Part shown: positions 1 to 64,000 of the stretch, one piece after another
Numbering within the stretch: position 1 is the first letter of the stretch
Layout of the letters: each line of letters starts with the position of its first letter
Source of the DNA: Bacteroidales bacterium
GTDB lineage: Bacteria > Bacteroidota > Bacteroidia > Bacteroidales > UBA4181
Direction: 5' to 3'
DNA length: 64,000 nt
Assembly (NCBI GenBank): GCA_031271175.1
Contig: JAISWE010000099.1
Coordinates: 30,639-94,638, forward strand
Notes under the pieces: model-generated
What the model was told of the DNA's origin: nothing
Seen by the model: only the letters and a program-made list of their open reading frames with translations
Database searches by the model: none
Made by a program: the position numbers and the translations under genes

Positions 1-1
1 A

Positions 2-352
2 CTGTCGATATTGTTTGTCTTGACGTTTTTTTCACCCGTTTGTGGAAAAACTGCGGAAGCAGGCATGGCGCAAGTTACTGATTCCATCATTGCCCCTAAC
101 GTCTTTACCCCCAACGACGATGAATGGAATCCTTTTTTTGAAGTGACTTCAAGTGCAGGTAAGCCGGTGGCGTTGAAGATATTTACTCGCGCAGGCGTAT
201 TGGTTTTCAGTATCAGGGCAAAAATTTGCCGGTGGGACGGTTGTTCTCAGACAGGAGAGAAAATGGCCGAAGGAGTTTATTTCTATACTGCCGAAGTACC
301 GGGATCATCTCCCAGGGTAAGTAAAAACGGATTCGTCTATTTATTCAGGTAA
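2..352 (+). CDS. 3' end of a T9SS type B (CHU_C / gliding-motility-associated) C-terminal sorting domain protein; the 5' end lies upstream of the window
   Basis: The frame is open from the window edge. The C-terminus IAPNVFTPNDDEWNPFFEV...GVYFYTAEV...NGFVYLFR fits the type B CTD pattern (FTPNxDxxND ... GxYxY ... GxVxLxR). Confidence 0.8.
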   Translation: MSILFVLTFFSPVCGKTAEAGMAQVTDSIIAPNVFTPNDDEWNPFFEVTSSAGKPVALKIFTRAGVLVFSIRAKICRWDGCSQTGEKMAEGVYFYTAEVPGSSPRVSKNGFVYLFR

Positions 353-355
353 TTT

Positions 356-1126
356 ATGCTGCATCAACAATATACGGAATATCTAACCAAAGAACTCGGA
401 TTCCTAAGAGCGCTGATAGCGCGGATACATGAACAGGAAACCATTGCAGATGTTGAATTAGACCTTGCACTGACCAAAATGCAGGGAATATATGAACACA
501 TGCTGAAATTAAAGTTGATTCACCATCAATTGGCAAAAGCCGATAAGGGAACGCAGGCGCAGCAGGTTGAAGAGGCCGTACCGGAAGTGACAACACCGCC
601 GCCGACGGAAAATAAAATGCCGGAATACGCCGATGACCCCGAAATACAGCCGGTAATTCCTGCGGTCGACATCCCCCATGAAAAGGCGAAATGCATTCCC
701 GCGCCGGAAGAAAAAAACGTCGAAAATAAAATCGTCGAAAACAAAATCGTCGAAGAAAAAATCGTCGAAAATGTTGCGCCCAGAGGAGAAAACGTCATTC
801 TGGCCGACAAAATTCGCCCTGTCGGCTACAGCCCCATCAACGAAACACTGGCACAGAAAAAAGCAGCAACCGACCTTGCCGGAAAATTACAGGCAACGCC
901 GCTGGACAATATCTCAGCCGGCATCGGCGTAAACGACAAATTTCTCTACATTCGCGAGTTATTTCGAAACGACGGCAACCTTTTCGGAGAAACCGTCAGG
1001 AAAATTGATAAAGCCGGTTCGCTGGAAGAAGCGATGAATCTCACCAGCGCTTTCAACTGGAACCGCGACTTGGAAACCGTACAGAAATTTCTTAGTTTGA
1101 TTCGCCGAAAACACGCGGCTCATTGA
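356..1126 (+). CDS. hypothetical protein with a Pro/Glu-rich centre and an in-frame VENKI repeat
   Basis: 256-aa ORF packed tightly between neighbours. Its stop at 1124-1126 sits 8 nt before the rsmI ATG. No family recognised. Confidence 0.6.
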   Translation: MLHQQYTEYLTKELGFLRALIARIHEQETIADVELDLALTKMQGIYEHMLKLKLIHHQLAKADKGTQAQQVEEAVPEVTTPPPTENKMPEYADDPEIQPVIPAVDIPHEKAKCIPAPEEKNVENKIVENKIVEEKIVENVAPRGENVILADKIRPVGYSPINETLAQKKAATDLAGKLQATPLDNISAGIGVNDKFLYIRELFRNDGNLFGETVRKIDKAGSLEEAMNLTSAFNWNRDLETVQKFLSLIRRKHAAH

Positions 1127-1134
1127 CACCATAC

Positions 1135-1812
1135 ATGGGCAAGCTCTATCTCGTTCCGACGCCTGTCGGCAATCTGGGCGATATGACGTTCCGCGCCATA
1201 GAAGTACTGAAACAGGTGGACGGTATTCTGGCCGAAGACACCCGAACCAGCGGTCATCTGCTGAAACACTTCGGAATAAGCAAACCTTTGCAGGCATACC
1301 ACAAATTCAACGAACACCATTTGCTGCAACAGATGATCAACCGGCTGCTGTCGGGGCAAACGCTGGCAATGATTTCGGACGCAGGCACTCCCGGCATTTC
1401 CGACGCAGGTTTCCTGATCGTGCGCGAATGTGTGGCAAAAGACATTGCGGTGGAATGTCTGCCGGGCGCTACCGCTCTGATTCCCGCCATAGTAACTTCC
1501 GGCTTTCCCTGTGACCGTTTCTGTTTCGAAGGATTTCTCCCCGCCCGAAAGGGACGGCAAAAACGATGGAAGGAACTGGCTTCGGAAACACGCACCGTCG
1601 TTATTTACGAATCGCCGCACAAACTGTTGAAAACACTGATGGAACTCAAAACCTACTTCGGAGAAGATCGCAAAATGGCCGTTTCGAGAGAACTAACCAA
1701 ACTGCACGAGGAAACGGTGCGAGCCACCGTGGCGGAACAAATCGAGATATGGAGCGGACGACAGTCCGTTAAAGGCGAAATAGTCCTGTCCATCGAAGGA
1801 ATATCCGCATAA
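1135..1812 (+). CDS. rsmI: 16S rRNA (cytidine1402-2'-O)-methyltransferase RsmI
   Basis: N-terminus GKLYLVPTPVGNLGDMTFRAIEVLKQVDGILAEDTRTSGHLLKHFGI, then ISDAGTPGISDAGF and VIYESPHKL, all typical of RsmI (tetrapyrrole-methylase fold). I chose the ATG at 1135 over the TTG at 1123. Confidence 0.9.
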   Translation: MGKLYLVPTPVGNLGDMTFRAIEVLKQVDGILAEDTRTSGHLLKHFGISKPLQAYHKFNEHHLLQQMINRLLSGQTLAMISDAGTPGISDAGFLIVRECVAKDIAVECLPGATALIPAIVTSGFPCDRFCFEGFLPARKGRQKRWKELASETRTVVIYESPHKLLKTLMELKTYFGEDRKMAVSRELTKLHEETVRATVAEQIEIWSGRQSVKGEIVLSIEGISA

Positions 1813-1881
1813 TCCGTTAAACAAGAACGAACATTTTTCTTTTTTTTAACACGATTATTTGTTTTTTCTTTAAAAAAATCT

Positions 1882-1889
1882 TATATTTG
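1882..1889 (+). promoter_or_regulatory. candidate Bacteroidota sigma-A -7 box (TAnnTTTG)
   Basis: TATATTTG lies 23 nt upstream of the start of the 1912 gene, in an AT-rich gap. This is a motif match only. Confidence 0.3.
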
Positions 1890-1911
1890 TCCCAAATTTT
1901 ATTTTCTATCA

Positions 1912-4608
1912 TTGCGAAAAGTATTTACATATTACGTTGTATTTTTCTTATTTTGTTTGAATGAAGTTGCCATAGCCCAAACGCCAATACAGGGAGTGGT
2001 AAACAGTTATACACGGGTGTCCGTCATCTCCGGTGCGAAGGTAACGGTGACGGACGCTTCGGCTTTCAGTAAGCGGGATACCGTCCTTCTCATTCAGATG
2101 ACGGGTGTAACGTCCGACGGTAACGAGGTCTATATGGCGGGGAAATATGAGTTTCATATCATATCTTCCATTACCGGCAACAATATCACACTGGTCATTC
2201 CGCCGCAATTTGATCCGGCGAGCGAGTTGGTTCAGCTGATTCGCGTACCGACCTACAAAAATGCCGAGGTAACCAACATGCTGACCTGTCAGCCGTGGAA
2301 TTACAGTGTCGGAACGGGAGGCGTGGCTGCCATCATTGTCGATCAGACCTTAACTTTGAACGCGGATATTGATGTTTCCGCCAAAGGTTTTGCCGGAGGG
2401 CAGGCGACATCCGACCCGGTAACGGTGAACTGCCCTATTATCTTACCCCCACCCGACGACGATTATCCCGCCACTTTCCTGAATGCAGGCAACAAAGGCG
2501 AAGGCAACGTTCAAAAAGCGCACATGACATCCAACCCGAAAGGGAAAGGAGCAGCATGGAGCGGCGGCGGCGGTGGTAACGGTTTTTTTGCGGGTGGAAG
2601 CGGCGGCGCTAACGGCGGCGATGGCGGCAACGGCGGTAATTCCGTCTGCGGCAATTCCCCTTTGGTAGCGGATAAGGGAGGATCGCGGGCCTGGCATGAA
2701 TATCCGGAATGGCTCAACCGTATTTTTATGGGCGGCGGCGGCGGCACCGGCAATGGCGCGGCTACCAACGGCGGCGCAGGCGGCGGTATTGCCTTTGTGG
2801 TGGCAAAAAATCTGGTATTCAATAATACCGCCGCCATAAAAGCCAACGGCGAAAGCGTATCCGGATCGCCTGATGCGGGCGGCGCGGGCGGCGGCGGCGC
2901 AGGAGGCAGCATCATGATCGTGACGGATCATTTCAACCGCCTTACCGTAGAAGCGAAAGGCGGAAATGGCGGAAATACCTCCGAAACAGGCGCCTACAGC
3001 GTTGTCGGAGTAGGCGGCGGCGGCGGCGGCGGAATGTTGTACACAAACCTGGATTTGTCCACAGTCACCAACAATGATAATGTCAGCATCATAGTGGACA
3101 AGGGCGATATGGGCATTGTTCTACCCTACGCCGTATCTACATCGGCCTCGCCGGGTACGCCGGGAACAATACTGCCCCAACAGACTTTGCAGCAACGGGG
3201 ATTCCTGTTCAACTTCCTCACTGTGGGCGACACTGTCCTCTGCCATAAAGACCGCAAATACCTGAAAGCCTCTATGCCGCAAGGCGGAAAAAACGACCAA
3301 TATCAGTACGGATGGCAAAGCCGGAAGGGCGCCAACGGCATTTGGGAATCAACGGCAACGGCAAGCAACACGCAGCACTTTCTTACCGATCCGTTTTTGA
3401 CCGCCGATACAGTCTTTTTCCGGCGCATCGTCACCACTACGCAACTGATCAACTCCGTCGAAACGCTGGTGAGCGACACCAGTCTTGCCGTAAAGGTGGT
3501 TGTACTTCCGTCTTTTCTGAACAACGCTATCCTCACCAAAGACACCATTCTGTGCGGAGATGTGGCCGAATTAGACCTCCATGCGGCGCCCGTATCGGGA
3601 GGATTTGGCGTGCCGGTTTACAGGTGGGAAAGAAAGGGGGAAGAAAACGCATGGTCGGATGCCCAAAACGACCAGATGGAAATAACCGCACCCCTGCAAA
3701 CCGGAAACAATTACTACCGCAGAATAGTGATGACGCCCGTTTCAGCGCCCGCCGCCTGTTCGGACACAAGCGCTTCCGTCTCACTGAGACTGCTGTCGCA
3801 AATATCAAACAATGAACTGAATCCTCCGCAATATCTCTGTGAAACAGACCCTCCGGCATGGTTGAAAAGCGCACCGCTTGCGGGAGGAGACGGAGACTAT
3901 GCCTATTTTTGGGAAACCAGCGCCGACAATACCAACTGGACTTCCCTGCCCTTCACTACGGATTCCTGCCGGCCGGCGCCTGCCGAAAGCAGGTATTACC
4001 GCCGTACCGCCATTTCCGGAAAATGGGGCTGTTGCCGGCATACCAGCCCCGCCGCCGAGGTGCGCTTCGACAAAAGCCCTTCCGATGCAGAGATCTTGTA
4101 CGACAGAGATACGCTGAACTTCCTGTTCAAAATCGACCTGCAGGCGCTGAATATCACTGTCGGAAAAGGTGAATGGACGGCAGTGGACGGCGATATGAGT
4201 TTCTCTTCGCCCAATCGTCGCCGAACTGAGGTCAGCGGTCTGAAACTGGGCGCTAACACCATACGGTGGACGGTTTCCAACGGTGTGTGTCCGACAAAAA
4301 CAGCGGAAACAACCATCTTTGTCAAAGATATCACCATACCCAACGGGTTCAGCCCCAACAACGACAGTTACAACGACTGTTTCGGCATATTGGGTATCGA
4401 AAATGCCGAAAAATTCGAACTGATCATTATCAATCGCGCCAATAAATCGGTTTTTCGCACATCGGGCATCACCGGCAACTATCCTTACCCCTGCTTGTGG
4501 GAAGGCAAAGACGACGCAGGAAACGAACTGCCGGCAGGGACTTATTATTTCCGGCTGAAAATGAACGATAACCAAATCCGCAAAGGCTATGTCATTCTCA
4601 GGAAATAA
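1912..4608 (+). CDS. glycine-rich T9SS type B sorting-domain (gliding-motility-associated C-terminal domain) cargo protein
   Basis: TTG start with signal peptide MRKVFTYYVVFFLFCLNEVAIAQ. Gly-rich block GGGGGNGFFAGGSGGANGGDGGNGGN...GGAGGGGAGGS...GVGGGGGGG. Three ~100-aa repeats end in FFRR/YYRR/YYRR. The C-terminus IPNGFSPNNDSYNDCF...GTYYFRL...GYVILRK is a type B CTD. Confidence 0.85.
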   Translation: MRKVFTYYVVFFLFCLNEVAIAQTPIQGVVNSYTRVSVISGAKVTVTDASAFSKRDTVLLIQMTGVTSDGNEVYMAGKYEFHIISSITGNNITLVIPPQFDPASELVQLIRVPTYKNAEVTNMLTCQPWNYSVGTGGVAAIIVDQTLTLNADIDVSAKGFAGGQATSDPVTVNCPIILPPPDDDYPATFLNAGNKGEGNVQKAHMTSNPKGKGAAWSGGGGGNGFFAGGSGGANGGDGGNGGNSVCGNSPLVADKGGSRAWHEYPEWLNRIFMGGGGGTGNGAATNGGAGGGIAFVVAKNLVFNNTAAIKANGESVSGSPDAGGAGGGGAGGSIMIVTDHFNRLTVEAKGGNGGNTSETGAYSVVGVGGGGGGGMLYTNLDLSTVTNNDNVSIIVDKGDMGIVLPYAVSTSASPGTPGTILPQQTLQQRGFLFNFLTVGDTVLCHKDRKYLKASMPQGGKNDQYQYGWQSRKGANGIWESTATASNTQHFLTDPFLTADTVFFRRIVTTTQLINSVETLVSDTSLAVKVVVLPSFLNNAILTKDTILCGDVAELDLHAAPVSGGFGVPVYRWERKGEENAWSDAQNDQMEITAPLQTGNNYYRRIVMTPVSAPAACSDTSASVSLRLLSQISNNELNPPQYLCETDPPAWLKSAPLAGGDGDYAYFWETSADNTNWTSLPFTTDSCRPAPAESRYYRRTAISGKWGCCRHTSPAAEVRFDKSPSDAEILYDRDTLNFLFKIDLQALNITVGKGEWTAVDGDMSFSSPNRRRTEVSGLKLGANTIRWTVSNGVCPTKTAETTIFVKDITIPNGFSPNNDSYNDCFGILGIENAEKFELIIINRANKSVFRTSGITGNYPYPCLWEGKDDAGNELPAGTYYFRLKMNDNQIRKGYVILRK

Positions 4609-5512
4609 GTTATTATTCATCTGTGGGTTGCTGTTGTCCACATTTTTTTGTAAAGCGCAGCACAACCCGCTATACGACCAGTATCGCTACAACGGACTGG
4701 CGATCAATCCTGCTTTTGCCGGTAGCCGCGAGGTGATGAATGTAGCCGTACTGTACCGTATGCAATGGCTGAAAATGGAAAGCGCACCCGTTACGCAAAC
4801 ACTGGCGGGCGATTTTCCCCTGTACAACCCGCAATTGGCGCTTGGCTTGCTCGTGGTGAACGACAAAACAGGCGTGTACGGCAAAACAGGCATATACGGT
4901 ATCTATGCTTTTCGGATCAAGACCCGTAAAGGCAAGTTTTCACTGGGGCTACAGGGAGGATTCGACCGGATGCGGGAAGATCTTACCGAAATCAAGACAC
5001 TCCAGTCCGGCGATCCGATGTTCGACGCCGGACAGCACCGCCTGTTCATGCCCAATATCGGCATAGGGAGCTATTATTACTCGAAAACCTGCTTTGCCGG
5101 CCTTTCCATCCCGCGGTTACTGCTGTATGTGCCGGTCGGAGCCGACAAATACAAGGGCAAATTGTCGCTGCACGATGTCATGCTGTACGGAGGCGTCAAC
5201 ATTACCGTTCATCCGTCATTCAAGATAAAGCCCTCCACGCTGATTCGCTACAGCCCGCATGACATTATGATAGACGTCAACTGTAACGCCGTTTTCCTTC
5301 CCGGCGAGAGGCTGGAAGCAGGACTGTCGTACAGAAGCACTAAAGTATGGGGCGTAACGGCAGGCATAAGAATCAACCCGCGCATACATATCGGCTACGC
5401 CTACGACCATGCTTTTGGCATCGCCAATATCGCCGGCGGTTCGCATGAGATGCTGCTGCGCTACGAATTTCGTTACCGTATCAATGCCCAAAATCCATTG
5501 TATCTGAAATGA
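4589..5512 (+). CDS. PorP/SprF family type IX secretion system outer-membrane protein
   Basis: QHNPLYDQYRYNGLAINPAFAGSREVMNVAVLYRMQW is the family's N-terminal signature. The C-terminal beta-barrel ends in MLLRYEF. It overlaps the upstream type B cargo gene by 20 nt. Confidence 0.85.
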   Translation: MSFSGNKLLFICGLLLSTFFCKAQHNPLYDQYRYNGLAINPAFAGSREVMNVAVLYRMQWLKMESAPVTQTLAGDFPLYNPQLALGLLVVNDKTGVYGKTGIYGIYAFRIKTRKGKFSLGLQGGFDRMREDLTEIKTLQSGDPMFDAGQHRLFMPNIGIGSYYYSKTCFAGLSIPRLLLYVPVGADKYKGKLSLHDVMLYGGVNITVHPSFKIKPSTLIRYSPHDIMIDVNCNAVFLPGERLEAGLSYRSTKVWGVTAGIRINPRIHIGYAYDHAFGIANIAGGSHEMLLRYEFRYRINAQNPLYLK

Positions 5513-6888
5513 GACACCGCAATATCATCATCTTATCCGTCGTATTACTGATGGCCTCCGGTCTTCTTCGGGCACAGTATGAAGTTGCGCCGGTGCCGTT
5601 CAACACCTCATACGCCGACGAAGTGGTATCCGCGTTGTTTGCCGGGGATCTGATCTATTGCTCCAACCGGAATCAACACCTGCTCCGCAGCCGGACAGAT
5701 CGCAACGAAGAATATCTTTTCCGGCTATACATTGCCCATCAAAAGGGCAGCCACCGGAAACGCCCGCAAATATGGCCGAAGGAGCTGCTGCCCGACGCAC
5801 ATCTGGGGCCTGCCGCTCTCAGCAGCGACGGAAAAACCCTCTATCTCACCGTCAACAATGAAGCCGGCAACGGTATTTTTATCGCAAGGAAAGAAGGCGA
5901 TAGATGGAGCCAGCCGCGTCCCTTCGAACACAACAGCCCGGAATACACAACGGCGCATCCTTCCGTGAGCAAGGACGGTAACCGTCTGTTCTTTGCGTCT
6001 GACATGCCCGGCGGATTCGGCGGATTCGACATCTATTGCTGCGAACATACCGCCACAGGCTGGAGCAAGCCCGTCAACCTCGGTGCAACCATCAACTCGG
6101 CAGCCAACGAACTGTACCCTTTCCTGCAATCGGAACATCAGTTGTTTTTTGCCTCATCCGGACACGAAACCATGGGCGGACTTGATATTTTCTCGGCCAT
6201 AGAATGGAACGGACAATGGCTGTCGAGGCAACACCACAAAGAACCCGTCAATTCCCCGGCAGACGACTTCGCCTACTCCGCCGCCGACCCTACTTCGGGA
6301 TACTTCTCTTCCAACCGAAACGGCAAGTCGGTTGATATTTTCTCTTTCAAGTCGGTCTTCCCCGTTTTTACCGACTGCAACGAACAGGAAGAAAACGACT
6401 ACACCTATTTATTCACCTATAACATCTCCGAAAAGGACACCACCGACAATTTCACTTACAGATGGGATTTTGACGACGGAACTACCGCTACAGGCGACAG
6501 CATCCAGCACAGTTTTCCTGCAACAGGCACGTACTCCGTCAAACTGTATGTCACCGACCTGCTCACCGAAGAAGAAACCATAGAAGCCGAATACGACGTA
6601 AGCGTGGAAGATGTCGAACAGCCCTACATCACCCTTCCGGAAAAAGCCGCTGCCGGCGAAAACCTTACACTCGACGCATCGCACACCTACCTCCCCGAAG
6701 TCAATATCGAAAGCTATTACTGGGAACCGGGCGACGGCACGCAAATACAGCTCAAAGAGCCGGTCGGCGGATACAGCTATACCATCCCCGGCGTTTACCA
6801 AATACGGCTCGGCATCATCGGGACTCAAAAAAATACCGGAGAAAAAGTTAAAAATTGTATCCTCCGCACAATAGAAATTACACCATAA
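5509..6888 (+). CDS. TolB-like PD40 beta-propeller repeat plus 2x PKD domain protein (no OmpA-like C-terminus seen)
   Basis: ATGA start/stop overlap with the porP/sprF homolog. PD40-type repeats (SSDGKTLYLTV, SVSKDGNRLFFASDMPGGFGGFDIY, ELYPFL...LFFASSGHETMGGLDIF). PKD-like FTYRWDFDDGTTATGDSIQHSFPATGTYSVKLYVTD and YYWEPGDGTQ...YTIPGVYQIRL. Confidence 0.75.
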   Translation: MRHRNIIILSVVLLMASGLLRAQYEVAPVPFNTSYADEVVSALFAGDLIYCSNRNQHLLRSRTDRNEEYLFRLYIAHQKGSHRKRPQIWPKELLPDAHLGPAALSSDGKTLYLTVNNEAGNGIFIARKEGDRWSQPRPFEHNSPEYTTAHPSVSKDGNRLFFASDMPGGFGGFDIYCCEHTATGWSKPVNLGATINSAANELYPFLQSEHQLFFASSGHETMGGLDIFSAIEWNGQWLSRQHHKEPVNSPADDFAYSAADPTSGYFSSNRNGKSVDIFSFKSVFPVFTDCNEQEENDYTYLFTYNISEKDTTDNFTYRWDFDDGTTATGDSIQHSFPATGTYSVKLYVTDLLTEEETIEAEYDVSVEDVEQPYITLPEKAAAGENLTLDASHTYLPEVNIESYYWEPGDGTQIQLKEPVGGYSYTIPGVYQIRLGIIGTQKNTGEKVKNCILRTIEITP

Positions 6889-7109
6889 TAAAGCCCGCCC
6901 ATGGGGAGCATCCTTTTCAATTTCTGCTCTACCCTGTCACACCATAATTTATGATACTCACGCGGAACATCCTCCCCTCTTCCGGGATTCGGAATATGAG
7001 TGCGAGGTAATATGATGATTACGAGGAGCATTTAAATTGATCGCTACCGCAAACCGCTCCGTTTCCCGACATTTTCGTGGCAATTCTTCCTAAGTTGAGT
7101 TAAAATAAT

Positions 7110-7117
7110 TATTTTTG
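7110..7117 (+). promoter_or_regulatory. candidate -7 box (TAnnTTTG) upstream of folD
   Basis: TATTTTTG lies 20 nt upstream of the folD ATG. Motif match only. Confidence 0.3.
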
Positions 7118-7136
7118 CAGTTTAAAAACACGACAA

Positions 7137-8018
7137 ATGCAAATCATAGACGGTAAAAAGATTGCGGAAGAGATCAAGGGAGAGATCAGGGAAGCAGTAG
7201 ATAAGATGTGTGCGAGGAATTTGAAACCGCCTCATCTGGCAGCTGTGTTGGTAGGACATGATGGCGGCAGCGAGACCTATGTCGCCCAAAAGGTCAAATC
7301 GTGCGAACAGGTAGGATTTCGGTCGAGCCTGATCCGCTACGAGGAAGATGTAACGGAAGCAGCGTTGCTGCGCTGTATTGCCCGGCTGAATATCGACACG
7401 GATATTGACGGATTCATCGTTCAGTTGCCGCTGCCGGGACATATCAACGAACGGGCAATCATAGAAGCCATTGCTCCGGCTAAGGATGTGGACGGATTTC
7501 ATCCTGAAAACGCAGGACGCATGGCGATCGGACTTCCCTGCCATGTGTCGGCCACGCCGGCCGGGATCATGGAACTGTTTCGCCGCTGTCGGATCGATAC
7601 ACAAGGGAAACACTGCGTGGTGCTGGGACGGAGCAATATCGTCGGGAAGCCGATCAGCATCCTGATGTCCCAAAAGTCGCAACCCGGCGATGCCACCGTT
7701 ACCCTGTGCCACAGCCGGACAAGGAATCTTGCGGACATCACCCGTCAAGCGGACATCATTATTGCGGCGATGGGACAGCCCGACTTCCTGACCGCCGACA
7801 TGGTGAAAGACGGCGTTGTGGTGATTGACGTGGGAACGACAAGAATTCCCTCTACCGACACCCGGTCTGGATGGAAACTCAAAGGTGATGTGAAATTTGA
7901 CGAGGTAGCGCCCAAATGCAGCTATATTACGCCGGTGCCGGGTGGCGTAGGCCCCATGACCATTGTTTCGCTGCTTCGCAATACCCTTCAGGCCGCCGAG
8001 CAACGAAACCGCCCCTGA
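7137..8018 (+). CDS. folD: bifunctional methylenetetrahydrofolate dehydrogenase (NADP+) / methenyltetrahydrofolate cyclohydrolase
   Basis: [17 protein letters not shown]..., [28 protein letters not shown] and [11 protein letters not shown] are canonical FolD motifs. Confidence 0.93.
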
Positions 8019-8217
8019 AACCGGAGGCATCCCGCCGGACAGAAAGTTTTTTTCGTTAAATTTGGTTAAATCTTAGCTGTTGTATTGTTTGGCAATATTT
8101 GATTGAGTACTTTTACCCCATCGTAATATATCAGGATGGCAAGATTTAAACATGTGCAAATCGTTGCTATTCCGTTTAGTACATTAAATCTATCCATATT
8201 CTATATTGATTATCGTA

Positions 8218-8904
8218 ATGACAAACGAAAACATAAACAACGCTTTAGCCAAAATCACAAAAGACAGGCTTAGAACCAATCTTTTCAGAAAACAGGAGCA
8301 GCATTTGATCGCTTTTCTTGTGCAGCGTGTTCCTGTCTGGATGACTTCGGATATGCTGACAATCATCGGCCTGTTCGGGAGTTTTGTTACGGCGGCGGGT
8401 TTTGTGATGGCCGGTCATTTTCATCGCAGTTTTTTGCTGTTGGGCATTGCCGGTTTTGCCATCAACTGGTTTGGTGATTCGCTGGACGGACGACTTGCGT
8501 ATTTCCGCAACAAACCGCGCAAATGGTATGGTTTTTCACTGGATTTTACGGTAGATTGGCTGACGAACATACTGATCGGCTACGGGTACATCGTTTACGT
8601 GGGCGGAGAATGGGAATTACTGGGCTTTTGCTTTGTTGTACTGTACGGATGGGCCATGATGACGGCTTTGCTGAGGTACAAGATCACCAACAAGTACACC
8701 ATTGACTCCGGCTTGTTCGGCCCCACCGAAGTAAGGATCATCATCTCGCTTTTTCTGGCGCTTGAAGTCATCTGGAAAGGTTCCATTCTGTATTCCGGCA
8801 TATCTGCCTGCCTCTTCCTGCTGGCGATAGATATCGTCGACTTTCTGAAACTGTTGAAAATCGCCGACCAGCGGGACAAAGACGAAAAAGCCGGTGAAAA
8901 ATGA
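8218..8904 (+). CDS. CDP-alcohol phosphatidyltransferase family membrane protein
   Basis: GDSLDGRLAYFRNKPRKWYGFSLDFTVD fits DG(x)2A(x)8G(x)3D(x)3D. Several hydrophobic helices. I chose the ATG at 8218 over the TTG at 8206. Confidence 0.8.
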   Translation: MTNENINNALAKITKDRLRTNLFRKQEQHLIAFLVQRVPVWMTSDMLTIIGLFGSFVTAAGFVMAGHFHRSFLLLGIAGFAINWFGDSLDGRLAYFRNKPRKWYGFSLDFTVDWLTNILIGYGYIVYVGGEWELLGFCFVVLYGWAMMTALLRYKITNKYTIDSGLFGPTEVRIIISLFLALEVIWKGSILYSGISACLFLLAIDIVDFLKLLKIADQRDKDEKAGEK

Positions 8905-9332
8905 GCCTGCTGGAACGACTGAAGACTTTCGTCAAAGCCCAAACCTCATCATTGATAGGCGGGACATGCGATTACCTGATCATGATCGGACTGACGGAAC
9001 TTTTCGGCCTGCACTATACGCTTTCCATCGTGATAAGCGGCATTGTGGGAGCTGTTGTCAATTTTTCCATCAATAAGACATGGGCTTTTTACCGTCGGGA
9101 AAAGGCCTACCGGTATTCGCTCGTACAGCAGTTGGCGCGATTTATCATTGTGGTGCTCAACAGTATTGCGCTGAAAACCGCCGCTACCTATTTTTTTACG
9201 GAAACCGTGCATATTGACTACAGGATAAGCCGCTTGACGGCAGACCTGCTGGTCTCCCTGCTCTTTAACTACATGCTGCAACGCCACTGGGTATTTAAAA
9301 GCGAGAAAATTAAAAAGGGATACAGGAACTGA
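8901..9332 (+). CDS. GtrA family membrane protein
   Basis: 143 aa with four predicted TM helices. LIGGTCDYLIMIGL...VNFSINKTWAF...HWVF resembles GtrA-like proteins. ATGA overlap with the upstream transferase. Confidence 0.75.
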   Translation: MSLLERLKTFVKAQTSSLIGGTCDYLIMIGLTELFGLHYTLSIVISGIVGAVVNFSINKTWAFYRREKAYRYSLVQQLARFIIVVLNSIALKTAATYFFTETVHIDYRISRLTADLLVSLLFNYMLQRHWVFKSEKIKKGYRN

Positions 9333-9383
9333 CCCGTCATCCTCGCCGGATGCGGTCGGTCATTTATCGGTTGTAAAAATACC
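9329..9383 (+). repeat. 55-bp direct repeat X, copy A (starts at the gtrA stop codon)
   Basis: ctgacccgtcatcctcgccggatgcggtcggtcatttatcggttgtaaaaatacc recurs at 10400-10454 with 2 substitutions. It contains an imperfect dyad (GACCCGTCATCC/GGATGCGGTC). Confidence 0.85.
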
Positions 9384-9474
9384 TTGATGAATCTGATAGC
9401 CCAGCGTGACGGTCTGCCGCCCCCCTCGCCCCCCCGCCCTGAAGGCGTAAACCACCCCGTCCACGATGAATTTT

Positions 9475-9573
9475 TCCTGTTTTTCTCACTTTTTTCTCGT
9501 TGTTTTCAGGTCAGTTTAATAGCAATTAGTTCCAGAAAGTTTTTCGTTTTTTGGTGTCCCATTGAGAAAAACA
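9475..9573 (+). repeat. ~100-bp direct repeat Z, copy A, abutting the tandem array
   Basis: cctgtttttctcacttttttctc...gttgttttcaggtcagtttaatagcaattagttcc...ggtgtcccattgagaaaaacagg recurs at 10100-10212, where it carries an 11-bp internal insertion and a few substitutions. Confidence 0.85.
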
Positions 9574-10060
9574 GGAAAAGACGTTTCCTCATCTGTAGAA
9601 AGGCTATTTTTTGAAAAAAGGCGTTTTCTCATCCGTAGAAAGGCTATTTTTTGAAAAAAAGACGTTTCATCATCTGTGGGAAGGCTATTTTTTGAAAAAA
9701 GGCGTTTCCTCATCTGTAGAAAAGCTATTTTTTGAAAAAAAGACGTTTCCTCATCTGTGGGAAGGCTATTTTTTGAAAAAAAGACGTTTCATCATCTGTG
9801 GGAAGGCTATTTTTTGAAAAAAGACGTTTCCTCATCTGTAGAAAAGCTATATTTTGAAAAAAAGACGTTTCCTCATCTGTGGTAAGGCTATTTTTTGAAA
9901 AAAGGCGTTTTCTCATCTGTAGAAAAGCTATTTTTTGAAAAAAAGACGTTTCATCATCTGTGGGAAGGCTTATTTTTTGAAAAAAGGCGTTTTCTCATCT
10001 GTGGAAAGGCTTATTTTTTGAAAAAGGCATATTCATGCGTTGCAGGAAGGTTTTATTATT
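9574..10060. repeat. tandem minisatellite: 11 units of 39-42 bp plus one degenerate 12th unit
   Basis: Consensus unit is GAAAAAAAGACGTTTCCTCATCTGTGGGAAGGCTATTTTTT. I wrote out and counted 11 units totalling 446 bp (9574-10019). Two sub-variants are interspersed (GGCGTTTTCTCATC..TAGAAA vs GACGTTTCMTCATCTGTGGGAA). There are no unique spacers. Confidence 0.9.
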
Positions 10061-10099
10061 CGATGCCTCTCCATTCGTTGAGATAAAGGCCATTTTTCT

Positions 10100-10212
10100 C
10101 CTGTTTTTCTCACTTTTTTCTCACTTTTTCCTCGTTGTTTTCAGATCAGTTTAATAGCAATTAGTTTCCATAAAGTTTTTTGTTTTTTGGGTGTCCCATT
10201 GAGAGAAATAGG
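10100..10212 (+). repeat. ~100-bp direct repeat Z, copy B
   Basis: See 9475-9573. It is followed by a 31-bp segment Y (10218-10248, gaaggtgtaaaccacgccttccacgatgaat). A homologous Y segment precedes copy A at 9440-9470. Confidence 0.85.
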
Positions 10213-10399
10213 CCCCCGAAGGTGTAAACCACGCCTTCCACGATGAATCTTTTGTTGTCAAACTCCTTTCGGTCTGCATCGCGCAAGGCCATCTTTCTGG
10301 GAACTGTCACCTCCGCCGTATCGGTTAATTTTTTTCGCGATGTTTTTTTTCACTGCATGGAGATAATCCCAAGAAATTTTATATCTTTCCTCTGTTGTA

Positions 10400-10454
10400 C
10401 TGACCCGTCATCCTCGCCGGATGCGGTCTGTCGTTTATCGGTTGTAAAAATACC
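10400..10454 (+). repeat. 55-bp direct repeat X, copy B
   Basis: ctgacccgtcatcctcgccggatgcggtctgtcgtttatcggttgtaaaaatacc, compared with 9329-9383. Confidence 0.85.
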
Positions 10455-10489
10455 ATATTTGTGCTATTGCAGACATTTTTATTTCATTG

Positions 10490-10497
10490 TATTTTTG
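10490..10497 (+). promoter_or_regulatory. candidate -7 box (TAnnTTTG) upstream of metY
   Basis: TATTTTTG lies 48 nt upstream of the metY ATG. Motif match only. Confidence 0.3.
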
Positions 10498-10529
10498 CAC
10501 CGTTAAATAAATTTTACCGTCATTCATAA

Positions 10530-11840
<1,311 letters not shown>

Positions 11841-11846
11841 ACTTTT

Positions 11847-11917
11847 GAATGAAGAACGCGCTTCAACCGTGAACCTGTACATGACCACATTATGGGTTGA
11901 ATCGCGTACTTTCATTC
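11847..11917. terminator. long imperfect inverted repeat between convergent metY and pnp (candidate bidirectional terminator)
   Basis: Arms are gaatgaagaacgcgcttcaacc (11847-11868) and ggttgaatcgcgtactttcattc (11895-11917). About 20 pairs form, with 2 mismatches, 1 bulge and a 26-nt loop. No clean U-tract follows directly. Confidence 0.35.
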
Positions 11918-11964
11918 ATTAAATCCTCTTTTTCAGCGATTCCGGAAAAGGTGGCTCTTTAATA

Positions 11965-14175
11965 TCAGCGTCTTCTGTCACCGCGTCCCCGGTCGTGTCC
12001 GCGGCTACCGCCGCTACCTCCGTGACGGCGTTCTCCTCCTTCGCGCGGCGGACGTTCTTCGTAACCTTCCGGTTTGTCGGTCAATACGCGGCGCGAGAGG
12101 CGAAGTTTACCCGTTTTGGAGTCTATTTCTATCAGTTTTACATCTATTTCGTCGCCTTCGGCAAGGATGCCGTCGAGGTTTTCAAGTCGTTTCCAATCTA
12201 CTTCCGAGATGTGCAGCAATCCTTCCTTTCCGGGAAGTATTTCGACAAATGCGCCGAAAGCTACGATGGATTTTACTTTTCCGTGGTAAACTTTATCTAT
12301 TTCTGGGAGTTCGATGATGCTGTTGATCCATTTCAGTGCGGCATCGATAGCATCGCGGTTTTCGGCAAAGACATCTACAACGCCCTTGTTGTCCACTTCT
12401 TCAATCACGATAGTGGTGCCGGTTACTGCCTGAATTTCCTGAATAACTTTGCCTCCCGTACCGATGACCGCGCCGATAAATTCTTTCGGTATGGTGATCT
12501 GAACGATGCGTGGTGCGTGCGGTTTATAGTCTTCCCGCGGTTTTGCCAATGTTTCGGTGATTTTTCCAAGAATGTGCATCCGTCCTTCGTTGGCTTGCGC
12601 CAATGCTTTTGCCAGAACTTCGTATGCCAGTCCGTCCACTTTGATGTCCATTTGTGTGGCGGTGATGCCGTCGGCAGTGCCGGTTACTTTGAAGTCCATG
12701 TCGCCGAGATGGTCTTCGTCGCCGAGGATGTCGGAAAGAACGGCATATTTGCCCGGTTCGGAGATTAATCCCATGGCGATACCCGACACCGGTTTTTTCA
12801 GTTTTATTCCGGCATCCATCAGGGCCAGCGTACCTGCGCAGACGGTGGCCATGGACGAAGAGCCGTTGGATTCCAGAATATCGGAGACGACGCGCACCGC
12901 ATACGGGTTTTCTTCTCCTGTAGGGACCATTCTTTTCAAAGCGCGGAAAGCGAGGTTGCCGTGGCCTATTTCGCGGCGTGAGATACCGCGCGCCGCTTTG
13001 GCATCGCCTGTGGAAAAAGGCGGAAAATTATAGTGAAGGACAAATTTTTCGGATCCTTGTATCAGGACTTCATCCACTTGTTTTTCATCCAGTTTGGTGC
13101 CGAGTGTAACGGTAGTGAGGGATTGGGTTTCGCCGCGGGTAAACAGCGCCGATCCGTGTGCGGCAGGCAGGTAATCCACTTCGCAGGAGATGGGTCGGAT
13201 TTCAGTGGTTTTCCGTCCGTCCAGCCGGATGCCTTCATCCAGGATCATGCGGCGCATAGCCTCTTTTTCCACTGCATGGTAGTAACGCGCCACTAATGGT
13301 TTTTTTGCTTCGCGTTCTTCTTCGGGAATGGATTCCAGAAATTCGTTGACAATGGCTTCGAAAGCTTCGCTGCGTTCCTGCTTCGGCAACTGCGCTTTGG
13401 CGACGGCATAGACCTTGTCGTAAGTAGCCGCCTTCACGGACATGCGGAGGTCTTCGTCGTTTACTTCGTGGCAATAGGTGCGTTTCACGGTTTTGCCGAC
13501 CATTTCCGTCAATTCATTCTGGGCAAGACAATGTTTTTTGATTTCCTCGTGCGCAAATTGAAGGGCTTTCAGCAGATCATCTTCCGAAACCTCTTTCATT
13601 TCGCCTTCTACCATCATGATATTGTCGTATGTGGCGGCCACCATGATGTCGAGGTCGGCTTTTTCAATTTCTTCGAAGGTCGGATTGATGTGCATTTGTC
13701 CGTCGATACGGGCGACACGTACTTCCGAGATAGGCCCTCCGAAAGGGATATCGGATACCGCCAGCGCCGCCGATGCCGCCAAACCTGCCAATGCATCGGG
13801 TTTGATGTTTTTGTCGGCCGAGATAAGGTTGATGGTCACATACACTTCGGCATGGAAATCGTCGGGGAAAAGCGGTCGCAAGGCGCGGTCTACCAGCCGG
13901 GAAATTAATATTTCGTAATCGCTCGGTCGCGCTTCCCGCTTGAGGAAGCCTCCCGGAAAACGCCCCGATGCGGCGAATTTTTCTTTATATTCGACCTGAA
14001 GAGGCATGAAATCGACATCTTCCTTCGCTTCTTTTGCCGCTACTACCGTAGCCAGCAACATGGTCTTACCGTGTTTCAACAACACAGCGCCATCGGCCTG
14101 CCTGGCCAATTTCCCCGTTTCAAGTATGACGGTTTCGCCATTGCCCAACCGTATCTCTTTTTGAATAATGCTCAT
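11965..14175 (-). CDS. pnp: polyribonucleotide nucleotidyltransferase (PNPase)
   Basis: 736 aa. Two RNase PH-like halves, a KH domain ([23 protein letters not shown]), an S1 domain ([29 protein letters not shown]) and an Arg/Gly-rich tail. Confidence 0.95.
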
Positions 14176-14182
14176 TTGATAT

Positions 14183-14452
14183 TTATTTACGGATATTCAG
14201 CTCTTTAATGATTTCGCGATAACGGTTAATATCGATATCTTTCAGATAATCAAGCAATCTTCTCCGTTTTCCGACTAATTTCAACAATGCTTTTTGTGTA
14301 CCATAATCGTTTCTGTTTGACTTCAGGTGTTCCGTCAAATGATTGATGCGATATGAAAACAATGCGACCTGCGACTCGGACGAACCGGTATTGGTTGCAT
14401 CTTTGCCGTACCGGGCAAAGATTTCCTGCTTTTTTTCAGCGGTTAAATACAT
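14183..14452 (-). CDS. rpsO: 30S ribosomal protein S15
   Basis: 89 aa. [70 protein letters not shown]. Only 7 nt separate its stop from the pnp start. Confidence 0.95.
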
Positions 14453-14494
14453 TTTTTTTACTTTTTATATATGTTCTTACTACTTTTGGCCGCG

Positions 14495-14502
14495 CAAAGA
14501 TA
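14495..14502 (-). promoter_or_regulatory. candidate -7 box (TAnnTTTG on the minus strand) upstream of rpsO-pnp
   Basis: Plus-strand caaagata is TATCTTTG on the minus strand, 43-50 nt upstream of the rpsO ATG. Motif match only. Confidence 0.3.
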
Positions 14503-14649
14503 ATTCACTTTTTTCTGATTTAAAATTTTTTGAAAGATATTTTTTGTTTTTTGACCAAACCGACGGTAGGGACGCAGGGTCAACGCATATCAATTTTGAG
14601 AAGGTAGAAGAGGAATTCCCTGTTCCAAGCGGCTTTGAAGCATTTTAAG

Positions 14650-14679
14650 CGGAGGCTTTCCTTCCGGTATCTTTTTTTT
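14650..14679. terminator. hairpin plus T8 (plus-strand sense) immediately 3' of the minus-strand 14686 gene
   Basis: cggagg-cttt-ccttccg forms a 6-bp stem with one bulge and is followed by tatc-TTTTTTTT on the plus strand. On the minus strand it reads A8-hairpin directly after the stop codon. It may be a bidirectional terminator; the strand of action is unclear. Confidence 0.3.
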
Positions 14680-14685
14680 AAACTG

Positions 14686-17127
14686 TTAAAGGAGAATTAC
14701 TCTCACCGTTTTTTGCTTCTTTCCATCGTTTATTGTCACTAAATACACGCCCGCAGGGTAATTGCTGATGTCTATCCGTATCGTTGGTTCGGAGACCGTT
14801 TGACGTAGCAATACCTTTCCCGCCACATCGCTGAGGGTAATGTGACGTTCGCCTGCCGTTTCAAAATCCAGCGTAAGCATACCTTCTGTGGGGTTGGGAT
14901 ATATGCGGGCAATCGGCGTATCGGATATCTTGACGCCGGTTGTCGTGTTGGTCACCGTTACGGCGCAGGCAGCGCTTAGTTTGCCGACTTGCGCGGTTGC
15001 GGTGATAGTGGCTGCGCCTGCCGCTACCGCTGTTACGGTGCCGTCGTCGCTTACCGTTGCTACGTTTTCGTTATCGCTCATCCATGAGACAGTTTTGTTC
15101 TCTGCATCTTCCGGCTCAACTGTTGCCGTAAGCGTTTCGGAGCTTCCGACAGTCAGGTACAGCGTCTCCGGATCCACTGTTACTCCGGTTACATGGGTAA
15201 TGATTCCATTCACATTGAGCCATCCATTCGGTTGATTCACATTAACATTGTTGAGTCCGTCCGCCATCACGTCCGTCCCATCATCCTGATTCAAAAGCAC
15301 TAAGGCAATTTTAACAAGAGAACCGTATGCTTGAATTGTCGAACGGGGAACAGCAATCTCGGCTATATATCCCTCGTCGCTGTCGCCTGAATTGGAAACG
15401 GTACCGAATAGAAGCGACTCGGATTGAATTTCAGGTATTTCGGAATTTACCCAATTTCCTACCGCATAACGGGAGATCTGCTGCACGCCTTCCGCACCGA
15501 TTTTCAGCCGTAAAGAGGAACTGTTCAATAGCTCAGCGCCGGTATGCAGATACACGTCCAACACATCCGAAGGCAGCAGATCATCATCCAGCCGTTCTAC
15601 CAAAAGATACAGATTATCATCATCATACGTCATTCGTACTGCCGCCTGCGCCTGTGAGTCACTGCCCACAAAAAAGGCGTCGGTGTTATTGCTCCAGTCA
15701 TTATTATTTCCGTCAATCGTTGGAGTGCTGCGTGCAGGGAAAATCGTATGGTTGAGTTGCATTTTACCGATGAGGATGTGCCGGGTATTGGTGGTGATTT
15801 GTCCGGTTGTAATTGTTCCTATCATTGTGTGTGAGCCGTCCGGTTCCAGCGCCCCCCAATAACCATCATAGCGAAAAGGGAGATATGGTACTGCAAATGT
15901 GCGGGCTTCGGCGTTCCCTAAACGAATGCTATATTTATTATTGGCACTATAGGAAATAACGGTTTCTCCCGAAGGGAACTGTTTCAAATATGGTCCGCTG
16001 CCCGACCATAAACTTTTTTGCTTGTCCTCAGGTCCCTCTTCAATGGTGTTATATACCGAGTTAGGGCTAAGATAATGTGCCCAGTTGTCGTCCGAATAGG
16101 CTATAGAGATGGTGTATCCTGCATCATTAGCATTTTGATCTTCCAAGGCAAGCGCGATGGTGTTGGAATTATTCAGCAGCACGGCACAGGGCATTTGGTG
16201 GGTATATCTATTAACGTTGTTTTCTGTTTTGTTATATCTCTGGGCAACCACGTATCCGTAAAATTCATTTTCGGGCAAATGAGATACCCACGTTTCTCCA
16301 TTATCGGTAGAACGGAGGATTGCCGTACCTGATGATCTCACCACAGCGTCGCCTATAATCCCTTGATCAAACTGCATTTGGTTGTTTGTACTCGAATGCG
16401 TGAAATACACCTGGATTTCGCCCGACGGAAGTTGAAGGATTTGAGGTTCCCAGTTGGAACCTCTGAAAATCACCTTTTCTTCTCCCCAGCTTTGGCCGTT
16501 GTCAGTGCTTATACGCATGGCGATACCGTTGCCGTCATTCGTATTATACATATTACTATTTGCACGAAAAGACGCCACAGCCATCAGGTATCCGTTTTGA
16601 AGCACCAGCGCATCGCCATTATTATACACTCTCCTGTCCGTCCTGTTCTCTCCTTGTACCGTAACAGTAATATTGGGGATCGGTGTAAAAACCTCCTTCG
16701 GCGTTTCCCAATCTTTGAGATTTGGGCTGATGGAATATAAAATATTTGAGCCGACGTCATTGATGTGCCAAAACATAATATACTTGTCGTTCGGCAACTT
16801 CTTAATCCGTGAGTAGGTGGGTTTAAGATTTGAATTAAAAGGGCTGATGAGCTGTATCTCATGATATTCGCGGTAATTGAGTTCCAAAAGTTTTGCGCCC
16901 GTGTCATATTCATGGGAATTGATTACAGGCTCATCGGTGTTAAGATTCCCGATCGCGGTTATTTGCGCTTGCAGATTTCCTGCTGCCAATAATGCCATAC
17001 ATGCTATGGCCAAAAAGTGTCCTCTACTTGTGTGGCTTTTCGTACTCTGCCCGTTTTTTGAAATGGTATCCGCTTCCATTGCCCCGCCATGATTGGCGAC
17101 TGCTGCTTTGACCTTTAACATATTCAT
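14686..17127 (-). CDS. BNR/Asp-box (sialidase-superfamily-like) glycosidase candidate with CBM9/DOMON-like and Big_2 domains and a type A T9SS C-terminal sorting domain
   Basis: Asp-boxes STDNGQSWG and STDNGETW. TIDGNNNDWSN...YDDDNLYLLVE (CBM9-like). VTGVTVDPETLYLTVGSSETLTATVEPEDAENKTVSWMS (Big_2). C-terminus IYPNPTEGMLTLDF...AGVYLVTINDGKKQKTVRVILL (T9SS CTD). ATGA overlap with the upstream gene. Confidence 0.8.
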   Translation of the reverse strand: MNMLKVKAAVANHGGAMEADTISKNGQSTKSHTSRGHFLAIACMALLAAGNLQAQITAIGNLNTDEPVINSHEYDTGAKLLELNYREYHEIQLISPFNSNLKPTYSRIKKLPNDKYIMFWHINDVGSNILYSISPNLKDWETPKEVFTPIPNITVTVQGENRTDRRVYNNGDALVLQNGYLMAVASFRANSNMYNTNDGNGIAMRISTDNGQSWGEEKVIFRGSNWEPQILQLPSGEIQVYFTHSSTNNQMQFDQGIIGDAVVRSSGTAILRSTDNGETWVSHLPENEFYGYVVAQRYNKTENNVNRYTHQMPCAVLLNNSNTIALALEDQNANDAGYTISIAYSDDNWAHYLSPNSVYNTIEEGPEDKQKSLWSGSGPYLKQFPSGETVISYSANNKYSIRLGNAEARTFAVPYLPFRYDGYWGALEPDGSHTMIGTITTGQITTNTRHILIGKMQLNHTIFPARSTPTIDGNNNDWSNNTDAFFVGSDSQAQAAVRMTYDDDNLYLLVERLDDDLLPSDVLDVYLHTGAELLNSSSLRLKIGAEGVQQISRYAVGNWVNSEIPEIQSESLLFGTVSNSGDSDEGYIAEIAVPRSTIQAYGSLVKIALVLLNQDDGTDVMADGLNNVNVNQPNGWLNVNGIITHVTGVTVDPETLYLTVGSSETLTATVEPEDAENKTVSWMSDNENVATVSDDGTVTAVAAGAATITATAQVGKLSAACAVTVTNTTTGVKISDTPIARIYPNPTEGMLTLDFETAGERHITLSDVAGKVLLRQTVSEPTIRIDISNYPAGVYLVTINDGKKQKTVRVILL

Positions 17128-19580
17128 ATCATTATTTTTTTAAATATTTCCCAACAAAAATTAGATGGCATCGTAGAAATAATCTTTGTAGTTTGACAGT
17201 CATTTAACCATTGATTATATCCGTCGTAATCGTTCATCGACGGATGAACGATTACGGTCGGAGCCACCAGATAAGTATCTGTAATCCTGTTTACTTCGGA
17301 TATTTCTGGGTTTTCGGAGGTTTGGTATATATCATATTCACAGGTTGTTTTTCCGGTATATTCTACGGGAAAGTTGACACCCCATCCATTGTTATAAATC
17401 ATGGATTGAAGGAGGTTGGAGTTGGATGGTTCACTGATGTCTCCGCCCAAAAAAAACATTTGTTTTCCCAATTCGAATACGGGCGATGTTTTTGACGCCC
17501 AAACTCTGGTTCCGTCCTGCGAAGAAAATTTGACCCAGGCATCAGTTACAAAGAAAGATTTGCAGGTATTGGGAATATGATCCTTATATGGAACGTATTC
17601 CATTCCGCCGTTAGTGGCAGTGACACGCCTTTCCGTATCCGGAAAGGGAAATTCGGCATAGATTACTTCGGCCTCACGCTCAGAATGTGGGATACGGTCA
17701 AAAATGATTTTAACGTTTACCCGCTGTTCCCCCGTATAAACGGTGAGTATGCGTTCCGCGCTCAGTAATCGTTGATTGTCTAATTTTTGGCTGTACGTTA
17801 TGGTATAAGGCGTTTCCCCGATCCGGGTCATTTCGTTCGGTACGGACGGATAGTCGCCGGGAACGGCTGTCGCTCCCCACCAGCCACCGGCAATAAACCT
17901 GCTGACATGCAATACCGGAGCTTCCCCGTCCAAAAGGGGACGATCCGTTGCTTTCCAGCGGATGCTTACCGGCCAGCCGGAAGCATTGACGCTTATGATC
18001 GGCTTCCCTTGCGATGCTTCGACGTCGGGGTCATCGGCAGAAGCAAGATAACGCCTGAAAGTTTCACCGGGTAGCCGGTCTATCCAAAAATAAACGTCAT
18101 TGTCTTTTGCGTACAGTTTTGTTTTTGTTCCGGAGGACGGATCTATGAGGGATTGGGGATTTTTTACTTTCCGAATACTTGCTTTTTCCAGTTTGCACCA
18201 GCCGGAATATTCCGTTTTTTGCGTATTTATCACATAAATACCCTCCGGTTTGCCGTTCATTACTGCCCGTGCGCGTTGGGCAAGCAACCATCGGGCATAT
18301 TCGTGCGCCTTATAGGCATATCGGAACGTTTCATTCATGGTTCCCTGGTTTTGGATGCCATAAATATCCTTACCGGAGGTGTTGGCGGCAAAAGTATGTT
18401 CATAATAAGTACAAATATCGCGTTCGATCTCATCTGTCCGTTGAATTTGTTTCTCCGTCATCCTGTTAAAAACGGGTGATTGGGCAGCTTGAAGCGAATA
18501 ACGGGCATTGCGCGCCGTAGCTGTTTCGCGAGGCATGGCCGTCATGCCGAAAGCCCACCAGTCGCCAAATTCGCCTTCAACTGTCGAAGCGGTCGCGCCG
18601 GCAATCCGTTCCATATCCATGATGGATGCGGTAGCTGTTGTAAGACGAAGGGCTGGTTGAAGACCCAATTCATTCCATTTCCCGACAAATGCAACAATGG
18701 CAGGATATGGCCCGTCATTATCGCAACGCCATTGGTTCGAAAATGTTAGCGGTAGCACTTCGTAAGCATATCCTTTATTTTCCAATTCTTTAAGCTTTTG
18801 TACGCATATTTCGTGCGCTTTTCTTACCGACGCTTCGTCGGATTTGAAAAAATGACCGTCTCTCGGCCATCCGGTTTCGAGGTTGGTCGCTTCGTGTTGG
18901 TTCCTTCTCCAGCGTTGCGAATGGAAATAATCATAGCCTGCCCAATACGAGACGCCGTTCCACAGGAACAACCTGCGTCCGTCCGGCATTTTCCACCAGC
19001 TGGCCGTGGGTATGCCGAAAGGATGACGGCCATTCATTCCCATCCAGATATGCCTGACGCCTTTTTCGGCAAGTTTGCTGGCGACGGATCGGGGAAAACC
19101 GTTGACGTCATTTTGTATGGCAATGCGCGGATACACCTGAGAGGAAACTTCGGAAGGAATCCATGCAATGAGTTTTTGTACTTCAACCTCATTCAGCATG
19201 GGATGAATATTGAACGGCATGATATTGACGTCTATCTGTCCGCGGAGAATACATTTCAGCATTTTTTCCCGTCGGTCGGGCGTAGTTTCCTTCCACCACT
19301 TCCAAAACGGATCGAGCGCTTCCACCGTCCACGTAAAACGTTCGCCCTGCCTGTTCTTTTGGGTTTGTTCGGCGCAATCCAGCGCAATATCAATGTATCG
19401 CTTGTGGAGTTCAGCCACTATCAGCGGATGGTCGGTATAGCCGTAATCGGTATGCGTCCAGTTGATCAGGTCGATGGTTTTGATGACATTGCGAAAGGTG
19501 TCTGCTTGCGCTGCACCGGAACATACAAGCGACAGGAAGAGGATACCGACTATATTTCGATTACGTCTTACTGTTATCAT
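17124..19580 (-). CDS. glycoside hydrolase family 38-like protein (putative alpha-mannosidase-type N-terminal domain)
   Basis: INWTHTDYGYTD (compare H-x-D-x-G-W of GH38), FTWTVEALDPFWKWWKETTPDRREKMLKCILRGQIDV and IQNDVNGFPRS (compare D-x-FG) follow the GH38 N-domain order. I chose the start at M19 (MITVRRNRNIVGILFLSLVCSGAAQA signal). The family assignment is tentative. Confidence 0.5.
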   Translation of the reverse strand: MITVRRNRNIVGILFLSLVCSGAAQADTFRNVIKTIDLINWTHTDYGYTDHPLIVAELHKRYIDIALDCAEQTQKNRQGERFTWTVEALDPFWKWWKETTPDRREKMLKCILRGQIDVNIMPFNIHPMLNEVEVQKLIAWIPSEVSSQVYPRIAIQNDVNGFPRSVASKLAEKGVRHIWMGMNGRHPFGIPTASWWKMPDGRRLFLWNGVSYWAGYDYFHSQRWRRNQHEATNLETGWPRDGHFFKSDEASVRKAHEICVQKLKELENKGYAYEVLPLTFSNQWRCDNDGPYPAIVAFVGKWNELGLQPALRLTTATASIMDMERIAGATASTVEGEFGDWWAFGMTAMPRETATARNARYSLQAAQSPVFNRMTEKQIQRTDEIERDICTYYEHTFAANTSGKDIYGIQNQGTMNETFRYAYKAHEYARWLLAQRARAVMNGKPEGIYVINTQKTEYSGWCKLEKASIRKVKNPQSLIDPSSGTKTKLYAKDNDVYFWIDRLPGETFRRYLASADDPDVEASQGKPIISVNASGWPVSIRWKATDRPLLDGEAPVLHVSRFIAGGWWGATAVPGDYPSVPNEMTRIGETPYTITYSQKLDNQRLLSAERILTVYTGEQRVNVKIIFDRIPHSEREAEVIYAEFPFPDTERRVTATNGGMEYVPYKDHIPNTCKSFFVTDAWVKFSSQDGTRVWASKTSPVFELGKQMFFLGGDISEPSNSNLLQSMIYNNGWGVNFPVEYTGKTTCEYDIYQTSENPEISEVNRITDTYLVAPTVIVHPSMNDYDGYNQWLNDCQTTKIISTMPSNFCWEIFKKIMI

Positions 19581-19667
19581 CTTAAAGCATCGATGTTTCT
19601 TCTTTTTCCTCATGATATCGATCATCAATAACACCTTTTTTTATAAACGTAATATTTTTACAGGTAT

Positions 19668-21236
19668 TTACTGTCGTTGTCCATAAACAAACAGTTCCCA
19701 GATATCCGCCTGGTTGGCTCTCTTGTTCTCTCCGTACCAGACGATCACATATCTTCCGGCGGTATTTGGCGGAAGGTTGAGCGTAACAGGGGCATTGCCG
19801 GGATTGTCGGCGGTATTGTTGTAATCGACCAGCACAGCGCCCCAATAGGCTTTGGGGGAAGTAATCAGCGTAGTACCCTGTAGTAGAAATTCACCGTTGG
19901 CGGTTTCCCAGCATTGGTCGTCCGAACTGACGAAAATTTTCAGGTTGGTGATGTAAGGCGCGCCGGAATAGGTTTCGGTACGGCTGCCTTGCCGTTCTCC
20001 GGGTCCGCGGAGCCAAATTTCAACGGCGGTTACCTCGGTTTCTGCGCCGAGGTCTACCACTATAGCCGGTCTGTTGTCGTTGGCTATGCCGCTGGGAAAA
20101 CTGGCTGCGCCGACGCCCGGCCTCCATGAAGAGTCAAAATCCCCGTCGAACAGGCCTGCTATGCGTTTGGGGTTATAGTCCGCGCTTTGATGCGACGAAG
20201 AACTCTTGATGGGCATTTGGGAACGATCCGGCACATACTGGACGGGGATGTAGCAAATGTTTTTCATCGTATCTACTTTCAACGGTTCGGTTACTCCGAT
20301 CAATTTCACAGGAATGATATTCAGTCCGGGATAAAGTTTTGACTTGTCTATCGTGCAGGTAAGGGTCAGTTTGTCTGTTCCCGCTTTTACGGACAAATCG
20401 CCCGATATGACGTAAGCGTCTGCCGGCGGAAGCGCTCCGTCGATGTGTGTCAGCGTAGCTGTAAACTCTTCCGTGTCGCCTTCCGTCTTTGATTTTAACC
20501 TTGTTTCTCTGTATTTTATTTTGCCTTTGGCTTCGGCTACCAATGCGCCGAGTTCGATACGGCTGTCTTCCAGCGTGATAACGCCGTCCCATCGGTTGGT
20601 AAAAGCCATTCCCACGTCGATCGTTTTCTCGATGGTTTCGTCTTCGCCTTCGAATACGCGCACCATTTCGAAATCGTCGGTCAAAATGCGTATCAACGGT
20701 TCATTTACGGTAAATTGCAGGAAAGATACGGTTTGCGATTCAAGGACGTCCACTCCTTCCGAAGCGATGGATACGGGCAGTACAAAATCCGTAAGTCCGT
20801 ATTTTGAGAATCCTGTTTCGCTGCCATGCCTGTTTTCCCATGCTTCCACGATTTTAGCAGGATCATATTCCACCTGAAACGGGGCGTACTGTTCCTCTTC
20901 TTTCATGGCAAAGATGTGTTGCGTTATCGTGTAACAGTCGTCGGGCAACAGTTCAAACCGGCTGTTGCTAGCGTTGTTGTAACTTTCCAGCGTGTCGGCA
21001 TCCACCGAAAATGTAACGGTACAGGCGGTATGGTTCAAGCCGCTTTTATTCGCCCAGATGCGGGCGACATATTTTTCGCCTATGTCGAAAGATTCTTCGA
21101 CATGGAAACCTGTTTTTACCAGATATACCTTGTCGGGAACCATGTTTTGCCGGCGGTTGTCTTCGCATGACCAGCAGACGACGGAAATCCATATTCCGAT
21201 GATGTATAAAAAAAGGTCTTTTGTTTTCATATTCAT
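19668..21236 (-). CDS. DUF1735 (BT_3987-like) plus F5/8 type C (discoidin) domain surface lipoprotein
   Basis: Lipoprotein signal MNMKTKDLFLYIIGIWISVVCWSCED. DKVYLVK...FSVDADTLESYNNASNSRFELLPDDCYTI is the DUF1735 pattern. C-terminal FDGDFDSSWRPG...IWELFVYGQ is discoidin-like. I moved the start from 21425 to 21236 to remove a 167-nt overlap with the SusD gene. Confidence 0.75.
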   Translation of the reverse strand: MNMKTKDLFLYIIGIWISVVCWSCEDNRRQNMVPDKVYLVKTGFHVEESFDIGEKYVARIWANKSGLNHTACTVTFSVDADTLESYNNASNSRFELLPDDCYTITQHIFAMKEEEQYAPFQVEYDPAKIVEAWENRHGSETGFSKYGLTDFVLPVSIASEGVDVLESQTVSFLQFTVNEPLIRILTDDFEMVRVFEGEDETIEKTIDVGMAFTNRWDGVITLEDSRIELGALVAEAKGKIKYRETRLKSKTEGDTEEFTATLTHIDGALPPADAYVISGDLSVKAGTDKLTLTCTIDKSKLYPGLNIIPVKLIGVTEPLKVDTMKNICYIPVQYVPDRSQMPIKSSSSHQSADYNPKRIAGLFDGDFDSSWRPGVGAASFPSGIANDNRPAIVVDLGAETEVTAVEIWLRGPGERQGSRTETYSGAPYITNLKIFVSSDDQCWETANGEFLLQGTTLITSPKAYWGAVLVDYNNTADNPGNAPVTLNLPPNTAGRYVIVWYGENKRANQADIWELFVYGQRQ

Positions 21237-21258
21237 TTTGATAATAAAAAATAATAAA

Positions 21259-23166
21259 TTACCAGCCATAAGACTGTTCGATGATTTTGTTCCTGTCCAG
21301 TTCGTTTTGATGCAAGGGATAGAGATAGTGTTTCGGCAGGAAAGTCCGGTTTCCCCTGTATATGGGCGTTCGTTTCCAGTAATCCGTGGCGCCGATGTTG
21401 TTGGGAGCGCCGTCGTCCACAACAATGTTCATGCCGTAAATGGGACAGGCATGGTTGGTGATTTCGGCTATTTTCCATCTGCGGATATCGAAGTACCGGC
21501 TGTTTTCAAAGAAAAGTTCTACCTGTCGTTCGCGTCGCAACATCAACCTCAGTTTGTCGCGGTCGTTTTCAATACCCGGATATACATTTTCTATGTCAGG
21601 AACTCCCGCTCTTGTCCGGAGTTCGTTCCAATAAGTCAGTACGTCGGGATTTTGCCAGTCATATTCTATCAGCGCCTCTATGTAGTCCAGATAAATTTCG
21701 CCCAGCCGTATCAGCGGCCACAAAGGGAAGACGAAACCGCTGTTGCCCAGGCTTGGGTCTGTTTCCCTGAAGGTGAATTTTCTGGGCGTATATCCGGTCA
21801 GGGGATGATTGGAGCCGCTGGCTTCGTAGCTATTCCCGCCATTTCCGAAATCGATGACGGTATTTTTTGCCAGATTGTTGCCATACACCCATTTTAAATT
21901 GTCATATACGATGCTCATGTAAAAGCGGGGTTCGCGGTTTACATACATGTTGAAGGTGAGCATGGTTTCCTTGTCCCACGGATGAAGGAAATTGCTTGCT
22001 CCCGTTTCGGAATAATTTGCGGCAGGATCCACAAGCGGATTTTTTCCGTCTTTTCCGTTCCATTCCGGACTTCCGTCGGCATATCCCGTTATCGGATATA
22101 TTCCGTTATTCATGGCAAAAGCATCCACTTGTTTTTGAGACACGCTGACGCCGCCCCAACAGCTCGTAAACGCTTTCGGAGTAAGTCGATAAACAAAATT
22201 TCTTGCTTCGGCTTCGGTTGTTCCAAAGGTCATGTGACGTCCGAATATGAGTTCGGAATTCCATTTTTGATAGTGTATTCCGTAAAGGGATTTGTACGGA
22301 TCCATGTTACCGTCGGTATATTCCCTGTACAATTCGTAACGCGGCAAGTCAATGACGGTTTTTGCCGCTGCCGCCGCATCCCGCCATTTTTGTTCGCTGT
22401 AGGCGACCGGCATCAGATTTTCGCCGGAAACATTACTTTTCCATCCTGCATAAATGGAGGCATCGGTATTGAACAGGGGGCTTGCCGCAAAGTTCAGCAA
22501 TACCGCCTTCAAGGCAAGCGCCGCGCCGCCGGTGGGTCGCCCCAGATTGGTATTGTTCTGTTCCGGATACAGGATATCTGCAATTTTTGTAAGTTCATCG
22601 CACACATAATCGACACATTCGTCGAAAGTATTCCTGCCGATGGTATATTCACCGTCCAGCGCCAGCAGTTCATCGTGCATGACGACCACAGGGCCGTATG
22701 TGCGAATGAGGTTTACGTAAAGCAGGGCGCGTATAAAGCGTACTTCTGCCTTGTATTGGGTTATTTCCTCATTGCTCAACTCCCCGCACATATCCGCGTT
22801 TTGCAGGAAATAATTAATATCTCTGATTCCCTGATAGCTATTTTGCCATTTGCCGTAAGGCACTTCGTTCGGATTCCATGAGCCGTTGTTCATTTTGTTC
22901 ACATCATGAGACCACGAAACATCGGATTCGTCGGATGCCGCACTCCACGGATAGCCGTTTGCAGCACTCAACAGCCAGTAATCCGGGATATAACTGTAGC
23001 AGTGGAAAAGATACTTTTCGGTATTTACTCTGCTTTTGAAAATATCCTCTGTGGTGGTAGGCTGATCCAGCGGTTGCTGGTCGAGAAAAGAGTCGCAGGA
23101 AAGCGGTACAAAAACGGTAAACGTTATGACAAACAAAACAATACGGTTGATTTTATAATTTTTCAT
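21259..23166 (-). CDS. SusD/RagB family nutrient-binding outer-membrane lipoprotein (pair 1)
   Basis: Lipobox VPLSCDSFLDQQP. TPR-like SusD body. C-terminal FDIRRW...YLYPLHQNELDRNKIIEQSYGW. Confidence 0.9.
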   Translation of the reverse strand: MKNYKINRIVLFVITFTVFVPLSCDSFLDQQPLDQPTTTEDIFKSRVNTEKYLFHCYSYIPDYWLLSAANGYPWSAASDESDVSWSHDVNKMNNGSWNPNEVPYGKWQNSYQGIRDINYFLQNADMCGELSNEEITQYKAEVRFIRALLYVNLIRTYGPVVVMHDELLALDGEYTIGRNTFDECVDYVCDELTKIADILYPEQNNTNLGRPTGGAALALKAVLLNFAASPLFNTDASIYAGWKSNVSGENLMPVAYSEQKWRDAAAAAKTVIDLPRYELYREYTDGNMDPYKSLYGIHYQKWNSELIFGRHMTFGTTEAEARNFVYRLTPKAFTSCWGGVSVSQKQVDAFAMNNGIYPITGYADGSPEWNGKDGKNPLVDPAANYSETGASNFLHPWDKETMLTFNMYVNREPRFYMSIVYDNLKWVYGNNLAKNTVIDFGNGGNSYEASGSNHPLTGYTPRKFTFRETDPSLGNSGFVFPLWPLIRLGEIYLDYIEALIEYDWQNPDVLTYWNELRTRAGVPDIENVYPGIENDRDKLRLMLRRERQVELFFENSRYFDIRRWKIAEITNHACPIYGMNIVVDDGAPNNIGATDYWKRTPIYRGNRTFLPKHYLYPLHQNELDRNKIIEQSYGW

Positions 23167-23171
23167 GATGA

Positions 23172-26100
23172 TTAGAAATTTAAATTGACTCCGAAATTGA
23201 TAATTCTGTTGGGTGGATATTTGGATCCCTGCCCGTCGTCTATTTCCGGGTCAAAGAGTTTGAAGTCAGAAAAAGTAAGCAGATTGATGCCCGAACAGTA
23301 GAAATGCAGGCTTTGGATGCTCAGTTTTTCCGTTAACCGCTTTGGTATGGTATAACCGATGGCGGCATTTTTCAGTCTCATATAACTGATGTCTCTTTGC
23401 CAGAAGGTCGATTGCAGGTTATTGTTGGTATTGGCGCCTATGGTTGCTCTCGGATAGCGGGCGGCAGGATCCGGATTGTCCAGTCGCCATGAATGATAAA
23501 ATACATCTTCATAAAAACCCGAAGTGGCTTCACCTGCTCCGGAGAATGTTCTGAAGGCGGTTCCGCTCAGGAACTTGGTAGTGTGCGATACGCCTTGGAA
23601 CAATACCGACAGGTCGAAATTTTTCCACTGGAAGGAAGCCCCAAAACCATACGTGATTTCAGGCACCCAGCTATGTCCGACAGGCACCTGGTCATACGAA
23701 TTGATCACCCCGTCGCCGTTGATATCCTTGTACTTGATGTCGCCTATCCGCAAATCTCCATATTGAGGGGGGCTTTGGTCGATTTCTTCCTGCGAGGCAA
23801 AGAGTCCCATGGCTACATATCCGGTCTGTTGATCGACCGGTAACCCGATTTTGGTCATGTACGGATATTCCGGAATGGGCTGGGCATTTTTGAGAATTTT
23901 GCTGCGGTTGTAGGTAAAGTTGCCTCTAAAGGATATTTGAAAATCGCCCACTGTGTGGAAGGATTCCAGTTGCGTCTCCATTCCCCGATTCAGCACTTCG
24001 CCGATATTCACATAAGGGAGTGTAGCAATTCCCGCAATGTAGGTCAAATCATTCCGTTGCAGGAATATCCCCGTGCGGTAATCGCGGAAATAATCCGCCT
24101 GAACATTGATTTTTCCCCAAAGCGACAATTCCATGCCCAAATCAAATTTCTGAGATTTCTCCCATGATACGTTAGGGCTGCCGAAATTGGATATTTGGGC
24201 GCCCGTTTTGCTTGTTGACTGTTGCCCTAATGAGTAAGCATTAGCCACATTAAGGTTGAAGGTGTCGTGGTAAATGAAACGGGCAATCTCATCGTCATCG
24301 TCATCTTTGATCTTATCATTTCCCACCAGCCCGTAAGATCCTCTGATTTTCAATTTGCTGATTACATCGGTGAGCGACTTGAAAAAGCCTTCGTTGGAAA
24401 TCAACCATCCCAAAGCAATGGAAGGGAAGAATCCGAAACGATGGTCTGGGCTAAAATTTTCCGATCCGTTGTATCCGAAATTACCTTCCAGCAAATAGCG
24501 GTCATCGAATCCATAGGTGAGGCGACCTGCAATACCCTGATTTCGATAGGGAACCGACCGATCAATCTTATCGGCCTGTACATAGCGCATGGATTTCTGG
24601 TTGTACAGAAAAAGCGCTCCTACCCTGTGTACACCGAAGTTCCTGGAATAGGTTAACGAACCTTCAAGATAGAAGGTCTTTTTCCCCGAAGAGCTTTTGC
24701 TGTAACCCAGTGTTTCCGTACCGTTCGACACTACCGGATTGAAAAGCAGCGCCCCGTCGTCATCCCTGCCGTAAGCATAGAAAGTGTTGGGCGTACGGGA
24801 ATAGTTGACGGTTTGCCGCGTTAGCATGTCCCATGAAAATTTGATGTTGGCTTCAAGCCCCGGGATGATCAGTTCGCTGAAATCCTGCTTTAATCCCAAC
24901 AGCGCCTGGGCATTGTTCCAGTATTCATTCTTGAATCCGTCCTGTGTCAACAGGTTGTAGGGATTTTGCCCTCCTCCGGGATATGCGGAAAGCGATCCGT
25001 CGGAGTAAACGGCAGGCACCAGGCCGGGAGCATAAGTAAACGCTCTCGACCAGATGTCTTCCTTGTTGCTGTTGGGCGATACGCGCGTTTCGTAGATATT
25101 GGACAGATTGACGTTGACAACAGTGGTTGGCGTCAGGCTGACGTCAACGTTGGAACGGAAATTAAACTTGTCGTAATCAATAGAGGTATTGTAGCGTTGC
25201 GTATGGTCTTCCTTGTAGATACTTCCTTCATGATAGTAAGTCCCGGATATGAAATAGCGGGCGATACTCCCTCCTCCGCTGATGTTGGCATTGACGCGCT
25301 GGTTGTGGGCTACGGGCTTGAACATTTTGTTTACCCAGTTCACATTCGGGTACAGGTCGGGGTCTTCGCCGGAACTCAGTTTTGCAATGGTGGCATCGTC
25401 AAAAAGATGCGCTCCTCCGGAAGTGTAACCGTACGTTTCATTGTAAAGCTCAGCGTATTGCGCCGCATCTGCCATTTTGGGCAGTCTGACGGGAGAAACG
25501 AAACCGGTTTCCGCACGTACCGTCACCTTGGCAGGCCCCTGTTCGCCGCTTCTCGTGGTGATCAAAAGCACGCCATTGGCGCCGCGTACTCCGTAGATGG
25601 CAGTGGCGGTTGCATCCTTCAAGATGGAAAAGGTTTCGATGTCTTCAACATCTACCAGATCCAGTTCGCGTTCAATGCCGTCAACCAGCACCAGCGGTTT
25701 GTTGGATGCGCTGTTGGTGGTACTCACCCCGCGTATCCAGAACTGCGCACTTGACCCCGGTTCGCCCGACCGTTGAATGGATATTACGCCGCCCAATTGT
25801 CCTGCCAGCACGGTGGATATTTGACCGGCAGGTAGTTTCAATTGGGCAGGGTTGAGAGAAGTAATCGCTCCTACCACACTCTCTTTCTTTTGCACGCCGT
25901 AGCCCACTACCACCACTTCTTCCAATTCGGCCGTTGATTCGTTCAAAACGAAATCAATTACCGTTCGGTCACCGACCACCTCTTCTACGGTGGTATAACC
26001 GACAAAAGAAACGGTAAGCACCGGATTTTTCACATTCACCGGATGAATAACGTATTCTCCATTGATATCGCTGGTGGTTCCGAGAGAGGTTTCCTTGACC

Positions 26101-26267
26101 CAAATCGAAGCGCCCGGCAATGGAGAGCCGGAATCATCCATGACTCGACCTTTCACCGTATGGTCTTGAGCAGACACCGGTAAAACAAGCATTGCGCTCA
26201 GCAGCGCCGTCATTATTGCAGACAGTATCTTCCGTCCTGTGGAATTATTATATCCAGTATTGATCAT
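23172..26267 (-). CDS. SusC/RagA family TonB-linked outer-membrane transporter (pair 1)
   Basis: Carboxypeptidase-regulatory-like N-domain (VKGRVMDDSGSPLPGASIWVKETSLGTTSDINGEYVI), plug (VVVGYGVQKKESVVGA...IRG), TIGR04056-like barrel, and the last residue is F. Confidence 0.92.
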   Translation of the reverse strand: MINTGYNNSTGRKILSAIMTALLSAMLVLPVSAQDHTVKGRVMDDSGSPLPGASIWVKETSLGTTSDINGEYVIHPVNVKNPVLTVSFVGYTTVEEVVGDRTVIDFVLNESTAELEEVVVVGYGVQKKESVVGAITSLNPAQLKLPAGQISTVLAGQLGGVISIQRSGEPGSSAQFWIRGVSTTNSASNKPLVLVDGIERELDLVDVEDIETFSILKDATATAIYGVRGANGVLLITTRSGEQGPAKVTVRAETGFVSPVRLPKMADAAQYAELYNETYGYTSGGAHLFDDATIAKLSSGEDPDLYPNVNWVNKMFKPVAHNQRVNANISGGGSIARYFISGTYYHEGSIYKEDHTQRYNTSIDYDKFNFRSNVDVSLTPTTVVNVNLSNIYETRVSPNSNKEDIWSRAFTYAPGLVPAVYSDGSLSAYPGGGQNPYNLLTQDGFKNEYWNNAQALLGLKQDFSELIIPGLEANIKFSWDMLTRQTVNYSRTPNTFYAYGRDDDGALLFNPVVSNGTETLGYSKSSSGKKTFYLEGSLTYSRNFGVHRVGALFLYNQKSMRYVQADKIDRSVPYRNQGIAGRLTYGFDDRYLLEGNFGYNGSENFSPDHRFGFFPSIALGWLISNEGFFKSLTDVISKLKIRGSYGLVGNDKIKDDDDDEIARFIYHDTFNLNVANAYSLGQQSTSKTGAQISNFGSPNVSWEKSQKFDLGMELSLWGKINVQADYFRDYRTGIFLQRNDLTYIAGIATLPYVNIGEVLNRGMETQLESFHTVGDFQISFRGNFTYNRSKILKNAQPIPEYPYMTKIGLPVDQQTGYVAMGLFASQEEIDQSPPQYGDLRIGDIKYKDINGDGVINSYDQVPVGHSWVPEITYGFGASFQWKNFDLSVLFQGVSHTTKFLSGTAFRTFSGAGEATSGFYEDVFYHSWRLDNPDPAARYPRATIGANTNNNLQSTFWQRDISYMRLKNAAIGYTIPKRLTEKLSIQSLHFYCSGINLLTFSDFKLFDPEIDDGQGSKYPPNRIINFGVNLNF
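25884..26239 (-). repeat. 356-bp tract 97.8% identical to 38688-39043 (5' end of the SusC gene)
   Basis: Hand alignment gives 8 substitutions in 356 bp and no indels. The tract covers the signal peptide, the carboxypeptidase-like domain and the TonB-box region. The rest of the two SusC proteins is highly divergent. Confidence 0.9.
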
Positions 26268-26362
26268 TATTTATTTATTTTAATTTATTTATTGATGGAT
26301 GTTCGCAAAATCGATTTTTCATCTATAGACATGATTTGCTTATCGTCAGTTTTGCATATTTG

Positions 26363-27853
26363 TTATTCCGCAACTTCCTGAAAATAACAATCATCCATCA
26401 GCATGATGGGCGATGCATATCTCTGTTCTACAGGGCCGTATGCGTTAGGGTTAGGCTGATCAATGGAAAAACGCACCTGTTCATTGAAATCTTCCGGTAC
26501 AGTCCATAGCCCTTCCGGCCGGAGGAGATTGTACGGTTGTGTCGGGTCGGTAACTATGGGTACTGCATGATGCAGGGTCATCCCATCCATAGAAAGGATT
26601 TTCACCGATTGGACAGGATGTAATCCGACCGGTACTGCCGGATGGATTGCCTGTGTGCCGCCATTAGGCCGGTAAGCAATAACAGCGCTTATATAGTACG
26701 TCTTGCCCGGGGTTACTGTTATTCCTTCCTGGTAAATGCCGCCTCCATTGTTGCCATTCACTCTGCACGCATATTTTCCTTCGAAGGTGAAGAAATTAAA
26801 AATGCCGGTAGTGAAATCCGTTTGTGTATTCCAGACGCGAAGTGTAACGTTAGCGCCGGGATTGTTTGTATTGCCCGCCGCTTTATACGGAGGATAATTC
26901 TGTAACCAGTCGCGTCCGAGGGTACCCGACAACTTTGTCCATCCGGTAAAAGCGTCGTTAGCCGCCTCAACTGCCGGTAATTCAAAACTTGGATTTTGCA
27001 GGATATTCGCCCCAAGGTTGGATAAGTCGGGTATCCATACCGCGCCTTCACCCGATGGGCCATCACCAGACGTGGCGGTAATAGTCGCTCTTCCGGGCGA
27101 AACAGCGGTTACTTCTCCGGTAACGACATCGACCGTGGCAATTGATTCATCACTGGAACTCCATGTTACCACCTTATTTTCTGCATCTTCAGGAAGGACA
27201 GTGTAGGACAGGGTTCCCTTTTTGCCCGAGATCAACCGTAATATGTCGCTTGATAGTTTTACTTCAGCAACGCGGATCGGGATTACTTCGACTTCACAAG
27301 CGGCTGTTATGCTTTCGTCGTCACGCGAAGTAGCGGTAATGATGGCTGTTCCATACTCATTTGCGGTTATTTCGCCGCTATCAACGTCAATGGAAACGAC
27401 GGACGGATTGTTCGACTTCCATTCCAGGACTTTGTTGAGGGCGCTGTGGGGTACAAAAACGAATGTCAGGTTTGTTGTTGTACCCCGCGGTATCTGTATC
27501 GCATCTTGGAGGAACACAATATCGCTTAGCGGATGTATCACCTGAACGTTAACTGAGGCCGACCGGGCGCCGTCTATCGTGGTAGCCGTCACGACAGCCG
27601 TTCCCGGCAATATGCCGGTTACCACGCCGCTAACCACTGTTGCCACGCCGGGCATGTCGGTTGACCACACTATTTTTTGGCTGGCGTCGGAAGGTTCAAC
27701 GGTCGCCTTCAATTTCAGCGTTTCGCCGACGGGTAGCATGACAGGATCGGCGGTTTGATGCATCGTGACACCGGTGGCCGTTACGTCTTTCTCCTTTTCA
27801 CCACACGAAACTATCATCAGGGTGGTTATCAAAATACCAAATGTTCTTTTCAT
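26363..27853 (-). CDS. surface lipoprotein with 4x Big_2 (bacterial Ig-like group 2) domains and a C-terminal CBM4_9-like domain
   Basis: Lipobox MIVSCGEK. Repeated ...VTAVSPGRATITATS... Big_2 motifs. ILQNPSFELPAVE...GKYACRVNGNNGGGIYQ resembles the CBM4/9 jelly-roll. Confidence 0.75.
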   Translation of the reverse strand: MKRTFGILITTLMIVSCGEKEKDVTATGVTMHQTADPVMLPVGETLKLKATVEPSDASQKIVWSTDMPGVATVVSGVVTGILPGTAVVTATTIDGARSASVNVQVIHPLSDIVFLQDAIQIPRGTTTNLTFVFVPHSALNKVLEWKSNNPSVVSIDVDSGEITANEYGTAIITATSRDDESITAACEVEVIPIRVAEVKLSSDILRLISGKKGTLSYTVLPEDAENKVVTWSSSDESIATVDVVTGEVTAVSPGRATITATSGDGPSGEGAVWIPDLSNLGANILQNPSFELPAVEAANDAFTGWTKLSGTLGRDWLQNYPPYKAAGNTNNPGANVTLRVWNTQTDFTTGIFNFFTFEGKYACRVNGNNGGGIYQEGITVTPGKTYYISAVIAYRPNGGTQAIHPAVPVGLHPVQSVKILSMDGMTLHHAVPIVTDPTQPYNLLRPEGLWTVPEDFNEQVRFSIDQPNPNAYGPVEQRYASPIMLMDDCYFQEVAE

Positions 27854-27882
27854 TGTTTTATATGTTTAAAAGTGAGTCTTCA

Positions 27883-28827
27883 TTACCATGTTTCGAATCT
27901 TAACTCTTTCTCCACATCCTGGCGAAGCACCAATACCTCGTTCACTAAGTAACTTGTACCATCCTTGGTGTACAGGTAGTCGAAGGTAAAAGTTTTGGTA
28001 TCGGCGTTGTAAGTTGATCCGCGATCGGCAACAGCGTTACTTCCAGGGTTTGTGGCAAGGGTTACTACTCCTGCAACCAAATTTACCAGAAGATGATCGG
28101 CAGCGGCAACAGTACTGTTGCTGTTATCCAAGTTTCCCATACCTGCCATATCAAACTGAGTAAGTGACCGGGTAGTGAGCAAACGGATCTTGTTTTTGCT
28201 CAGATCAATGTTGGCATATTCCTCTGTGGTTTCCGGAACGATAGCCGTTCCATCCCACTGCGCCTGCCAACCTTTGGTGTAGTAAGCTCCGCTATGCTCG
28301 TCAATATACTTGATCACGATGATGGCATAATCCCTGCCGGAAAGGATCGAATCCGCATCGGTACTCAATAGCCGCAAGGGAAGGGCATAGGTATTTTCCA
28401 AAGAAGCTGGATGAAGATTGACGAATTTTTCTTTGTCGATCTTTACCGGACAATCTCCTAAAAACTTACCTGCGGGAATGACAAAGGTATGGTTTGCATT
28501 TTCAATACTGTAGCAGTCATCCGGCAGCAGGGTGAATATGTCCGCGCCATCCACTGTGTTCAGCAAATTAGTATCAACCATAAACTCTACAGCGTAGCCC
28601 TTTGATTCGCGCACTCCGCCCAAAGCGACTCCGATCTTAAATTCTAGGGAATCCCGGTCGGTCCTCGTTACGAGCGTTCGTAACTGCCGCTGCGTTCCGA
28701 AATATACGGCCGAATAATCGTAATCCTTCACATACTCTTCATACTTTTCGCACGCAACGATCTCCATAAGGAGCGTAAACACAATGATGTTCCTAATAAT
28801 AGGCTTGATGTTCAAATTAGTTTTCAT
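27883..28827 (-). CDS. DUF1735/DUF4361-like PUL accessory lipoprotein
   Basis: MKTNLNIKPIIRNIIVFTLLMEIVACEK lipobox. YSAVYFGTQRQLRTLV...FTLLPDDCYSI pattern. I chose the start at M9. Confidence 0.7.
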   Translation of the reverse strand: MKTNLNIKPIIRNIIVFTLLMEIVACEKYEEYVKDYDYSAVYFGTQRQLRTLVTRTDRDSLEFKIGVALGGVRESKGYAVEFMVDTNLLNTVDGADIFTLLPDDCYSIENANHTFVIPAGKFLGDCPVKIDKEKFVNLHPASLENTYALPLRLLSTDADSILSGRDYAIIVIKYIDEHSGAYYTKGWQAQWDGTAIVPETTEEYANIDLSKNKIRLLTTRSLTQFDMAGMGNLDNSNSTVAAADHLLVNLVAGVVTLATNPGSNAVADRGSTYNADTKTFTFDYLYTKDGTSYLVNEVLVLRQDVEKELRFETW

Positions 28828-28844
28828 AACATTCCTTTTTTTAA

Positions 28845-30713
28845 TTACCATCCGGCATTTTGAATAAGATTGGGGTTTTTGACAAGTTCCGCATAAGGGA
28901 TCGGGCTGCTGTAATACTTTTCGTCCGCAAGCAGATGCCGTTCCTGTACCACAATATCATCTTCGCCGGGATTTGTTCCGAAATAAACAAAGTTATTATT
29001 TTCTTCCTTATAAATTTTTATCCCGAGAATAGCCGTATTCAGCGGCAATTTCCAGCGACGCATGTCCCACAGGCGCATATTTTCGAATGCAAATTCCAAA
29101 CGGCGCTCGTTGAGTAGCAGGTCTCTGAATTTTTCGGCGCCTTCAAGGGCAACTTCATCAACATAAGCATTACCTGTGCCGTAGAGGGTGCGCAGCCTCT
29201 TAACAATGGCAACCGGCGTATGGGCGGCATTGCCTCCGGGCAACGCTCCTTCGGGGCCGTACAGTTCGTTCAGCGCTTCGGCAAGATTCAGCCACACTTC
29301 CGCACGGCGCATCAGAGGATTACTGTGGTAATCGGTCTGCGTGCCGCCCGGATTATCGGGATTGTAATTCACATTCAACTTGTTCGACATGCCTTTGCGG
29401 AGATAGTATCCTGTCCATGTGTTGCGGAAATCGTAGCCGGGGCTGTCAAAGCCCACTGTGCTGTCGGCTGCGCTCGAATATATCTGCAATGGACGTATTT
29501 CGGTACCCAGCCCGTAGAAACGGAGTCCGTTATAACTGATTTGCTGCTCAAACCGGCCATCACGGTTAATATACGGATGCTGAGAATCATATCCCGACCG
29601 CACATCGGTAATGGGATAACCGTTCTTCATGGGATAGGCATTCACAAGGTTTTGCGAAGGGTTACATTTTCCTTCCCCGAACCACATCGGAGGAAAGTGA
29701 TTTAATTCCGGCACGCGATTGTTGGACGTCCGCCTGAACAGTATCTCGTTATAGGAGTTCGCGTGGGCGGGGACATTAACATTAGCCCCCACGAGCATGT
29801 CATTGTCCAACGGAATCATGTCGTTCAATGCGCCCATCTGTCCTACCGAGATCGCCTCATGGGCCATAACGGCGGCACGCAGCCATTTTTTTCGAATGGA
29901 ATCTTCGGAAATAGCGTTGGCGCCAAGGGGTTGATATGCCGGTGAAGCGGCAAGCAATGCGATACGCGATTTGAGCGACAGGACAGCCTTGCCCGAAGCC
30001 CGTCCGAGATTGTCCATGCCGTAAGGCGGGTCATTGGAATTGTTATTGGCGTACTGCAACGGCAAATATTTGAAGGCCGTGTCGCAGTCCGCCAGAATCT
30101 GGCGGACACAAATCTCAAATTCGCTGCGCGGATATGCGTTTACCGTTTCACGTTCTTCCTCATGAAAGGTACGGGTCACGATGACATAACCCAAAACCTT
30201 GCCGTCGATGGAAGAACGGCCTCCGTAATTCCTGAGCAGTTCCATTTGCCACCAGGCACGGAGAAAATAGGCTTCGCCCTTGGAACGTTCCCTGTATTTT
30301 TTGTCACGTTCCGAATCGGAAATGTCATAGATGATATCGGGCGAAAGTCCCTTTTCCAGAAAGAGATTCGCAGTTGCGATGGCGCTATAGGCCGTTGCCC
30401 AGTTATTCAAAGCGCCGGAATGTGCCGTCTGGTTTCCGAAAACATAGGTGTAGAGTGTTGAGGCCAATCCCGTGGTCAATGAATTATCGGTGACGGCATC
30501 CAGATAGTTGTTGCCGTCGTAACTGCAGGTGGTTTCCCCGATGGCGCCATACGCCTCCAAAAGGGTTCCCATTGCATAAGATGGCAACTTCCATGTGATA
30601 TCGTCGCCGTATTGATTGGTCAACTTCGGTTCGAGATAATTATCGCATGAAGATACGGAGATGAGCATCAACGCGAGACCGAAACAAAGATATTTTCTAA
30701 TTTTCATGTTCAT
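28845..30713 (-). CDS. SusD/RagB family lipoprotein (pair 2)
   Basis: Lipobox LISVSSCDNYLEP. C-terminal WDMRRW...YSSPIPYAELVKNPNLIQNAGW. Confidence 0.9.
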   Translation of the reverse strand: MNMKIRKYLCFGLALMLISVSSCDNYLEPKLTNQYGDDITWKLPSYAMGTLLEAYGAIGETTCSYDGNNYLDAVTDNSLTTGLASTLYTYVFGNQTAHSGALNNWATAYSAIATANLFLEKGLSPDIIYDISDSERDKKYRERSKGEAYFLRAWWQMELLRNYGGRSSIDGKVLGYVIVTRTFHEEERETVNAYPRSEFEICVRQILADCDTAFKYLPLQYANNNSNDPPYGMDNLGRASGKAVLSLKSRIALLAASPAYQPLGANAISEDSIRKKWLRAAVMAHEAISVGQMGALNDMIPLDNDMLVGANVNVPAHANSYNEILFRRTSNNRVPELNHFPPMWFGEGKCNPSQNLVNAYPMKNGYPITDVRSGYDSQHPYINRDGRFEQQISYNGLRFYGLGTEIRPLQIYSSAADSTVGFDSPGYDFRNTWTGYYLRKGMSNKLNVNYNPDNPGGTQTDYHSNPLMRRAEVWLNLAEALNELYGPEGALPGGNAAHTPVAIVKRLRTLYGTGNAYVDEVALEGAEKFRDLLLNERRLEFAFENMRLWDMRRWKLPLNTAILGIKIYKEENNNFVYFGTNPGEDDIVVQERHLLADEKYYSSPIPYAELVKNPNLIQNAGW

Positions 30714-30737
30714 ATTATTTGTTTTGATGATTATGGT

Positions 30738-33700
30738 TTAAAACACTACGTTAATCCCAACGCTGAATGTTGAGAACAGGGGATAATTATTCACTCCGGC
30801 GTCGGGCACTTCGGGATCAAGCTCCTTCATTTTACTGATGGTCAGAAAATTGGTTCCCCGCGCAAAGACTTTGACCGTTTTTACGGATGTGCTGAGCGGT
30901 TTATTGTAACCGAAAGTGTAACCGACTTCTGCGTTTTTCACGCGGAAGAAACTCGTGTTAGCCAGCCAGAAAGTTGAGTTGACAAAATTATTGTCGCCTT
31001 GCGTAGTCGTCAGGCGCGGGTAAGTGCCTTCGGGATTGTTGTCCGGGTGGTAGCGGTTCAGCGCCTGGTTTGACCATTTACGCTCGCCGAAGTTCCAGTA
31101 ATAAGTGTTGCTGAGCCACTTATTGACGCCAAGTTGCGAAACGCCCAGCATATTGAAGGAAAAGCCTTTGTAAAAGAGATCGACAGTCAACCCGAGATGC
31201 ACGCGCGGAAAATTGTTGCCAAGTTCGGTCTGGTCATTTTCATCGATCACCTCGTCTTTGTGCAAATCTTCATAGGCGATATCGCCGACGGTATAATCGC
31301 CGAACGTCTGGTGCGGAGCGCCTTGCAGGGCAACATCCCTGCCGAAAAGTCCCTTGGACACGTAACCGAACATGGCGTCGGAAGATTTACCCGTATGGCG
31401 CCGGTTTTCTTCGGGATATTCCACTTCATTATAGCTAATGAGCTTGTTTTTGCTGTAAATCCCGTTGATCCCTGCGGAATAATGGAAATCGCCCGTTTTG
31501 TTCATGTACTTGACTTCAAACTCGATACCTTGGTTGTGGACTTCCCCGAAGTTTTCCGGTGCATAGACGTCTCCATATATCGAGGAATGTTGCGAAGTAA
31601 CAAGCGTGATGAGATCAAAACGCTTTTCGCGGAAGTAATTGGCTTCCACCCACAGGGAGCGGTTGAACAGAAGCCCCTCCACTCCTGCGTTAAATTCAAG
31701 CGACTTTTCCCATTCCAGATCGGGATTGCCCCAGTTGGTCAGATCGACCCGCAGGATATTGACATTGGGCCGCAACTGGTAGTTGCCGTTATCCGACCAG
31801 CGGGTGTAATGGAGGTTCCACGGAGTTTGCGTATCGTAGCCCAAAAGTCCTCCGGACGCCTTTACTTTCAGATAGTCCGCCAGTCCGTTCCCTTTCAGAA
31901 AATCCTCTTCGGTGAGTATCCAGCCTGCGCCTCCGGCATACGACATGAAATGGCGGTTGCTCCCGTGAAACTTGCTGCTCCCCATAAGCGCCAGATCCAT
32001 TTCGACAACATACTTGTTCCTGAACGAATAATTAGCCCTCAATGCCGTATTGGTCGTTTGCAGATTGGTTGATTCGCCTGTGGCCTCTTTCATCATATAG
32101 TAATAGAAGAGGTTGGTCGAAAGTTTGTGTATTCCGTTGAAATTGCGGTCGAAATCCATGCGAAACAGATATGCATTCGTACGCAGGTTCCACGAATCGC
32201 TCAATGTGTTCTGGTCGGTTTTTACCGTTTTTTTCAGCGGCTGGAATACAACGGTATCCTGATGGCTTACCGGATTGTAATACCAGCGCTGGGCATAGGT
32301 GGCTACGCTGGTAGCAAGGCTTTCCGTACCGGTAAAAAAATTGTCGAAAGATAGCTGCGCTCCCAGCGACAGCCCTTCCACTATCTGCGACAGATCCATG
32401 TTAAGCCCGACATTGAGTTCTCCGTTTGCAACATTTTGGCGGTATCTCCCGCCATATACCAGATCGCCGTAGAGGTTGCTGGTATGGGCATAACTTGCAC
32501 CCAGCGCCGGATAGCCGAGCGAGTCAACCGCTATGTAGGCAGGATCGATGATCAGCGGAAATTCGTTAGGCCGCGTATCGCGAATACGGGTAAATGTTCC
32601 CGCATGGTCGAGAGACGGGCGTTTGGTGACATCGAATATCCCCGCCATACCGACAAAGGCCTTAAAATGATCTGTTATTTTCATGTCAAGGTTAGCCCTG
32701 AAATTGTAGCCGTCGCGTACCGGTGCTTCGCCTACCTTTTGCAATCCCGTATTTCCGGTATAACCGGCAACAAAGGCATACTGCATGTTTTCATTGCCGC
32801 CTGAAAATTCCAGAGCGGCTTTGCGGTAGCCGATGGTTTTTGAAAGGAAATAATCGATATAATCCACATCGGGATAACGAAGGTCGTTGGGGCCTGTTGA
32901 ATTACGGTAACCTTCCAGATCGGCAGTGTTGTACATCGGCGGCAGACCGTCATTTTGCCGTGCTTCGTTGTAAAGCCGGGCGTAGTCGTATGAGTTGAGG
33001 TACGTGGGATAGGCTACGGGCAAACCTGCGCCCATCTCTGCGGAGGCGCTGATTCTACGGGTATGTATTTTGCCGTGTTTTGTGGTCACCAGAACCACTC
33101 CGTTAGCGGCACGCCCGCCGTAGAGGATCTTCGAGGTCGCGTCTTTCAGTACCTGTACGGAGGCGACCTCATCCAGCAGCAATTTGTTGATGTCGCGCTC
33201 CACTCCATCGACAATGGTAATGATGCCGTTGTCCGTGTTGCGGTGATGGCCGCGGATGAACATCGACCCCGTATTGTTTCCCAAACCGTTGACGCTCATT
33301 TGCACTTGGAAACCCATGATATGTCCCTGGATCATGTTGCTCAAAAGCGTTTCCGGAGTGTGCAGCAGTTCATCGCCCGATACGCCGCTCACGGCGCCTG
33401 TCAGGTAACGCTGCTTCTCCTTGATGCCCATGGGCAAATCCACTGCATCAAGCGTTCCGGCGTAGAGCAATGCGTTTGTGAGCGTGAATGTAAGTTCGTT
33501 CTCCTCGCGTTCTATGTGGTATATCAAAGGTTCAAAACCTTTGGCCTCTACCAGCAGCGAAGAGCCTTGGCGGCATTTTACCTTAAACCGTCCGTTTTCA
33601 TCGCTGAAAACGACAATGGCTCCTTCGTCGGCCGTTATTTGTGCATTGCCTACAAATTTCCCATTGGGGGAAACTACTGTTCCCGTCATCCAAAATTCCG

Positions 33701-33812
33701 GAACGGCCTTCGTCTTTTTCTGAGCCGCTGCCCCAGCCGGGAACAGCAGTATCAACAGCGTCATAGACAAGGTAAGCAGGGAAACATATTGATTGATTCT
33801 TCTTATTTTCAT
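30738..33812 (-). CDS. SusC/RagA family TonB-linked outer-membrane transporter (pair 2)
   Basis: Carboxypeptidase-like N-domain, plug (IRGHHRNTDNGIITIVDGVERD) and TIGR04056-like barrel ending in FSVGINVVF. Confidence 0.92.
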   Translation of the reverse strand: MKIRRINQYVSLLTLSMTLLILLFPAGAAAQKKTKAVPEFWMTGTVVSPNGKFVGNAQITADEGAIVVFSDENGRFKVKCRQGSSLLVEAKGFEPLIYHIEREENELTFTLTNALLYAGTLDAVDLPMGIKEKQRYLTGAVSGVSGDELLHTPETLLSNMIQGHIMGFQVQMSVNGLGNNTGSMFIRGHHRNTDNGIITIVDGVERDINKLLLDEVASVQVLKDATSKILYGGRAANGVVLVTTKHGKIHTRRISASAEMGAGLPVAYPTYLNSYDYARLYNEARQNDGLPPMYNTADLEGYRNSTGPNDLRYPDVDYIDYFLSKTIGYRKAALEFSGGNENMQYAFVAGYTGNTGLQKVGEAPVRDGYNFRANLDMKITDHFKAFVGMAGIFDVTKRPSLDHAGTFTRIRDTRPNEFPLIIDPAYIAVDSLGYPALGASYAHTSNLYGDLVYGGRYRQNVANGELNVGLNMDLSQIVEGLSLGAQLSFDNFFTGTESLATSVATYAQRWYYNPVSHQDTVVFQPLKKTVKTDQNTLSDSWNLRTNAYLFRMDFDRNFNGIHKLSTNLFYYYMMKEATGESTNLQTTNTALRANYSFRNKYVVEMDLALMGSSKFHGSNRHFMSYAGGAGWILTEEDFLKGNGLADYLKVKASGGLLGYDTQTPWNLHYTRWSDNGNYQLRPNVNILRVDLTNWGNPDLEWEKSLEFNAGVEGLLFNRSLWVEANYFREKRFDLITLVTSQHSSIYGDVYAPENFGEVHNQGIEFEVKYMNKTGDFHYSAGINGIYSKNKLISYNEVEYPEENRRHTGKSSDAMFGYVSKGLFGRDVALQGAPHQTFGDYTVGDIAYEDLHKDEVIDENDQTELGNNFPRVHLGLTVDLFYKGFSFNMLGVSQLGVNKWLSNTYYWNFGERKWSNQALNRYHPDNNPEGTYPRLTTTQGDNNFVNSTFWLANTSFFRVKNAEVGYTFGYNKPLSTSVKTVKVFARGTNFLTISKMKELDPEVPDAGVNNYPLFSTFSVGINVVF

Positions 33813-33842
33813 GGTCTTATTTTCTTGTGGTTCATCATAAAT

Positions 33843-35828
33843 TTACCAGCCCGGGTTTTGCCTGATACTGGGATAGCGGTTGATTTCGTCATTGCGTATC
33901 GGGTACCAGTAATGCCTGCGTTCGAATACACGGATTTCCTCTGTAATCGTATTCAATGCATAGTTGAAGTATTTGCCGTATCTGGCGCTTTCCCTGTCTT
34001 CTACTGTCGCTCCGGGAGGGAACCACTGGCTGTTGACAGTAGGCGGCGCATCCGGACGGATTGCAACAACCGTACCTTTGATGGGGTTGGGGTCACCCGC
34101 AAAGAGCTGCTCTGCGATCATCCAGCGGCGAATATCGAACCAGCGGTGATTTTCGAACATCAGTTCTACAGCCCTTTCGTTGCGTATCCGTTCGCGTAGC
34201 GCCTCCTTCGTACCGGTATATTCGCTCCGCACTTCTCCCTGTCCCACGCGGCGGCGCACTTCGTTCAAAGCATCCACGGCGGAATAGCCGTATCCTTCAG
34301 GGTCCGCGGCGGGGCCGTACGCTTCGTTCATGGCCTCGGCATAGTCAAGCCATACCTGTGTCGTGCGGATCAAGATGCCGTTGAACGCATAAAGGCTGTA
34401 GTTGGGATTGTTGTTGCCGCTGGCTCCATTGTTGGATTCAGGCCACTGATACTTCTTGCACAGATATCGGGAAAGGATGTCGCCCCTGCCGCCCTCGTTA
34501 TTCCCGACGATGGTGTGTTCCTGTCCGCCCGGCCAAACGCTCAGATACCATGCATTGGCGTCTTCCGCGCTTCCAACGGCAGACTGGCGCGTGCCGAAGC
34601 GTTCACCCGGAAGCAGTATGGAATGATACAGCCGCGGATCACGGTTTTTATAGGGTTCATCGGCGCTGAATGCGGGATCGTCGCATTCCCAGCCCGTTGC
34701 CGTAAGCTCGGCCGGGTAACCGTCGATCGTCTCAAATTTATTGATCATGTTCTGGGAAGGACTGAAATTGGCAGTACCCATGTTGCCCGCACGGTTCGTC
34801 ATGTACCTGCTTTGCCAGAGTACGGCCACATCCTCTTCCCTGCCGGCGCCACAACTGTTGATGTACCACAGTGATTCCTGACTCACAAACTGGTTCTTGG
34901 GATGGTAGAAAATATGGGCATACTGATTGCCGGGCATCATCGTCTGGTCGTAAATGCCTTTGTTGTTTTCTATATATTTCAGGCAGTCCCATGCGTACTC
35001 GGCTGCAAGTTGCACCCGTTCGGGGTCGTATTCGGTATATTGGCGGGTCTCGGTCAGGTCATTTCTCATCAGGGGACTTGCCGCGTAAAGTTGCGCCATG
35101 GATTTCAATGCATAGGCCGAAGATTTGGTGGGGCGTCCCGTCTGAAGGTCCTCCCACTTGTCGGGAAGAAGGAGGATGGCCTGGTTCATATTTTCAATGA
35201 TCCAGTCGCTGCTCTCCGCATACGTGAGGCGGGGCATGTCGCCGGTATCGTCGCTGTTGTACAGCATGTCCAAAAGAGGCATCCCCCCAACCCGGCGGAT
35301 GATCTCGAAATAGAACCATCCGCGGAAAAAATATGCCTGCCCCATCAACTGGCTCTTCTGTATTTCCGTCAATTGCGCTATACTGGGGACATTGGCCAAT
35401 ATGCGGTTGCTGATGCGGATGCCGTAAAAGCATTTGGGGATGACCTTACCGTAGTTTTGATCGACGTTACCGTCATTCCAGCCTATTTCGGCCACATTGT
35501 CGCGCCCAAGCCATAAGCCTGCATTGAGCACTTCCGACATTTCAACCACTTGCCACTGAAGGCCCTGCTGGTGCCTGTTCTGCTTGAACACATTGGCGCC
35601 CTCGTCGCTCATTTCACCTATTTTGTAACCGCGCATGTTCTGCGAGGTATGTTTCCGATAGTCGTCGAGAAGATTGTACACTCTGTCGAAATAACCGCGG
35701 ACCGACTGGAAGTCATTGTAAACGATCTCTTCGGTAAAACCGAGGTCAGGCCGCTTGTCGAGATACTCCTGACACGAAACGAGACCGGATGCGATGGTTG
35801 CGATGGAAATATAAATTGCTTTTTTCAT
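33843..35828 (-). CDS. SusD/RagB family lipoprotein (pair 3)
   Basis: Lipobox SGLVSCQEYLDKRPD. FDIRRW...YWYPIRNDEINRYPSIRQNPGW. Confidence 0.9.
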   Translation of the reverse strand: MKKAIYISIATIASGLVSCQEYLDKRPDLGFTEEIVYNDFQSVRGYFDRVYNLLDDYRKHTSQNMRGYKIGEMSDEGANVFKQNRHQQGLQWQVVEMSEVLNAGLWLGRDNVAEIGWNDGNVDQNYGKVIPKCFYGIRISNRILANVPSIAQLTEIQKSQLMGQAYFFRGWFYFEIIRRVGGMPLLDMLYNSDDTGDMPRLTYAESSDWIIENMNQAILLLPDKWEDLQTGRPTKSSAYALKSMAQLYAASPLMRNDLTETRQYTEYDPERVQLAAEYAWDCLKYIENNKGIYDQTMMPGNQYAHIFYHPKNQFVSQESLWYINSCGAGREEDVAVLWQSRYMTNRAGNMGTANFSPSQNMINKFETIDGYPAELTATGWECDDPAFSADEPYKNRDPRLYHSILLPGERFGTRQSAVGSAEDANAWYLSVWPGGQEHTIVGNNEGGRGDILSRYLCKKYQWPESNNGASGNNNPNYSLYAFNGILIRTTQVWLDYAEAMNEAYGPAADPEGYGYSAVDALNEVRRRVGQGEVRSEYTGTKEALRERIRNERAVELMFENHRWFDIRRWMIAEQLFAGDPNPIKGTVVAIRPDAPPTVNSQWFPPGATVEDRESARYGKYFNYALNTITEEIRVFERRHYWYPIRNDEINRYPSIRQNPGW

Positions 35829-35849
35829 TTTTTTATTGATTTAGGGTGG

Positions 35850-38800
35850 TTAGAATCCGATTCTTAATCCGATGTTATAGCGCCGCACAAGGGGATAAAG
35901 CGAAGCCGAATTGCTTTCCGGATCGATATATTTGTTGAAATTGGTAAATGTCAACAGATTGTTGGCGTTCACATAGATTTGACACTTGGACATGCCGACT
36001 TTACCGATAAGTCTTTGATTGAAAGTGTAGGCGACTTCCATGTTTTTCAGCCTGAGATAGGAAGCGTTCCGATAGTTGTAGGTCGTGCCGCGTTGATTGT
36101 ACTGGCTGCTCGCAGTGAGTGCATGAAGGGTTGGTTTTGAAGCTGTTAAAGCCGTTTCGGGCGTCCAGCGGTTCAGTACGTCCGGGTTGGCAAAATAGTT
36201 TTCCACCTGTCCGAAGCGCAAATCCCACAACAATTCATCCGCCACATTTTTGTAAACGCCCAGCACACCGTACCACATCATTGAAAAGTCGAAATTCTTC
36301 CACGAAAAACCCATAGACCATCCATAGGTGGTACGCGGATAATTCTGCTTTTCCATCGGCATGCGGTCGTTGAGGTCATCGTAGATGATGGTGCCGTCTG
36401 CATTGTAGTCGATATACATAAAGTCGCCGGGCAACAGTGTGGTTTGCTCAACTGCCGAGGCATAATTATAGATGTCGTCTAATGACCCGTAGTACCCGGC
36501 CACGCCCAGGCGGGTTTGATAATCGATGGGTTTGCCTGCCTTCCTGAGGTATTCTTCCATCATAAAGGGGTCGTTACGCTCAACGACACGGTTTTCATTG
36601 GTGGAGAAATTGACCTTGATCCAGTAACGGAAGTCATCGCTTGTTTGGGCATTCCAGCCGAGTTCTATTTCCAGCCCGTGCGTTTTTGTCTCTCCAAGAT
36701 TGGCCTGTGGATCCTTGAACCCAAACCAGGCGGGGGTTATCTGCGACATGATGATACCCTTCCTGTTTTCCTTGAAGAAGTCCGCATTTCCGGTAAGGCG
36801 GTTGTCGAACAGGCCGAAATCGACGCCGAGGTTTTGTTTGTAGGCCGTTTCCCAGGTGGCGTTCACGTTGGCCGTTCCGTCTTCAACGATGATCGGCCCG
36901 TAGCTGTTGGCAGTGGTCGAACCGAGTTGCAGGTTCGGACTGGTGCTGGCGAGTTTGTATTTCTGAACGTATTCGAAAAAATCGGCGTTCCGGTCAAAGC
37001 CTACAGTGCCGTACGAATAGCGTATTTTAAGATTGCTGAGCGCTTGGGAAACAACGCTGTTCTTGATAAAGGATTCTTCAGAGATTCGCCATGCCACCGA
37101 GTAGGAAGGGAAAAACTTGAAACGCCTGTCGCGTGCAAACCTCATGGAACCGGTATATGCGCCATTGAGTTCTAACAGGTAACGTTCCGCATAACCGTAG
37201 GTCACGCGGGTTACCCATGCTTCTTCACGCTCCTGGTATTTCATGTTTACGGTGGCGCCGTCCAGCAGTTTGTCGATCTGGTTGCGGTCGAATACACCCA
37301 GCGCGGTAACGGCGTGTTTGCCGAAGGTGCGGGCATAGTTAACGGATGCTTCATATTTAATCCTGCGTTCATAGCCTCCACCGGTGATGTTATCGTATGA
37401 AACTTCGGGTCTTTCGCCCTGCCAGTTGGCAGGATTGGTCGGGAAACGGATATTTTCGATCAGTTCGTATCCTCCATCCGGAAGCGGTTGGGTGTAGTCG
37501 TACTTGCGGTAATACCTGATGTTTGCCTCGCCAAACGAACCGGCGCCGAAATTGCTGCCCTTGGCCTTTTGTATGCGCGACTGGCTTTCGTTGGCGGTGG
37601 TGAAGGAAAATTTCGCCTGTGCACTAAGCCCTTGGGTAATAAAATTGAGGTTCTGTTTCAGTCCCAAATCGACAAAGTTCTGGTAGGATTTGAACATCCG
37701 CTGTCCATGGTCGAAACTTTCGCGAAGATTACTCATCCCGTCAATGGCAGCGCCATACTCGCCATCGCTGTAGCGTACCGGGAACAGGTGGCGCGGATCG
37801 TTGTACAGTTCCCTGAAAAAGCTTGCCTCGTAGCTTCCGTCGAGACGGTAACCGGGCTGGTTGCGGTTTCCCTGCTTGCCGGCAAGGTTAACCGAGAGAA
37901 CGGTCGACGTGGTGAGGTTGAAATCCAGGTTGGTGCGCCAGTTGTAACGCTTGAAGTTGTGTGTGGGATCGAATATTTCGTTTTTTTCGGTACGGTAAAT
38001 ATCTCCTTCATTCAGAAAGGCAAACGACACGAAATACTTCACAAAGTTGCTTCCACCGCGGACATTGAGATTGTACTGCTGCGAAAATCCCAAGGGTTTG
38101 ATCATCTCTTTCCACCAGTCCACTTCGGGGAAATAGTCGTTGTCGGGACCGTAGTTGCCCGTAGCGAAAGCGTTTTCCCAAGCGGCAATTGTCGATTCGG
38201 GAATCAGCATGTTCCACGCCCCATCGTTGGCGACGGCTTCGTTCCACATTTTCATGGAGGTGACATAGTCGGCATATTCGGGTTTCATGGTGGGCTGCTT
38301 GAAGCCGAAGTTGGCGCTGATGCTGATGGAAGGCCGTTGATTCAAACCGCGCTTGGTAGTGATGATGATCACGCCGTTACCGCCCTTGACGCCATAGACA
38401 GCGGTGGCGGCGGCATCCTTCAGCACCGATATCGATTCGATCTCGTTGGGATCAACGTCATTGAAATCGCGCTCTACGCCATCTACGAGACAGAGCGGAT
38501 CGGTATTGTGCCACGTTCCCTTGCCCCGTATAATCAGCTTGGCTGCATCGTCGCCCGGCTTGGATGTACTGGAAATGGCTACCACCCCCGGCATTAACCC
38601 CTGAATGGCCTGCGACACATTGGTCACCGCTCCTGTTTTCAACAAATCCTCTCCTTTTGCCTGCGCAACGGAACCGATCATGGTGGTTTTCTTTTGCACG
38701 CCGTAGCCCACTACCACCACTTCTTCCAATTCGGCCGTTGATTCGTTCAAAACGAAATCAATTACCGTACGGTCACCGACCACCTCTTCTACGGTGGTAT

Positions 38801-39071
38801 AACCGACAAAAGAAACGGTAAGCACCGGATCCTTCACATTCACCGGATGAATAACGTATTCTCCATTGATATTGCTAGTGGTTCCGAGAGAGGTTTCCTT
38901 GACCCAAATCGAAGCGCCCGGCAATGGAGAGCCGGAATCATCCATGACTCGACCTTTCACCGTACGGTCTTGAGCTGACATCGGTAAAACAAGCATTGCG
39001 CTCAGCAGCGCCGTCATTATTGCAGACAGTATCTTCCGTCCTGCAGAACAGATATAATATTTGTTGTTCAT
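35850..39071 (-). CDS. SusC/RagA family TonB-linked outer-membrane transporter (pair 3)
   Basis: The N-terminal ~120 aa are nearly identical to the SusC at 23172-26267 and the remainder is divergent. Ends in IGLRIGF. Its ATG overlaps the sulfatase stop (ATGA at 39068-39071). Confidence 0.92.
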   Translation of the reverse strand: MNNKYYICSAGRKILSAIMTALLSAMLVLPMSAQDRTVKGRVMDDSGSPLPGASIWVKETSLGTTSNINGEYVIHPVNVKDPVLTVSFVGYTTVEEVVGDRTVIDFVLNESTAELEEVVVVGYGVQKKTTMIGSVAQAKGEDLLKTGAVTNVSQAIQGLMPGVVAISSTSKPGDDAAKLIIRGKGTWHNTDPLCLVDGVERDFNDVDPNEIESISVLKDAAATAVYGVKGGNGVIIITTKRGLNQRPSISISANFGFKQPTMKPEYADYVTSMKMWNEAVANDGAWNMLIPESTIAAWENAFATGNYGPDNDYFPEVDWWKEMIKPLGFSQQYNLNVRGGSNFVKYFVSFAFLNEGDIYRTEKNEIFDPTHNFKRYNWRTNLDFNLTTSTVLSVNLAGKQGNRNQPGYRLDGSYEASFFRELYNDPRHLFPVRYSDGEYGAAIDGMSNLRESFDHGQRMFKSYQNFVDLGLKQNLNFITQGLSAQAKFSFTTANESQSRIQKAKGSNFGAGSFGEANIRYYRKYDYTQPLPDGGYELIENIRFPTNPANWQGERPEVSYDNITGGGYERRIKYEASVNYARTFGKHAVTALGVFDRNQIDKLLDGATVNMKYQEREEAWVTRVTYGYAERYLLELNGAYTGSMRFARDRRFKFFPSYSVAWRISEESFIKNSVVSQALSNLKIRYSYGTVGFDRNADFFEYVQKYKLASTSPNLQLGSTTANSYGPIIVEDGTANVNATWETAYKQNLGVDFGLFDNRLTGNADFFKENRKGIIMSQITPAWFGFKDPQANLGETKTHGLEIELGWNAQTSDDFRYWIKVNFSTNENRVVERNDPFMMEEYLRKAGKPIDYQTRLGVAGYYGSLDDIYNYASAVEQTTLLPGDFMYIDYNADGTIIYDDLNDRMPMEKQNYPRTTYGWSMGFSWKNFDFSMMWYGVLGVYKNVADELLWDLRFGQVENYFANPDVLNRWTPETALTASKPTLHALTASSQYNQRGTTYNYRNASYLRLKNMEVAYTFNQRLIGKVGMSKCQIYVNANNLLTFTNFNKYIDPESNSASLYPLVRRYNIGLRIGF
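38688..39043 (-). repeat. 356-bp tract 97.8% identical to 25884-26239
   Basis: See 25884-26239. The two copies are in direct orientation, 12.8 kb apart. Confidence 0.9.
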
Positions 39072-40558
39072 AAAATTATTTTTTCAAAGTCAAACGGAAA
39101 AGGTGCGGAATATTGATGTGCTTCCTGCATGATTTTCAGCATTTCCGCGACAATTTCCGGATGCTGTTCCGCTACATTATGTTGCTCACGGATGTCGTCG
39201 GAGAGGTCATACAGTTCGACAATCGTTTTTTGAGAATGATTGACATTCAGGCGGATCGCCTTCCATTCGGCTTTTCTCACCGCCATTTTTCCACCCTGTT
39301 CATGAAATTCCCAATAAAGGTATTCATGTTGTCGTTGTTTTTTCTTTCCGTACAATGTCGGAAGAAAAGATATGCCGTCCGTATTTTCCGGCGTTTTCGT
39401 TTTTGTCAGTTCGGCTAAAGTGGCCATCACATCCCAGAAAGCGGCGACATGTCGGTTCACGCTGCCTGCTTTTATTTTTGACGGATACCATGCGATGAAA
39501 GGCACCCGTATGCCACCTTCGTACAAATCGCGTTTTACGCCGCGTAGCGTACCGGAACTTTTAAAATAAGCGGGGTCGGCGCCGCCTTCAACGTGAGGCC
39601 CATTGTCACTGGTAAAGATGACAACCGTGTTCCTGTCTATTCCCAATTCTTTCAAAGTATGGCAAATATCCCCCACGTAAGCGTCCAATCGTGTCACCAT
39701 GGCAGCAAAATCGGTTTTGGGGTGCGATGTGCTTCCATAGGGGCCTTTCCGGAAAGAAGGGCCATTGTCCACTCCCTGATAAGGTTTTTCCGAAAATTTT
39801 CCGTCATACATGGCGAAAATGCTATCATCAGGATTGACCAATTCGGCGTGGGGAATCACATAAGTAAGATATGCGAAAAACGGTCTGTCTTTGTGGGTGC
39901 GGATGAAGCGGATGGCGTTTTCGTGTATCATATCTTGCGCATACTGTCCTGTGGCATTGCCTCTGTTGCCTTCCAACCACACGGTATCCTGGTTGCTCCA
40001 CAGGTAGTAGGGGTAGTAATGGTGAGCCAGCGCCTGACTGTTGTACCCGAAAAAGCTATCGAACCCTTGTTGATGCGGAGCGCCTTCCGTTGATGGGGCG
40101 CCCAATCCCCATTTGCCGAAACACCCTGTTGCATAGCCATTGTATTTCAGCATTTTACTGATAGTATATGTTCCTTCCGGGTGAGGATAATCGCCGCCAC
40201 GGAAATGTTTATTGCCGCGAACGGGAGTATGTCCGGTGTGCAAGCCGGTAATCAGCGAAGAACGGGAAGGAGCGCTGACCGTGCAACCGGCATAAAATTG
40301 AGTGAATTTCATTCCTTCGGCTGCCAAACGGTCGATATTCGGCGTTTTGATTATTTCCTGTCCGTAACAGCCCAAGTCTCCATAACCCAAATCATCCGCC
40401 ATAATGAAGATGATGTTGGGGCTTTCAGCATGGTTGGGCTGGCACGCTCTGGCTACCACGGGACATATTACGGTGATTACTATCGCGCGACAGATACCCT
40501 TTGCGGTGATGTCCGAAAGCGGGACGATCCTACTTATATTTCTTACCCTTACTTTCAT
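39068..40558 (-). CDS. sulfatase (arylsulfatase / N-acetylgalactosamine-6-sulfatase-like), Ser-type active-site motif, chimeric 5' end
   Basis: IIFIMADDLGYGDLGCYG, GCTVSAPSRSSLITG (S-x-P-x-R with Ser at the formylglycine position), GKWGLG and FTSDNGP. The first ~30 codons derive from repeat module R (40461-40558). Confidence 0.88.
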   Translation of the reverse strand: MKVRVRNISRIVPLSDITAKGICRAIVITVICPVVARACQPNHAESPNIIFIMADDLGYGDLGCYGQEIIKTPNIDRLAAEGMKFTQFYAGCTVSAPSRSSLITGLHTGHTPVRGNKHFRGGDYPHPEGTYTISKMLKYNGYATGCFGKWGLGAPSTEGAPHQQGFDSFFGYNSQALAHHYYPYYLWSNQDTVWLEGNRGNATGQYAQDMIHENAIRFIRTHKDRPFFAYLTYVIPHAELVNPDDSIFAMYDGKFSEKPYQGVDNGPSFRKGPYGSTSHPKTDFAAMVTRLDAYVGDICHTLKELGIDRNTVVIFTSDNGPHVEGGADPAYFKSSGTLRGVKRDLYEGGIRVPFIAWYPSKIKAGSVNRHVAAFWDVMATLAELTKTKTPENTDGISFLPTLYGKKKQRQHEYLYWEFHEQGGKMAVRKAEWKAIRLNVNHSQKTIVELYDLSDDIREQHNVAEQHPEIVAEMLKIMQEAHQYSAPFPFDFEKIIL

Positions 40559-40852
40559 AAAACTCTAATTTTCACTAACAAAAGCACATTCACTTATTCA
40601 TTGGTTGATGCGTGCTGAAACGATTTTTCAACGGCAAAAATAAATACTGTTTTTTTATTTTGCAATAAAAAATTCATAAAAATTATTAAATTTTGATAAT
40701 TATTTTATAATTATTTGAAACTCAGTATATATATTGTATTAAATTTTTTGCTTGAATGGATGAGATGAGTGAAATTTTGCAGTTAAAAAAGACGGGGCAA
40801 CAGAAAGTCATTGGGAGTTCCGACAGATTTTATTTATTATCATGTTAATACA
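40461..40852 (-). repeat. repeat module R, copy 1 (AT-rich promoter-like region, leader, ATG and ~32 codons)
   Basis: About 390 bp align by eye at roughly 85-90% identity with 51198-51582 in the same orientation. The module includes the sulfatase start codon at 40556-40558. Confidence 0.85.
40635..40642 (-). promoter_or_regulatory. candidate -7 box (TAnnTTTG, minus strand) inside R copy 1
   Basis: Plus-strand caaaaata is TATTTTTG on the minus strand, about 77 nt upstream of the sulfatase ATG. R copy 2 has TATCTTTG at the equivalent position. Confidence 0.35.
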
Positions 40853-40929
40853 TAATGATATTACCATCTTAAAAATCGATTTTTCGCCATGGCGGGAGAA
40901 AACTTCATATCCAATTGCAGGCAATATCC

Positions 40930-41585
40930 TCATTTCGTGTTCAACAGGCGTTTCAATGCTGCAATTTGTTTGGCCTGTGCTTCAAGCACTCTGTCTTTTT
41001 CTTCAAGCGCTTTCTCTTGTCCTTCGATAATACGCTTCTGCTTCCTTTTCTATCTCCTCGCGCTCCTTCGGGTCGGCTACCATCTCATTCAGCACGGAGG
41101 CGATAAAACGGATGTCTTCATCATCCGACCTGTAGATGTACTGTTTGCTCACTTCCGAATCTTCCTCAATGAAATGAGCCTGCTCAAAAAGACTCAGCAG
41201 TTCGTTCAGCTTTGTACCGTAACGCCCGGTGGCAATCCTGCCTGCCTGAATAACATAGCTGTCATGGGTGAGCTTCTCCACAAACGGAGACTTTGATGCA
41301 ATCGAACCTTTGTTTATCATGTCCCGATAATGCCGCTCCACCTTAATGCAGGGGCTTTCTATGCCGGCAAGCCTGCCGCCCAAAATATAAATCGTCGTTA
41401 TGGGGAAGCACAATGTCCTCGCCGTTGATCCTGTCCACTCTCCGGTACTGCTCGGCAAGGTAGTTGCGAAACCGTTTCACGTCCGTTTCATCCCACGATT
41501 TCTGCACTTCTATCAAAATCTTTTTCCACTCGCCAGCTTTCGTTTCAATAGTAGCCATAAAGTCGATCCGAAATATGGAATAGCC
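40930..41585 (-). pseudogene. decayed PD-(D/E)XK nuclease family transposase (PDDEXK_2 / Rpn-like): 5'-truncated with at least 2 frameshifts
   Basis: Three frames together read YSIFRIDFMATIETKAGEWKKILIEVQKS...FRNYLAEQYRRVDRINGEDIVLP | ITTIYILGGRLAGIESPCIKVERHYRDMIN...FVEKLTHDSYVIQ...LLSLFEQ | KRIIEGQEKALEEKDRVLEAQAKQIAALKRLLNTK*. One frameshift is at a G4/C4 run (41402-41405). The N-terminal ~80-100 aa are absent. Confidence 0.75.
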
Positions 41586-41588
41586 GAT

Positions 41589-41782
41589 CTTCGGCTGCCA
41601 AACGGTCGATATTCGGCGTTTTGATGATTTCCTGTCCGTAAACAGCCCAAGTCTCCATAACCCAAATCATCCGCCATAATGAAGATGATGTTGGGACTTT
41701 CAGCATGGTTGGGCTGGCACGCTCTGGCTGCCACGGGACAGATACCGGCAAACAAAACCGGCGATATTTTAAAACTTTTCAT
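41589..41782 (-). pseudogene. orphan 5' fragment of a sulfatase gene (duplicate of 40305-40455), frameshifted and truncated
   Basis: MKSFKISPVLFAGICPVAARACQPNHAESPNIIFIMADDLGYGDLGC, then out of frame. 152 bp match the intact sulfatase with 3 substitutions and a 1-nt insertion. Its ATG overlaps the GH43 stop (ATGA at 41779-41782). Confidence 0.8.
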
Positions 41783-43287
41783 TGATTAAAAATTGGTGCT
41801 TCTGCTTGTGATGAAGGAGTATTACCTGTGATGGAAGGCCAGCCGTCGGATGACCAGATGATTTTATCCAGCATCAACCGTCTTTCGTTCGGAGCAACTA
41901 CTATGTCGTACGCATGATACAGTATCCAGTCGTTACCGGCGTCGTCGGTCACTATTTCGGCGTTATGCCCCGGCCCGGCAAACGCACTGTTACCCTGAAT
42001 GACAATTACGTATGCGTTATCTAACATACGGTTGCCGTTTTTGACTTCATAGGGGCCGAAAAGATTCGTCGATCGTCCGACGACCGTTCTATAATTGCTG
42101 CTGGCGTTGTTACAACACGACCCCCATGAGCAAAACAGATAATAGTAATTACCGCGGCGGTAAATGTAGGACGCCTCAAAAGCAGTTCCTGCAATTTGTA
42201 CCGGCATGTCCGCACCCTCCTTTATCGACAGGCCGTCATCCGCAAGTTCAACGATATAGATGCCTCGAAAACTGCCGAATGTCATGTACTTTTTGCCGCC
42301 GTCTTCGATATAGAACGGGTCAATGCAATGTTTTACATTGATTCGCGGGTCGTTGCCGACAATCAGGCAGCCTTGATCCGTGAAGGGGCCTTCCGGCGTG
42401 GGGGCAGTAACGGCAAGGATGCTGCTTTGCCATTCAAGATCGCCTTCCCCTACATTTCTGCAACAATAAAGCACATACTGCCCGTTGATGTAGTTGATGT
42501 CGGGCGCCCAGAGAGACCCGCTCGCACATGCGGGGCGCGTACTGTTGGTAAAAACGGTTCCCCGCTGTTCCCAGTTCACCAGATTGCGGGACCGCATAAT
42601 GGGAATATGGGGGATCGCTTCCGTGGCATAGAGGTAAAACCAGCCGTCATCGGTTCTTATCACGGTAGGGTCGGGCAGCCGTTGCGTTGTTACCGGATTC
42701 TGATAGGTATTGGATACCGTTACCGGCACGCTTTTGCTGGTTCCGTTGCCGGTACGTCCACTGACCGTAATATGTGCGCTGCCTGTCTGCAATCCTTTTA
42801 CCCGTCCGTTGACAACGGACGCCACGGCGGCGTTGTCCGTTGCCCAGAGGAAAGGTTTCTCCGCCATACCTGCGTTCGCCGGCGACGAGGTGGCGTGTAA
42901 CAGGGCGCTGTCGCCAACCAGTAAGTTGAGCCTGTCCGGCGTAACGTTAATGGTCAATGGGGTAACGGATATTTTTGCCGACGCTTCAATATCTCCGCTT
43001 TTTATTTGAACGGAAGTAGCGCCGTTGTCGATAGCAGTTACCAGACCGTCGTCCGTTACGGTAGCAATGCTCGTATGAACGACCGACCATGTGAAATGGA
43101 CATTGTCCGCATCGGCAGGAACAGGATTTGCTGTTAGCCGAACGGTATCTCCCGGAACGAGTAACGCCGAGGCGGGAGATACGGTGATCGACTCCAACAG
43201 CGCTCTGCTCGACGATTCGTTCTTGCAAGCCGGGAAAATACAGCTTGCAAGTAACACAGCGCTGATGATTTGATGGATGGTTTTCAT
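41779..43287 (-). CDS. Big_2 domains plus glycoside hydrolase family 43 lipoprotein
   Basis: Lipobox IFPACKNE. Two Big_2-like repeats. YQNPVTTQRLPDPTVIRTDDGWFYLYATE, WAPDINYINGQYVLY and FEASYIY..YYYLF are GH43 five-bladed propeller motifs. Confidence 0.85.
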   Translation of the reverse strand: MKTIHQIISAVLLASCIFPACKNESSSRALLESITVSPASALLVPGDTVRLTANPVPADADNVHFTWSVVHTSIATVTDDGLVTAIDNGATSVQIKSGDIEASAKISVTPLTINVTPDRLNLLVGDSALLHATSSPANAGMAEKPFLWATDNAAVASVVNGRVKGLQTGSAHITVSGRTGNGTSKSVPVTVSNTYQNPVTTQRLPDPTVIRTDDGWFYLYATEAIPHIPIMRSRNLVNWEQRGTVFTNSTRPACASGSLWAPDINYINGQYVLYCCRNVGEGDLEWQSSILAVTAPTPEGPFTDQGCLIVGNDPRINVKHCIDPFYIEDGGKKYMTFGSFRGIYIVELADDGLSIKEGADMPVQIAGTAFEASYIYRRGNYYYLFCSWGSCCNNASSNYRTVVGRSTNLFGPYEVKNGNRMLDNAYVIVIQGNSAFAGPGHNAEIVTDDAGNDWILYHAYDIVVAPNERRLMLDKIIWSSDGWPSITGNTPSSQAEAPIFNQ

Positions 43288-43304
43288 AATTACTTCTTAA
43301 GCGC

Positions 43305-44297
43305 TCAATTTTCCAGCCTTTTCAATGTTTCCTGTACGGTGATCCAATTGTCGTATGTGCTGGGCGGCGTTTTCAATGTCCGGTAACGATAGCGCAGATA
43401 GAAATATTTGGTGACGGTTTCGTCCACCATGTTATTTCGCGCCTCTTCGTAGGTATTCCATTGATCGCCGTTGATTTGCTCCACCTGAATGGTGCCGCAC
43501 GGAGCGATGCTTACCGAATCGTTTTCGTCCACCGTCAGCACAATGCCGTATTTGTCTAATTCATCCGTCGAAGGTCTGGCAAGCACGGGGTCTATCCCGA
43601 AATCCGCTTTAACGGGCCCCATCCCGGCAAAGATGCGTACCGCATTTTTACTGATCGGGCGCGCCAGCTTGGTGCCTGAGATGGCGCCGCCGACGACTGC
43701 TTCCATTGCTGCGTCCAGCGTATTGCCTCTCATGGAGTAATAAGTGGTCGTTTTCAGTTCGGCAAACCGGTTTTCCAGCAACACCCGGAAAAGCATGTTG
43801 TACTTTTCCGGATTGACCTCATATCTGGACACATTTTTAATGGCCAGCGGAATGAAATAGGTAGAATCGGGCGACAGCCCGTCCAGATAGATGATGACAG
43901 GCACTTTTACATACTGGTCTTTGTTGTTGGCAGGTATCACTACCCGCATCGGGTCAATGCGATACCGGCTTTCGGGCAGCAGAAGCGCAAATTTGGAAGT
44001 GTCGATATCGAAGTTGGCGCGGTTGTAGGTACTCATCAGCACCGTATCGGCTTCCAGTTCAACGGTGGTTTCTTCCGGATTGGCCAGCGATCCGCCGCAT
44101 CCTACCGAAAAATAACCTTCTACCTCGTTCCCGTCGTCAAAGGGATAGACGTCGGAATACACGTTGTAGTCTTCCTTGCTGAGCAAGTAAACCACGTATT
44201 TATAGTACTCCTTGGAGGAAAAATCTTCCTCCTTGCAGGATGCGAACACTATCGCTATCACACCCGTCATGATCGTATTTAAGATATATCTTTTCAT
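43305..44297 (-). CDS. DUF4973/DUF4361-like PUL accessory lipoprotein
   Basis: Lipobox IVFASCKEEDF. YYKYVVYLLSKEDYNVY...LLPESRYRI pattern. Sits directly downstream of a SusD gene. Confidence 0.65.
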   Translation of the reverse strand: MKRYILNTIMTGVIAIVFASCKEEDFSSKEYYKYVVYLLSKEDYNVYSDVYPFDDGNEVEGYFSVGCGGSLANPEETTVELEADTVLMSTYNRANFDIDTSKFALLLPESRYRIDPMRVVIPANNKDQYVKVPVIIYLDGLSPDSTYFIPLAIKNVSRYEVNPEKYNMLFRVLLENRFAELKTTTYYSMRGNTLDAAMEAVVGGAISGTKLARPISKNAVRIFAGMGPVKADFGIDPVLARPSTDELDKYGIVLTVDENDSVSIAPCGTIQVEQINGDQWNTYEEARNNMVDETVTKYFYLRYRYRTLKTPPSTYDNWITVQETLKRLEN

Positions 44298-44332
44298 TTT
44301 ATTCTTTTGTTATATTATTTAGATGAAAGTTA

Positions 44333-46348
44333 TTAATTTTCCCAGCCCGGGTTTTGGTCAAGCGTAGGCGCCTTGCGCAGTTCCGAAAGCATAATGGGCA
44401 TAAAAACGAATTTGCGGTTGACCACCCTTCTGCGCGCTTTGGAATGGTTCAGCGGAACGCGCGTGTAATAGGAGTCGCCCGACATCTCGGTATCCATGCC
44501 CATCATCAGTTCGTTTTCGCTATCTACATATTTACCCCAGCGGCGAACGTCGAAAAAGCGCCGGTTTTCACACATAAATTCCAACATGCGTTCGCGTTCT
44601 ATCAGCGCCTGCATGGTCGATGCGGAATTAAGCTCTTCGGGGGTCAACCCCGGCAGCCCCGCCCGGTAGCGCACCATGTCGAAGTACTTTTTCATTTCGG
44701 CGACATCCCGCGTGAAGGTGTGTTCGTTTCCATCCACATCCGTCAGGGTATATGGATTTTCCAGGTTGTTCAGCGCTTCCACGTACGAAAGCAGTATCTC
44801 CGCATAGCGGATAATCGGGAAAGGCTTGTCCAGCACACTTGTTCCCGCCGCTGTTCCCACCCCTGCCCATGCGTCTTCGGGATGGATATATTTGCGCAGG
44901 ATATAACCGGTAATCGGATAAGAGTTAACATCGTCGGTAACGCCGGCTTTTCCTCCCAGTCCGCTGTAATCGTAAAACATCTGCTTATCCCTGTAGGCGG
45001 CATCGGTGGCAGAAGAGGCCGTCCACCATGTTCCGCTGAAAGCGACGCTGGCATAGAAACGCATTTCGCGATTGATGTACATATTGTGGACATTCGGCCC
45101 CAGTTGATAGCCGGAAAAATTGCGGTTGCCGGAAAGGTATCCCGTTTCGTCGTATTCGCCGGCAGTTTTGGCTTCTTCTATGGTCTTGCCGTTTTCCATA
45201 TAATAAGCATCTACTATTTTCTGAGTGACGCACAGGTTGTTGTAGCCGCGGAAATAGGTGACGGGAAAGGAACGCTGGGTAAAATTTTTGACCGACGCGG
45301 AGTTGCACGCCCATAGGAATTCGGGATTACGGGAAGCCACCGTTTCACCGTTGAACATTTCTTGATAGGAACGATAAGCGTCGATATTTCCGGCCCCGTT
45401 GGGAAAGTTGTCATTTGGTACGTTCGACGGGAGCGTCCGCGTATCTGAGGTCCGGTCAACGGTATGCAGGCTGTAAATTCCCCATTCGATGATCCGTTTG
45501 GCTGCTTGCGCCGCCAGCGCCCAGCGCCGTTCGTCGTATTCCTGCCGGATGTAGTGTACGTTGTCCGACGATCGGACGAACTCGCCGAAGTAGATGCGCG
45601 CCGCATTCCCTTCCTTTCCGCCGCCGTTGAACAGCGGGCTGGCATGTTGCAGGCGCAGGCGGGCAATCAGGCCCAGCGCCGCTCCGCGGGTAGGCCTGCC
45701 GAAAAAGTTGACGGCCACTTCGGAAGGCAGATAATCCGCCGCTTTCTCCAAATCTGCGCAAATCGCATCTATACACTCATCGTAGGTGTTGCGGTAACGG
45801 GCGTAATATTCCGTTTCTTCGTTATTTTCCAGCACCTCGTCACCCAAAAGCACCACAGGACCGTAGAGGTTCAACAGGTTGTAATAGGCATAAGCCCTGA
45901 GAAAATAAGTGTATCCCATGATTTCCCTTCTGTCGATGGAAGTCAGGTCTGTCGCTTCATTCATGCGGGCAAAGATGGTATTGGCTTTGCGGATCACGCG
46001 GTACATCTTGTCGTAGATATTGATGCCGTGTGCATCGCTGGCCGTTACTTCGCCCAGCACCAAGTTCAATCCGTTGTAGGCGCCGCCCAGCGAAAAGGCC
46101 TCGTCGGTAGCCATGATGCCGGGGGTATACACCGTATTGCCAAAGATCTGTCCTTCGTCGTCGAAAGCGTCGGCGGCGCCGAAGAGATATTTTTGCAGGT
46201 TCAACTTGTTATGAAAAATGGAATCGTATTGGAGCGTTTCATTGAAATAATCGTCCACATCCAGGAAATTGCAGGAGTGAAACGCGAGAAACAGCAGCAA
46301 GGCGACGGTTCCGGCGCCGGTCGTAATATATTCATTTATCTTTTTCAT
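44333..46348 (-). CDS. SusD/RagB family lipoprotein (pair 4)
   Basis: Lipobox LAFHSCNFLDVDDY. FDVRRW...FMPIMLSELRKAPTLDQNPGW. Confidence 0.9.
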   Translation of the reverse strand: MKKINEYITTGAGTVALLLFLAFHSCNFLDVDDYFNETLQYDSIFHNKLNLQKYLFGAADAFDDEGQIFGNTVYTPGIMATDEAFSLGGAYNGLNLVLGEVTASDAHGINIYDKMYRVIRKANTIFARMNEATDLTSIDRREIMGYTYFLRAYAYYNLLNLYGPVVLLGDEVLENNEETEYYARYRNTYDECIDAICADLEKAADYLPSEVAVNFFGRPTRGAALGLIARLRLQHASPLFNGGGKEGNAARIYFGEFVRSSDNVHYIRQEYDERRWALAAQAAKRIIEWGIYSLHTVDRTSDTRTLPSNVPNDNFPNGAGNIDAYRSYQEMFNGETVASRNPEFLWACNSASVKNFTQRSFPVTYFRGYNNLCVTQKIVDAYYMENGKTIEEAKTAGEYDETGYLSGNRNFSGYQLGPNVHNMYINREMRFYASVAFSGTWWTASSATDAAYRDKQMFYDYSGLGGKAGVTDDVNSYPITGYILRKYIHPEDAWAGVGTAAGTSVLDKPFPIIRYAEILLSYVEALNNLENPYTLTDVDGNEHTFTRDVAEMKKYFDMVRYRAGLPGLTPEELNSASTMQALIERERMLEFMCENRRFFDVRRWGKYVDSENELMMGMDTEMSGDSYYTRVPLNHSKARRRVVNRKFVFMPIMLSELRKAPTLDQNPGWEN

Positions 46349-46373
46349 GTTTACGTTATTTTTAAGATGTTTG

Positions 46374-49300
46374 TTAAAAATGCAAATAAATCTGGAAAGT
46401 CACGCGCAGGGGGATGGGATAGGAACGGCCGTTGTACTGCGCCTGTTCCGGATCGTAGATACCGATACTGTCCCACACATAGAGATTGTTGCCCACCAGT
46501 TGAAAATCCAGCGAAGTGACGCCCACCTTTCGGAAAAAATCCGGTTTCCATTTATAGTTGACGGATATTTCCTGCAGGCGCAGGAATTTTTTGTTTCCCT
46601 GCCAGAAATCGGATAATTGCGCATTGTTGGCATTATTGCCGTAGGTGAGGCGCGGGAAACGGGCGTTGGGATTTTCGGTGGCTTTGTCTCCCGACCAGGA
46701 CTCCGGCGTCCACCGGTTCGCCTGTTCGGCAACAAGGCTTTGCACGTTCCCCAGTTCTCCGTTATGGAAAGGCACGTAGCCCATGCCATTGGTGTAAGTA
46801 ACACTAAATTGAGTAACGCTTTGTCCTACATAGTAAAAATTATTGTCTCCCGTGCCTTTGAACAGGAATCCTACCGTAAGGTTTTTCCACTGGTATTCGC
46901 CGCCAAACCCGTACATCAGCCGCGGATAGGTAGGATAGGAAAGGACTACGCGATCGTCGGTATTGATTTGTCCGTCGCCGTTTACATCCTTGTATTTGAT
47001 GTCGCCCGGCAACACTTCGGAGGTAAACGTTTGTTGAGGACTGCTTTCCACATCCTGTTCGTCTCGGAACAATCCCATCGAGCGATAGCCCCTGATCGCA
47101 TTGAGGGGATAGCCGTTCCGGTTTTGGTAGTCGTATTTCTGGGCTGCCTGTTCGTAATTTTCCACCTTGTTGGTAGAGTAGGTATAATTGGCGCGGAGGG
47201 TAAATTGCATGTCCTTGCTGACGGGATAGGTATAGGAGATATTTCCGTCCGACCCGTAACTTTTCATTTTGCCCACATTGCCGTAGGGCATCGCGACAAG
47301 TCCCACGTATCCGGGAATAGTGGCGCGTTGCTGGAAAATGCCGTTGCGGCGGTCTATGAAGAAATCCACGGTCAGGCTCAGGTTATCTTTCAGGAAACGA
47401 CTGTCCAGCCCGATATTGGATTTGACGGCGCTTTCCCACACCAGATTGTCCGCCCCTATGCTGTTTTCGGTAATGCCGCCTTCGGTATATCTCCACCCTG
47501 CGGAAGAACTGGCGTTCACGATGGTCAGATAGGGGAAACGGGTGCTGGATATTTTGTCGTTACCGACGGTTCCGTATGATCCGCGTATTTTGAAGAAAGT
47601 GACCCACGGGAGCGTCGTTTTCACCCATTCGTACTGCGACGGCACCCATCCCATTGCTATGGAAGGGAAGAATCCGAAACGTTCTCCTTCCCGGAAATTT
47701 TCCGAACCGGTGTAGCCGAAGTTGAAATCCAGCAAATAGGTATCCTGATATCCGTAGGTCAGCCGGCCGGACAGTCCCTGGTAGCGTTTCGGAATGGCTT
47801 TCATGCTCATGCCGATGCCGCCCGAAGAGATGTCGTTGGTATCTTTCGAATCGCTCATGTAATAATAGGCCAGGAAAGAGAAACGGTGCTTTTCGGCAAA
47901 CACCTTGTCGTAATTCAACGTCGATTCGAGGTGATATTTGCGGAATTGCCGCTGTGAAAAGCTATAACCGGCCGGCGTAGCGCTAACTCTTTTAACTATT
48001 TGCAGTTCTCCGTCCACTCCTCTGGTAGAGGCATAATACAGGTCGGGCAATACATACCGGCGTTCGGAAAAATAGCTCTTCGTATCAAAAGCGCCCTGTA
48101 TCCGTATTTTCAATCCCTTGAGCAGCATCGACAGGTCCTGGTTCAAGTTGATGGTGGTTTTGAAGGTATTGGTATTCTCCGATGCGCTCCCAGTGTAGTT
48201 CATCAGCACGTAGGGGGAAATATTGTCGTTGCCTGTCCCGTAGGTGGGGATTTGTCCTGTGGAATATTTCAGCGGCACCTGCATGGGATTCATGGACGAC
48301 AGGGAGAACCATAGATAGTCGGTATTGAGGATGCCCGGCTGGGTTTTGCGCGTCAGGTAGCCGTCGGTGCTGAAGAAGATTTTGGTGGTTTCCGTCAGCT
48401 TGATGTCTAAGTTGGTGCGGTACGAATAGGTATTGTAACCTGTTTTGGCATTAAATTCGCTGTTGGGGTCCACCTTGTAGGCGGCGCTTTCGTCGGACAG
48501 TCCCAGGCTCAGGAAGTATTTCGCCACGCTTCCGCCTCCCTGCCCGCTCAGGTAATAGGTCTGTTGCAGGCTGACGGGCTGGATGATTTCCTTTTGCCAG
48601 TCCACATCCGGGAAGAGGTCTTTGTCTAATCCGTAACGGATCACGTCCATTTGCCCCTCCGAATACCTGGGCTGGTCGCCCCTGACGACCAGCGCTTCGT
48701 TGACCAGCGAGGCATACTGGTAAGCATTGACATATTCGGGCATTCGTTGCAGTTGGGCAAGGGTATAGTTGGCGCGGGCAGAGAGTTTCAATTTGCCTTC
48801 TTCGCCGCGTTTGGTGGTGACCAATACGACACCGTTGGCGCCTCTCACGCCATACACCGCTGTGGCGGAAGCGTCCTTCAGAATGGAAAAGCTTTCGATG
48901 TCGGCGGGGTCGATGGAATTAAGATCGCCTTCCAGCCCGTCAATCAGCACCAGCGCCGAGGCGTTGGCGCCAAAGGTGCCGATGCCCCTGATCCAGAATT
49001 CGGAAATGTTCTTGCCCGGTTCGCCGCTGGTCTGCATGGTGATCACTCCCGCCATGCGGCCTCCGAGAATGTTGGCCATGGAGGTGGCCGGCACTTGCAG
49101 TTCCTTCGTATCAATGGTGGTCACGGCGCCTACCGCAGTGATTTTGCGGCGGGCGGTTCCCAGCGCTTCTACTACTACTTCTTCCATCTGGGTGGCGGAT
49201 ACTTTCAACCTGATTTTCAGATCCGTTTCATTTTTCGATACGGGATATTGCAGGTTTTCATAACCGACAAAGGAGAAGACGATGATGTCGTTTTCGGCTG

Positions 49301-49493
49301 CCCTGATGGAAAAGACGCCATTGATGTCGGTGGACGTCCCCAAGCCTGTCCTGTCTTTCAAATAAACGGTAACGCCCGGCATGGTTTCGTCGTTCTCGTC
49401 ATAGACGACGCCGGACACGGTAAGGTTGCGCTGCGCGACAATCGGCGCTGCGAAAACCATTAACAATATAATGGTATGGAATAATTTTTTCAT
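46374..49493 (-). CDS. SusC/RagA family TonB-linked outer-membrane transporter (pair 4)
   Basis: I chose the start at MKKLFHTIILLMVFAAPIVAQ. Carboxypeptidase-like domain (VSGVVYDENDETMPGVTVYLKD), plug and barrel ending in VTFQIYLHF. It starts 5 nt after the upstream stop. Confidence 0.92.
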   Translation of the reverse strand: MKKLFHTIILLMVFAAPIVAQRNLTVSGVVYDENDETMPGVTVYLKDRTGLGTSTDINGVFSIRAAENDIIVFSFVGYENLQYPVSKNETDLKIRLKVSATQMEEVVVEALGTARRKITAVGAVTTIDTKELQVPATSMANILGGRMAGVITMQTSGEPGKNISEFWIRGIGTFGANASALVLIDGLEGDLNSIDPADIESFSILKDASATAVYGVRGANGVVLVTTKRGEEGKLKLSARANYTLAQLQRMPEYVNAYQYASLVNEALVVRGDQPRYSEGQMDVIRYGLDKDLFPDVDWQKEIIQPVSLQQTYYLSGQGGGSVAKYFLSLGLSDESAAYKVDPNSEFNAKTGYNTYSYRTNLDIKLTETTKIFFSTDGYLTRKTQPGILNTDYLWFSLSSMNPMQVPLKYSTGQIPTYGTGNDNISPYVLMNYTGSASENTNTFKTTINLNQDLSMLLKGLKIRIQGAFDTKSYFSERRYVLPDLYYASTRGVDGELQIVKRVSATPAGYSFSQRQFRKYHLESTLNYDKVFAEKHRFSFLAYYYMSDSKDTNDISSGGIGMSMKAIPKRYQGLSGRLTYGYQDTYLLDFNFGYTGSENFREGERFGFFPSIAMGWVPSQYEWVKTTLPWVTFFKIRGSYGTVGNDKISSTRFPYLTIVNASSSAGWRYTEGGITENSIGADNLVWESAVKSNIGLDSRFLKDNLSLTVDFFIDRRNGIFQQRATIPGYVGLVAMPYGNVGKMKSYGSDGNISYTYPVSKDMQFTLRANYTYSTNKVENYEQAAQKYDYQNRNGYPLNAIRGYRSMGLFRDEQDVESSPQQTFTSEVLPGDIKYKDVNGDGQINTDDRVVLSYPTYPRLMYGFGGEYQWKNLTVGFLFKGTGDNNFYYVGQSVTQFSVTYTNGMGYVPFHNGELGNVQSLVAEQANRWTPESWSGDKATENPNARFPRLTYGNNANNAQLSDFWQGNKKFLRLQEISVNYKWKPDFFRKVGVTSLDFQLVGNNLYVWDSIGIYDPEQAQYNGRSYPIPLRVTFQIYLHF

Positions 49494-49498
49494 TGGGA

Positions 49499-50884
49499 TC
49501 ATTGTATAGTTAATTTGCGAATACATTTGTTGCCGCGGTCGGCGATATAGATAGTGCCGTCACGCCTGTCTATGGCCAGCCCCCAGGGAGCGTTGAACAT
49601 GGCGTCGTCCGGATTGCCATCCCGAAGATCGGCTTTGCCGGCAATGCCTACGATGGTTGTTACTATGCCTTCGGGGGATATCTGCCGGATACAATGGTTT
49701 CCCTGTTCGGCAATGACCAGATTGCCTTCGTTATCCAACACCATTTGCCGAGGCTGCCTGAACAGCGCCTCTTCCCTGCCACCGTCCTTCCATCCCGCTT
49801 CTCCCGATTTTCCCGCATATACGCCGGTTTCGCCCGTCAGTACGTCAAAATAATGAATACAGTGCTGACTGGTGCTGGCGCAGTACATCCTGGACTTGTT
49901 CACCGGATCGAAGACAAGGTAGGTGTCGCTATTGAGCGGATTACACTGGTCTTTCAAACCGTCTCCATCCACATCCATTGATTCGCCTATGCGCGTTTTC
50001 GGATTGAACCTGATCAGGTAACCGTCGCGGTTGGAACGGAAATAAATCATGCCGTCCAAGCTGCATATCGCAAATGAGTGCTTAAACTGGTTGACGGTAA
50101 AGTCCAGCATACCAGAGGCAATATCATTTGCGGTGGGATGCAGTACTTTTCTGGTTCGCGGCGCCCACTGGAGTTCAGGGTCGAATTCGAAATACGTGTC
50201 GAGATAAGTACTGCCTCCGTCCGCCGGAACAAGAATGACTTTTCCCTCCATATCCGTGCTTGGCGCATTGGGTTTGTTGGGACATGCAAACAGCTGCGTC
50301 ACCGTGCGGTTTTGCTGGTCGATCAGCAGTACTGCGGACGTGGATTCGTGGGCAAGGAACAAATTCCCTTCGTTGTCTATCGTCAGGTAATTGGGATTGT
50401 TAAAGGTGGCTTCACCGAAAGAACCGGTTTTGAGAGCGGTTGTTCCCTTTTGCCCGACAATGGTTTCCACTAATCTGTTGGTATGGTACACATATTTTTG
50501 GCTAAAGACACTGGAGTCGTTGCCTATTACCAATGAAATCACGCAGGTGTCTCCGGGCTGTCGCGGCGTAATCGCCAGCACCCTTCCGTTACTGCATCCT
50601 ACCACAGGAGCGGCTTTGTGGTTGAAATATACTTTAACGGCTTTGGGATCGTTACCCAGGTTTTCGCCTTTCAGAATTACCTGCGTGGCCATTCCTCCTT
50701 CAACAGGCGTGAAGGACTCTCGCAGGACAGCCTGTCCCGGATCGTAGGACGGCGTATTGTCGGTTTTGGAACTTGTCGATTCTTCGCATGAAATGAGATA
50801 GAACAGACAGAAAGCACACATCAAGCGGCTTCCCTTGCTTAGTATTGCTTTTTTTACTTTTTTTTGAAATCTAATTCGGTTCAT
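49499..50884 (-). CDS. IPT/TIG domain plus NHL-repeat beta-propeller lipoprotein (first gene of this PUL)
   Basis: Lipobox FYLISCEE. FTPVEGGMATQVILKGENLGNDPKAVKVYFN (IPT/TIG). NHL-type repeats such as LVIAEQGNHCIRQISPEG and IYIADRGNKCIRKLT. Confidence 0.8.
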   Translation of the reverse strand: MNRIRFQKKVKKAILSKGSRLMCAFCLFYLISCEESTSSKTDNTPSYDPGQAVLRESFTPVEGGMATQVILKGENLGNDPKAVKVYFNHKAAPVVGCSNGRVLAITPRQPGDTCVISLVIGNDSSVFSQKYVYHTNRLVETIVGQKGTTALKTGSFGEATFNNPNYLTIDNEGNLFLAHESTSAVLLIDQQNRTVTQLFACPNKPNAPSTDMEGKVILVPADGGSTYLDTYFEFDPELQWAPRTRKVLHPTANDIASGMLDFTVNQFKHSFAICSLDGMIYFRSNRDGYLIRFNPKTRIGESMDVDGDGLKDQCNPLNSDTYLVFDPVNKSRMYCASTSQHCIHYFDVLTGETGVYAGKSGEAGWKDGGREEALFRQPRQMVLDNEGNLVIAEQGNHCIRQISPEGIVTTIVGIAGKADLRDGNPDDAMFNAPWGLAIDRRDGTIYIADRGNKCIRKLTIQ

Positions 50885-51137
50885 ATTACTTATATTTATT
50901 AGGTTACATATTTATTGATTTACTTATATTTATTGATTATAAAAATTATCACATGATTATACGATTATATCTTTTTCTCTTTTCTCTTTTTCTCGAGCGC
51001 AGTCAAATTTTTCGTCTGAAACGATATTTTTCCGCCTTTTGTCGCATTTCGTCATGAAGGTAAACATGGAATATGCGGCAGTTGAACGGAAAGGCCTCGC
51101 CGAAAGGAAACTCCCTTTTATTCTTTATTGTTTTTTC

Positions 51138-51175
51138 TCCTCCTCCCGTATCCTTACATGGATACGGGAGGAGGA
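51138..51175. other. perfect 16-bp GC-rich hairpin in the PUL leader
   Basis: tcctcctcccgtatcc-ttacat-ggatacgggaggagga. T6 lies directly 5' on the plus strand and there is no U-tract on the minus (operon) strand. The loop holds the ATG-TAA end of the R-derived mini-ORF. Confidence 0.85.
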
Positions 51176-51285
51176 AACAAGCTATACTTACCCTTTGCGG
51201 TGATTACTACCACGCGAAAAGTACCCTTTGCGGTGATGTCCGAAAGTGAGACAATCCTACTTATATTTCTTACCCTTACTTTCAT
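51154..51285 (-). other. 43-codon mini-ORF started by the R-module ATG (coding status doubtful)
   Basis: MKVRVRNISRIVSLSDITAKGTFRVVVITAKGKYSLFPPPVSM*. Its first ~21 codons are homologous to the N-terminus of the chimeric sulfatase. Confidence 0.2.
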
Positions 51286-51582
51286 AAAACTCTAATTTTC
51301 ATTAACAAAAGCACATTTACTTATTCATTGCTTGCTGCTTGCTGAAACGATTTTTCAACGACAAAGATAAATACTATTTTTTTATTTTGCAAGAAAAAAT
51401 TCATAAAAATTCTTAAATTTTGAGAGTTATTTTATAACTATTTGAAAATCAATGTATATCTTGCATAAAAATTTTTGCTTGACTGGATGAGATGCGTGAA
51501 ATCTTGCAGCTGAAAAAGACGGGGCCACAGAAAGCCACCGAGAGCGCCGATAGGTTTCATTTATTATTATGGTAATATATCA
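51198..51582 (-). repeat. repeat module R, copy 2 (upstream of the IPT/NHL-SusC PUL)
   Basis: Aligns with 40461-40852. It lies 314-698 nt upstream of the 50884 start codon. Confidence 0.85.
51362..51369 (-). promoter_or_regulatory. candidate -7 box (TAnnTTTG, minus strand) inside R copy 2
   Basis: Plus-strand caaagata is TATCTTTG on the minus strand, at the same position as the box in R copy 1. Confidence 0.35.
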
Positions 51583-51617
51583 GTAGTGTCTGCCCGAAAA
51601 CAATCACATCGTCAAGC

Positions 51618-51666
51618 AAGTCCCGCAGGGACGACACTTTATTAACCGAATGCTTTAGCTTACGGA
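51618..51666. repeat. REP-like hairpin repeat, unit 1
   Basis: aagtcccgcagggacgacactttattaaccgaatgctttagcttacgga contains the GTCCC-GCA-GGGAC hairpin. It is repeated at 51697-51745 with 3 substitutions. Confidence 0.8.
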
Positions 51667-51696
51667 CGAGCAATCACGGGCACTGTCTAACACGCT

Positions 51697-51745
51697 AAGT
51701 CCCGCAGGGACGATACTTTATTAACCGTATGCTTCAGCTTACGGA
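51697..51745. repeat. REP-like hairpin repeat, unit 2
   Basis: aagtcccgcagggacgatactttattaaccgtatgcttcagcttacgga. Confidence 0.8.
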
Positions 51746-51811
51746 TTTTAGCTTACCGTTGGTTAGTAGTCCCAGCATATTTCCGCGTATGCAGAAGAGA
51801 CGCCACCCGCC

Positions 51812-51842
51812 ACACCTTCCGTCCCGTAGGGACAGAAGGTGT
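51812..51842. repeat. related extended hairpin (GTCCC-GTA-GGGAC core)
   Basis: acaccttc-c-gtccc-gta-gggac-a-gaaggtgt gives 13 pairs with one internal mismatch. Confidence 0.7.
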
Positions 51843-51893
51843 TACAAGGGGTGACATGTCGTCATTGTGAGGTCGAAGGCATGAGCCGGCAAA

Positions 51894-51922
51894 CCCGTCA
51901 TTTTTCACATCCCACTGACGGG
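51894..51922 (-). terminator. weak hairpin 10 nt downstream of the 51932 gene stop
   Basis: cccgtca / tgacggg form a 7-bp stem with a 15-nt loop. On the minus strand only TTTG follows. Confidence 0.25.
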
Positions 51923-51931
51923 CTTATCGCC

Positions 51932-52267
51932 TCACTGTACAATGGCCTTAGCTACATACTGCTTTTTGGTGCCGTCTTCCGCAGTCACCGTATAGGTGAC
52001 GCCGCCGGAAAAGAAGTCCTGAGCCACGCCCGATCCAGGACTGATGGTAGCTTTGTCCGAAACCGTAATAGTGGGCGTCAGGGGCGTCTGCGCGTCGGTT
52101 TTTCCAAAGTAGCAGATAATATTCCCCTCGGTTATCTGCCACGAGGTGTCGTCCACCTTGAACGAAAGAATATCACACGCGGAACTCTTGTCCGAACCCT
52201 TATCGCAGGAAACAATCCCTATCGTAACCACCAACAATACAACATTCACTAATCTTAAAATCTTCAT
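51932..52267 (-). CDS. small lipoprotein consisting of one DUF5018-like beta-sandwich domain
   Basis: MKILRLVNVVLLVVTIGIVSCDK lipobox. ILSFKVDD..W.I...I...TPTITVSDKATISPGSGVAQDFFSGGVTYTVTAEDGTKKQYVAKAIV has the same pattern as three internal domains of the upstream giant protein. Confidence 0.7.
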   Translation of the reverse strand: MKILRLVNVVLLVVTIGIVSCDKGSDKSSACDILSFKVDDTSWQITEGNIICYFGKTDAQTPLTPTITVSDKATISPGSGVAQDFFSGGVTYTVTAEDGTKKQYVAKAIVQ

Positions 52268-52285
52268 CGTACTATTTTTTATCAA

Positions 52286-55200
52286 TTATTTTACTGAAAG
52301 TTTAACCACTTTTTCAACGCCGTTTTTCGCTATCTTCACAAGGTATGTACCTTTGGGCAAATGGCTTACGGAAATATCCTCCTTCGGGTTGGATGCTTTG
52401 CTTTGCAGCCAGCGGCGACCGTTGATGTCAAAGAAAGTGATCACTTCTCCCCCTTCAAGTCCGCTAACGGACACCACGTCCGTAACCGGATTGGGATATA
52501 CCTTCAAATCCGCCCATTCGGTATCGCCTATCCCCGAAATCGGATTCCAGATAGCGTACAGCGTCAGGTCTCCGTCCGTATGATACGGCGTAGTAGCGGC
52601 ATATTGCTCACCGCCGTCGTTGAAAGAGTCTGACCATCCGCCGAACTCCCAGTAACCCTCTCGGCTCAATACAGGCAGTTCGCCCACCGCATCGCCATAG
52701 ACCACTTGCCGGCTTTCGGGATGCGCAACGCCCTGTGCATGAGAATTGAAACTCAATGTGTAGGTGTTGATCGACCACTGGGCATACAGGGTAGTGTCGC
52801 TGTAAAATTGATACACCGTGGTCTCATCGAAGAAGTCGCCTGTACCGTCCAGCTCGAGGTTCCATCCTGTAAAGGTATAACCGGATTTTACGGGGGTAGG
52901 CAACGGCCCTATCGGCTCGCGCTGAGTAACGGCTATGACGGCGCTGGCGTCTTCGGGCAATGTCCCGCTGTTGGGATCAAGATCCACCTCAAAGTTGAAA
53001 GCTTCGATCTCCGCCGATACGGTATATACCTTTGTGCTTCCGTTTCCTGCCGTTACCGTGATGGTCAGCGGGCCAGATGCAAAGTCATGCGTAGCGCCGC
53101 TTGCAAAATCTGCCGTAGCGTTGATGTCGTTCAGTGCATATACTACGGCAAATTCACCCAGATCGCCCACTTCCCTGGGCAACGTAACCGACACCTCGTT
53201 CCCGTTGATCTCGGTAACATAACCGGCGACGGTCAAGGTATAGAGATTGTTGTCCGCACTGAGGGACTGTTGCGGCGCACCGAGGCCATAATCATAGTAT
53301 GCGCTTGCATCGGTCAGGTATTGGGCGATATTTTTCAGCAGTTTCACCGTGTTGGTGTTGAACTTCGCATACGAGTTGCCTTCAAGGCTCAATCCCAGCA
53401 TCAGGTACTTGGCTGCATTGTTCAAATTGACTTCATGCAACTGAATACCTGTCGTATTATAGGTGGCAATCACGTGATTGGCTGCCTGCAATGTCGCGTC
53501 GAAATTGGTGCCCGTCAAGTCGGCAGCATACTGGATGCCGTTGTCAGCCGTAGTAGGTTCACCGTAATAAGTAAGGTCATCGCCCGTAAAGCTTACGCCT
53601 TCAAAAATATTATGGTTCTGCAACGCTGCCGGAACCTGGGCTGTTATCGCACCAGTCCCTGCATTGCCGGGATTGGTAGTTGACCAGCTCCACCTTCCGT
53701 TATTGTAGAAAAATGCTTTCAGGTTCAATATCGGTTTCACGCCCACCAAATTCCGCAACGCCCAAGCCGTAGCATTGCTGCCGCCCACGCTGGGATGTGC
53801 CACAATCAGGTCATAGGGCGCGAAAAATGCCGCTATGTCGTCAGGCGCGGTGGCGGGCGCCTCAACATAGGTCACGTCGTAATCCACGAACGCCGACAGC
53901 AGTTTGTCGTCATTCGGAGAGCCGGCGCCGGTGGTGGCTGCAGTATTCAGAATGGCAATTTTTTTCTTGGGTGCGCCGTCGCCTACTTTCACAAAAATGG
54001 TGTAGGTTTTCACGTCGCCGTTTCCTGCCGTTACGTTGATGAGCAACGGGCCGTCCGCAAAGTCGTACTGAGTACCGCTCACAAAGTCTGCCGTTGCTTT
54101 AGCGGGGTCTCCCAGCGCAAAGGTCACGGCATATTCGTCAACGGCGTCCAAAGTAACCGCCGCCATGCCCGACGTATGGCTGATGTCTGCCAGGATGCCG
54201 TTAATACTCAGTGACTGGATGGTGTTGTCCGTCGGTATGCCCACAGGGGTGTTGGTAGTGTAATCATAGTATCCGTCGGGGTTGAGCAGGTACATCACCG
54301 CGTTTTGCAACAACCTCACCGTATTGTCGGATAAAAGGGCAAAAGCCTTGAGTTCCTGACTGACGCCCAACAACAAGTATTTGGCGGCATTGTTGCCCAG
54401 ATTGATTTCATGCGTCTGCACCAAGCTGTTGTACGTAGCCAGCGCATTATTGGAGGCGTTCCATGAGGCATCCCAACGCGTACCGGCGAAAGGCAACACA
54501 TTGACTGTTTGGATATTGTTTACCGCAGGGGTCGGAGCAGCATATAAGGCCAACGACTCGCCCGAAAATTCCAACTTGTTGAAAATCGGATGATTTTGCA
54601 GGGCTGTCGCCACATTTACATCCGTTATGCCCGCTACCGTATTGGCAGGCGCAGTCCATCCCCACCGGTCGCTAGTACCGCTACCGCTCGTATAAACAAA
54701 CGGTTTCAGATTCAGTATGGCCTTTTTCCCTATCAGTCCGGCCAAAGCATAGAGATTGCTGTTTTGTCCGTTTACGGTAGGGTGCACCACAATCAAGTCA
54801 TAAGGCGCATAGAGCGCGGCGGTCTCATCCGCCGTCGGCTCATTCGCATGGCCCGTTGCTGTTCCGGCAGGCACAACAGTTACGTCGTAACCGTCAAGAA
54901 ACTGCATGAACCGTTGGTGGCTCGCCTCGTCATAATTAGCGTCGGTAGTCATGTCGGCGGGTAAAGCGGCAAGCATGGCGATTTTAAATTCGTCGGCAAC
55001 CGTCGCCGTTACCGTATAGATTTTTTCTTCGCCGTTCTCCGCCGTTACCGTAAGGGTAAGCGGTACGTCTGTGGAAAAATCATACGTCGCGCCGCTGGAG
55101 AAATTTGCGGTAGCAAGAGCGTCAGTCAGGGTAAAATCTACTTTCCATGTACCCAGCGGCCCCTGTATCTTGGTGAAAGCAACGGTAATGTCGCCCGTCA

Positions 55201-57928
55201 GATCGTTGATCTGCGCCTTTACGTCATTGATCTTCAACTCGCTGATGGTGTTCACCGCAGAAGCATTCGGATCGTCGTTATTCACAAGTTCCAAATTGGC
55301 AGCAAAATAAGCAAGACGATTTTGTTGTGTATTTCCAAATGTTTGAGGGTCTAAACCTGTATCCCCCAATTGATAAAGATCTTCTCCTGCCGTTGAAATA
55401 GTTACCCGTCTATACACGCGGAACGATTTGCTGCCTACAGGTGCAGGTACGTTGACAGCAGGCGCTCCGTTACGCACCGGCGGCAAACTAACCACTTCAT
55501 ATCCAACGATAGAATTTTCATCGAACGGTATTTTATCCGAAAACAATATCACCGGAGTAGGTATAGCAGTAGCACTTAATGAACTTCCGGTTCCGTTAAT
55601 AGTCACAGAGGCAATATTTTTCTTGACACTTTTCGCTGTGAGATTCGCTTCCAGATAATGGGCATCACCAGTAAAACGAACGTCGGGAACAACCGCTCCG
55701 GAACCATAATGCATATAAACGTTATTAGCGCCACTATTTACCGTAGCGCCGCCTTGCGCCGCAAATGTCATTTCATTGTCCGAATCCGGAAATACCGTAT
55801 AACTGGTTGTCGCGGCTACAAATGTTACGCCCGATACTGCTGGAGTGAGCTGTGAAACAGATGTAATAGTCCCTGTCGCATTTATGGGTACGATAAGGTT
55901 GCTACCCGACGCCAACGCATAACCGTCGCAATTCAAGCCTATATCTGCTACGCTTGCCGTAAACGAATAGGTGCCTGCCACGAAACTCCATTCCGTACCG
56001 GTGGTGGTTCCATGCGCGTTAATGGCATCCACCCGCCAGTAGTAGGTGGCGCCCATTGTGAAGGGCGTTGAGGGGGTATAGGTGAAAGAGGTAGCCGTGA
56101 TGGGAGCGTCTCCGCTCACTTTGCTTAGCGCGCCGCTGGTTTCACCCGCATACACCTCGTATGTAACCGGTTGGCTCCATGTTCCCGTTTCGTTTGTCCA
56201 CGAAAAATCCACTGAGGTGTAGAAACGCGTAGTAGCGCCGTTCTCCGGCGCCGGTTCGGTACATGCCAGCGGCACGCCGGCAGTACCTTCGGTGCTCACT
56301 TTCAGCGCTTCGGACAGCGCGGATGTTATGCCGCTTTTGCGGGTCTCTAAACGAAACCAGTAGAATGTTTCCTGATTCAATCCAGTTACCTGAAATGAGG
56401 TAGCGCTAGCGCTCAACGTCTGGTGACCGGTAAAGATCACGCCGTCTGTTGAGATCTGCAACACGATATCGTCTGCGTCCGGCTGGTTGTTTTTCCACGT
56501 CAAATCAATCGACGTTGTGGTGCGGGCAGTCCATTTCAAATCGTATGCGCTACGCACGTACGGTGCTCCCGCGGGTGCGTTGATGCTGTTGAGGTAGTTT
56601 TCGATGTTCAGGTATCCGCCTGTCCCGGCCTGCAACGCATCGCTCGCATCACTCGGGTTCAAACCGTTGGCGCTTTCCCATGCGTCCGGTATTCCGTCGT
56701 TGTCGGTATCTGGCGCTTTCTCTCCTTCGCTTACTACGCCCACATTATTGTAAATGCCGTTTTGGCTTTCGCCGCTGATGAAAGCGCCACCCGTACCGTA
56801 GGTTTGCAGTTGGTCAATCATATAGGCGTCCACTATGGAGCGTGCAGGCAAAGACGCGCCTGCGGAAGCGATCACGCTGGTAAGCGCGTCCTGCGGCGTA
56901 AGAATCGCGGCGTTCGGCGCGAGAAACGGTTTGGGGATGTCTCCGCAGGTTGCGCAGTTAGCGGCAGCAAATCCCGTTACGGAAGTCACCAATGTGGGAG
57001 CACTTCCGGCATGGGTGTTGGCATAATCTGCATCCACAGTGGCCACGCCGTCCAACGTGCCGTTTTTATCTCCATCCACGAAGTTGTTATTGCTGTTGGT
57101 GAACAGTTGGAAATTTTCTCTGGCGCGGGTAAAAGGCAAAGCGCCGCTGCCGGGTCCGGAAATAAAATAGTTCCCTTCCATCCATGCCCACGAGGGGCCG
57201 TCGGAATCGGCAAGTATATATCCGTTGCTGCCTTCCCAGTTGTACACCACATTGTTGATGAACTGGTTCAGTCCCTTGACTTTCGGGTTGCGCGTGGTAT
57301 TGTCTATGTACAGGCAACCGATGATGGAAACGCCGCCCGAGGTCTGTATCAGTCCGCCTGCAGAGTGCGACACCAGCCCCTGCCCGATGATGGAATGTTG
57401 CAGGGTGATATCGGTAGGTTCGGTACCTTTGTTGTCCCAACTGATCGAAAAAGTTTCATCTCTTCCCCATGCAAACGAGCAATGGTCGAATATCATGTTC
57501 TTGCCGTTGGCTACGCCTCCGGCGTCTTTGCCGGATTCGCCTTTTGTGCCCATATAAATGCGCAAATAGCGGACAATCAGGTTGTTCGCTCCGGAGAACG
57601 ACACGCCGTTTCCATAAATGATAACGCCGTCGCCCGGTGCGGTGTGTCCGGCAATATATGAATTGCCCGAGAACACAACGCGTGATTTAAGGTTGATGAC
57701 ACCGCTCACGTCAAAAACGACAATGCGTCCGGGCTGGCTCACAGCGTCGCGAAAAGAGCCTGCGCCCGCATCATCCAGATTGGTCACGTGATACACGCTG
57801 GGGGTCGTAACGCCGCGCGCACCCAATGTGTACCGCCCGAAACCTTCAGCTCCGGGAAACGCTAACTGCTGTGCCGAAATCCATGCACATGTGCAGACAA
57901 ACAATAACGTAAATAATAATTTTTTCAT
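52286..57928 (-). CDS. 1880-aa T9SS-secreted multidomain pectate lyase (PL1-like) with FN3 domains, duplicated unknown modules, Listeria-Bacteroides repeats and a type A CTD
   Basis: Signal MKKLLFTLLFVCTCAWISAQ. AFPGAEGFGRYTLGARG...NLIVRYLRI...IDNTTRNPKVKG (pectate-lyase beta-helix, R-x-P). DTDNDGIPDAWE. FN3-like regions aa ~460-650. Two homologous ~320-aa modules (aa 893-1223 and 1235-1547). GYTFTGWN...LYAQW and WEFGGWSD...LYAIW (Listeria-Bacteroides repeat). VYPNPVTDVVSVSGL...GTYLVKIAKNGVEKVVKLSVK (T9SS CTD). Confidence 0.88.
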   Translation of the reverse strand: MKKLLFTLLFVCTCAWISAQQLAFPGAEGFGRYTLGARGVTTPSVYHVTNLDDAGAGSFRDAVSQPGRIVVFDVSGVINLKSRVVFSGNSYIAGHTAPGDGVIIYGNGVSFSGANNLIVRYLRIYMGTKGESGKDAGGVANGKNMIFDHCSFAWGRDETFSISWDNKGTEPTDITLQHSIIGQGLVSHSAGGLIQTSGGVSIIGCLYIDNTTRNPKVKGLNQFINNVVYNWEGSNGYILADSDGPSWAWMEGNYFISGPGSGALPFTRARENFQLFTNSNNNFVDGDKNGTLDGVATVDADYANTHAGSAPTLVTSVTGFAAANCATCGDIPKPFLAPNAAILTPQDALTSVIASAGASLPARSIVDAYMIDQLQTYGTGGAFISGESQNGIYNNVGVVSEGEKAPDTDNDGIPDAWESANGLNPSDASDALQAGTGGYLNIENYLNSINAPAGAPYVRSAYDLKWTARTTTSIDLTWKNNQPDADDIVLQISTDGVIFTGHQTLSASATSFQVTGLNQETFYWFRLETRKSGITSALSEALKVSTEGTAGVPLACTEPAPENGATTRFYTSVDFSWTNETGTWSQPVTYEVYAGETSGALSKVSGDAPITATSFTYTPSTPFTMGATYYWRVDAINAHGTTTGTEWSFVAGTYSFTASVADIGLNCDGYALASGSNLIVPINATGTITSVSQLTPAVSGVTFVAATTSYTVFPDSDNEMTFAAQGGATVNSGANNVYMHYGSGAVVPDVRFTGDAHYLEANLTAKSVKKNIASVTINGTGSSLSATAIPTPVILFSDKIPFDENSIVGYEVVSLPPVRNGAPAVNVPAPVGSKSFRVYRRVTISTAGEDLYQLGDTGLDPQTFGNTQQNRLAYFAANLELVNNDDPNASAVNTISELKINDVKAQINDLTGDITVAFTKIQGPLGTWKVDFTLTDALATANFSSGATYDFSTDVPLTLTVTAENGEEKIYTVTATVADEFKIAMLAALPADMTTDANYDEASHQRFMQFLDGYDVTVVPAGTATGHANEPTADETAALYAPYDLIVVHPTVNGQNSNLYALAGLIGKKAILNLKPFVYTSGSGTSDRWGWTAPANTVAGITDVNVATALQNHPIFNKLEFSGESLALYAAPTPAVNNIQTVNVLPFAGTRWDASWNASNNALATYNSLVQTHEINLGNNAAKYLLLGVSQELKAFALLSDNTVRLLQNAVMYLLNPDGYYDYTTNTPVGIPTDNTIQSLSINGILADISHTSGMAAVTLDAVDEYAVTFALGDPAKATADFVSGTQYDFADGPLLINVTAGNGDVKTYTIFVKVGDGAPKKKIAILNTAATTGAGSPNDDKLLSAFVDYDVTYVEAPATAPDDIAAFFAPYDLIVAHPSVGGSNATAWALRNLVGVKPILNLKAFFYNNGRWSWSTTNPGNAGTGAITAQVPAALQNHNIFEGVSFTGDDLTYYGEPTTADNGIQYAADLTGTNFDATLQAANHVIATYNTTGIQLHEVNLNNAAKYLMLGLSLEGNSYAKFNTNTVKLLKNIAQYLTDASAYYDYGLGAPQQSLSADNNLYTLTVAGYVTEINGNEVSVTLPREVGDLGEFAVVYALNDINATADFASGATHDFASGPLTITVTAGNGSTKVYTVSAEIEAFNFEVDLDPNSGTLPEDASAVIAVTQREPIGPLPTPVKSGYTFTGWNLELDGTGDFFDETTVYQFYSDTTLYAQWSINTYTLSFNSHAQGVAHPESRQVVYGDAVGELPVLSREGYWEFGGWSDSFNDGGEQYAATTPYHTDGDLTLYAIWNPISGIGDTEWADLKVYPNPVTDVVSVSGLEGGEVITFFDINGRRWLQSKASNPKEDISVSHLPKGTYLVKIAKNGVEKVVKLSVK

Positions 57929-57931
57929 ACA

Positions 57932-58228
57932 TTATAAACTTAAAAGGTTTTTTTTAACCGTATTTTCTCCTTTCCAGAAAAAATAACCATCGTGATTGAA
58001 AAGATGAGATAACTCTCCATTGCTCAGTTCTTGAGTCGGATAACCGTTAGGCGTCCAACGATACCCACAGGCATTGGTCAAACACACCTTGATGAAAGGT
58101 TGCGTTGTAGCTGCCGGTTTCCGTTTGTTCGCATTTTTGTTGTCCGGCCTTTCTTTTTCATATAAGGCGAACAGTACAAACACCACTACCTGAACTGTCA
58201 ATCGGTCGGAATTAAATCTATCTTCCAT
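57932..58228 (-). CDS. hypothetical small protein with one hydrophobic segment
   Basis: 98-aa ORF that fills the SusD-to-lyase gap. It ends 3 nt before the lyase ATG. LTVQVVVFVLFALY is a possible TM segment. No family recognised. Confidence 0.4.
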   Translation of the reverse strand: MEDRFNSDRLTVQVVVFVLFALYEKERPDNKNANKRKPAATTQPFIKVCLTNACGYRWTPNGYPTQELSNGELSHLFNHDGYFFWKGENTVKKNLLSL

Positions 58229-58271
58229 TATTTATATTCATTAAAATTCAGAAACATTCTCGCCCTTATCA

Positions 58272-60206
58272 TCAATTTTTCCGAGGCAGGAACCAGTTAT
58301 TGGGCGTAATGCTGGGCGCCGCCTTACCTGCTTTCTCAAACTTTTTGCGCAGCATCTCGTTCAGATAAATCGTTCCCGTGCCGTCATCTTTATTTTTGCG
58401 GAGGGCAATGCGCAGCATGTCTCCCCACCGGTGCCCTTCAAAGCCGCACTCCAAAGCGGCTTCCGTCAGCAACGCTTCTTCTACCCACTGGATGGAATCG
58501 GCTTTGTTGAGCACCCAATCAGGCTTGGCAACGTTTTGCAGATATACCCGATAACGCAAACCGTTAGATCTGTACCAGGGGGACGTAAAACGCGTATATT
58601 GGTGAAAAGAATTTATGTCACTATTGAAGCGGGCGTCCAGATAGAAAGGATACGGATACGGGACGGAGGGCGTAAGGGCGTCCACCGGACGATAACCGCT
58701 GTACTGTATTCCTTCCACATTACTGCCGCTGCCTCCCCATGGCAAGCCCTCGAAGTTAGACCAGTTGTAGGCGGAACGAACGCCGCCGCTGTTCAGCAAG
58801 GCCAGCGCCAAATCGGGATAGCCGGAACGGTTGGCCGCTTCGGCATAGCGCAGGTGCAACAATCCGGCGCGATAAATAAACCATTTGCCCGCCAGCAGAT
58901 TTTCCTGTTTATTGGACGCATAGTCCAGACGTATCATCCTTCCGTCCGACAAACGCGGATAGTAATCATACAGATATTTAATGACCACCGGGTCTCCGTT
59001 CACATGGTCAAACGACGATTCACGCCCGCGCCCGTCATACTGTACGTTGTTGCCGCGCTGTATTTGCGCTTCCCACAAATCATCTATCGCATGTTGGGAG
59101 GGTTTCAGCCGGTATTTGCCTTTGCCCGTATTGGCAAACAATTCTATCAACGGATACTGAATGGCAAAATTCGACTTGTATTCAAACATGTTGATCATTT
59201 CCGCCCCCAATTGGGAGTCGGTAGAGGCGCGAGAAAAGATCTCTTTCCATTTGTTGCCGAAACTCACTATATCTTGCGCCTTGTAGCGGTCATAACTGAT
59301 ATAAAAGAACGGTTGGCTGGACAGGTAAAAGTCGTAATCGCACGCCGCCTTATAAATCAATGTAGCGCCGTTGTTCAACCATGCCTTTTTTTCCGCTTCG
59401 TTGATCACCTCGTAGTATTGTGCGGCAGCTTCTTCATAGCGGTTGCTGTACAGGAGGATATCCCCAAAGACCATGTGTTTGTTCAGCAGCATCATCTTCA
59501 GGTTGACGTTCTGCGTTTGGGCGCTTGTTGCGGCAAAAATCGGCGAACTCACCACCACTTCCAAGGTGGGCAAAGCCTGCATGGCTTCCCGCAATTTCTC
59601 CAAAACCTGTTCATAGCTCAGGATAGGGAAACGTGAAGCGTCTTTCAAATCTTCTACGGTCACAAACGGTTCGGTGATGTAGGGGATGTTCCCGAAATGA
59701 ATAGCCAGTTGCAGATACACCCAGCTGCGTACGGTCATCACATCCGCATAACGAAAGTCGTAATTGTCCTTGCTCAGTTTGTTTTCACTTTTCATGTAGT
59801 CAAAATTCGCCAATGCATCGTTGCAATTGAGAATCACTTCATAAAAAGGCGACAAGTCGCAGTAGGCATTATCCGGCGTGGCGTTGTGGTCGTTGATTGC
59901 CGTCTGGTCTGAGGTGGCATTCACGGTAACGTCCATCAAATCGCCCCGCAGTTCGTTCAGTACGACGACTTCGTCCACCAGTTCCATCAATTTGCCGTAA
60001 ATGCCCAGGATAAGATTGTCGGCGTCGTTGAAGGTGTTATAATTGTCGCTCGCTTCCACGGCATTTTTATCCGGCGCGTCGAGCATTTTATCGCAAGAGG
60101 CAAAAACAAGCAGTAACCCCACTCCTATCCCGCTCCATAATGCGGAAGAAAACAGCCTGCAGGCTTTATTTTTTTTGAAAAACATCTTTTCCATTTTTAT
60201 TCTCAT
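58272..60206 (-). CDS. SusD/RagB family lipoprotein (pair 5)
   Basis: Lipobox LLVFASCDKMLDAPD. SusD-like TPR body. C-terminal region HRWGDMLRIALR. The start may be at 60194 or 60185 instead. Confidence 0.85.
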   Translation of the reverse strand: MRIKMEKMFFKKNKACRLFSSALWSGIGVGLLLVFASCDKMLDAPDKNAVEASDNYNTFNDADNLILGIYGKLMELVDEVVVLNELRGDLMDVTVNATSDQTAINDHNATPDNAYCDLSPFYEVILNCNDALANFDYMKSENKLSKDNYDFRYADVMTVRSWVYLQLAIHFGNIPYITEPFVTVEDLKDASRFPILSYEQVLEKLREAMQALPTLEVVVSSPIFAATSAQTQNVNLKMMLLNKHMVFGDILLYSNRYEEAAAQYYEVINEAEKKAWLNNGATLIYKAACDYDFYLSSQPFFYISYDRYKAQDIVSFGNKWKEIFSRASTDSQLGAEMINMFEYKSNFAIQYPLIELFANTGKGKYRLKPSQHAIDDLWEAQIQRGNNVQYDGRGRESSFDHVNGDPVVIKYLYDYYPRLSDGRMIRLDYASNKQENLLAGKWFIYRAGLLHLRYAEAANRSGYPDLALALLNSGGVRSAYNWSNFEGLPWGGSGSNVEGIQYSGYRPVDALTPSVPYPYPFYLDARFNSDINSFHQYTRFTSPWYRSNGLRYRVYLQNVAKPDWVLNKADSIQWVEEALLTEAALECGFEGHRWGDMLRIALRKNKDDGTGTIYLNEMLRKKFEKAGKAAPSITPNNWFLPRKN

Positions 60207-60218
60207 TATAATTATTTT

Positions 60219-63200
60219 TTACAATCCAAGTTTAATTCCAAACATGAAAGAACGCGGTTGCGGCGTCATCCCCACATCTACGCCGTAATACAGCGGGCTT
60301 TGCATGGCGCTGAATTCGGGATCATATCCCAAATATTTGGTCAGCGTGAAGAGGTTCAATCCGGTGGCATACACTTGTATTCCGCGGAAAAAACGAATTT
60401 TCAAAGGAATATCATAAGATATGGACAAGCTTTTCAGTCTCAGGTACGACCCGTCTTCTATCCAGCGGTCGGAAAAACGGGAATTACCTGCCGGGTCGCC
60501 CCACACCGCTTTCGGCGCTGTGGTGACATGTCCTTCCTTGCTCCACCGGTTGGCGATATTTGCCGTTTGGTTGTCGAACCCGATCATGGATTCGGCGTCT
60601 GCCCGAATGGAGTTATAGATGTCATTCCCAATGGAATAGGTGAACACCGCATTCAATGTCAGCCGTTTCCACTGCATCCGATTGACAATAGAGCCGTACC
60701 AATCGGGGTTGGGGTCGCCAATTATGGTCATATCCGCTTCGTCAATGATCTTGTCGGTGTTTTGATTCACGAAACGGACGTCGCCTGCCGTAAACGGGAT
60801 CAACACGCTTCCGTCGCCTCTGGCACTTAAGCCTGCCGCGTCCGCTTCCACCGTAGTGGCATATACGCCATTGGTTTGGTATCCGTAAAACAGCCCGATC
60901 GGTTGTCCCACTTTCGTAAGAATATTGGCGCCGGCTATGTTGGTGATGCTTTCTTCGGATAGTTCGGTCACCTCGTTTTTATATTTCGCTATGTTCACGC
61001 CCAAATCCCACTTGAACGCACGGTCGATAATACGTCCCTGTATCCCTACTTCAAAGCCCGTATTTTTCATAGCGCCGTCATTCGCCGCATAAGTGGTGAT
61101 CCCCGCATAATCCTTATTCTGTTTCCAGTTCAGCATGTCGTTGGTTTTATTGTAGAACACATCCAACGTCACTGCCAGTCTTTCATTGAACAATGCCGCA
61201 TCCACACCCGCGTTAAATTTGTTCACCGTTTCCCATTTCAGGGCGGGATTGGCGATGTTGCCACGCACCAACCCTTGACTGCCGATAATGGACTGCGGCA
61301 CATACAGCGATCGCACGCTGTAATTGCCGATGCCGTCGTTGCCTGTAACGGAATATCCCACACGCAGTTTCAGCAACTCTATGATATTCGTTCCGAACAT
61401 AAAATTTTCGGACGAAATCAGCCATGCTCCGGTAATGGAGGGGAATAGTCCGAACACGTTGTCGCCCATCTTGATGCCGTCCGCTTCTTTGCCGAAACGG
61501 GAAGAGCCGTCCAAAGCCATGTTGTAGGACAGGAAATAGCGGTTGAGGTAGCTGTATTCTCCGTTCAAATAGAACGACAGCCATTTCCAGTCGCCCAGGA
61601 TACCCGATGTGGAAGCCAGTTCCAGCTTGCCGTTGCCTACGGTGTGCATATCGTCGCTGGACGAGTTAAAGGCGTTCAGTGCGTCGCTTTCCAGACTGTT
61701 GGTCTGGAAACGTCCTCCCAGATAAGCCCTCACGCTATGTTTGCGGTCAAAATCGCGGTGATAGCCTACGTGTGCATCCAGATAATATTGCAGGTAGCGC
61801 GACACGTTGGCTATCATTTCGTTGGTCACTACGGCGGAAGGCAGCAAATCATGCGCCAAGCCTCCTTCGGGCAGGAAAATATTTTCGCGCGCCTTATCAA
61901 AGGTAACGCCGAAGGTGATGTCCAAATCCAAATAATCGTTCAACGCTGCATTAGCGCCTATGTTTCCGAAGAAACGGTATGCTTTGTTTTCCAGCGTGGT
62001 ACCTTCGCCCGTCAAGGCTGTCGGGTTGCTCACCCCGAATATGTCGGCGTTCTCCAAATTAGGCGTAAGGATGCCCGTTTCGTTATAGACGTAGGAGGTG
62101 GTGATGGGTGATTTTCTCAAACCTATCGTTATCGGGTTGAATGGCGACAAGCCTTCGTTCGCCAGCGAGCGGTTGCTGTAGGCGAAGTTCATGTTGCTGC
62201 GCATTTTCAACCATTTCACCACATAAAGTTCGGAATTGAACTGTGTGTTGTAGCGGGAAAAGCCCGTATTTTCAACAATCCCGTCATGATTCAGGAACCC
62301 CACGGACAAAGCGTACAGGGCAATGTCGTCTCCTCCTTTGATACTCAGGGAATAATTCTGGCTCACGCTGTTGCGGAATACTTCTTTTTGCCAGTCGGTA
62401 TCATGGTTGTAGCGGTAGTAATCGTAATTGCCTTCTACGCCCCATTTTTCCCGTACCGGTATTTCCTGACTCATGTAAGGCAATGCCTGTATCTCCCGGG
62501 ATGTATATCTCCCGCTTGTGGTCAGCATCTCGCTCAGATAGGAACGGTATTGAAAGGCGTTCATCATCCGGTATGGGTTGGACAATCCTTGGTTCAATCC
62601 CCCGTAAGCATGTACGTCGATAATGGTTGCCTGCTCCGTCGCTTTGGCGGTTTTTATCAGCAGCGCGCCGTTTGCCGCCTTGCTCCCGTAAATGGACGCC
62701 GCATCTTTCAGCACCGTAATGCTTTCGATGTCTTTCACGTCAATCCCCGTAAGCGGCGTAATATAGTTCCCGTCGATGCTCGAAGGCGAGGTCAGCGAGT
62801 TCTCGAAAGGCACCCCGTCAATGACGATCAGCGGCTGGGTGGAGGCATAAATAGAATTGAAGCCCCTCACGTACATGTTCCCGCCCGCTCCGAACATGCC
62901 CGAACGCAAAACAGTATTGACGCCCAATCCTTCGTCCTGTAACAAATTTTCGGGAGACACAACGGTCTTCTTATAATTATCATTATTAGAGAGAACAGAA
63001 AGAGCGGCTGTGCTTTTTATCCAGTCTTTTTCTCCAAACGGGTCGTCAGCTTTCTTGTACACGGTCTTGAACGACTCGTCGTGTAAGCTGATCACCAATT
63101 CCTGTTTCTTTTCCACCTCGTCGAGGGGAATGGCGGTATACATGCCCTCCACATTTTTCCAGTAAAGAATAACATACTCTTTGCGCAACAGCACTTCCTT

Positions 63201-63479
63201 ATAGGCATAGCCCGGTACGCTTAACTGCAAAACATCGCCTACTTCGCCCTGACTCAGCACAAAACGTCCTTCATCGTCCGTAATGGCAGAAGCAATACCC
63301 GGAATACTCAGCGCCACGCCGGGTATCGGCAGGCCCGTTTCCGAAGAAAGCACTATGCCGTTCACCACAGGACCGCTCGCCACAGGGTCGCTCGGTTGCT
63401 GTTCTTCCTGTGCCCAAATCCCCCATGAGAAAACGGCGAAGCACACACACCATACACACTTTTTCATTGTTGCTGTCAT
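60219..63479 (-). CDS. SusC/RagA family TonB-linked outer-membrane transporter (pair 5)
   Basis: Signal CFAVFSWGIWAQ. Carboxypeptidase-like domain (VNGIVLSSETGLPIPGVALSIPG...DDEGRFVL), plug (VRGFNSIYASTQPLIVIDGVPFE) and a large barrel. Confidence 0.9.
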   Translation of the reverse strand: MTATMKKCVWCVCFAVFSWGIWAQEEQQPSDPVASGPVVNGIVLSSETGLPIPGVALSIPGIASAITDDEGRFVLSQGEVGDVLQLSVPGYAYKEVLLRKEYVILYWKNVEGMYTAIPLDEVEKKQELVISLHDESFKTVYKKADDPFGEKDWIKSTAALSVLSNNDNYKKTVVSPENLLQDEGLGVNTVLRSGMFGAGGNMYVRGFNSIYASTQPLIVIDGVPFENSLTSPSSIDGNYITPLTGIDVKDIESITVLKDAASIYGSKAANGALLIKTAKATEQATIIDVHAYGGLNQGLSNPYRMMNAFQYRSYLSEMLTTSGRYTSREIQALPYMSQEIPVREKWGVEGNYDYYRYNHDTDWQKEVFRNSVSQNYSLSIKGGDDIALYALSVGFLNHDGIVENTGFSRYNTQFNSELYVVKWLKMRSNMNFAYSNRSLANEGLSPFNPITIGLRKSPITTSYVYNETGILTPNLENADIFGVSNPTALTGEGTTLENKAYRFFGNIGANAALNDYLDLDITFGVTFDKARENIFLPEGGLAHDLLPSAVVTNEMIANVSRYLQYYLDAHVGYHRDFDRKHSVRAYLGGRFQTNSLESDALNAFNSSSDDMHTVGNGKLELASTSGILGDWKWLSFYLNGEYSYLNRYFLSYNMALDGSSRFGKEADGIKMGDNVFGLFPSITGAWLISSENFMFGTNIIELLKLRVGYSVTGNDGIGNYSVRSLYVPQSIIGSQGLVRGNIANPALKWETVNKFNAGVDAALFNERLAVTLDVFYNKTNDMLNWKQNKDYAGITTYAANDGAMKNTGFEVGIQGRIIDRAFKWDLGVNIAKYKNEVTELSEESITNIAGANILTKVGQPIGLFYGYQTNGVYATTVEADAAGLSARGDGSVLIPFTAGDVRFVNQNTDKIIDEADMTIIGDPNPDWYGSIVNRMQWKRLTLNAVFTYSIGNDIYNSIRADAESMIGFDNQTANIANRWSKEGHVTTAPKAVWGDPAGNSRFSDRWIEDGSYLRLKSLSISYDIPLKIRFFRGIQVYATGLNLFTLTKYLGYDPEFSAMQSPLYYGVDVGMTPQPRSFMFGIKLGL

Positions 63480-63508
63480 AAGTCTAAATTATAATGTATT
63501 AATATTTA

Positions 63509-64000
63509 TCACTCTGCAGGTAAAACGGGTACTAATTTAATGTAATCCACAAAAAGCCAACCCTGCCACAACACGCTTTCATTCCGGTCATTTTTAGTGG
63601 TATTTGCCACCCACATGGTCAATGTCCCGTTGCGCGGCACTTTCATCACTTCCGCATCCGGCGCACTGATCGGATGCTGTATAAACTGCGGCAATCGGCT
63701 ACGAGTCGTTGTGGTCAATTTACCATAGTCCACATACGCATTGGCAGTGCTCGTATTGCGGGTATAATAGGTGTCCGTAAATTTCAACCGCCATTTGCGC
63801 ATTTTGCGCTCCTTGTGGATACCGGCGGTATCCACCGACACAAAACAGGTATCCGGCCCCAGATAATTATTCTCAATAGCATTTACACTCCACACCGTTG
63901 TTTGATCGGCAACAGAGGCTACATCCGCCGGACGGGTCGCCGCCGGCGGCGGGGTCGACGCCGAATTGCCGTGTCTCAGCAACGGCGCATCCGGCATGGA
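63509..64000 (-). CDS. 3' part of an unassigned protein (open to the window edge)
   Basis: The frame stays open through 64000. The C-terminus ...TLTMWVANTTKNDRNESVLWQGWLFVDYIKLVPVLPAE looks beta-rich, possibly a carbohydrate-binding-like module, but I recognise no motif. Confidence 0.5.
   Translation of the reverse strand, partial: SMPDAPLLRHGNSASTPPPAATRPADVASVADQTTVWSVNAIENNYLGPDTCFVSVDTAGIHKERKMRKWRLKFTDTYYTRNTSTANAYVDYGKLTTTTRSRLPQFIQHPISAPDAEVMKVPRNGTLTMWVANTTKNDRNESVLWQGWLFVDYIKLVPVLPAE

Follow-up and report, generated by a model that had tools for sequence, protein, structure and literature searches.

The window (the whole 64,000-nt stretch of DNA analyzed here) comes from a metagenome-assembled contig of an uncultured gut Bacteroidales bacterium and contains adjoining SusC-like and SusD-like genes together with genes for glycan-active enzymes, GH43 and sulfatase, as in a PUL; gene families were assigned by Pfam on the orthologues from L125, L126 and L131. 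At the locus under study (Table 1), a GH43 gene, whose product is identical to a database entry from a MAG contig (P0121), is followed by an orphan ORF, the remnant of an Rpn-like gene, a module designated R1, an intact sulfatase ORF and a SusC gene.

Table 1. Features of the GH43-sulfatase-SusC region and of the second R copy (positions in the window).
Feature	Position	Strand	Remarks
Downstream SusC 5′ tract	38688..39043	(-)	356 nt, 97.75% identical to paralogue at 25884-26239
Chimeric intact Ser-type sulfatase ORF	39068..40558	(-)	496 aa from ATG in R1; Pfam PF00884, PF16347
Copy A of duplication	40315..40468	(-)	blastn, repeat search and base-by-base comparison; within intact sulfatase ORF
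R1, putative promoter/leader module copy	40468..40853	(-)	386 nt, 27% GC, contains ATG at 40558
Spacer, Rpn-like stop codon to R1	40854..40929	(-)	76 nt; no homology among fetched sequences
Rpn-like (divergent PD-(D/E)XK) pseudogene	40930..41588	(-)	without about 74 N-terminal codons, frame-disrupted
Orphan ORF	41513..41782	(-)	89 codons: native sulfatase start and signal peptide, frameshift, junk into Rpn-like remnant
Copy B of duplication	41589..41743	(-)	155 nt, corresponds to sulfatase nt about 40-194; extra A at 41640-41642
GH43 gene	41779..43287	(-)	502 aa, Big_2 + Glyco_hydro_43; Pfam PF04616 at 1.6e-66
R2, second R copy	51195..51580	(-)	upstream of IPT/NHL-SusC-SusD-BT_3044-like-GH43 genes of neighbouring PUL

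The sulfatase matches PF00884 (7.3e-57) and PF16347 (2.1e-17) with full domain coverage and an intact body, which includes the maturation motif (C/S)-x-P-x-R of S1 formylglycine-dependent sulfatases in the form SAPSR. Its nearest homologue in a protein search shows 72–73% protein identity, and the best match in a metagenome scan 70%, in a context that is not shared. This body is joined in frame to the ATG within R1, and the resulting chimeric N-terminus may still work as a signal peptide. The JGI call of the same gene (P0241) has 463 aa from an internal GTG at 40459 and no signal peptide, which is a lesson for annotation. The stop codon overlaps the start of the next SusC gene as ATGA (39068–39071); therefore, the sulfatase is not the last gene of an IPT/NHL-SusC-SusD-DUF-GH43 operon, as the original prediction held, but lies within a longer co-oriented string.

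The GH43 stop and the orphan ORF start likewise share an ATGA (41779–41782), as predicted and as the ORF coordinates show. The frame of the orphan ORF reads MKSFKISPVLFAGICPVAARACQPNHAESPNIIFIMADDLGYGDLGC and then exits the sulfatase frame at an extra base. Its N-terminus matches in length and character the signal peptides of seven sulfatase homologues, from which the R-derived N-terminus differs, and the export signal expected of an S1 sulfatase is thus found in the native N-terminus on copy B. These comparisons support the view that the native sulfatase start sits on the upstream fragment.

Blastn against the window aligned copies A and B as a direct repeat of 155 columns with 96.8% identity and a single gap (E about 1e-67), and a repeat search of the window returned them as two ungapped blocks with a 1-nt offset. 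Base-by-base comparison located substitutions at 40352/41626 (T/G), 40421/41696 (G/A) and 40455/41730 (A/G), and a fourth one, at 40466/41741, adjoining the junction; the indel is an AAA in copy B, the upstream one (41640–41642), against AA in copy A (40366–40367), and the longest exact match spans 55 nt. The original prediction of direct copies with three substitutions and a 1-nt insertion that frameshifts the upstream copy thus holds, with one more substitution at the junction; of its two bounds, 41589 was exact, but 40305 was wrong by 10 nt, since the repeat begins at 40315 and positions 40305–40314 are unrepeated.

In the two closest relatives (L001 and L125, with 88–90% nucleotide identity) the GH43 gene leads directly into SusC; sulfatase, Rpn gene and R are all absent. 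Both are collinear with the window on either side and lack its positions 41773–38688; the downstream edge of this missing block is the SusC 5′ tract of Table 1. In a third relative, L126, non-coding DNA follows GH43. An uninterrupted GH43-ATGA-sulfatase junction, which had been proposed as a check in relatives, was therefore seen in none of the three. The 3% divergence between copies A and B is well below the roughly 10–11% that separates the window from L001 and L125. Other recent recombination in the cluster is apparent from the SusC 5′ tract, nearly identical to a paralogue, from a mosaic GH43 and from differing gene content beyond the Big_2 gene. From these comparisons, the insertion is a scar specific to this lineage, in a PUL cluster that is prone to recombination.

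The R module and the Rpn-like remnant

R1 and R2 align without gaps and are 87.8% identical. Read from the sequence, R1 contains a putative promoter with a −33 TTG (40665–40663) and a −7 box, TATTTTTG (40642–40635), which is of the Bacteroidetes type and in the sense orientation; this agrees with the promoter-like module that had been predicted ahead of the sulfatase, and R1 may be an active promoter. The strict Bacteroides pattern TTTG-N17-23-TAnnTTTG is not matched in R, where the −33 element reads TTG instead of TTTG, and a scan for sigma-70-type promoters, a model unsuited to Bacteroidetes, gave chance-level matches only. Rfam matches on 39000–52500 were also at chance level, and the RNA structure of the R1 leader is not unusual (z = +0.8). 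No further R copies were found in the fetched loci L001–L130 by low-stringency blastn with R1 and R2 as queries, or in IMG/VR in two exact-core scans. We discarded a conserved peptide encoded by the leader ORF, since in it R1 and R2 differ by about five amino-acid changes against a single synonymous one, as well as the possibility that R is a piece of an Rpn-like unit: homology to three intact Rpn-like genes ends at their stop codon, with nothing R-like beyond.

The DNA homology of the remnant to these three intact genes begins at about codon 74 of the latter (nt about 220) and ends with their stop codon, at window position 40930. Its reading frame is broken by a +1 within the C/G run 41402–41405, which reads CTTCCCCATAACG where the frame needs CTTCCCATAACG, and again at about 41032, where roughly 50 nt are deleted out of frame; the 5′-truncated, multiply frameshifted gene of the original prediction was thereby recovered, C/G run included. 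Cut at codon about 74, the remnant lacks an equivalent of D11 of RpnA, and the RpnA D11A mutant is inactive. Furthermore, its C-terminal frame has no start codon after the last stop; in rpn genes, an internal start yields a small C-terminal antitoxin, RpnS (PMC10400941). By its sequence, the Rpn-like gene is evidently a broken passenger, and dead.

Neither Pfam (PF12784 and PF04754 included, both at E ≤ 10) nor NCBIfam matched the remnant. Of 83 full-length homologues, 81 likewise escape these models; of the other two, one matches PF04754, at an E of 1.5e-5 that is above the cut-off, and one PF12784 (E 0.0028). A remote kinship was suggested by a profile comparison: hhalign of the family alignment (A2) against a bona fide PDDEXK_2 reference (L130:2853-3713, PF12784 at E 1.8e-35) gave a probability of 62.9% (E 7.1e-5, 111 columns) and paired the N-terminal DxxFK motif and the ExQ strand. 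In the family, D82, E100-x-Q102 and R112 are invariant and D22 nearly so, with a spacing like that of D11, D63, E82-x-Q84 and R94 of RpnA; the window remnant retains the D, ExQ and R, the first D having been lost through truncation. An AlphaFold model (pLDDT 81) shows an alpha-beta-beta-beta-alpha-beta order around the motif residues. Foldseek against PDB returned nothing for the family at E ≤ 0.001, and searches of PHROGs, PADLOC and PDB sequences were uninformative. The PDDEXK_2 assignment made earlier thus fails as an HMM match, but a remote relationship of the family to Rpn/PDDEXK_2, seen by profile comparison and catalytic motif only, appears to stand.

The family is large, with 2320 matches in the protein database and several paralogues per relative MAG, often at contig ends. 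As with Rpn/YhgA-like nucleases (PF04754 Transposase_31; PF12784 PDDEXK_2; COG5464), the remnant's full-length homologues have about 300–350 aa with a predicted N-terminal alpha-beta-beta-beta-alpha-beta core and a C-terminal helical tail of short repeats in variable number, and their genes are, like rpn genes, solitary and multi-copy, in varied contexts and without terminal repeats. They differ in that the tail repeats have roughly seven residues (KALEEKD-like), compared to four in E. coli RpnS, and in their invisibility to Pfam and NCBIfam, and the window copy in being a dead fragment.

Origin of the insert

The homologies to the intact sulfatase copy and to the intact Rpn-like genes stop at the same base (J1, 41588|41589), whereas those to copy B and to R2 stop within about 6 nt of each other (J2, about 40466–40473), where CCG is shared and mismatches cluster. 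This supports an insert of roughly 1.12 kb between two illegitimate junctions, with 155 bp of the sulfatase 5′ region duplicated at its edges. The insert is not bordered by inverted repeats and contains no intact transposase ORF; the duplication, with 155 bp, is not of the transposase type and, as was originally argued, is too long for a target-site duplication.

We consider the most probable explanation, with a probability of about 0.6, to be a single templated insertion with target duplication, produced by template switching (MMBIR/FoSTeS-like); both the single event and the process are deduced from the structure of the locus. Template switching is favored as the simplest process that would account for two junctions of the microhomology type and, at the same time, for a long duplication of the target. 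Because the closest relatives have no sulfatase here, the starting state is itself a reconstruction, in which the sulfatase would have stood between GH43 and SusC, ATGA-coupled to both. Synthesis would have proceeded to sulfatase nt 194 and then jumped (J1), at Rpn codon about 75, into a donor locus in which 76 nt separated an Rpn-like nuclease gene from the R-type promoter module downstream of it; about 1.12 kb would have been copied through R before a return jump to sulfatase nt 40 (J2). Entry at nt about 194 and exit at nt about 40 would leave sulfatase nt 40–194 flanking the insert at either end. A dead-end ORF of 89 codons, coupled to GH43 and later hit by its +1 frameshift, would thus have kept the native start and signal peptide, and the enzymatic body would have been fused in frame to the R-leader ATG, about 70 nt downstream of the Bacteroidetes-type promoter. 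In this way a second promoter may have been gained for the sulfatase and for the SusC/SusD pairs that follow it. The original prediction had the sulfatase uncoupled from the GH43 operon; translational coupling is indeed lost, but the parts are co-oriented with no convincing terminator between them, so that read-through from the GH43 operon is possible. Neither the donor locus nor a pre-insertion allele was found among the sequences searched and, given also the distance to the nearest sulfatase, the order and number of events are inferred from one sequence. R2 was rejected as the donor, since R1 and R2 have diverged by 12% compared to 3% for copies A and B and R2 is not preceded by an Rpn-like gene; a tandem duplication of the R2-to-sulfatase segment followed by deletion was rejected on the same grounds, R1/R2 divergence being four times that of A/B.

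Alternatively, tandem near-identical sulfatases (GH43-sulfatase_1 ... Rpn-like gene-R-sulfatase_2-SusC) could have suffered separate deletions, one joining sulfatase_1 nt 194 to Rpn codon 75 (J1) and the other the R leader to sulfatase_2 nt 40 (J2). The cluster is demonstrably prone to paralogue duplication and conversion, and relatives have several sulfatases in the same PUL cluster; however, tandem sulfatases occur at this site in no relative examined, and a prior duplication plus two independent deletions leaving overlapping parts of the same 5′ region would be required, which makes this course of events unlikely.

The original prediction suggested Rpn-type recombination activity; on this view, a nuclease that promotes recombination would have caused the break behind the insertion or supplied the primer for the template switch. 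RpnA overproduction increases RecA-independent recombination, and the 3′-OH cleavage products of RpnA can prime template switching (PMC5350276); in addition, the remnant's numerous family keeps the Rpn catalytic pattern. Nevertheless, the sole link is a passenger gene fragment, itself cut by J1 and inactive since the insertion, a break is not attributable to an enzyme from sequence alone, and Rpn proteins are now regarded as toxin-antitoxin antiphage nucleases and not as transposases (PMC10400941). Nothing at the locus implicates Rpn, and we hold its involvement to be quite improbable.

Campbell-type integration, in which a circular DNA bearing a 155-bp piece of the sulfatase along with R and the Rpn fragment would have entered by one homologous crossover in the sulfatase 5′ region, is very improbable. 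A direct duplication exactly flanking an insert, as found here, is the classical signature of single-crossover integration, and the 155-bp repeat is long enough for RecA-dependent recombination. Such a circle, however, must already hold both illegitimate junctions, which merely shifts the problem back, and according to its ORFs and Pfam the insert has no replication, integration or mobilization function.

Finally, an assembly chimera of two strains, with one junction each and joined through a common Rpn-R segment to give an artefactual duplication, is very unlikely in spite of the origin of the contig in a metagenome-assembled genome and of the multi-copy Rpn-like genes often found at contig ends, because copies A and B share at most 55 consecutive identical bases, which rules out collapse or bridging by long k-mers, and an odd rearrangement of these 155 nt would still have to be assumed separately for each strain.

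Relation to known systems and implications

MMBIR/FoSTeS-type templated insertions have been documented mostly in eukaryotes and E. coli. The insertion described here resembles them in having a foreign templated segment with a flanking target duplication and two breakpoints with few shared bases (CCG at J2), and differs in that the process is deduced from its product alone. In Bacteroides, outward promoters borne on IS elements are captured by, and activate, cfiA or erm genes. The insert similarly brings a sense-oriented −7 box of the TAnnTTTG type to the front of a string of genes; unlike those elements, it has no transposase, inverted repeats or short target-site duplication, and it falls within a coding region and makes a fusion protein. 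The locus also fits the mosaic evolution of PULs, with co-oriented SusC/SusD pairs accompanied by GH43, sulfatase, BT_3044/BT_3987-like and Big_2 genes, and with relatives that are 85–90% identical yet unlike in gene content; in this respect there is nothing unusual here, and it is a further example with an unusually legible scar.

A bolder reading, in which we place very little confidence, is that R is a portable promoter/leader cassette copied between PULs with neighbouring DNA by nuclease-primed template switching, the breaks being supplied by the abundant Rpn-like family. If this were true, the insertion could be reversed through the 155-bp repeat: RecA-mediated crossover within the roughly 100 nt located 5′ of the frameshift would give precise excision and restore the GH43-coupled native sulfatase, and a population could toggle the sulfatase and the SusC/SusD pairs downstream of it between two states of expression.

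The rearrangement scar is real and fairly ordinary, and not a new kind of element; the current understanding of PULs and Rpn proteins is unchanged by it. There is, in addition, a large family in Bacteroidales that looks Rpn-like and is yet invisible to current Pfam and NCBIfam models. The locus offers a clean natural case of the rewiring of a PUL gene string, in which a gene was split, apparently in one illegitimate event, its signal peptide stranded and its N-terminus rebuilt in frame from a leader, and in which R1 may provide an additional promoter midway along a long operon.

Junctions of the insert and the chimeric sulfatase

A search within the window revealed a direct repeat of 155 columns, with 96.8% identity and one gap (E ~1e-67), formed by copy A (40315–40468), inside the intact sulfatase ORF, and copy B (41589–41743), which lies upstream and carries the native start. 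The original prediction had placed these direct copies at 40305–40455 and 41589–41740; the copies exist, although the left end was set 10 nt too low. The three substitutions described within that range were found at 40352, 40421 and 40455, together with a fourth at 40466, adjoining a junction; two of the changes are synonymous and one alters a signal-peptide residue (V/A). Likewise, copy B contains the described 1-nt insertion (an extra A, 41640–41642 versus 40366–40367) and thus leaves the sulfatase frame, and the ATG of the orphan ORF does overlap the GH43 stop as ATGA (41779–41782).

The homologies to the intact sulfatase copy and to intact genes resembling the Rpn nuclease family stop at the same base at the first junction, J1 (41588|41589), and those to copy B and to R2, one of two copies (R1 and R2) of a promoter/leader-like module R, both stop at the second, J2 (~40466–40473), with a CCG common to both. 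J2 falls within the second of two ATCACCGCAAAGGGTA repeats present in R2. Because the homologies on either side end together at each junction, J1 and J2 are both genuine breakpoints.

Features around the insert; the minus strand carries every gene in this part of the window
Feature	Position	Strand	Assigned by	Remarks
R2	51580 to 51195	minus		first in 5′ to 3′ order
Leader with perfect hairpin	~310 nt, after R2	minus
IPT/NHL protein	50884..49499	minus	Pfam
SusC	49526..46374	minus	Pfam
SusD	46348..44333	minus	Pfam
BT_3987/BT_3044-like protein	44297..43305	minus	Pfam
GH43	43287..41779	minus	Pfam
Orphan ORF	41782..41513	minus		89 codons
Rpn-like gene remnant	41588..40930	minus
Spacer	between Rpn-like remnant and R1	minus		76 nt
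R1	40853 to 40468	minus
Sulfatase	40558..39068	minus	Pfam
SusC_a	39071..35850	minus	Pfam	then more SusD/SusC/SusD genes

The native N-terminus of the sulfatase, MKSFKISPVLFAGICPVAARA, is carried by copy B and resembles the signal peptides of seven homologues in both length and character. The intact sulfatase body starts at an ATG derived from R (40558), reading MKVRVRNISRIVPLSDITAKGICRAIVITVICPVVARA..., and export of the chimeric protein may survive, because the fusion is in frame and adds a hydrophobic stretch. The fusion looks fortuitous, since in R2 the same ATG opens a 42-codon ORF whose peptide sequence is not conserved. The JGI gene caller places the start at a GTG (40459), giving a 463-aa sulfatase without signal peptide; the Pfam domains of the sulfatase are complete. 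Its stop overlaps the start of SusC_a, the gene that follows (ATGA, 39068–39071), and therefore before the insertion the sulfatase was internal to a long gene string, rather than closing the upstream operon as originally predicted.

Module R and the origin of the insert

R1 and R2 align over 386 nt without gaps, with 87.8% identity (R1 has a GC content of 27%). Conservation peaks (~95%) over a TTG-N20-TA(TT/TC)TTTG motif, which we take to fit the Bacteroidetes -33/-7 promoter consensus, and the ~150 nt after it. Since the stricter TTTG form of the promoter has no match in R, we can only infer from the sequence that R is an active promoter. Directly downstream of the R2 homology there is a perfect 17–18-bp GC-rich hairpin (51126–51186), absent from R1. 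This hairpin is the dominant structure in the folded R2 leader (z = -4.85), and neither strand shows a U-tract; a ~225-nt RNA from the R promoter could end here, or the hairpin could be an attenuator. Just upstream of R2, a 49-nt element occurs in two copies (94%; 51618–51666 and 51697–51745) and holds the hairpin GTCCCGCAGGGAC; a similar sequence is found in locus L017, from a Prevotellaceae MAG, and Rfam returned for this element only a sub-threshold match to Acido-Lenti-1. Elsewhere in the window, units repeating every 40/41 nt, with ~90–94% identity to one another, form a tandem array (9480–10212) that is flanked by a 56-nt direct repeat (96%; 9328–9383 and 10399–10454).

The simplest source of the insert would be a single template-switching event in replication or repair, which would account for both breakpoints, for the foreign templated segment and for the 155-bp target duplication. 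Alternatives are two deletions in a tandem arrangement, integration of a circular DNA through a single crossover, and an assembly chimera. Copies A and B share no exact match longer than 55 nt, which argues against a k-mer collapse artefact. R2 was discarded as the donor of R1, because the two are 12% diverged, versus 3% for copies A and B, and no Rpn-like gene precedes R2. Hence, at least one further R copy adjoining an Rpn-like gene must exist or have existed; further copies were absent from every one of the retrieved loci L001–L130, and from IMG/VR.

The Rpn-like remnant and its family

The conceptual translation of the remnant retrieved 2320 homologues, most of them "hypothetical proteins" of 300–350 aa from Bacteroidales MAGs. 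Alignment to the best homologues (80–84% identity) showed that ~75 N-terminal residues are missing, and DNA homology to three intact genes runs from their nt ~220 to their stop codon. The predicted 5′ truncation and multiple frameshifts of a transposase gene are thus borne out as lesions: there is a +1 at the C/G homopolymer singled out beforehand (41402–41405) and a ~50-nt out-of-frame deletion near 41032. The Rpn-like gene in the window is dead.

The HMM check proposed with the original prediction failed, and membership of PDDEXK_2 is not shown: Pfam and NCBIfam gave no match to the remnant; among 83 full-length homologues, one matched PF04754 and one, weakly, PF12784. "Rpn-like" is nevertheless defensible at the superfamily level. 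With hhalign, the family profile aligned to a bona fide PDDEXK_2 protein (probability 63%, E 7e-5) over the N-terminal DxxFK motif and the ExQ strand. Residues D82, E100-x-Q102 and R112 are invariant and D22 nearly so, with a spacing matching D11, D63, E82, Q84 and R94 of RpnA, residues whose mutation abolishes activity. At the C-terminus, the proteins have a helical tail in which the number of repeats varies, and their genes are solitary and multi-copy. Together, these features make a remote Rpn relationship likely; Foldseek and PDB sequence searches were uninformative. Of three MAG contigs inspected, two have the intact homologue within 160–230 nt of a contig end (L128, 6001–7056; L129, 6001–6993), consistent with a multi-copy family breaking assemblies.

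The published view of Rpn proteins has shifted from transposase to toxin-antitoxin antiphage nuclease (PMC10400941), and ends made by RpnA can prime template switching (PMC5350276). A role of the Rpn-like gene in making the insertion is conjecture, since the gene here is a truncated passenger.

Relatives and the mosaic cluster

Database entries from a 105,748-nt contig labelled "MAG: Bacteroidales bacterium" match the GH43 and sulfatase proteins of the window with 100% identity; the names of related MAGs (e.g., Candidatus Symbiothrix) suggest a termite-gut origin. Two related loci show 87–90% nucleotide identity to window positions 38732 downwards and to 43339–41774 (L001, MAG Gx481_bin90) or 43339–41765 (L125). 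In them GH43 is followed by ~560 nt and 70 nt, respectively, and then SusC_a, with no sulfatase, Rpn-like gene or R at this site; in L126 (78%, SusD through GH43) non-coding DNA follows GH43. The uninterrupted GH43-ATGA-sulfatase junction, proposed as a check in relatives, was seen in none of the three, and the sulfatase at this site is lineage-specific. The 3% divergence between copies A and B, versus ~10–11% to the nearest relatives, places the insertion after the split from them.

The window-specific block spans from ~41773 to 38688. At its downstream end, a 356-nt 5′ tract of SusC_a (38688–39043) is 97.75% identical to its paralogue SusC_b (25884–26239), and SusC_a is orthologous to L001/L125 only beyond it. 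This tract looks like a recent gene conversion; outside it, the two paralogues have no detectable DNA similarity. After a Big_2 gene, locus L131 (5656–11494) carries a sulfatase, a BNR/Por_Secre_tail (BNR/T9SS) protein and another sulfatase, whereas in the window (14686–26363) SusC_b and SusD come next, then two further genes and the BNR orthologue, and no sulfatase is present. The block, the tract and the differing gene content after Big_2 indicate that the PUL cluster is a mosaic. GH43 (41774–43339) is also a mosaic: its catalytic part (41774–42971) is 87–89% identical to L001/L125 and its Big_2 N-terminal part only 76–77%, with a one-domain offset, the protein having 502 aa versus 583–590 aa in relatives.

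Window positions 41765–41782 read CAA TGA where the relatives have CAT TGA (L125, 3956–3973), the sulfatase ATG is one base off the last codon plus stop of their GH43, and weak similarity extends ~14 nt into the sulfatase ORF. The native sulfatase start may itself have been co-opted from intergenic sequence at this site, chance being possible in such an AT-rich region.

Overall, the rearrangement originally predicted is real, but its operon history, family assignment and enzymology need correction. The insert is a well-delimited rearrangement scar and does not represent a novel class of element; it neatly illustrates how illegitimate recombination can rewire PULs, and points to an Rpn-like family without a current model.

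Follow-up and report, generated by a model that had tools for sequence, protein, structure and literature searches.

Segmental or tandem duplication with illegitimate junctions, and microhomology-mediated template switching, are general mechanisms of rearrangement. Promoters of the Bacteroidota primary sigma factor (sigma-ABfr) carry TTTG at -33 and TAnnTTTG at -7 (PMC7366714), with TG, TTG and TGTG as accepted variants of the -33 element (PMC6927303). The -33 element stands about 19-21 nt upstream of the -7 box, and transcription starts a few nt downstream of that box. In B. thetaiotaomicron, the median 5' UTR is 32 nt long and 13.5% of 5' UTRs exceed 100 nt (PMC7366714). Some DNA rearrangements act on promoters: insertion sequences bring a ready-made promoter in front of otherwise promoterless genes in Bacteroides (cfiA, nim and erm; PMC6927303), and invertible segments carry the promoters of surface and PUL genes in Bacteroidales (PMC4747536, PMC8748976). 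A further point of comparison is the Rpn (YhgA-like) recombination-promoting nucleases (PMC5350276, PMC10400941), whose genes are reported to lack defined ends and to be duplicated with neighbouring DNA, and which are not considered transposases (PMC10400941).

The locus described here lies in a 64-kb window, the whole stretch of DNA that was analysed, and all observations in the window come from a single MAG contig. It contains two direct copies of a 386-nt module (Table 1), 87.8% identical, with 47 substitutions and no indels (blastn E about 1e-137). An earlier sequence-only reading had noticed this repeat; it is real and in the same orientation, the proposed coordinates being 1-7 nt off at each end. 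The same reading rightly described a very AT-rich segment (GC 0.13 over 40676-40760), the position of copy 2 upstream of the IPT/NHL gene (311-696 nt from the ATG at 50884), and the flanks, namely a dead nuclease- or 'transposase'-like gene beside copy 1 and two 49-nt REP-like units beside copy 2. It had placed the two copies in front of two different PUL operons. In fact, there is a single co-directional array, which spans about 36 kb and has no further gap larger than 95 nt and in which IPT/NHL, SusC, SusD, BT_3044-like, GH43 and sulfatase genes are followed by three more SusC/SusD pairs and further genes, and copy 1 lies 10.7 kb downstream of copy 2. The GH43 stop codon overlaps the original sulfatase start (ATGA at 41782-41779; AATGAA at 41783-41778), and both genes were translationally coupled before the insertion that we describe below. 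We consider it probable that the native promoter of this array is copy 2, at its head, and that copy 1 is a paralogue made by local rearrangement, which probably still bears a promoter.

Each copy has one TAnnTTTG box on the operon (minus) strand, as first read, with a TTG 20 nt upstream, and across the PUL run (63.5 to 14.7 kb) these are the only intergenic consensus -7 boxes on that strand. Both copies and L013, the head of the orthologous IPT/NHL-SusC operon in a Tannerella MAG, resemble sigma-ABfr promoters in their TTG, 20-nt spacer, TAnnTTTG, preceding AT-rich tract and position at the head of a gene array; in all three, the -33 element is the TTG variant and not the full TTTG. From consensus and conservation, copy 2 is predicted to be an active sigma-ABfr-type promoter, albeit one with an unusual leader, since the 5' UTR that follows from the native copy would be about 470 nt long against the median of 32 nt in B. 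thetaiotaomicron. The consensus also leaves a feature unexplained: the roughly 20 nt that immediately follow the -7 box (GTTGAAAAATCGTTTYAGCA, which includes TGAAA-N5-TTTCA) are conserved as well as the boxes. A sigma-70 consensus scan was uninformative, as it is for Bacteroidota in general.

Conservation of the promoter core was apparent in L013, whose first gene is 73% identical in protein and 73.8% in DNA. Over about 80-115 nt the -33/-7 core reaches 83-86% identity, against 73.8% for the adjacent coding DNA, and it stands at a similar place, 523 nt from the ATG in L013 and 478 nt in the window. A three-sequence nhmmer profile finds only copies 1, 2 and L013. Because its core recurs at this orthologous operon head, copy 2 is best read as the native promoter region of the array. 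The spacer private to copy 1 adds a twist: block 40884-40855 matches L013 66-94 collinearly with a score of 31, reached by 0 of 2000 shuffles, and the private flank of copy 2 has no match in L013. For this reason, copy 1 probably reflects the ancestral operon head; the L013 contig itself starts about 20 nt before the expected position of a nuclease stop codon. Among the other orthologous loci, that of the closest relative (L012, 81%) lacks the module over the 779 nt upstream, and in L014 (70%) the IPT/NHL gene lies mid-array, so that L013 is the only one to carry the core.

The rest of the module behaves differently. The earlier reading had seen in each copy a leader of about 75 nt and an ATG with a conserved peptide, and an ATG does lie 76 nt after the box (40558, 51285) and opens MKVRVRNISRIV[P/S]LSDITAKG. 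As a portable start-codon module this does not hold: the surroundings of the ATG cannot be aligned with L013, a search of 1.84 billion representatives yielded no homologues of the peptide (two marginal matches, E about 1e-6, were to repeats in large proteins), and in copy 1 the ATG would open a chimeric N-terminus. Nor is the leader a structured unit, since on both strands the modules fold no more stably than shuffled controls (z -1.06 to +1.77), neither matches Rfam even at E<=1, and the leader is not conserved in L013. The ATCACCGCAAAGGGTA motif occurs three times in the window, where chance alone would give 0.48 occurrences. Hairpins analogous to that in the leader of copy 2 (Table 1) occur in L012 (621-677) and L013 (about 693-733).

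Table 1. Features of the array head and of the rearranged sulfatase gene (window coordinates)
Feature	Position	Strand	Remarks
Module copy 2	51195..51580	-	Putative native upstream region of the array: promoter and initial ~160 nt of a long leader; homologous to copy 1 over 386 nt
Conserved promoter core, copy 2	51335..51447	-	About -60/-95 to +20; nhmmer E=3.9e-29 (three-sequence profile); 83.1% identical to L013 220-334
-33-type TTG, copy 2	51390..51392	-	20 nt upstream of -7 box
-7 box TATCTTTG, copy 2	51362..51369	-	L013 box identical (TATCTTTG, 304-311)
Two exact ATCACCGCAAAGGGTA units	51189..51237	-	33 nt apart, 3' end of copy 2
Strong hairpin	51133..51180	-	In leader between copy 2 and first gene, outside the repeat
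Orphaned original sulfatase 5' end (MKSFKISPVLFAGICPVAARACQ...)	41589..41782	-	Frameshifted; ATG overlaps GH43 stop
Duplicated sulfatase segment, upstream copy	41589..41743	-	155 bp; 96.8% identical to 40315-40468
Rpn/YhgA-like, putatively PD-(D/E)XK-type pseudogene	40930..41588	-	5'-truncated, two frameshifts, lacks ~74 N-terminal residues
76-nt spacer, pseudogene stop to copy 1	40854..40929	-	Absent from copy 2; inter-copy homology ends at 40853
Module copy 1	40468..40853	-	Putative paralogous copy of the head region; 3' end fused to sulfatase coding sequence
Conserved promoter core, copy 1	40608..40720	-	nhmmer E=3.4e-27 (three-sequence profile); 85.8% identical to L013 230-333
-33-type TTG, copy 1	40663..40665	-	20 nt upstream of -7 box; accepted -33 variant (PMC6927303)
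-7 box TATTTTTG, copy 1	40635..40642	-	Fits TAnnTTTG consensus (PMC7366714)
30 module-derived codons (MKVRVRNISRIVPLSDITAKGICRAIVITV)	40469..40558	-	In-frame sulfatase fusion; predicted chimeric N-terminus
16-nt motif ATCACCGCAAAGGGTA, copy 1	40495..40510	-	Second unit cut by junction B
Duplicated sulfatase segment, downstream (functional) copy	40315..40468	-	
Sulfatase body, ancestral codon 14 onward	39068..40468	-	Intact; Pfam Sulfatase E=7.3e-57

Copy 1 is part of a larger insert of 1,120 bp (41588-40469), made of the truncated pseudogene, the spacer and the module, which lies within the 5' part of the sulfatase gene, bracketed by a 155-bp duplication of that gene. This duplication, which marks copy 1 as part of an insertion, had been overlooked by the sequence-only reading. 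It ends at 40468, and at precisely this position the homology of the module begins. Junction B has 3 nt (CCG) in common and junction A has no clear microhomology; both are illegitimate, with 0-3 nt of microhomology. The orphaned N-terminus resembles that of the sulfatase homologues P0012 and P0014; the chimeric N-terminus does not. Downstream, the sulfatase body is 74% identical to its closest homologue over the full length. The JGI gene caller placed the sulfatase start at V34 (P0001), not at the module ATG, and such a start would leave the enzyme without a signal peptide. As for an empty site, no record was an exact match to the GH43 protein, P0001 or P0243, the closest sulfatase homologues (74% and 71%) sit in unrelated gene contexts, and SusD-anchored loci are only 47-50% identical and keep IPT/NHL-SusC-SusD-BT3044 without GH43 and sulfatase.

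The pseudogene was delimited by tblastn with intact relatives: homology begins at IGYSI (41588), passes from frame to frame through three of them and runs as far as the stop codon (40932-40930). Its family (2,227 matches, the best 73-81% identical) is highly multi-copy in these MAGs, often at contig ends, and two members are named Rpn by NCBI. Like the described Rpn nucleases, it is a multi-copy family with weak PF04754/PF12784 matches and a variable coiled-coil C-terminus, and in the same way the copy 1 region lacks defined ends and appears to have been duplicated with neighbouring DNA. Here, however, the gene is a dead fragment, and curated thresholds are missed by the fragment and by most of the family: PF04754 is matched by 3 of 24 members (best E=1.5e-05), the fragment itself matches nothing, and in the PF04754/COG5464 test P0124 scores 12.6 bits against a curated cut-off of 21. 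The module is not a 3' flank belonging to this family, since on four contigs with intact members (L005-L008) homology stops at the stop codon.

How old is the insertion, and has it decayed? The sulfatase duplication has pS=0.093 (CI 0.02-0.25) and pN=0.008, and the module divergence is 0.122 (difference p=0.78). Since synonymous divergence of the duplication is similar to that of the module, one event would suffice for both. A third, older donor copy had been suggested by the raw figures (12.2% vs 3.2%, p=0.001) and was discarded when the difference vanished at synonymous sites. With L013 as outgroup, three derived changes fall in copy 1 and three in copy 2, and between the copies the core diverges by 7-8% against 14-18% for the distal part. 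Given these equal changes, the lack of indels and the better-kept core, copy 1 does not appear to decay faster than the native copy. The sulfatase ORF contains no stops or frameshifts; by a rough estimate, neutrality since the event would have brought about 2.9 stops and 5.2 indels, some eight disabling changes in all, which suggests that the gene is still under selection.

To explain these observations, we propose that illegitimate recombination placed a piece of 1,120 bp inside the 5' part of the sulfatase gene, which lies 10.7 kb further down the array, and that the event duplicated 155 bp of the target. The piece comprises the 3' three-quarters of an Rpn/YhgA-like nuclease gene, the 76-nt spacer and, from the promoter and leader, the initial 386 nt. 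This could have happened by a tandem duplication reaching from mid-nuclease to nt 194 of the sulfatase gene, followed by an internal deletion, or by a replicative template switch; the order and number of steps are conjectural, and their reconstruction needs relatives that preserve intermediate states. Either way, the original sulfatase start and signal peptide were cut off, and the gene would now open at an ATG that happened to lie in frame in the duplicated leader. In turn, the downstream half of the array would have gained its own copy of the head promoter and, with a pseudogene in between, could still be expressed under the control that governs the head. Thus envisioned, copy 1 probably works as a promoter within the array and is regulated like the one at its head. 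The sequence-only reading had set its shared module against a lone local segmental duplication; such a duplication fits the origin of copy 1 well, and the promoter is nevertheless probably functional. Its idea of a shared cis element co-regulating both units is plausible for the two halves of the array because another species keeps the core ahead of its orthologous operon. No local regulator is recognisable within the 64-kb window, as it had claimed.

In principle, copy 1 could be an inert scar, with read-through transcripts that start at the head serving the downstream genes and with a sulfatase that is either made from a GTG at V34 or non-functional. The gene caller's choice of start and the lack of conservation of the leader and ORF part in L013 fit this picture. 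Moreover, the copies are young (about 9-12% divergence), so that retention of the boxes could be chance: four substitutions in -40..+1 would miss all nine consensus positions about 44% of the time. Against it stand a core that outlasts its flanks, the absence of indels despite A/T runs, derived changes equal to those of the native copy, an intact sulfatase ORF and the missing signal peptide of a V34 start. None of these is decisive, and together they lead us to regard an inert copy as unlikely. By comparison, we consider it very unlikely that a dispersed mobile or recombinogenic element, perhaps linked to Rpn-like genes, ends in the 386-bp segment with an outward promoter and was inserted at both sites; the earlier reading had raised the end of such an element as its other option. 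The thought is natural enough, because copy 1 adjoins a fragment of a family so abundant in these MAGs and so frequent at contig ends, and because promoters borne by insertion sequences are known in Bacteroides (PMC6927303). With these the locus has in common that a rearrangement sets a ready-made promoter before genes otherwise devoid of one. Here, however, there is no intact transposase, no terminal inverted repeat common to the copies and no short target-site duplication; the flanking duplication of 155 bp and the 0-3 nt junctions are not transposase-like; copy 1 stops on one side at a rearrangement junction and on the other merely loses its similarity to copy 2. No module follows the nuclease gene on the four contigs with intact family members, Rpn genes are without defined ends and not considered transposases (PMC10400941), and the core stands at an orthologous operon head in another species. 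What spread here would be the array's own promoter, copied locally, and only two copies are known, the searches having covered this MAG contig of the host genome and public collections. The exact 22-mer CTTACCCTTACTTTCATAAAAC had no match in genome and metagenome contig collections, the 21-mer ACCCTTTGCGGTGATGTCCGA none in metagenome contigs and three 18-20-mers none in viral contigs, with the proviso that exact words miss copies differing within these 18-22 nt and that they lay outside the ~80-nt core kept in L013 (one viral-scan 20-mer overlaps the 3' edge of the core and differs from L013 at two bases), so that L013-like relatives would be missed. The whole 1,120-bp insert had no match in plasmid and phage records by blastn in distant mode.

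Invertible promoters share with this locus a discrete promoter segment upstream of surface or glycan-utilisation genes, but here the repeats are direct, 10.7 kb apart and without shared flanking inverted repeats. We set inversion aside, as the only inverted pairs are short, AT-rich and imperfect and differ between the copies, none common to both bracketing the promoter. It is also extremely improbable that the module is conserved as a cis-regulatory RNA leader, a leader peptide or a small RNA. The 48-nt block around the ATG, identical in both copies, and the 16-nt motif repeated 33 nt apart in copy 2 could hint at such a unit, and yet the folding, Rfam and peptide searches described above all speak against it, as does L013, in which the promoter core is conserved and the leader part is not. 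Finally, the region comes from one MAG contig of 105,748 bp and holds repeats of 155 bp and 386 bp, which might evoke a chimeric assembly path. This we find barely credible, because at each junction the two sides are unrelated and share no more than 3 nt, a join that graph assemblers do not make, and because the repeat copies differ by 3-12% and can be separated by an assembler. What remains closest to the local origin that we prefer is segmental duplication or template switching, with which the locus shares an insert drawn from nearby sequence, a long (155-bp) target duplication and 0-3 nt of junction microhomology.

A bolder extension of the local-rearrangement reading would be adaptive repair in place of a passive scar. 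The rearrangement would have broken a 36-kb transcription unit and at the same time have provided a second copy of that unit's own regulated promoter and, for the sulfatase, a new translation start and signal peptide, with both copies then kept by selection and GTTGAAAAATCGTTTYAGCA, with its TGAAA-N5-TTTCA, serving as the operator of an unlinked regulator that would control both halves of the array. Selection on both copies would explain why the sulfatase is intact and why the copies change at equal rates and lack indels; even so, we think this view rather unlikely.

This is an ordinary local rearrangement and not a new class of mobile or regulatory element. It carries a caution for annotation, given that the called sulfatase start leaves no signal peptide and that the orphaned 5' fragment and the pseudogene are easily missed. 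The conserved promoter core, only about 80 nt long, may guide the mapping of transcription start sites and the search for a regulator in this uncultured Tannerella-related lineage. If the chimeric start is used as we suppose, the case shows that a non-coding leader may supply a gene anew with its start codon and export signal. And if copy 1 is active, it would be a natural example of a long PUL array split into two like-controlled units by the copying of a promoter.

The best explanation of the repeat is a native PUL promoter together with a locally duplicated copy of it, the latter inside a rearrangement scar that splits one array. The module, a 386-nt segment, is present as two direct copies that share 87.8% identity and differ by 47 substitutions, without indels (blastn E about 1e-137); a sensitive self-search found no third copy in the 64-kb window. 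Each copy fits the Bacteroidota -7 consensus TAnnTTTG (described with accepted -33 variants in PMC7366714 and PMC6927303) at one site, on the minus strand, the strand of all neighbouring genes. A TTG, itself following a tract with a GC of 0.13, lies 20 nt 5' of this box, and 76 nt 3' of it an ATG opens MKVRVRNISRIV[P/S]LSDITAKG. The sequence-only reading had thus correctly described the two-copy repeat, its AT-rich segment and -7-like box, and the ~75-nt leader with its start codon. Judged by these motifs both copies would be promoters, and no other intergenic -7 box of the consensus type occurs on the minus strand of the surrounding gene run.

Features of the window (coordinates within the window unless a locus is named)
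Feature	Position	Strand	Remarks
Module copy 1	40468-40853	minus	
Module copy 2	51195-51580	minus	
-7 box, copy 1	40642-40635	minus	TATTTTTG
-7 box, copy 2	51369-51362	minus	TATCTTTG
GTTGAAAAATCGTTTYAGCA segments	40608-40628; 51335-51355; L013 ~314-334		
Insert part 1, pseudogene	41588-40930	minus	N-terminus missing, two frameshifts, three reading frames
Insert part 2, spacer	40929-40854	minus	76 nt
Insert part 3, module copy 1	insert ends at 40469	minus	3' end joined directly to sulfatase codon 14
Run, part 1	before copy 2	minus	SusC, SusD, 1,880-aa type-IX-secreted protein
Run, part 2	between copy 2 and copy 1	minus	IPT/NHL, SusC, SusD, BT_3044-like, GH43
Run, part 3	past copy 1 to 14686	minus	sulfatase, three more SusC/SusD pairs, accessory genes
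Leader hairpins	51133-51180; L012 621-677; L013 ~693-733	minus (window)	
REP-like units	51618-51666; 51697-51745		49 nt each, 94% identical
SusC 5' tracts	25884-26239; 38688-39043		356 nt, 97.8% identical
40/41-nt tandem array	about 9495-10062		at least 9 copies, 67-92% identity
56-nt direct repeats	9328-9383; 10399-10454		96%
87-98-nt repeats	9471-9557; 10106-10192		

By Pfam annotation this is one long co-directional run around both copies. From the IPT/NHL start (50884) to 14686 all intergenic gaps are at most 95 nt except the one holding copy 1, and the GH43 stop overlaps the original sulfatase ATG at 41782 (AATGAA); what had been read as two different PUL operons is a single run. Two paralogous SusC genes of the array share a near-identical N-terminal tract, the remainder not being alignable at the DNA level, which suggests gene conversion or a common recombination tract. 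The 40/41-nt tandem array and the two repeat pairs bracketing it are intergenic (9328-10454), upstream of a Cys/Met PLP-enzyme gene.

Copy 2 is best explained, by comparison of loci, as the native promoter of the array. For the first gene 3' of it, orthologues reach a protein identity of 81% (locus L012), 73% (L013, a Tannerella sp. MAG) and 70% (L014). In L013, the DNA that precedes the IPT/NHL-SusC orthologues holds a ~105-118-nt stretch, including TTGCAAATAAAAAAACAGTATTTATCTTTG, with 83-86% identity to the central part of both modules; neighbouring coding DNA has only 73.8% identity to the window. The distance from -7 box to ATG is 523 nt in L013 as against 478 nt in the window. The core of the three-way alignment runs from about -60 to +20, ending in an almost invariant GTTGAAAAATCGTTTYAGCA, and its profile finds only these three sites in the window and 15 fetched loci (E 4e-24 to 3.9e-29). 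The distal module part, leader, ATG and 16-nt ATCACCGCAAAGGGTA repeat are not in common with L013, and the peptide has no homologues among 1.84 billion representatives; the term start-codon module, like a conserved small protein, was given up. L012 shows no module in the 779 nt upstream, and L014 has the gene mid-array, behind a sulfatase, so array heads have been reshuffled between lineages.

The near-invariant ~20 nt 3' of the -7 box contain inverted pentamers (TGAAA-N5-TTTCA); they may serve as an operator, or the initial transcribed sequence may be constrained. A string akin to them, GAAAAATATCGTTTCAG, lies in the leader at about 51040-51024. A near-perfect hairpin of ~15 bp, its 5' arm of CCUCC type and its 3' arm of GGAGG type, occurs in each of the three orthologous leaders, about 100-250 nt before the IPT/NHL start, and may represent a conserved 5'-UTR element. 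Each leader has its own version, with different distal stems (GUAUCC/GGAUAC for the window, UCAUUUC/GGAAAUGA for L013). On neither strand do the flanking runs have the orientation of an intrinsic terminator. Automatic alignment places L013 out of register, so that pair counts understate conservation. The two REP-like units that directly precede copy 2 do not occur in the other fetched loci; on the minus strand they score 25.0 (E=0.0037) and 17.2 bits against the full Rfam model RF01687 (Acido-Lenti-1 sRNA), below its gathering score of 37.

The original sulfatase ATG opens MKSFKISPVLFAGICPVAARACQPNHAESPNIIFIMADDLGYGDLG, a normal N-terminus interrupted at 41589, and 1,120 bp in three parts (41588 to 40469, operon strand) separate it from the rest of the gene. 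Positions 41589-41743 duplicate 40315-40468, the 5' part of the full ORF, at 96.8% identity. Short N-termini of signal or lipoprotein type, resembling the remnant, are found in the close homologues that were inspected (66-74% identical; e.g. P0012, P0014), and none of them has anything like the module-derived peptide. The JGI call (P0001, 100% identical, 463 aa) passes over the module ATG and starts at V34 (GTG), giving a sulfatase without any signal peptide. A functional periplasmic sulfatase requires an export signal, and of the two starts only the module ATG provides one (MKVRVRNISRIVPLSDITAKG-ICRAIVITVICPVVARA-CQ); we infer that it is the start codon used. In the source record, the pseudogene and the 5' fragment left orphaned at 41589-41782 are likely un- or mis-annotated (sulfatase ORF 39068-40558).

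The pseudogene product aligns to residues ~75 to the end of a 300-350-aa protein family (2,227 matches, mostly Tannerella, Prevotellaceae and Bacteroidales MAGs). NCBI names two members "Rpn family nuclease/putative transposase"; PF04754 matches 3 of 24 members (best E=1.5e-05) and PF12784 one. Curated thresholds are out of reach for the fragment and for most members, and no significant fold match came from a structure model; "Rpn-like" is therefore a reasonable label for a putative membership. The family C-terminus is a long predicted helix (residues ~247-350 of member P0130) with variable numbers of EEKDKALEEQAK-type repeats, recalling the variable C-terminal RpnS antitoxin domain of E. coli Rpn proteins (PMC10400941); the window pseudogene still has this C-terminus (40930-41031), though it is frameshifted.

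In the simplest reading, the ancestral operon head would have comprised nuclease gene, spacer, module and leader; the sulfatase gene would have received a copy of part of it, with remodelling of copy 2's distal flank coming afterwards. The private spacer of copy 1 matches L013 66-94 (score 31; 2,000 shuffles, mean 17, maximum 30) collinearly, preceding the core by about 155-165 nt in both, and the private flank of copy 2, with its REP-like units, has no match in the same comparison. The L013 contig starts about 20 nt before the expected position of a nuclease stop codon, AACACGAAAT being common to both; multi-copy nuclease genes frequently sit at contig ends. Raw divergence is higher in the module (12.2%) than in the sulfatase duplication (3.2%; p=0.001), which hinted at an older third copy; this was dropped, the gap being gone at synonymous sites, where the duplication diverges by 9.3% (CI 2-25%), indistinguishable from the module (p=0.78). 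A single local event suffices for both duplications; the remnant of one local segmental duplication, which the sequence-only reading had listed against itself, fits the origin of copy 1. That event could have been one replicative template switch, or else a tandem duplication spanning mid-nuclease to sulfatase nt 194 with a later deletion from module end to sulfatase nt 40; the structure fits both. Rpn genes reportedly have no defined ends and spread with neighbouring DNA via tandem duplication, not transposition (PMC10400941), a behaviour that fits the insert yet does not implicate the nuclease itself.

The end of a mobile or recombinogenic element, also proposed earlier, was rejected: insert and module copies show no terminal inverted repeats, the flanking duplication of 155 bp is far above any transposase footprint, and no further copies were found in genome, metagenome and viral collections with exact words from outside the most conserved core, nor in plasmid and phage collections with blastn of the 1,120-bp insert; of this genome itself the search covered the window. 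The module was not found 3' of intact nuclease genes in four other contigs. Also rejected were an invertible promoter, as no inverted repeats bracket the module promoter, and a structured leader or sRNA, for which Rfam gives nothing up to E<=1 and whose folds are no better than shuffles. At the module/sulfatase junction (40468/40469) the parental sequences have only CCG in common, and the nuclease-side junction (41588/41589) shows no clear microhomology; with no more than 3 nt in common at either junction, an assembly artefact is unlikely.

Evidence resting on small numbers points to a role for copy 1 beyond that of a scar. The copies diverge by 7-8% in the core and 14-18% in distal parts, neither has indels despite many A/T runs, and with L013 as outgroup each has three derived core changes. 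The 1.4-kb sulfatase body is intact; the neutral expectation since the event, a rough estimate, is about 2.9 stops and 5.2 indels. The processes, promoter duplication by illegitimate recombination and a chimeric gene start, are already known, and this is a new instance, not a new kind of element. Its useful outcomes are a conserved ~80-nt promoter core, which includes the invariant +1 to +20 segment, and a corrected annotation of the sulfatase locus.

What the first reader, a model, noticed from the sequence alone, without database searches (positions are those of the whole stretch)
52286..57928. Giant T9SS pectate lyase with a twice-duplicated composite module of unknown function
Domain order of the 1880-aa protein:
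1. PL1-like pectate lyase beta-helix.
2. A Ca-binding-like DTDNDGIPD motif.
3. Two FN3-like domains.
4. An unassigned beta-rich region (aa ~650-890).
5. Two homologous composite modules, aa 893-1223 (nt 54260-55252) and aa 1235-1547 (nt 53288-54226).
6. A third beta-sandwich alone (aa ~1559-1642).
7. Two Listeria-Bacteroides repeats.
8. A type A CTD.

Each composite module is a DUF5018-like beta-sandwich (I..L.IN.......A.F.SG..YDF....L...VTA.NG..K.YT) followed by a ~230-aa alpha/beta domain. That domain is marked by KIA[MI]L, APYDLIV.HP, ILNLK.F.Y, RW.W, LQNH.IF, HE[IV]NL.N.AKYL.LG and V.LL.N...YL......YYDY. The strand/helix alternation suggests a flavodoxin-like or class I glutamine-amidotransferase-like fold, but I cannot assign a family. 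This is a plausible new carbohydrate-active or binding module attached to a lyase.
Basis: partly seen in the sequence, partly recalled or inferred. Interest (0 to 1): 0.6.

Follow-up and report, generated by a model that had tools for sequence, protein, structure and literature searches.

The report
Secreted pectate lyase with binding modules
A 1880-residue secreted pectin-cutting enzyme carries two copies of an unnamed two-part module, which is probably a distant relative of a known sugar-chain-binding protein of gut bacteria and most likely holds the enzyme on pectin.

Summary
ORF 52286-57928 (-) encodes 1880 aa in the stated domain order. The N-terminus is a PL1 subfamily 2 pectate lyase (PDB 9BUJ, E 3.5e-27) with the catalytic Arg conserved. 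Modules A and B are 43% identical (E 3e-70), and the beta-sandwich occurs three times.

The ~230-aa alpha/beta domain matches nothing in Pfam, NCBIfam or PDB sequences.

Profile-profile comparison links each composite module to the Bacteroides thetaiotaomicron levan surface glycan-binding protein BT1761 (DUF5018 + DUF4960):
- beta-sandwich against its Ig domain: probability 98%, E 4.5e-14;
- alpha/beta domain against its levan-binding head: probability 86%, E 5e-6, with shuffled controls at E >= 0.24.

The family has 333 cluster representatives. In every informative locus examined it is fused to, or lies beside, pectin enzymes (PL1, PL11, PL9, GH28, CE8, GH105-type).

Best explanation (0.6): a type IX secreted lyase with two pectin-binding modules, encoded next to SusC/SusD. 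A catalytic role for the domain is not excluded. I rate this a new variant of a known kind, of moderate interest.

The parts
52286..57928 (-). Whole gene: 1880-aa secreted multidomain pectate lyase
   Evidence: ORF list and translation
57869..57928 (-). N-terminal Sec signal peptide (aa 1-20, MKKLLFTLLFVCTCAWISAQ)
   Evidence: Read from the sequence. Inference: no signal-peptide predictor was run.
56582..57868 (-). PL1 subfamily 2 pectate lyase domain (aa 21-449), including its C-terminal helical region
   Evidence: 9buj_A E 3.5e-27 over aa 21-267. R213 aligns with the catalytic Arg220 of PfPL1. PelZ NCBIfam E 1.5e-28. 49% identity over aa 1-449 to the L012 homologue.
56645..56710 (-). DTDNDGIPDAW Ca-binding-like motif (aa 407-428), probably the pseudo-EF-hand at the end of the PL1_2 domain
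   Evidence: TSP3_bac E 0.0018. Same position as DKNKDGINDRW of 9BUJ. Ca site described in PMC11229556.
56264..56551 (-). FN3 domain 1 (aa 460-555)
   Evidence: Pfam fn3, best stretch aa 463-543
55982..56263 (-). FN3/Ig-like domain 2 (aa 556-649)
   Evidence: Second fn3 stretch and weak Ig_Rha78A_N at aa 572-648. Recurs paired with the next domain in homologues.
55253..55981 (-). Conserved beta-rich domain of unknown fold (aa 650-892)
   Evidence: No Pfam or PDB hit. 15-sequence alignment A4 with invariant N-G-T, F..F and S.R positions. Recurs in the cassette FN3-X-sandwich-alpha/beta.
54989..55252 (-). Beta-sandwich 1 (aa 893-980), DUF5018-like Ig domain of module A
   Evidence: 41-45% identity among the three copies. 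hhalign probability 98.2%, E 4.5e-14 to the Ig domain preceding DUF4960 in levan-SGBP homologues.
54260..54988 (-). Alpha/beta domain 1 (aa 981-1223), ThuA/GATase1-like fold, DUF4960-related, subtype 1
   Evidence: All family-conserved residues are present.
53969..54226 (-). Beta-sandwich 2 (aa 1235-1320) of module B
53288..53968 (-). Alpha/beta domain 2 (aa 1321-1547), the copy that was modelled, subtype 2 (the one present in orthologues)
   Evidence: AF2 pLDDT 96.3, pTM 0.93. Foldseek best hits are GATase1 and ThuA-like at TM 0.5-0.6. hhalign to DUF4960: probability 86%, E 5e-6.
52994..53287 (-). Beta-sandwich 3 alone (aa 1548-1645)
   Evidence: Faint DUF5018-rel hit at aa 1610-1637.
52529..52993 (-). 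Two Listeria-Bacteroides repeats (aa 1646-1800)
   Evidence: Flg_new E 2.3e-21, two stretches
52289..52516 (-). T9SS type A C-terminal sorting domain (aa 1805-1880)
   Evidence: PF18962 at 45.2 bits (cut-off 27). TIGR04183 at 42.2 bits (cut-off 23).
58272..60206 (-). SusD-family gene directly upstream
   Evidence: SusD_RagB and SusD-like_3
60219..63479 (-). SusC-type TonB-dependent transporter gene upstream of SusD
   Evidence: Plug domain and CarboxypepD_reg-like domain
51932..52285 (-). Small ORF abutting the stop codon: signal peptide with Cys, then one beta-sandwich of the same kind
   Evidence: E 6e-7 to beta-sandwich 3

Best explanation
The gene encodes a type IX secreted endo-acting pectate lyase that carries its own substrate-capture apparatus.

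**Shown by similarity**
- The protein has an N-terminal Sec signal and a type A CTD.
- It has a PL1 subfamily 2 beta-helix with the catalytic Arg (R213) in place.
- It has two modules, each an Ig-like DUF5018-type sandwich followed by an alpha/beta head with a ThuA/class I amidotransferase-like fold.
- The two parts of the module, in that order, are distant homologues of the central Ig domain and the C-terminal levan-binding head of the Bacteroides thetaiotaomicron surface glycan-binding protein BT1761 (DUF5018 + DUF4960).

**Inferred mechanism**
1. The protein crosses the inner membrane by the Sec pathway and the outer membrane by the T9SS. It is then released or tethered at the cell surface.
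2. The two alpha/beta heads bind pectin chains. They would use the conserved aromatic and basic cluster (W93, W95, Y88, K84, R92, H119, Q146, K187; numbering of copy B), which lies on the same sequence segments that carry the amidotransferase active-site residues.
3. Two heads of different subtype on Ig-like stalks would give avidity, and possibly dual specificity (homogalacturonan and rhamnogalacturonan I).
4. This holds the lyase on its substrate so that it cleaves galacturonan by beta-elimination.
5. The unsaturated oligogalacturonides are taken up by the SusC/SusD pair encoded immediately upstream.
For: - **Lyase:**
- **Secretion signals:**
- **Fold:** AF2 pLDDT 96.3. Foldseek best matches are GATase1 domains and ThuA-like proteins 4e5v/1t0b at TM 0.5-0.6, and also OST48 and the IFT52 N-terminal domain.
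- **No catalytic Cys:** neither copy contains any Cys. No conserved Cys appears among 151 domains.
- **Homology of the alpha/beta head to the BT1761 type:** hhalign of the 151-sequence family against a 46-sequence DUF4960 alignment gives probability 86%, E 5.1e-6, score 44.6 over 103 columns. One reversed and 20 column-shuffled controls score <= 14.9. Two of 51 members give weak Pfam DUF4960 hits.
- **Homology of the sandwich:** probability 98.2%, E 4.5e-14 against the Ig domain immediately before DUF4960. Those proteins carry PF16410 + PF16324.
- **Binding residues:** levan-binding Q352 aligns with Q146, conserved in 128/151. W359 aligns with W/F156 in the window's subfamily.
- **Function of DUF4960:** levan binding was shown by cryo-EM with ITC (PMC7618045) and independently by phage display (PMC10076258).
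- **Fold precedent as a CBM:** CBM87 of Agd3 has the same fold class, no triad and conserved aromatics (PMC7229062).
- **Pectin association of the family (333 representatives):**
  - fused to PL1_2 in the window and in orthologues;
  - fused to PL11 in P0017;
  - inside an RG-I PUL in Paludibacter, L003;
  - next to PL11 in B. salyersiae;
  - next to DUF4450, SASA and GH88-type genes;
  - in a locus with GH28, CE8, PL9 and GH88-type genes;
  - next to GH28;
  - next to a PL1_2 gene;
  - next to CE8 with SusC/D.
- **Copy number:** tandem copies (two or three per protein; P0002 has three copies plus nine Flg_new repeats and no catalytic domain) are typical of binding modules.
- **Both copies intact:** both window copies keep every family-conserved residue.
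Against: - No binding experiment exists for any member of this family. Pectin as the ligand rests only on gene fusion and neighbourhood.
- The link to DUF4960 is remote. It is confidently aligned only over the C-terminal half. HMMER scores are 10-14 bits. Pfam DUF4960 does not hit the window copies.
- BT1761 chains (8aa2/8a9y) are not among the 50 best Foldseek matches.
- The stacking Trp W297 and W311 of BT1761 have no securely aligned partners.
- The conserved constellation K84-H178-E179 falls, by motif alignment, on the positions of the Cys, His and Glu of amidotransferases. It is more polar and more strictly conserved (K84 in 144/151) than most CBM sites, which leaves room for catalysis.
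- The protein uses a T9SS CTD, not the lipid anchor of classical SGBPs.
- No other pectin enzyme lies in the visible part of this PUL. The window ends 521 bases beyond SusC.
Confidence: 0.6

Rival explanations
1. The alpha/beta domain is an enzyme: a new pectin-modifying catalytic domain (for example an acetyl or methyl esterase, or a second lyase). It would be built on the amidotransferase scaffold, with Lys84/His178/Glu179 in place of Cys/His/Glu.
For: - K84 is conserved in 144/151 domains, H178 in 112 and E179 in 118.
- By motif alignment PILNLK matches PILGVC of PabA (PabA sequence recalled from memory). This places the Lys at the nucleophile elbow.
- Stand-alone secreted forms exist: signal peptide + domain + CTD (P0001). 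P0007 (344 aa) is a similar but N-terminally truncated record with no CTD detected.
- Some loci with the domain show no acetylesterase in the visible region.
- Lys and His act as base and acid in several polysaccharide lyase families (own knowledge).
Against: - There is no Ser or Cys nucleophile.
- Tandem repetition, and fusion to already complete lyases, resembles CBMs.
- The nearest characterised relative (DUF4960) and the fold-mate CBM87 are non-catalytic binders.
- H178 and E179 are less conserved than expected for a catalytic dyad.
- E179 is also conserved in the non-catalytic DUF4960 family.
Confidence: 0.2
2. The domain is a structural element, not a ligand-binding one. It would serve for oligomerisation (like the GH42 trimerisation domain), as a spacer, or as an attachment point for the cell surface or the SusCD complex.
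For: - The same fold superfamily includes the GH42 trimerisation domain (own knowledge; it was not among the matches listed).
- The Foldseek matches include the accessory domain of Op5Man5 (7bob) and the non-enzymatic scaffold domains of OST48 and IFT52.
- The domain occurs in long adhesin-like T9SS proteins rich in Listeria-Bacteroides repeats.
Against: - A purely structural role does not explain the consistent association with pectin enzymes across distant members.
- It also does not explain the strict conservation of surface-type residues (Trp, Lys, Arg, His, Gln) at 25-30% overall identity.
Confidence: 0.1
3. The modules bind a glycan other than pectin backbone, for example arabinan or galactan side chains, another wall polymer found together with pectin, or a bacterial surface polysaccharide.
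For: - One member lies next to GH43, and one next to a GH63-like gene.
- The two subtypes in the window differ at 54% of positions.
- The related DUF4960 binds a quite different polymer, levan.
Against: The fusions are to backbone-cleaving lyases (PL1_2, PL11). The neighbours are mostly backbone enzymes: GH28, PL9, CE8 and GH88-type (Glyco_hydro_88) unsaturated uronyl hydrolases.
Confidence: 0.1

Closest known systems
BT1761 (SGBP-lev), the levan surface glycan-binding protein of Bacteroides thetaiotaomicron; Pfam DUF5018 (PF16410) + DUF4960 (PF16324); PDB 8A9Y/8AA2 chain T
   Same: - Same order: an Ig-like sandwich followed by an alpha/beta head with ThuA-like fold.
- Probable distant homology of both parts (hhalign 98% and 86%).
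- Encoded in a PUL next to SusC/SusD.
- Q352 and W359 of the levan site align with conserved positions here.
   Different: - No Pfam DUF4960 hit for the window copies; about 15-17% identity.
- Associated with pectin enzymes instead of GH32.
- Present in two copies inside an enzyme, not as a free lipoprotein.
- Surface delivery by T9SS CTD instead of a lipid anchor.
- Conserved basic residues (K84, R92, K187) that the levan binders lack or do not conserve.
- W297 and W311 are not matched.
CBM87, the N-terminal domain of Aspergillus fumigatus Agd3 (CE18)
   Same: - A GATase1/ThuA-like alpha/beta/alpha fold used as a carbohydrate-binding module.
- It is attached to a polysaccharide-active enzyme.
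- It lacks the Cys-His-Glu triad and has conserved aromatics at the C-terminal edge of the sheet (PMC7229062).
   Different: - No sequence relation was detected.
- Fungal or exopolysaccharide context, with galactosaminogalactan as ligand.
Class I glutamine amidotransferase domains (PabA, GMP synthetase GATase, CTP synthase) and ThuA-like proteins (1T0B, 4E5V)
   Same: - Best structural matches (Foldseek E 2e-7 to 1e-5, TM 0.5-0.6).
- Same strand order.
- The conserved Lys and the His-Glu pair fall on the segments that carry Cys, His and Glu in the amidotransferases.
   Different: - 8-15% identity.
- No Cys at all in either copy.
- No Pfam GATase or ThuA hit.
- Extracellular protein.
PfPL1 (PDB 9BUJ) and the Bacteroides thetaiotaomicron homogalacturonan-PUL lyases, PL1 subfamily 2
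   Same: - The N-terminal 450 aa match: a beta-helix lyase with the catalytic Arg.
- The C-terminal helical region ends in a Ca-binding motif.
   Different: The characterised enzymes are about 450 aa and single-domain. Here about 1430 further residues of accessory domains follow.
CBM77 (pectin-binding module of Ruminococcus flavefaciens; own knowledge)
   Same: A non-catalytic module appended to pectin lyases. It is thought to recognise de-esterified homogalacturonan through basic residues.
   Different: CBM77 is a small beta-sandwich (about 110 aa) with no fold or sequence relation to this domain.

Membership tests
PL1 (subfamily 2) pectate lyase | Significant sequence similarity to characterised PL1_2 members | tested here: met
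   9buj_A (PfPL1) E 3.5e-27 over aa 21-267. PelZ model E 1.5e-28.
PL1 (subfamily 2) pectate lyase | Catalytic Arg in the R-x-P motif | tested here: met
   R213 (TTRNPK) aligns with Arg220 (NSRTPR) of PfPL1. The second Arg named in the paper (Arg235) could not be placed.
PL1 (subfamily 2) pectate lyase | Match to the curated models (Pfam Pec_lyase_C; NCBIfam PelZ equivalog cut-off) | tested here: not met
   No Pec_lyase_C hit at E <= 1. PelZ gives 99.8 bits against a cut-off of 840, so the protein is not a PelZ equivalog. dbCAN was not available.
PL1 (subfamily 2) pectate lyase | Beta-elimination activity on galacturonan | not testable with these tools
   Needs an enzyme assay (A235 on polygalacturonate or pectin).
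T9SS type A cargo | C-terminal type A sorting domain above curated cut-offs, plus an N-terminal signal peptide | tested here: met
   PF18962 at 45.2 bits (cut-off 27). TIGR04183 at 42.2 bits (cut-off 23). The hydrophobic N-terminus was read from the sequence.
T9SS type A cargo | T9SS machinery in the same genome | not tested
   The rest of the genome is not available. Two further CTD proteins lie in the window.
Class I glutamine amidotransferase (catalytic) | Three-layer alpha/beta/alpha fold | tested here: met
   Foldseek top hits are PabA, GMPS GATase and CTP synthase, E 2e-7 to 1e-5.
Class I glutamine amidotransferase (catalytic) | Cys-His-Glu triad with Cys at the nucleophile elbow | tested here: not met
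   Neither copy contains a Cys. No conserved Cys in the family. Lys is found at the elbow motif in 144/151 domains.
ThuA (PF06283) / GH42 trimerisation domain (PF08532) | Match to the family profile | tested here: not met
   No Pfam hit at E <= 10 for the window copies. No hit among 51 family members at E <= 1. ThuA-like structures are fold neighbours only, at about 10-12% identity.
DUF4960 / BT1761-type SGBP | Match to Pfam PF16324 | tested here: not met
   No hit for the window copies. Only 2 of 51 family members give weak hits, best E 0.0016.
DUF4960 / BT1761-type SGBP | Homology of the alpha/beta head detectable by profile-profile comparison | tested here: met
   hhalign probability 86%, E 5.1e-6, 103 columns. 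Controls give E >= 0.24. Only the C-terminal half is confidently aligned.
DUF4960 / BT1761-type SGBP | DUF5018-type Ig domain immediately N-terminal to the head | tested here: met
   hhalign probability 98.2%, E 4.5e-14, mapping to the Ig domain that precedes DUF4960. Architecture PF16410 + PF16324.
DUF4960 / BT1761-type SGBP | Conservation of the glycan-contacting residues (N295, W297, W311, T350, Q352, W359) | tested here: inconclusive
   Q352 aligns with Q146 (128/151). W359 aligns with W/F156, but only in the subfamily that has this loop. T350 aligns with G144. W297, W311 and N295 lie in the poorly aligned half.
DUF4960 / BT1761-type SGBP | Free outer-membrane lipoprotein of a fructan PUL (GH32 neighbour) | tested here: not met
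   Here the unit is internal to a T9SS enzyme. The family's neighbours are pectin enzymes, and no GH32 was seen.
DUF4960 / BT1761-type SGBP | Glycan binding by the head domain | not testable with these tools
   Needs ITC, affinity gels or glycan arrays.
CBM87 | Sequence relation to the Agd3 N-terminal domain | tested here: not met
   A profile of the family finds no PDB chain at E <= 10 other than one spurious 20-residue match. Only the fold class is shared.

The most novel reading that the evidence does not exclude
The alpha/beta domain is not a binder but the founding member of a new family of pectin-modifying enzymes. It would have repurposed the amidotransferase scaffold with a Lys (K84) at the nucleophile elbow and a His-Glu pair, for example as a de-esterase or a second lyase activity. 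That would explain why it also occurs alone as a secreted protein.

A milder version is likelier (about 0.5). In it, the domain founds a new pectin-specific CBM family with this fold, and the two subtypes in the window read different pectin domains.
Probability: 0.15. Interest if true: 0.8.

Novelty: new variant of a known kind. Interest (0 to 1): 0.5.

Why it matters
- **Open question in pectin capture.** Pectin PULs of Bacteroidota are well studied, but how T9SS-bearing species capture pectin at the surface is not.
- **A widespread unnamed family.** The domain family has 333 cluster representatives at 50% identity and no Pfam or NCBIfam model. It travels with PL1, PL11, PL9, GH28 and CE8 genes.
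- **A generalised binding head.** The evidence connects this family to the levan SGBP head (DUF4960). If it binds pectin, the ThuA/GATase1-like SGBP head is a general, re-targetable glycan-binding scaffold and not a levan curiosity. It would then define a new CBM family.
- **Practical uses.** It would improve PUL substrate prediction. It would also offer a pectin-targeting module for enzyme engineering.
- **A second unknown domain.** The recurring cassette FN3-X-sandwich-head contains a further conserved domain (aa 650-892) with no known relative.

Tried and rejected
1. **GH42 idea.** Many distant hits are 600-800 aa with the domain at about residue 400-600, which resembles GH42. A Pfam scan of ten such proteins found no GH42 or any catalytic domain, so the idea was rejected.
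2. **Direct family assignment.** Pfam gave nothing at E <= 10 and NCBIfam gave nothing in this region. PDB sequences gave nothing by phmmer or by profile.
3. **First AF2 run.** A three-sequence alignment gave pLDDT 57 and was not used. A 51-sequence alignment was needed.
5. **Word-index protein search.** It found only 1-6 relatives. The exhaustive HMMER search was needed to see the family.
6. **Genome scan.** With the narrow alignment it returned three loci. The window's own genome was not found.
7. **Domain aa 650-892.** A PDB profile search, Pfam on 15 members, and hhalign against the sandwich, the SGBP N-terminus and DUF4960 gave nothing convincing.
8. **Recent tandem duplication.** This was rejected. 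DNA similarity is residual, and each copy is closer to domains in other proteins than to its sister.
9. **Literature searches.** Searches combining amidotransferase-like fold, PUL and pectin found nothing relevant. The useful lead came from a search on 'ThuA-like' plus 'polysaccharide'.


Full report
**1. What is there**

The minus-strand ORF 52286-57928 starts with ATG and encodes 1880 aa. The curated libraries confirm the ends of the protein:
- two Listeria-Bacteroides repeats (Flg_new, E 2.3e-21);
- a type A T9SS sorting domain (PF18962 at 45 bits and TIGR04183 at 42 bits, both above cut-off);
- two FN3 stretches;
- a weak TSP3-type Ca motif at aa 407-428.

The N-terminal 450 aa are a PL1 lyase.
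- They match NCBIfam PelZ (E 1.5e-28, far below the equivalog cut-off) and PDB 9BUJ (E 3.5e-27).
- 9BUJ is PfPL1, the first structure of PL1 subfamily 2. Its catalytic base Arg220 (PMC11229556) aligns with R213 here.
- That paper describes a Ca-binding pseudo-EF-hand at the C-terminal end of PfPL1.
- Pfam Pec_lyase_C does not hit.

**2. The repeat**

- Modules aa 893-1223 and 1235-1547 align over their whole length at 43% identity, E 3e-70.
- The roughly 88-aa beta-sandwich occurs three times at 41-45% identity.
- At DNA level only 60-83 nt stretches of 65-76% identity survive, spaced 978 and 1014 nt apart.
- Copy B of the alpha/beta domain is 50-59% identical to twelve domains from other proteins, including the single module of the orthologues, but only 46% to copy A. 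Copy A is closest to P0003 (52%) and to the domain fused to a PL11 lyase in P0017 (48%).
- The two modules are therefore old paralogous subtypes, not a recent in-gene duplication.
- Orthologues have one module: P0008, P0009, P0011, P0012, and a 1234-aa protein in L005 that is 48% identical over aa 1-1229.

**3. The alpha/beta domain has no named family but a clear fold**

- Pfam gives nothing at E <= 10 for either copy. It gives nothing meaningful for 51 family members scanned one by one, apart from two weak DUF4960 hits.
- NCBIfam and PDB sequence searches, single-sequence and profile, give nothing.
- An exhaustive HMMER search of 1.84 billion cluster representatives found 333 proteins at E <= 1e-3 and 155 at E <= 1e-10.
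- With a 51-sequence alignment, AlphaFold2 gave pLDDT 96.3 and pTM 0.93.
- Foldseek against the PDB ranks class I glutamine amidotransferase domains first (PabA, GMP synthetase, CTP synthase). ThuA-like proteins (4E5V, 1T0B) follow, then OST48/Wbp1, the IFT52 N-terminal domain and the accessory domain of a GH5 mannosidase. All are at TM 0.5-0.6 and 8-15% identity.
However, neither copy contains a cysteine, so the domain is not an amidotransferase.
- The family-conserved positions (copy B numbering) are D53, P79, N82, K84 (144/151), Y88, R92, W93 (147/151), W95, N102, H119, F122, Q146, H178, E179, K187, Y188, N213 and Y217.
- By motif, P-I-L-N-L-K lines up with P-I-L-G-V-C of PabA. I recalled the PabA sequence from memory, and no structural superposition was possible. 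This puts the Lys at the nucleophile elbow.

**4. Where the family lives**

Scanning the 150 best representatives with the window's own segments shows a recurrent cassette: FN3 - unknown domain (aa 650-892 type) - sandwich - alpha/beta head. It occurs in several settings:
- alone behind a signal peptide (P0005, P0016, P0019, P0026);
- duplicated (P0020-P0023);
- behind a PL1_2 domain (the orthologues).

The head also occurs in other forms:
- bare, between a signal peptide and a CTD (P0001);
- in two or three tandem copies (P0002, P0003, P0025, P0029);
- in front of a PL11 rhamnogalacturonan lyase (P0017).

Genomic neighbourhoods of members chosen across the E-value range:

| Locus | Member | Neighbours |
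|---|---|---|
| L003 (Paludibacter) | 626-aa protein with the head | SusC, SusD, DUF4450+GH88, PL11-CTD, GH106, GH88 |
| L004 (B. salyersiae) | P0153 | PL11 fragments directly downstream |
| L005 | P0005 | the PL1_2 orthologue, DUF4450, SASA, GH88 |
| L008 | P0038 | GH28, CE8, PL9-CTD, GH88, then uronate catabolism genes |
| L010 | P0025 | hybrid two-component regulator, GH28 |
| L012 | P0029 | a PL1_2 gene (49% identity, E 1e-129), SusC/D |
| L015 | P0118 | SusC, SusD, CE8 |

L001, L011, L013 and L014 were short or uninformative (GH63-like or GH43 neighbours). Every informative case is a pectin locus. In the window itself the gene follows SusC (60219-63479) and SusD (58272-60206) directly.

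**5. The link to a characterised protein**

- A literature search on 'ThuA-like' plus 'polysaccharide' led to the B. thetaiotaomicron levan utilisome paper (PMC7618045).
[quoted passage not shown] W297 and W359 are needed for binding by ITC.
- I recovered the exact C-terminal domain sequence from PDB 8AA2 chain T, which is named 'DUF4960 domain-containing protein'. I then collected its homologues. Many of these carry Pfam DUF5018 + DUF4960.
- Profile-profile comparison of the 151-sequence family with a 46-sequence DUF4960 alignment gives probability 86%, E 5.1e-6 and score 44.6 over 103 columns. The reversed and 20 column-shuffled controls score at most 14.9, with E >= 0.24.
- Shared motifs are HPIF/HPLF, Q146/Q352, the GTxW loop (W359), the E of IHE/IAE, and NAxxYL.
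- The N-terminal half aligns only weakly. W297 and W311 have no secure partner.
- The beta-sandwich family matches the Ig domain immediately preceding DUF4960 at probability 98.2%, E 4.5e-14.
- Both halves of the composite module, in the same order, thus correspond to the stalk and head of a known SGBP type.
- DUF4960 was independently identified as a levan-binding domain by phage display and proposed as a new CBM family (PMC10076258).
- The same fold class serves as CBM87 in Agd3, without the triad and with conserved aromatics (PMC7229062).

**6. Interpretation**

The best-supported reading is a T9SS-delivered PL1_2 lyase. It would be kept on pectin by two SGBP-type binding units of different subtype, and would feed the adjacent SusC/SusD.
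- Shown: domain identities, fold, absence of the Cys, remote homology to the SGBP unit, and the pectin association of the family.
- Inferred: that the heads bind pectin, that the Trp/Lys/Arg/His/Gln cluster is the site, that two subtypes mean two specificities, and that products enter through the neighbouring SusC/D.
- The main rival is catalysis by the head (Lys/His/Glu on the amidotransferase active-site segments; stand-alone secreted forms). I give it about 0.2.
- A purely structural role, or a non-pectin ligand, gets about 0.1 each.

**7. Novelty**

The lyase, the CTD, the FN3 domains and the repeats are ordinary. Two things are new:
- a large, unnamed, pectin-locus-associated sister family of DUF4960;
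- its incorporation, twice and as two subtypes, into a secreted lyase.

This is a new variant of a known kind. It is worth a binding assay but is not categorically new. The domain at aa 650-892, which travels with the module, remains without any known relative.

Noticed in passing
window 51932-52285 (-): A 117-aa ORF begins directly after the stop codon of the giant gene. It has a signal peptide ending in Cys (lipoprotein-like), followed by a single beta-sandwich of the same kind as in the modules (E 6e-7 to sandwich 3). It may be a free stalk-only relative or a remnant.
   Followed up: partly
window 55253-55981 (-), aa 650-892: The 'unassigned' region is a conserved domain. It recurs with FN3 and the sandwich-head unit as a cassette in at least 14 other copies, and has invariant N-G-T, F..F and S.R positions. 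No Pfam, PDB-sequence or profile-profile relative was found, and the fold was not predicted.
   Followed up: partly
window 21259-63479 (-): The window holds a run of PULs on one strand. Verified SusC genes lie at 60219-63479, 46374-49526 and 35850-39071. Verified SusD genes lie at 58272-60206, 44333-46348 and 21259-23166. Further ORFs of SusC/SusD size at 23172-26267, 30738-33812, 28845-30713 and 33843-35828 were not scanned. The run also carries GH43 (41779-43287), a sulfatase (39068-40558) and BT_3987-like proteins.
   Followed up: partly
window 49499-50884 (-): A TIG/NHL-repeat protein gene overlaps the start of the next SusC gene by 28 bases. This is an unusual first gene for a PUL.
   Followed up: no
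window 14686-17127 (-) and 1912-4608 (+): Two more T9SS cargo proteins are present: one with Big_2 and a type A CTD, the other with a CHU_C type B CTD. The organism therefore uses both CTD classes.
   Followed up: no
window 50885-51931: About 1 kb of low-GC sequence (0.44 against about 0.50) lies between the small ORF and the next operon, with no convincing ORF. It was not examined for RNA genes or regulators.
   Followed up: no
alpha/beta domain position 59 (copy B numbering; aa 1379): This position is Glu in 106 of 151 family members, but Pro, Ala or Ser in the subfamily that includes both window copies. It is a clean subfamily marker of unknown meaning.
   Followed up: no
L004 10001-12622 (Bacteroides salyersiae): The head-containing gene P0153 and the following PL11 pieces (406 aa and 60 aa) look like one larger fusion gene broken by frameshifts.
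   Followed up: no
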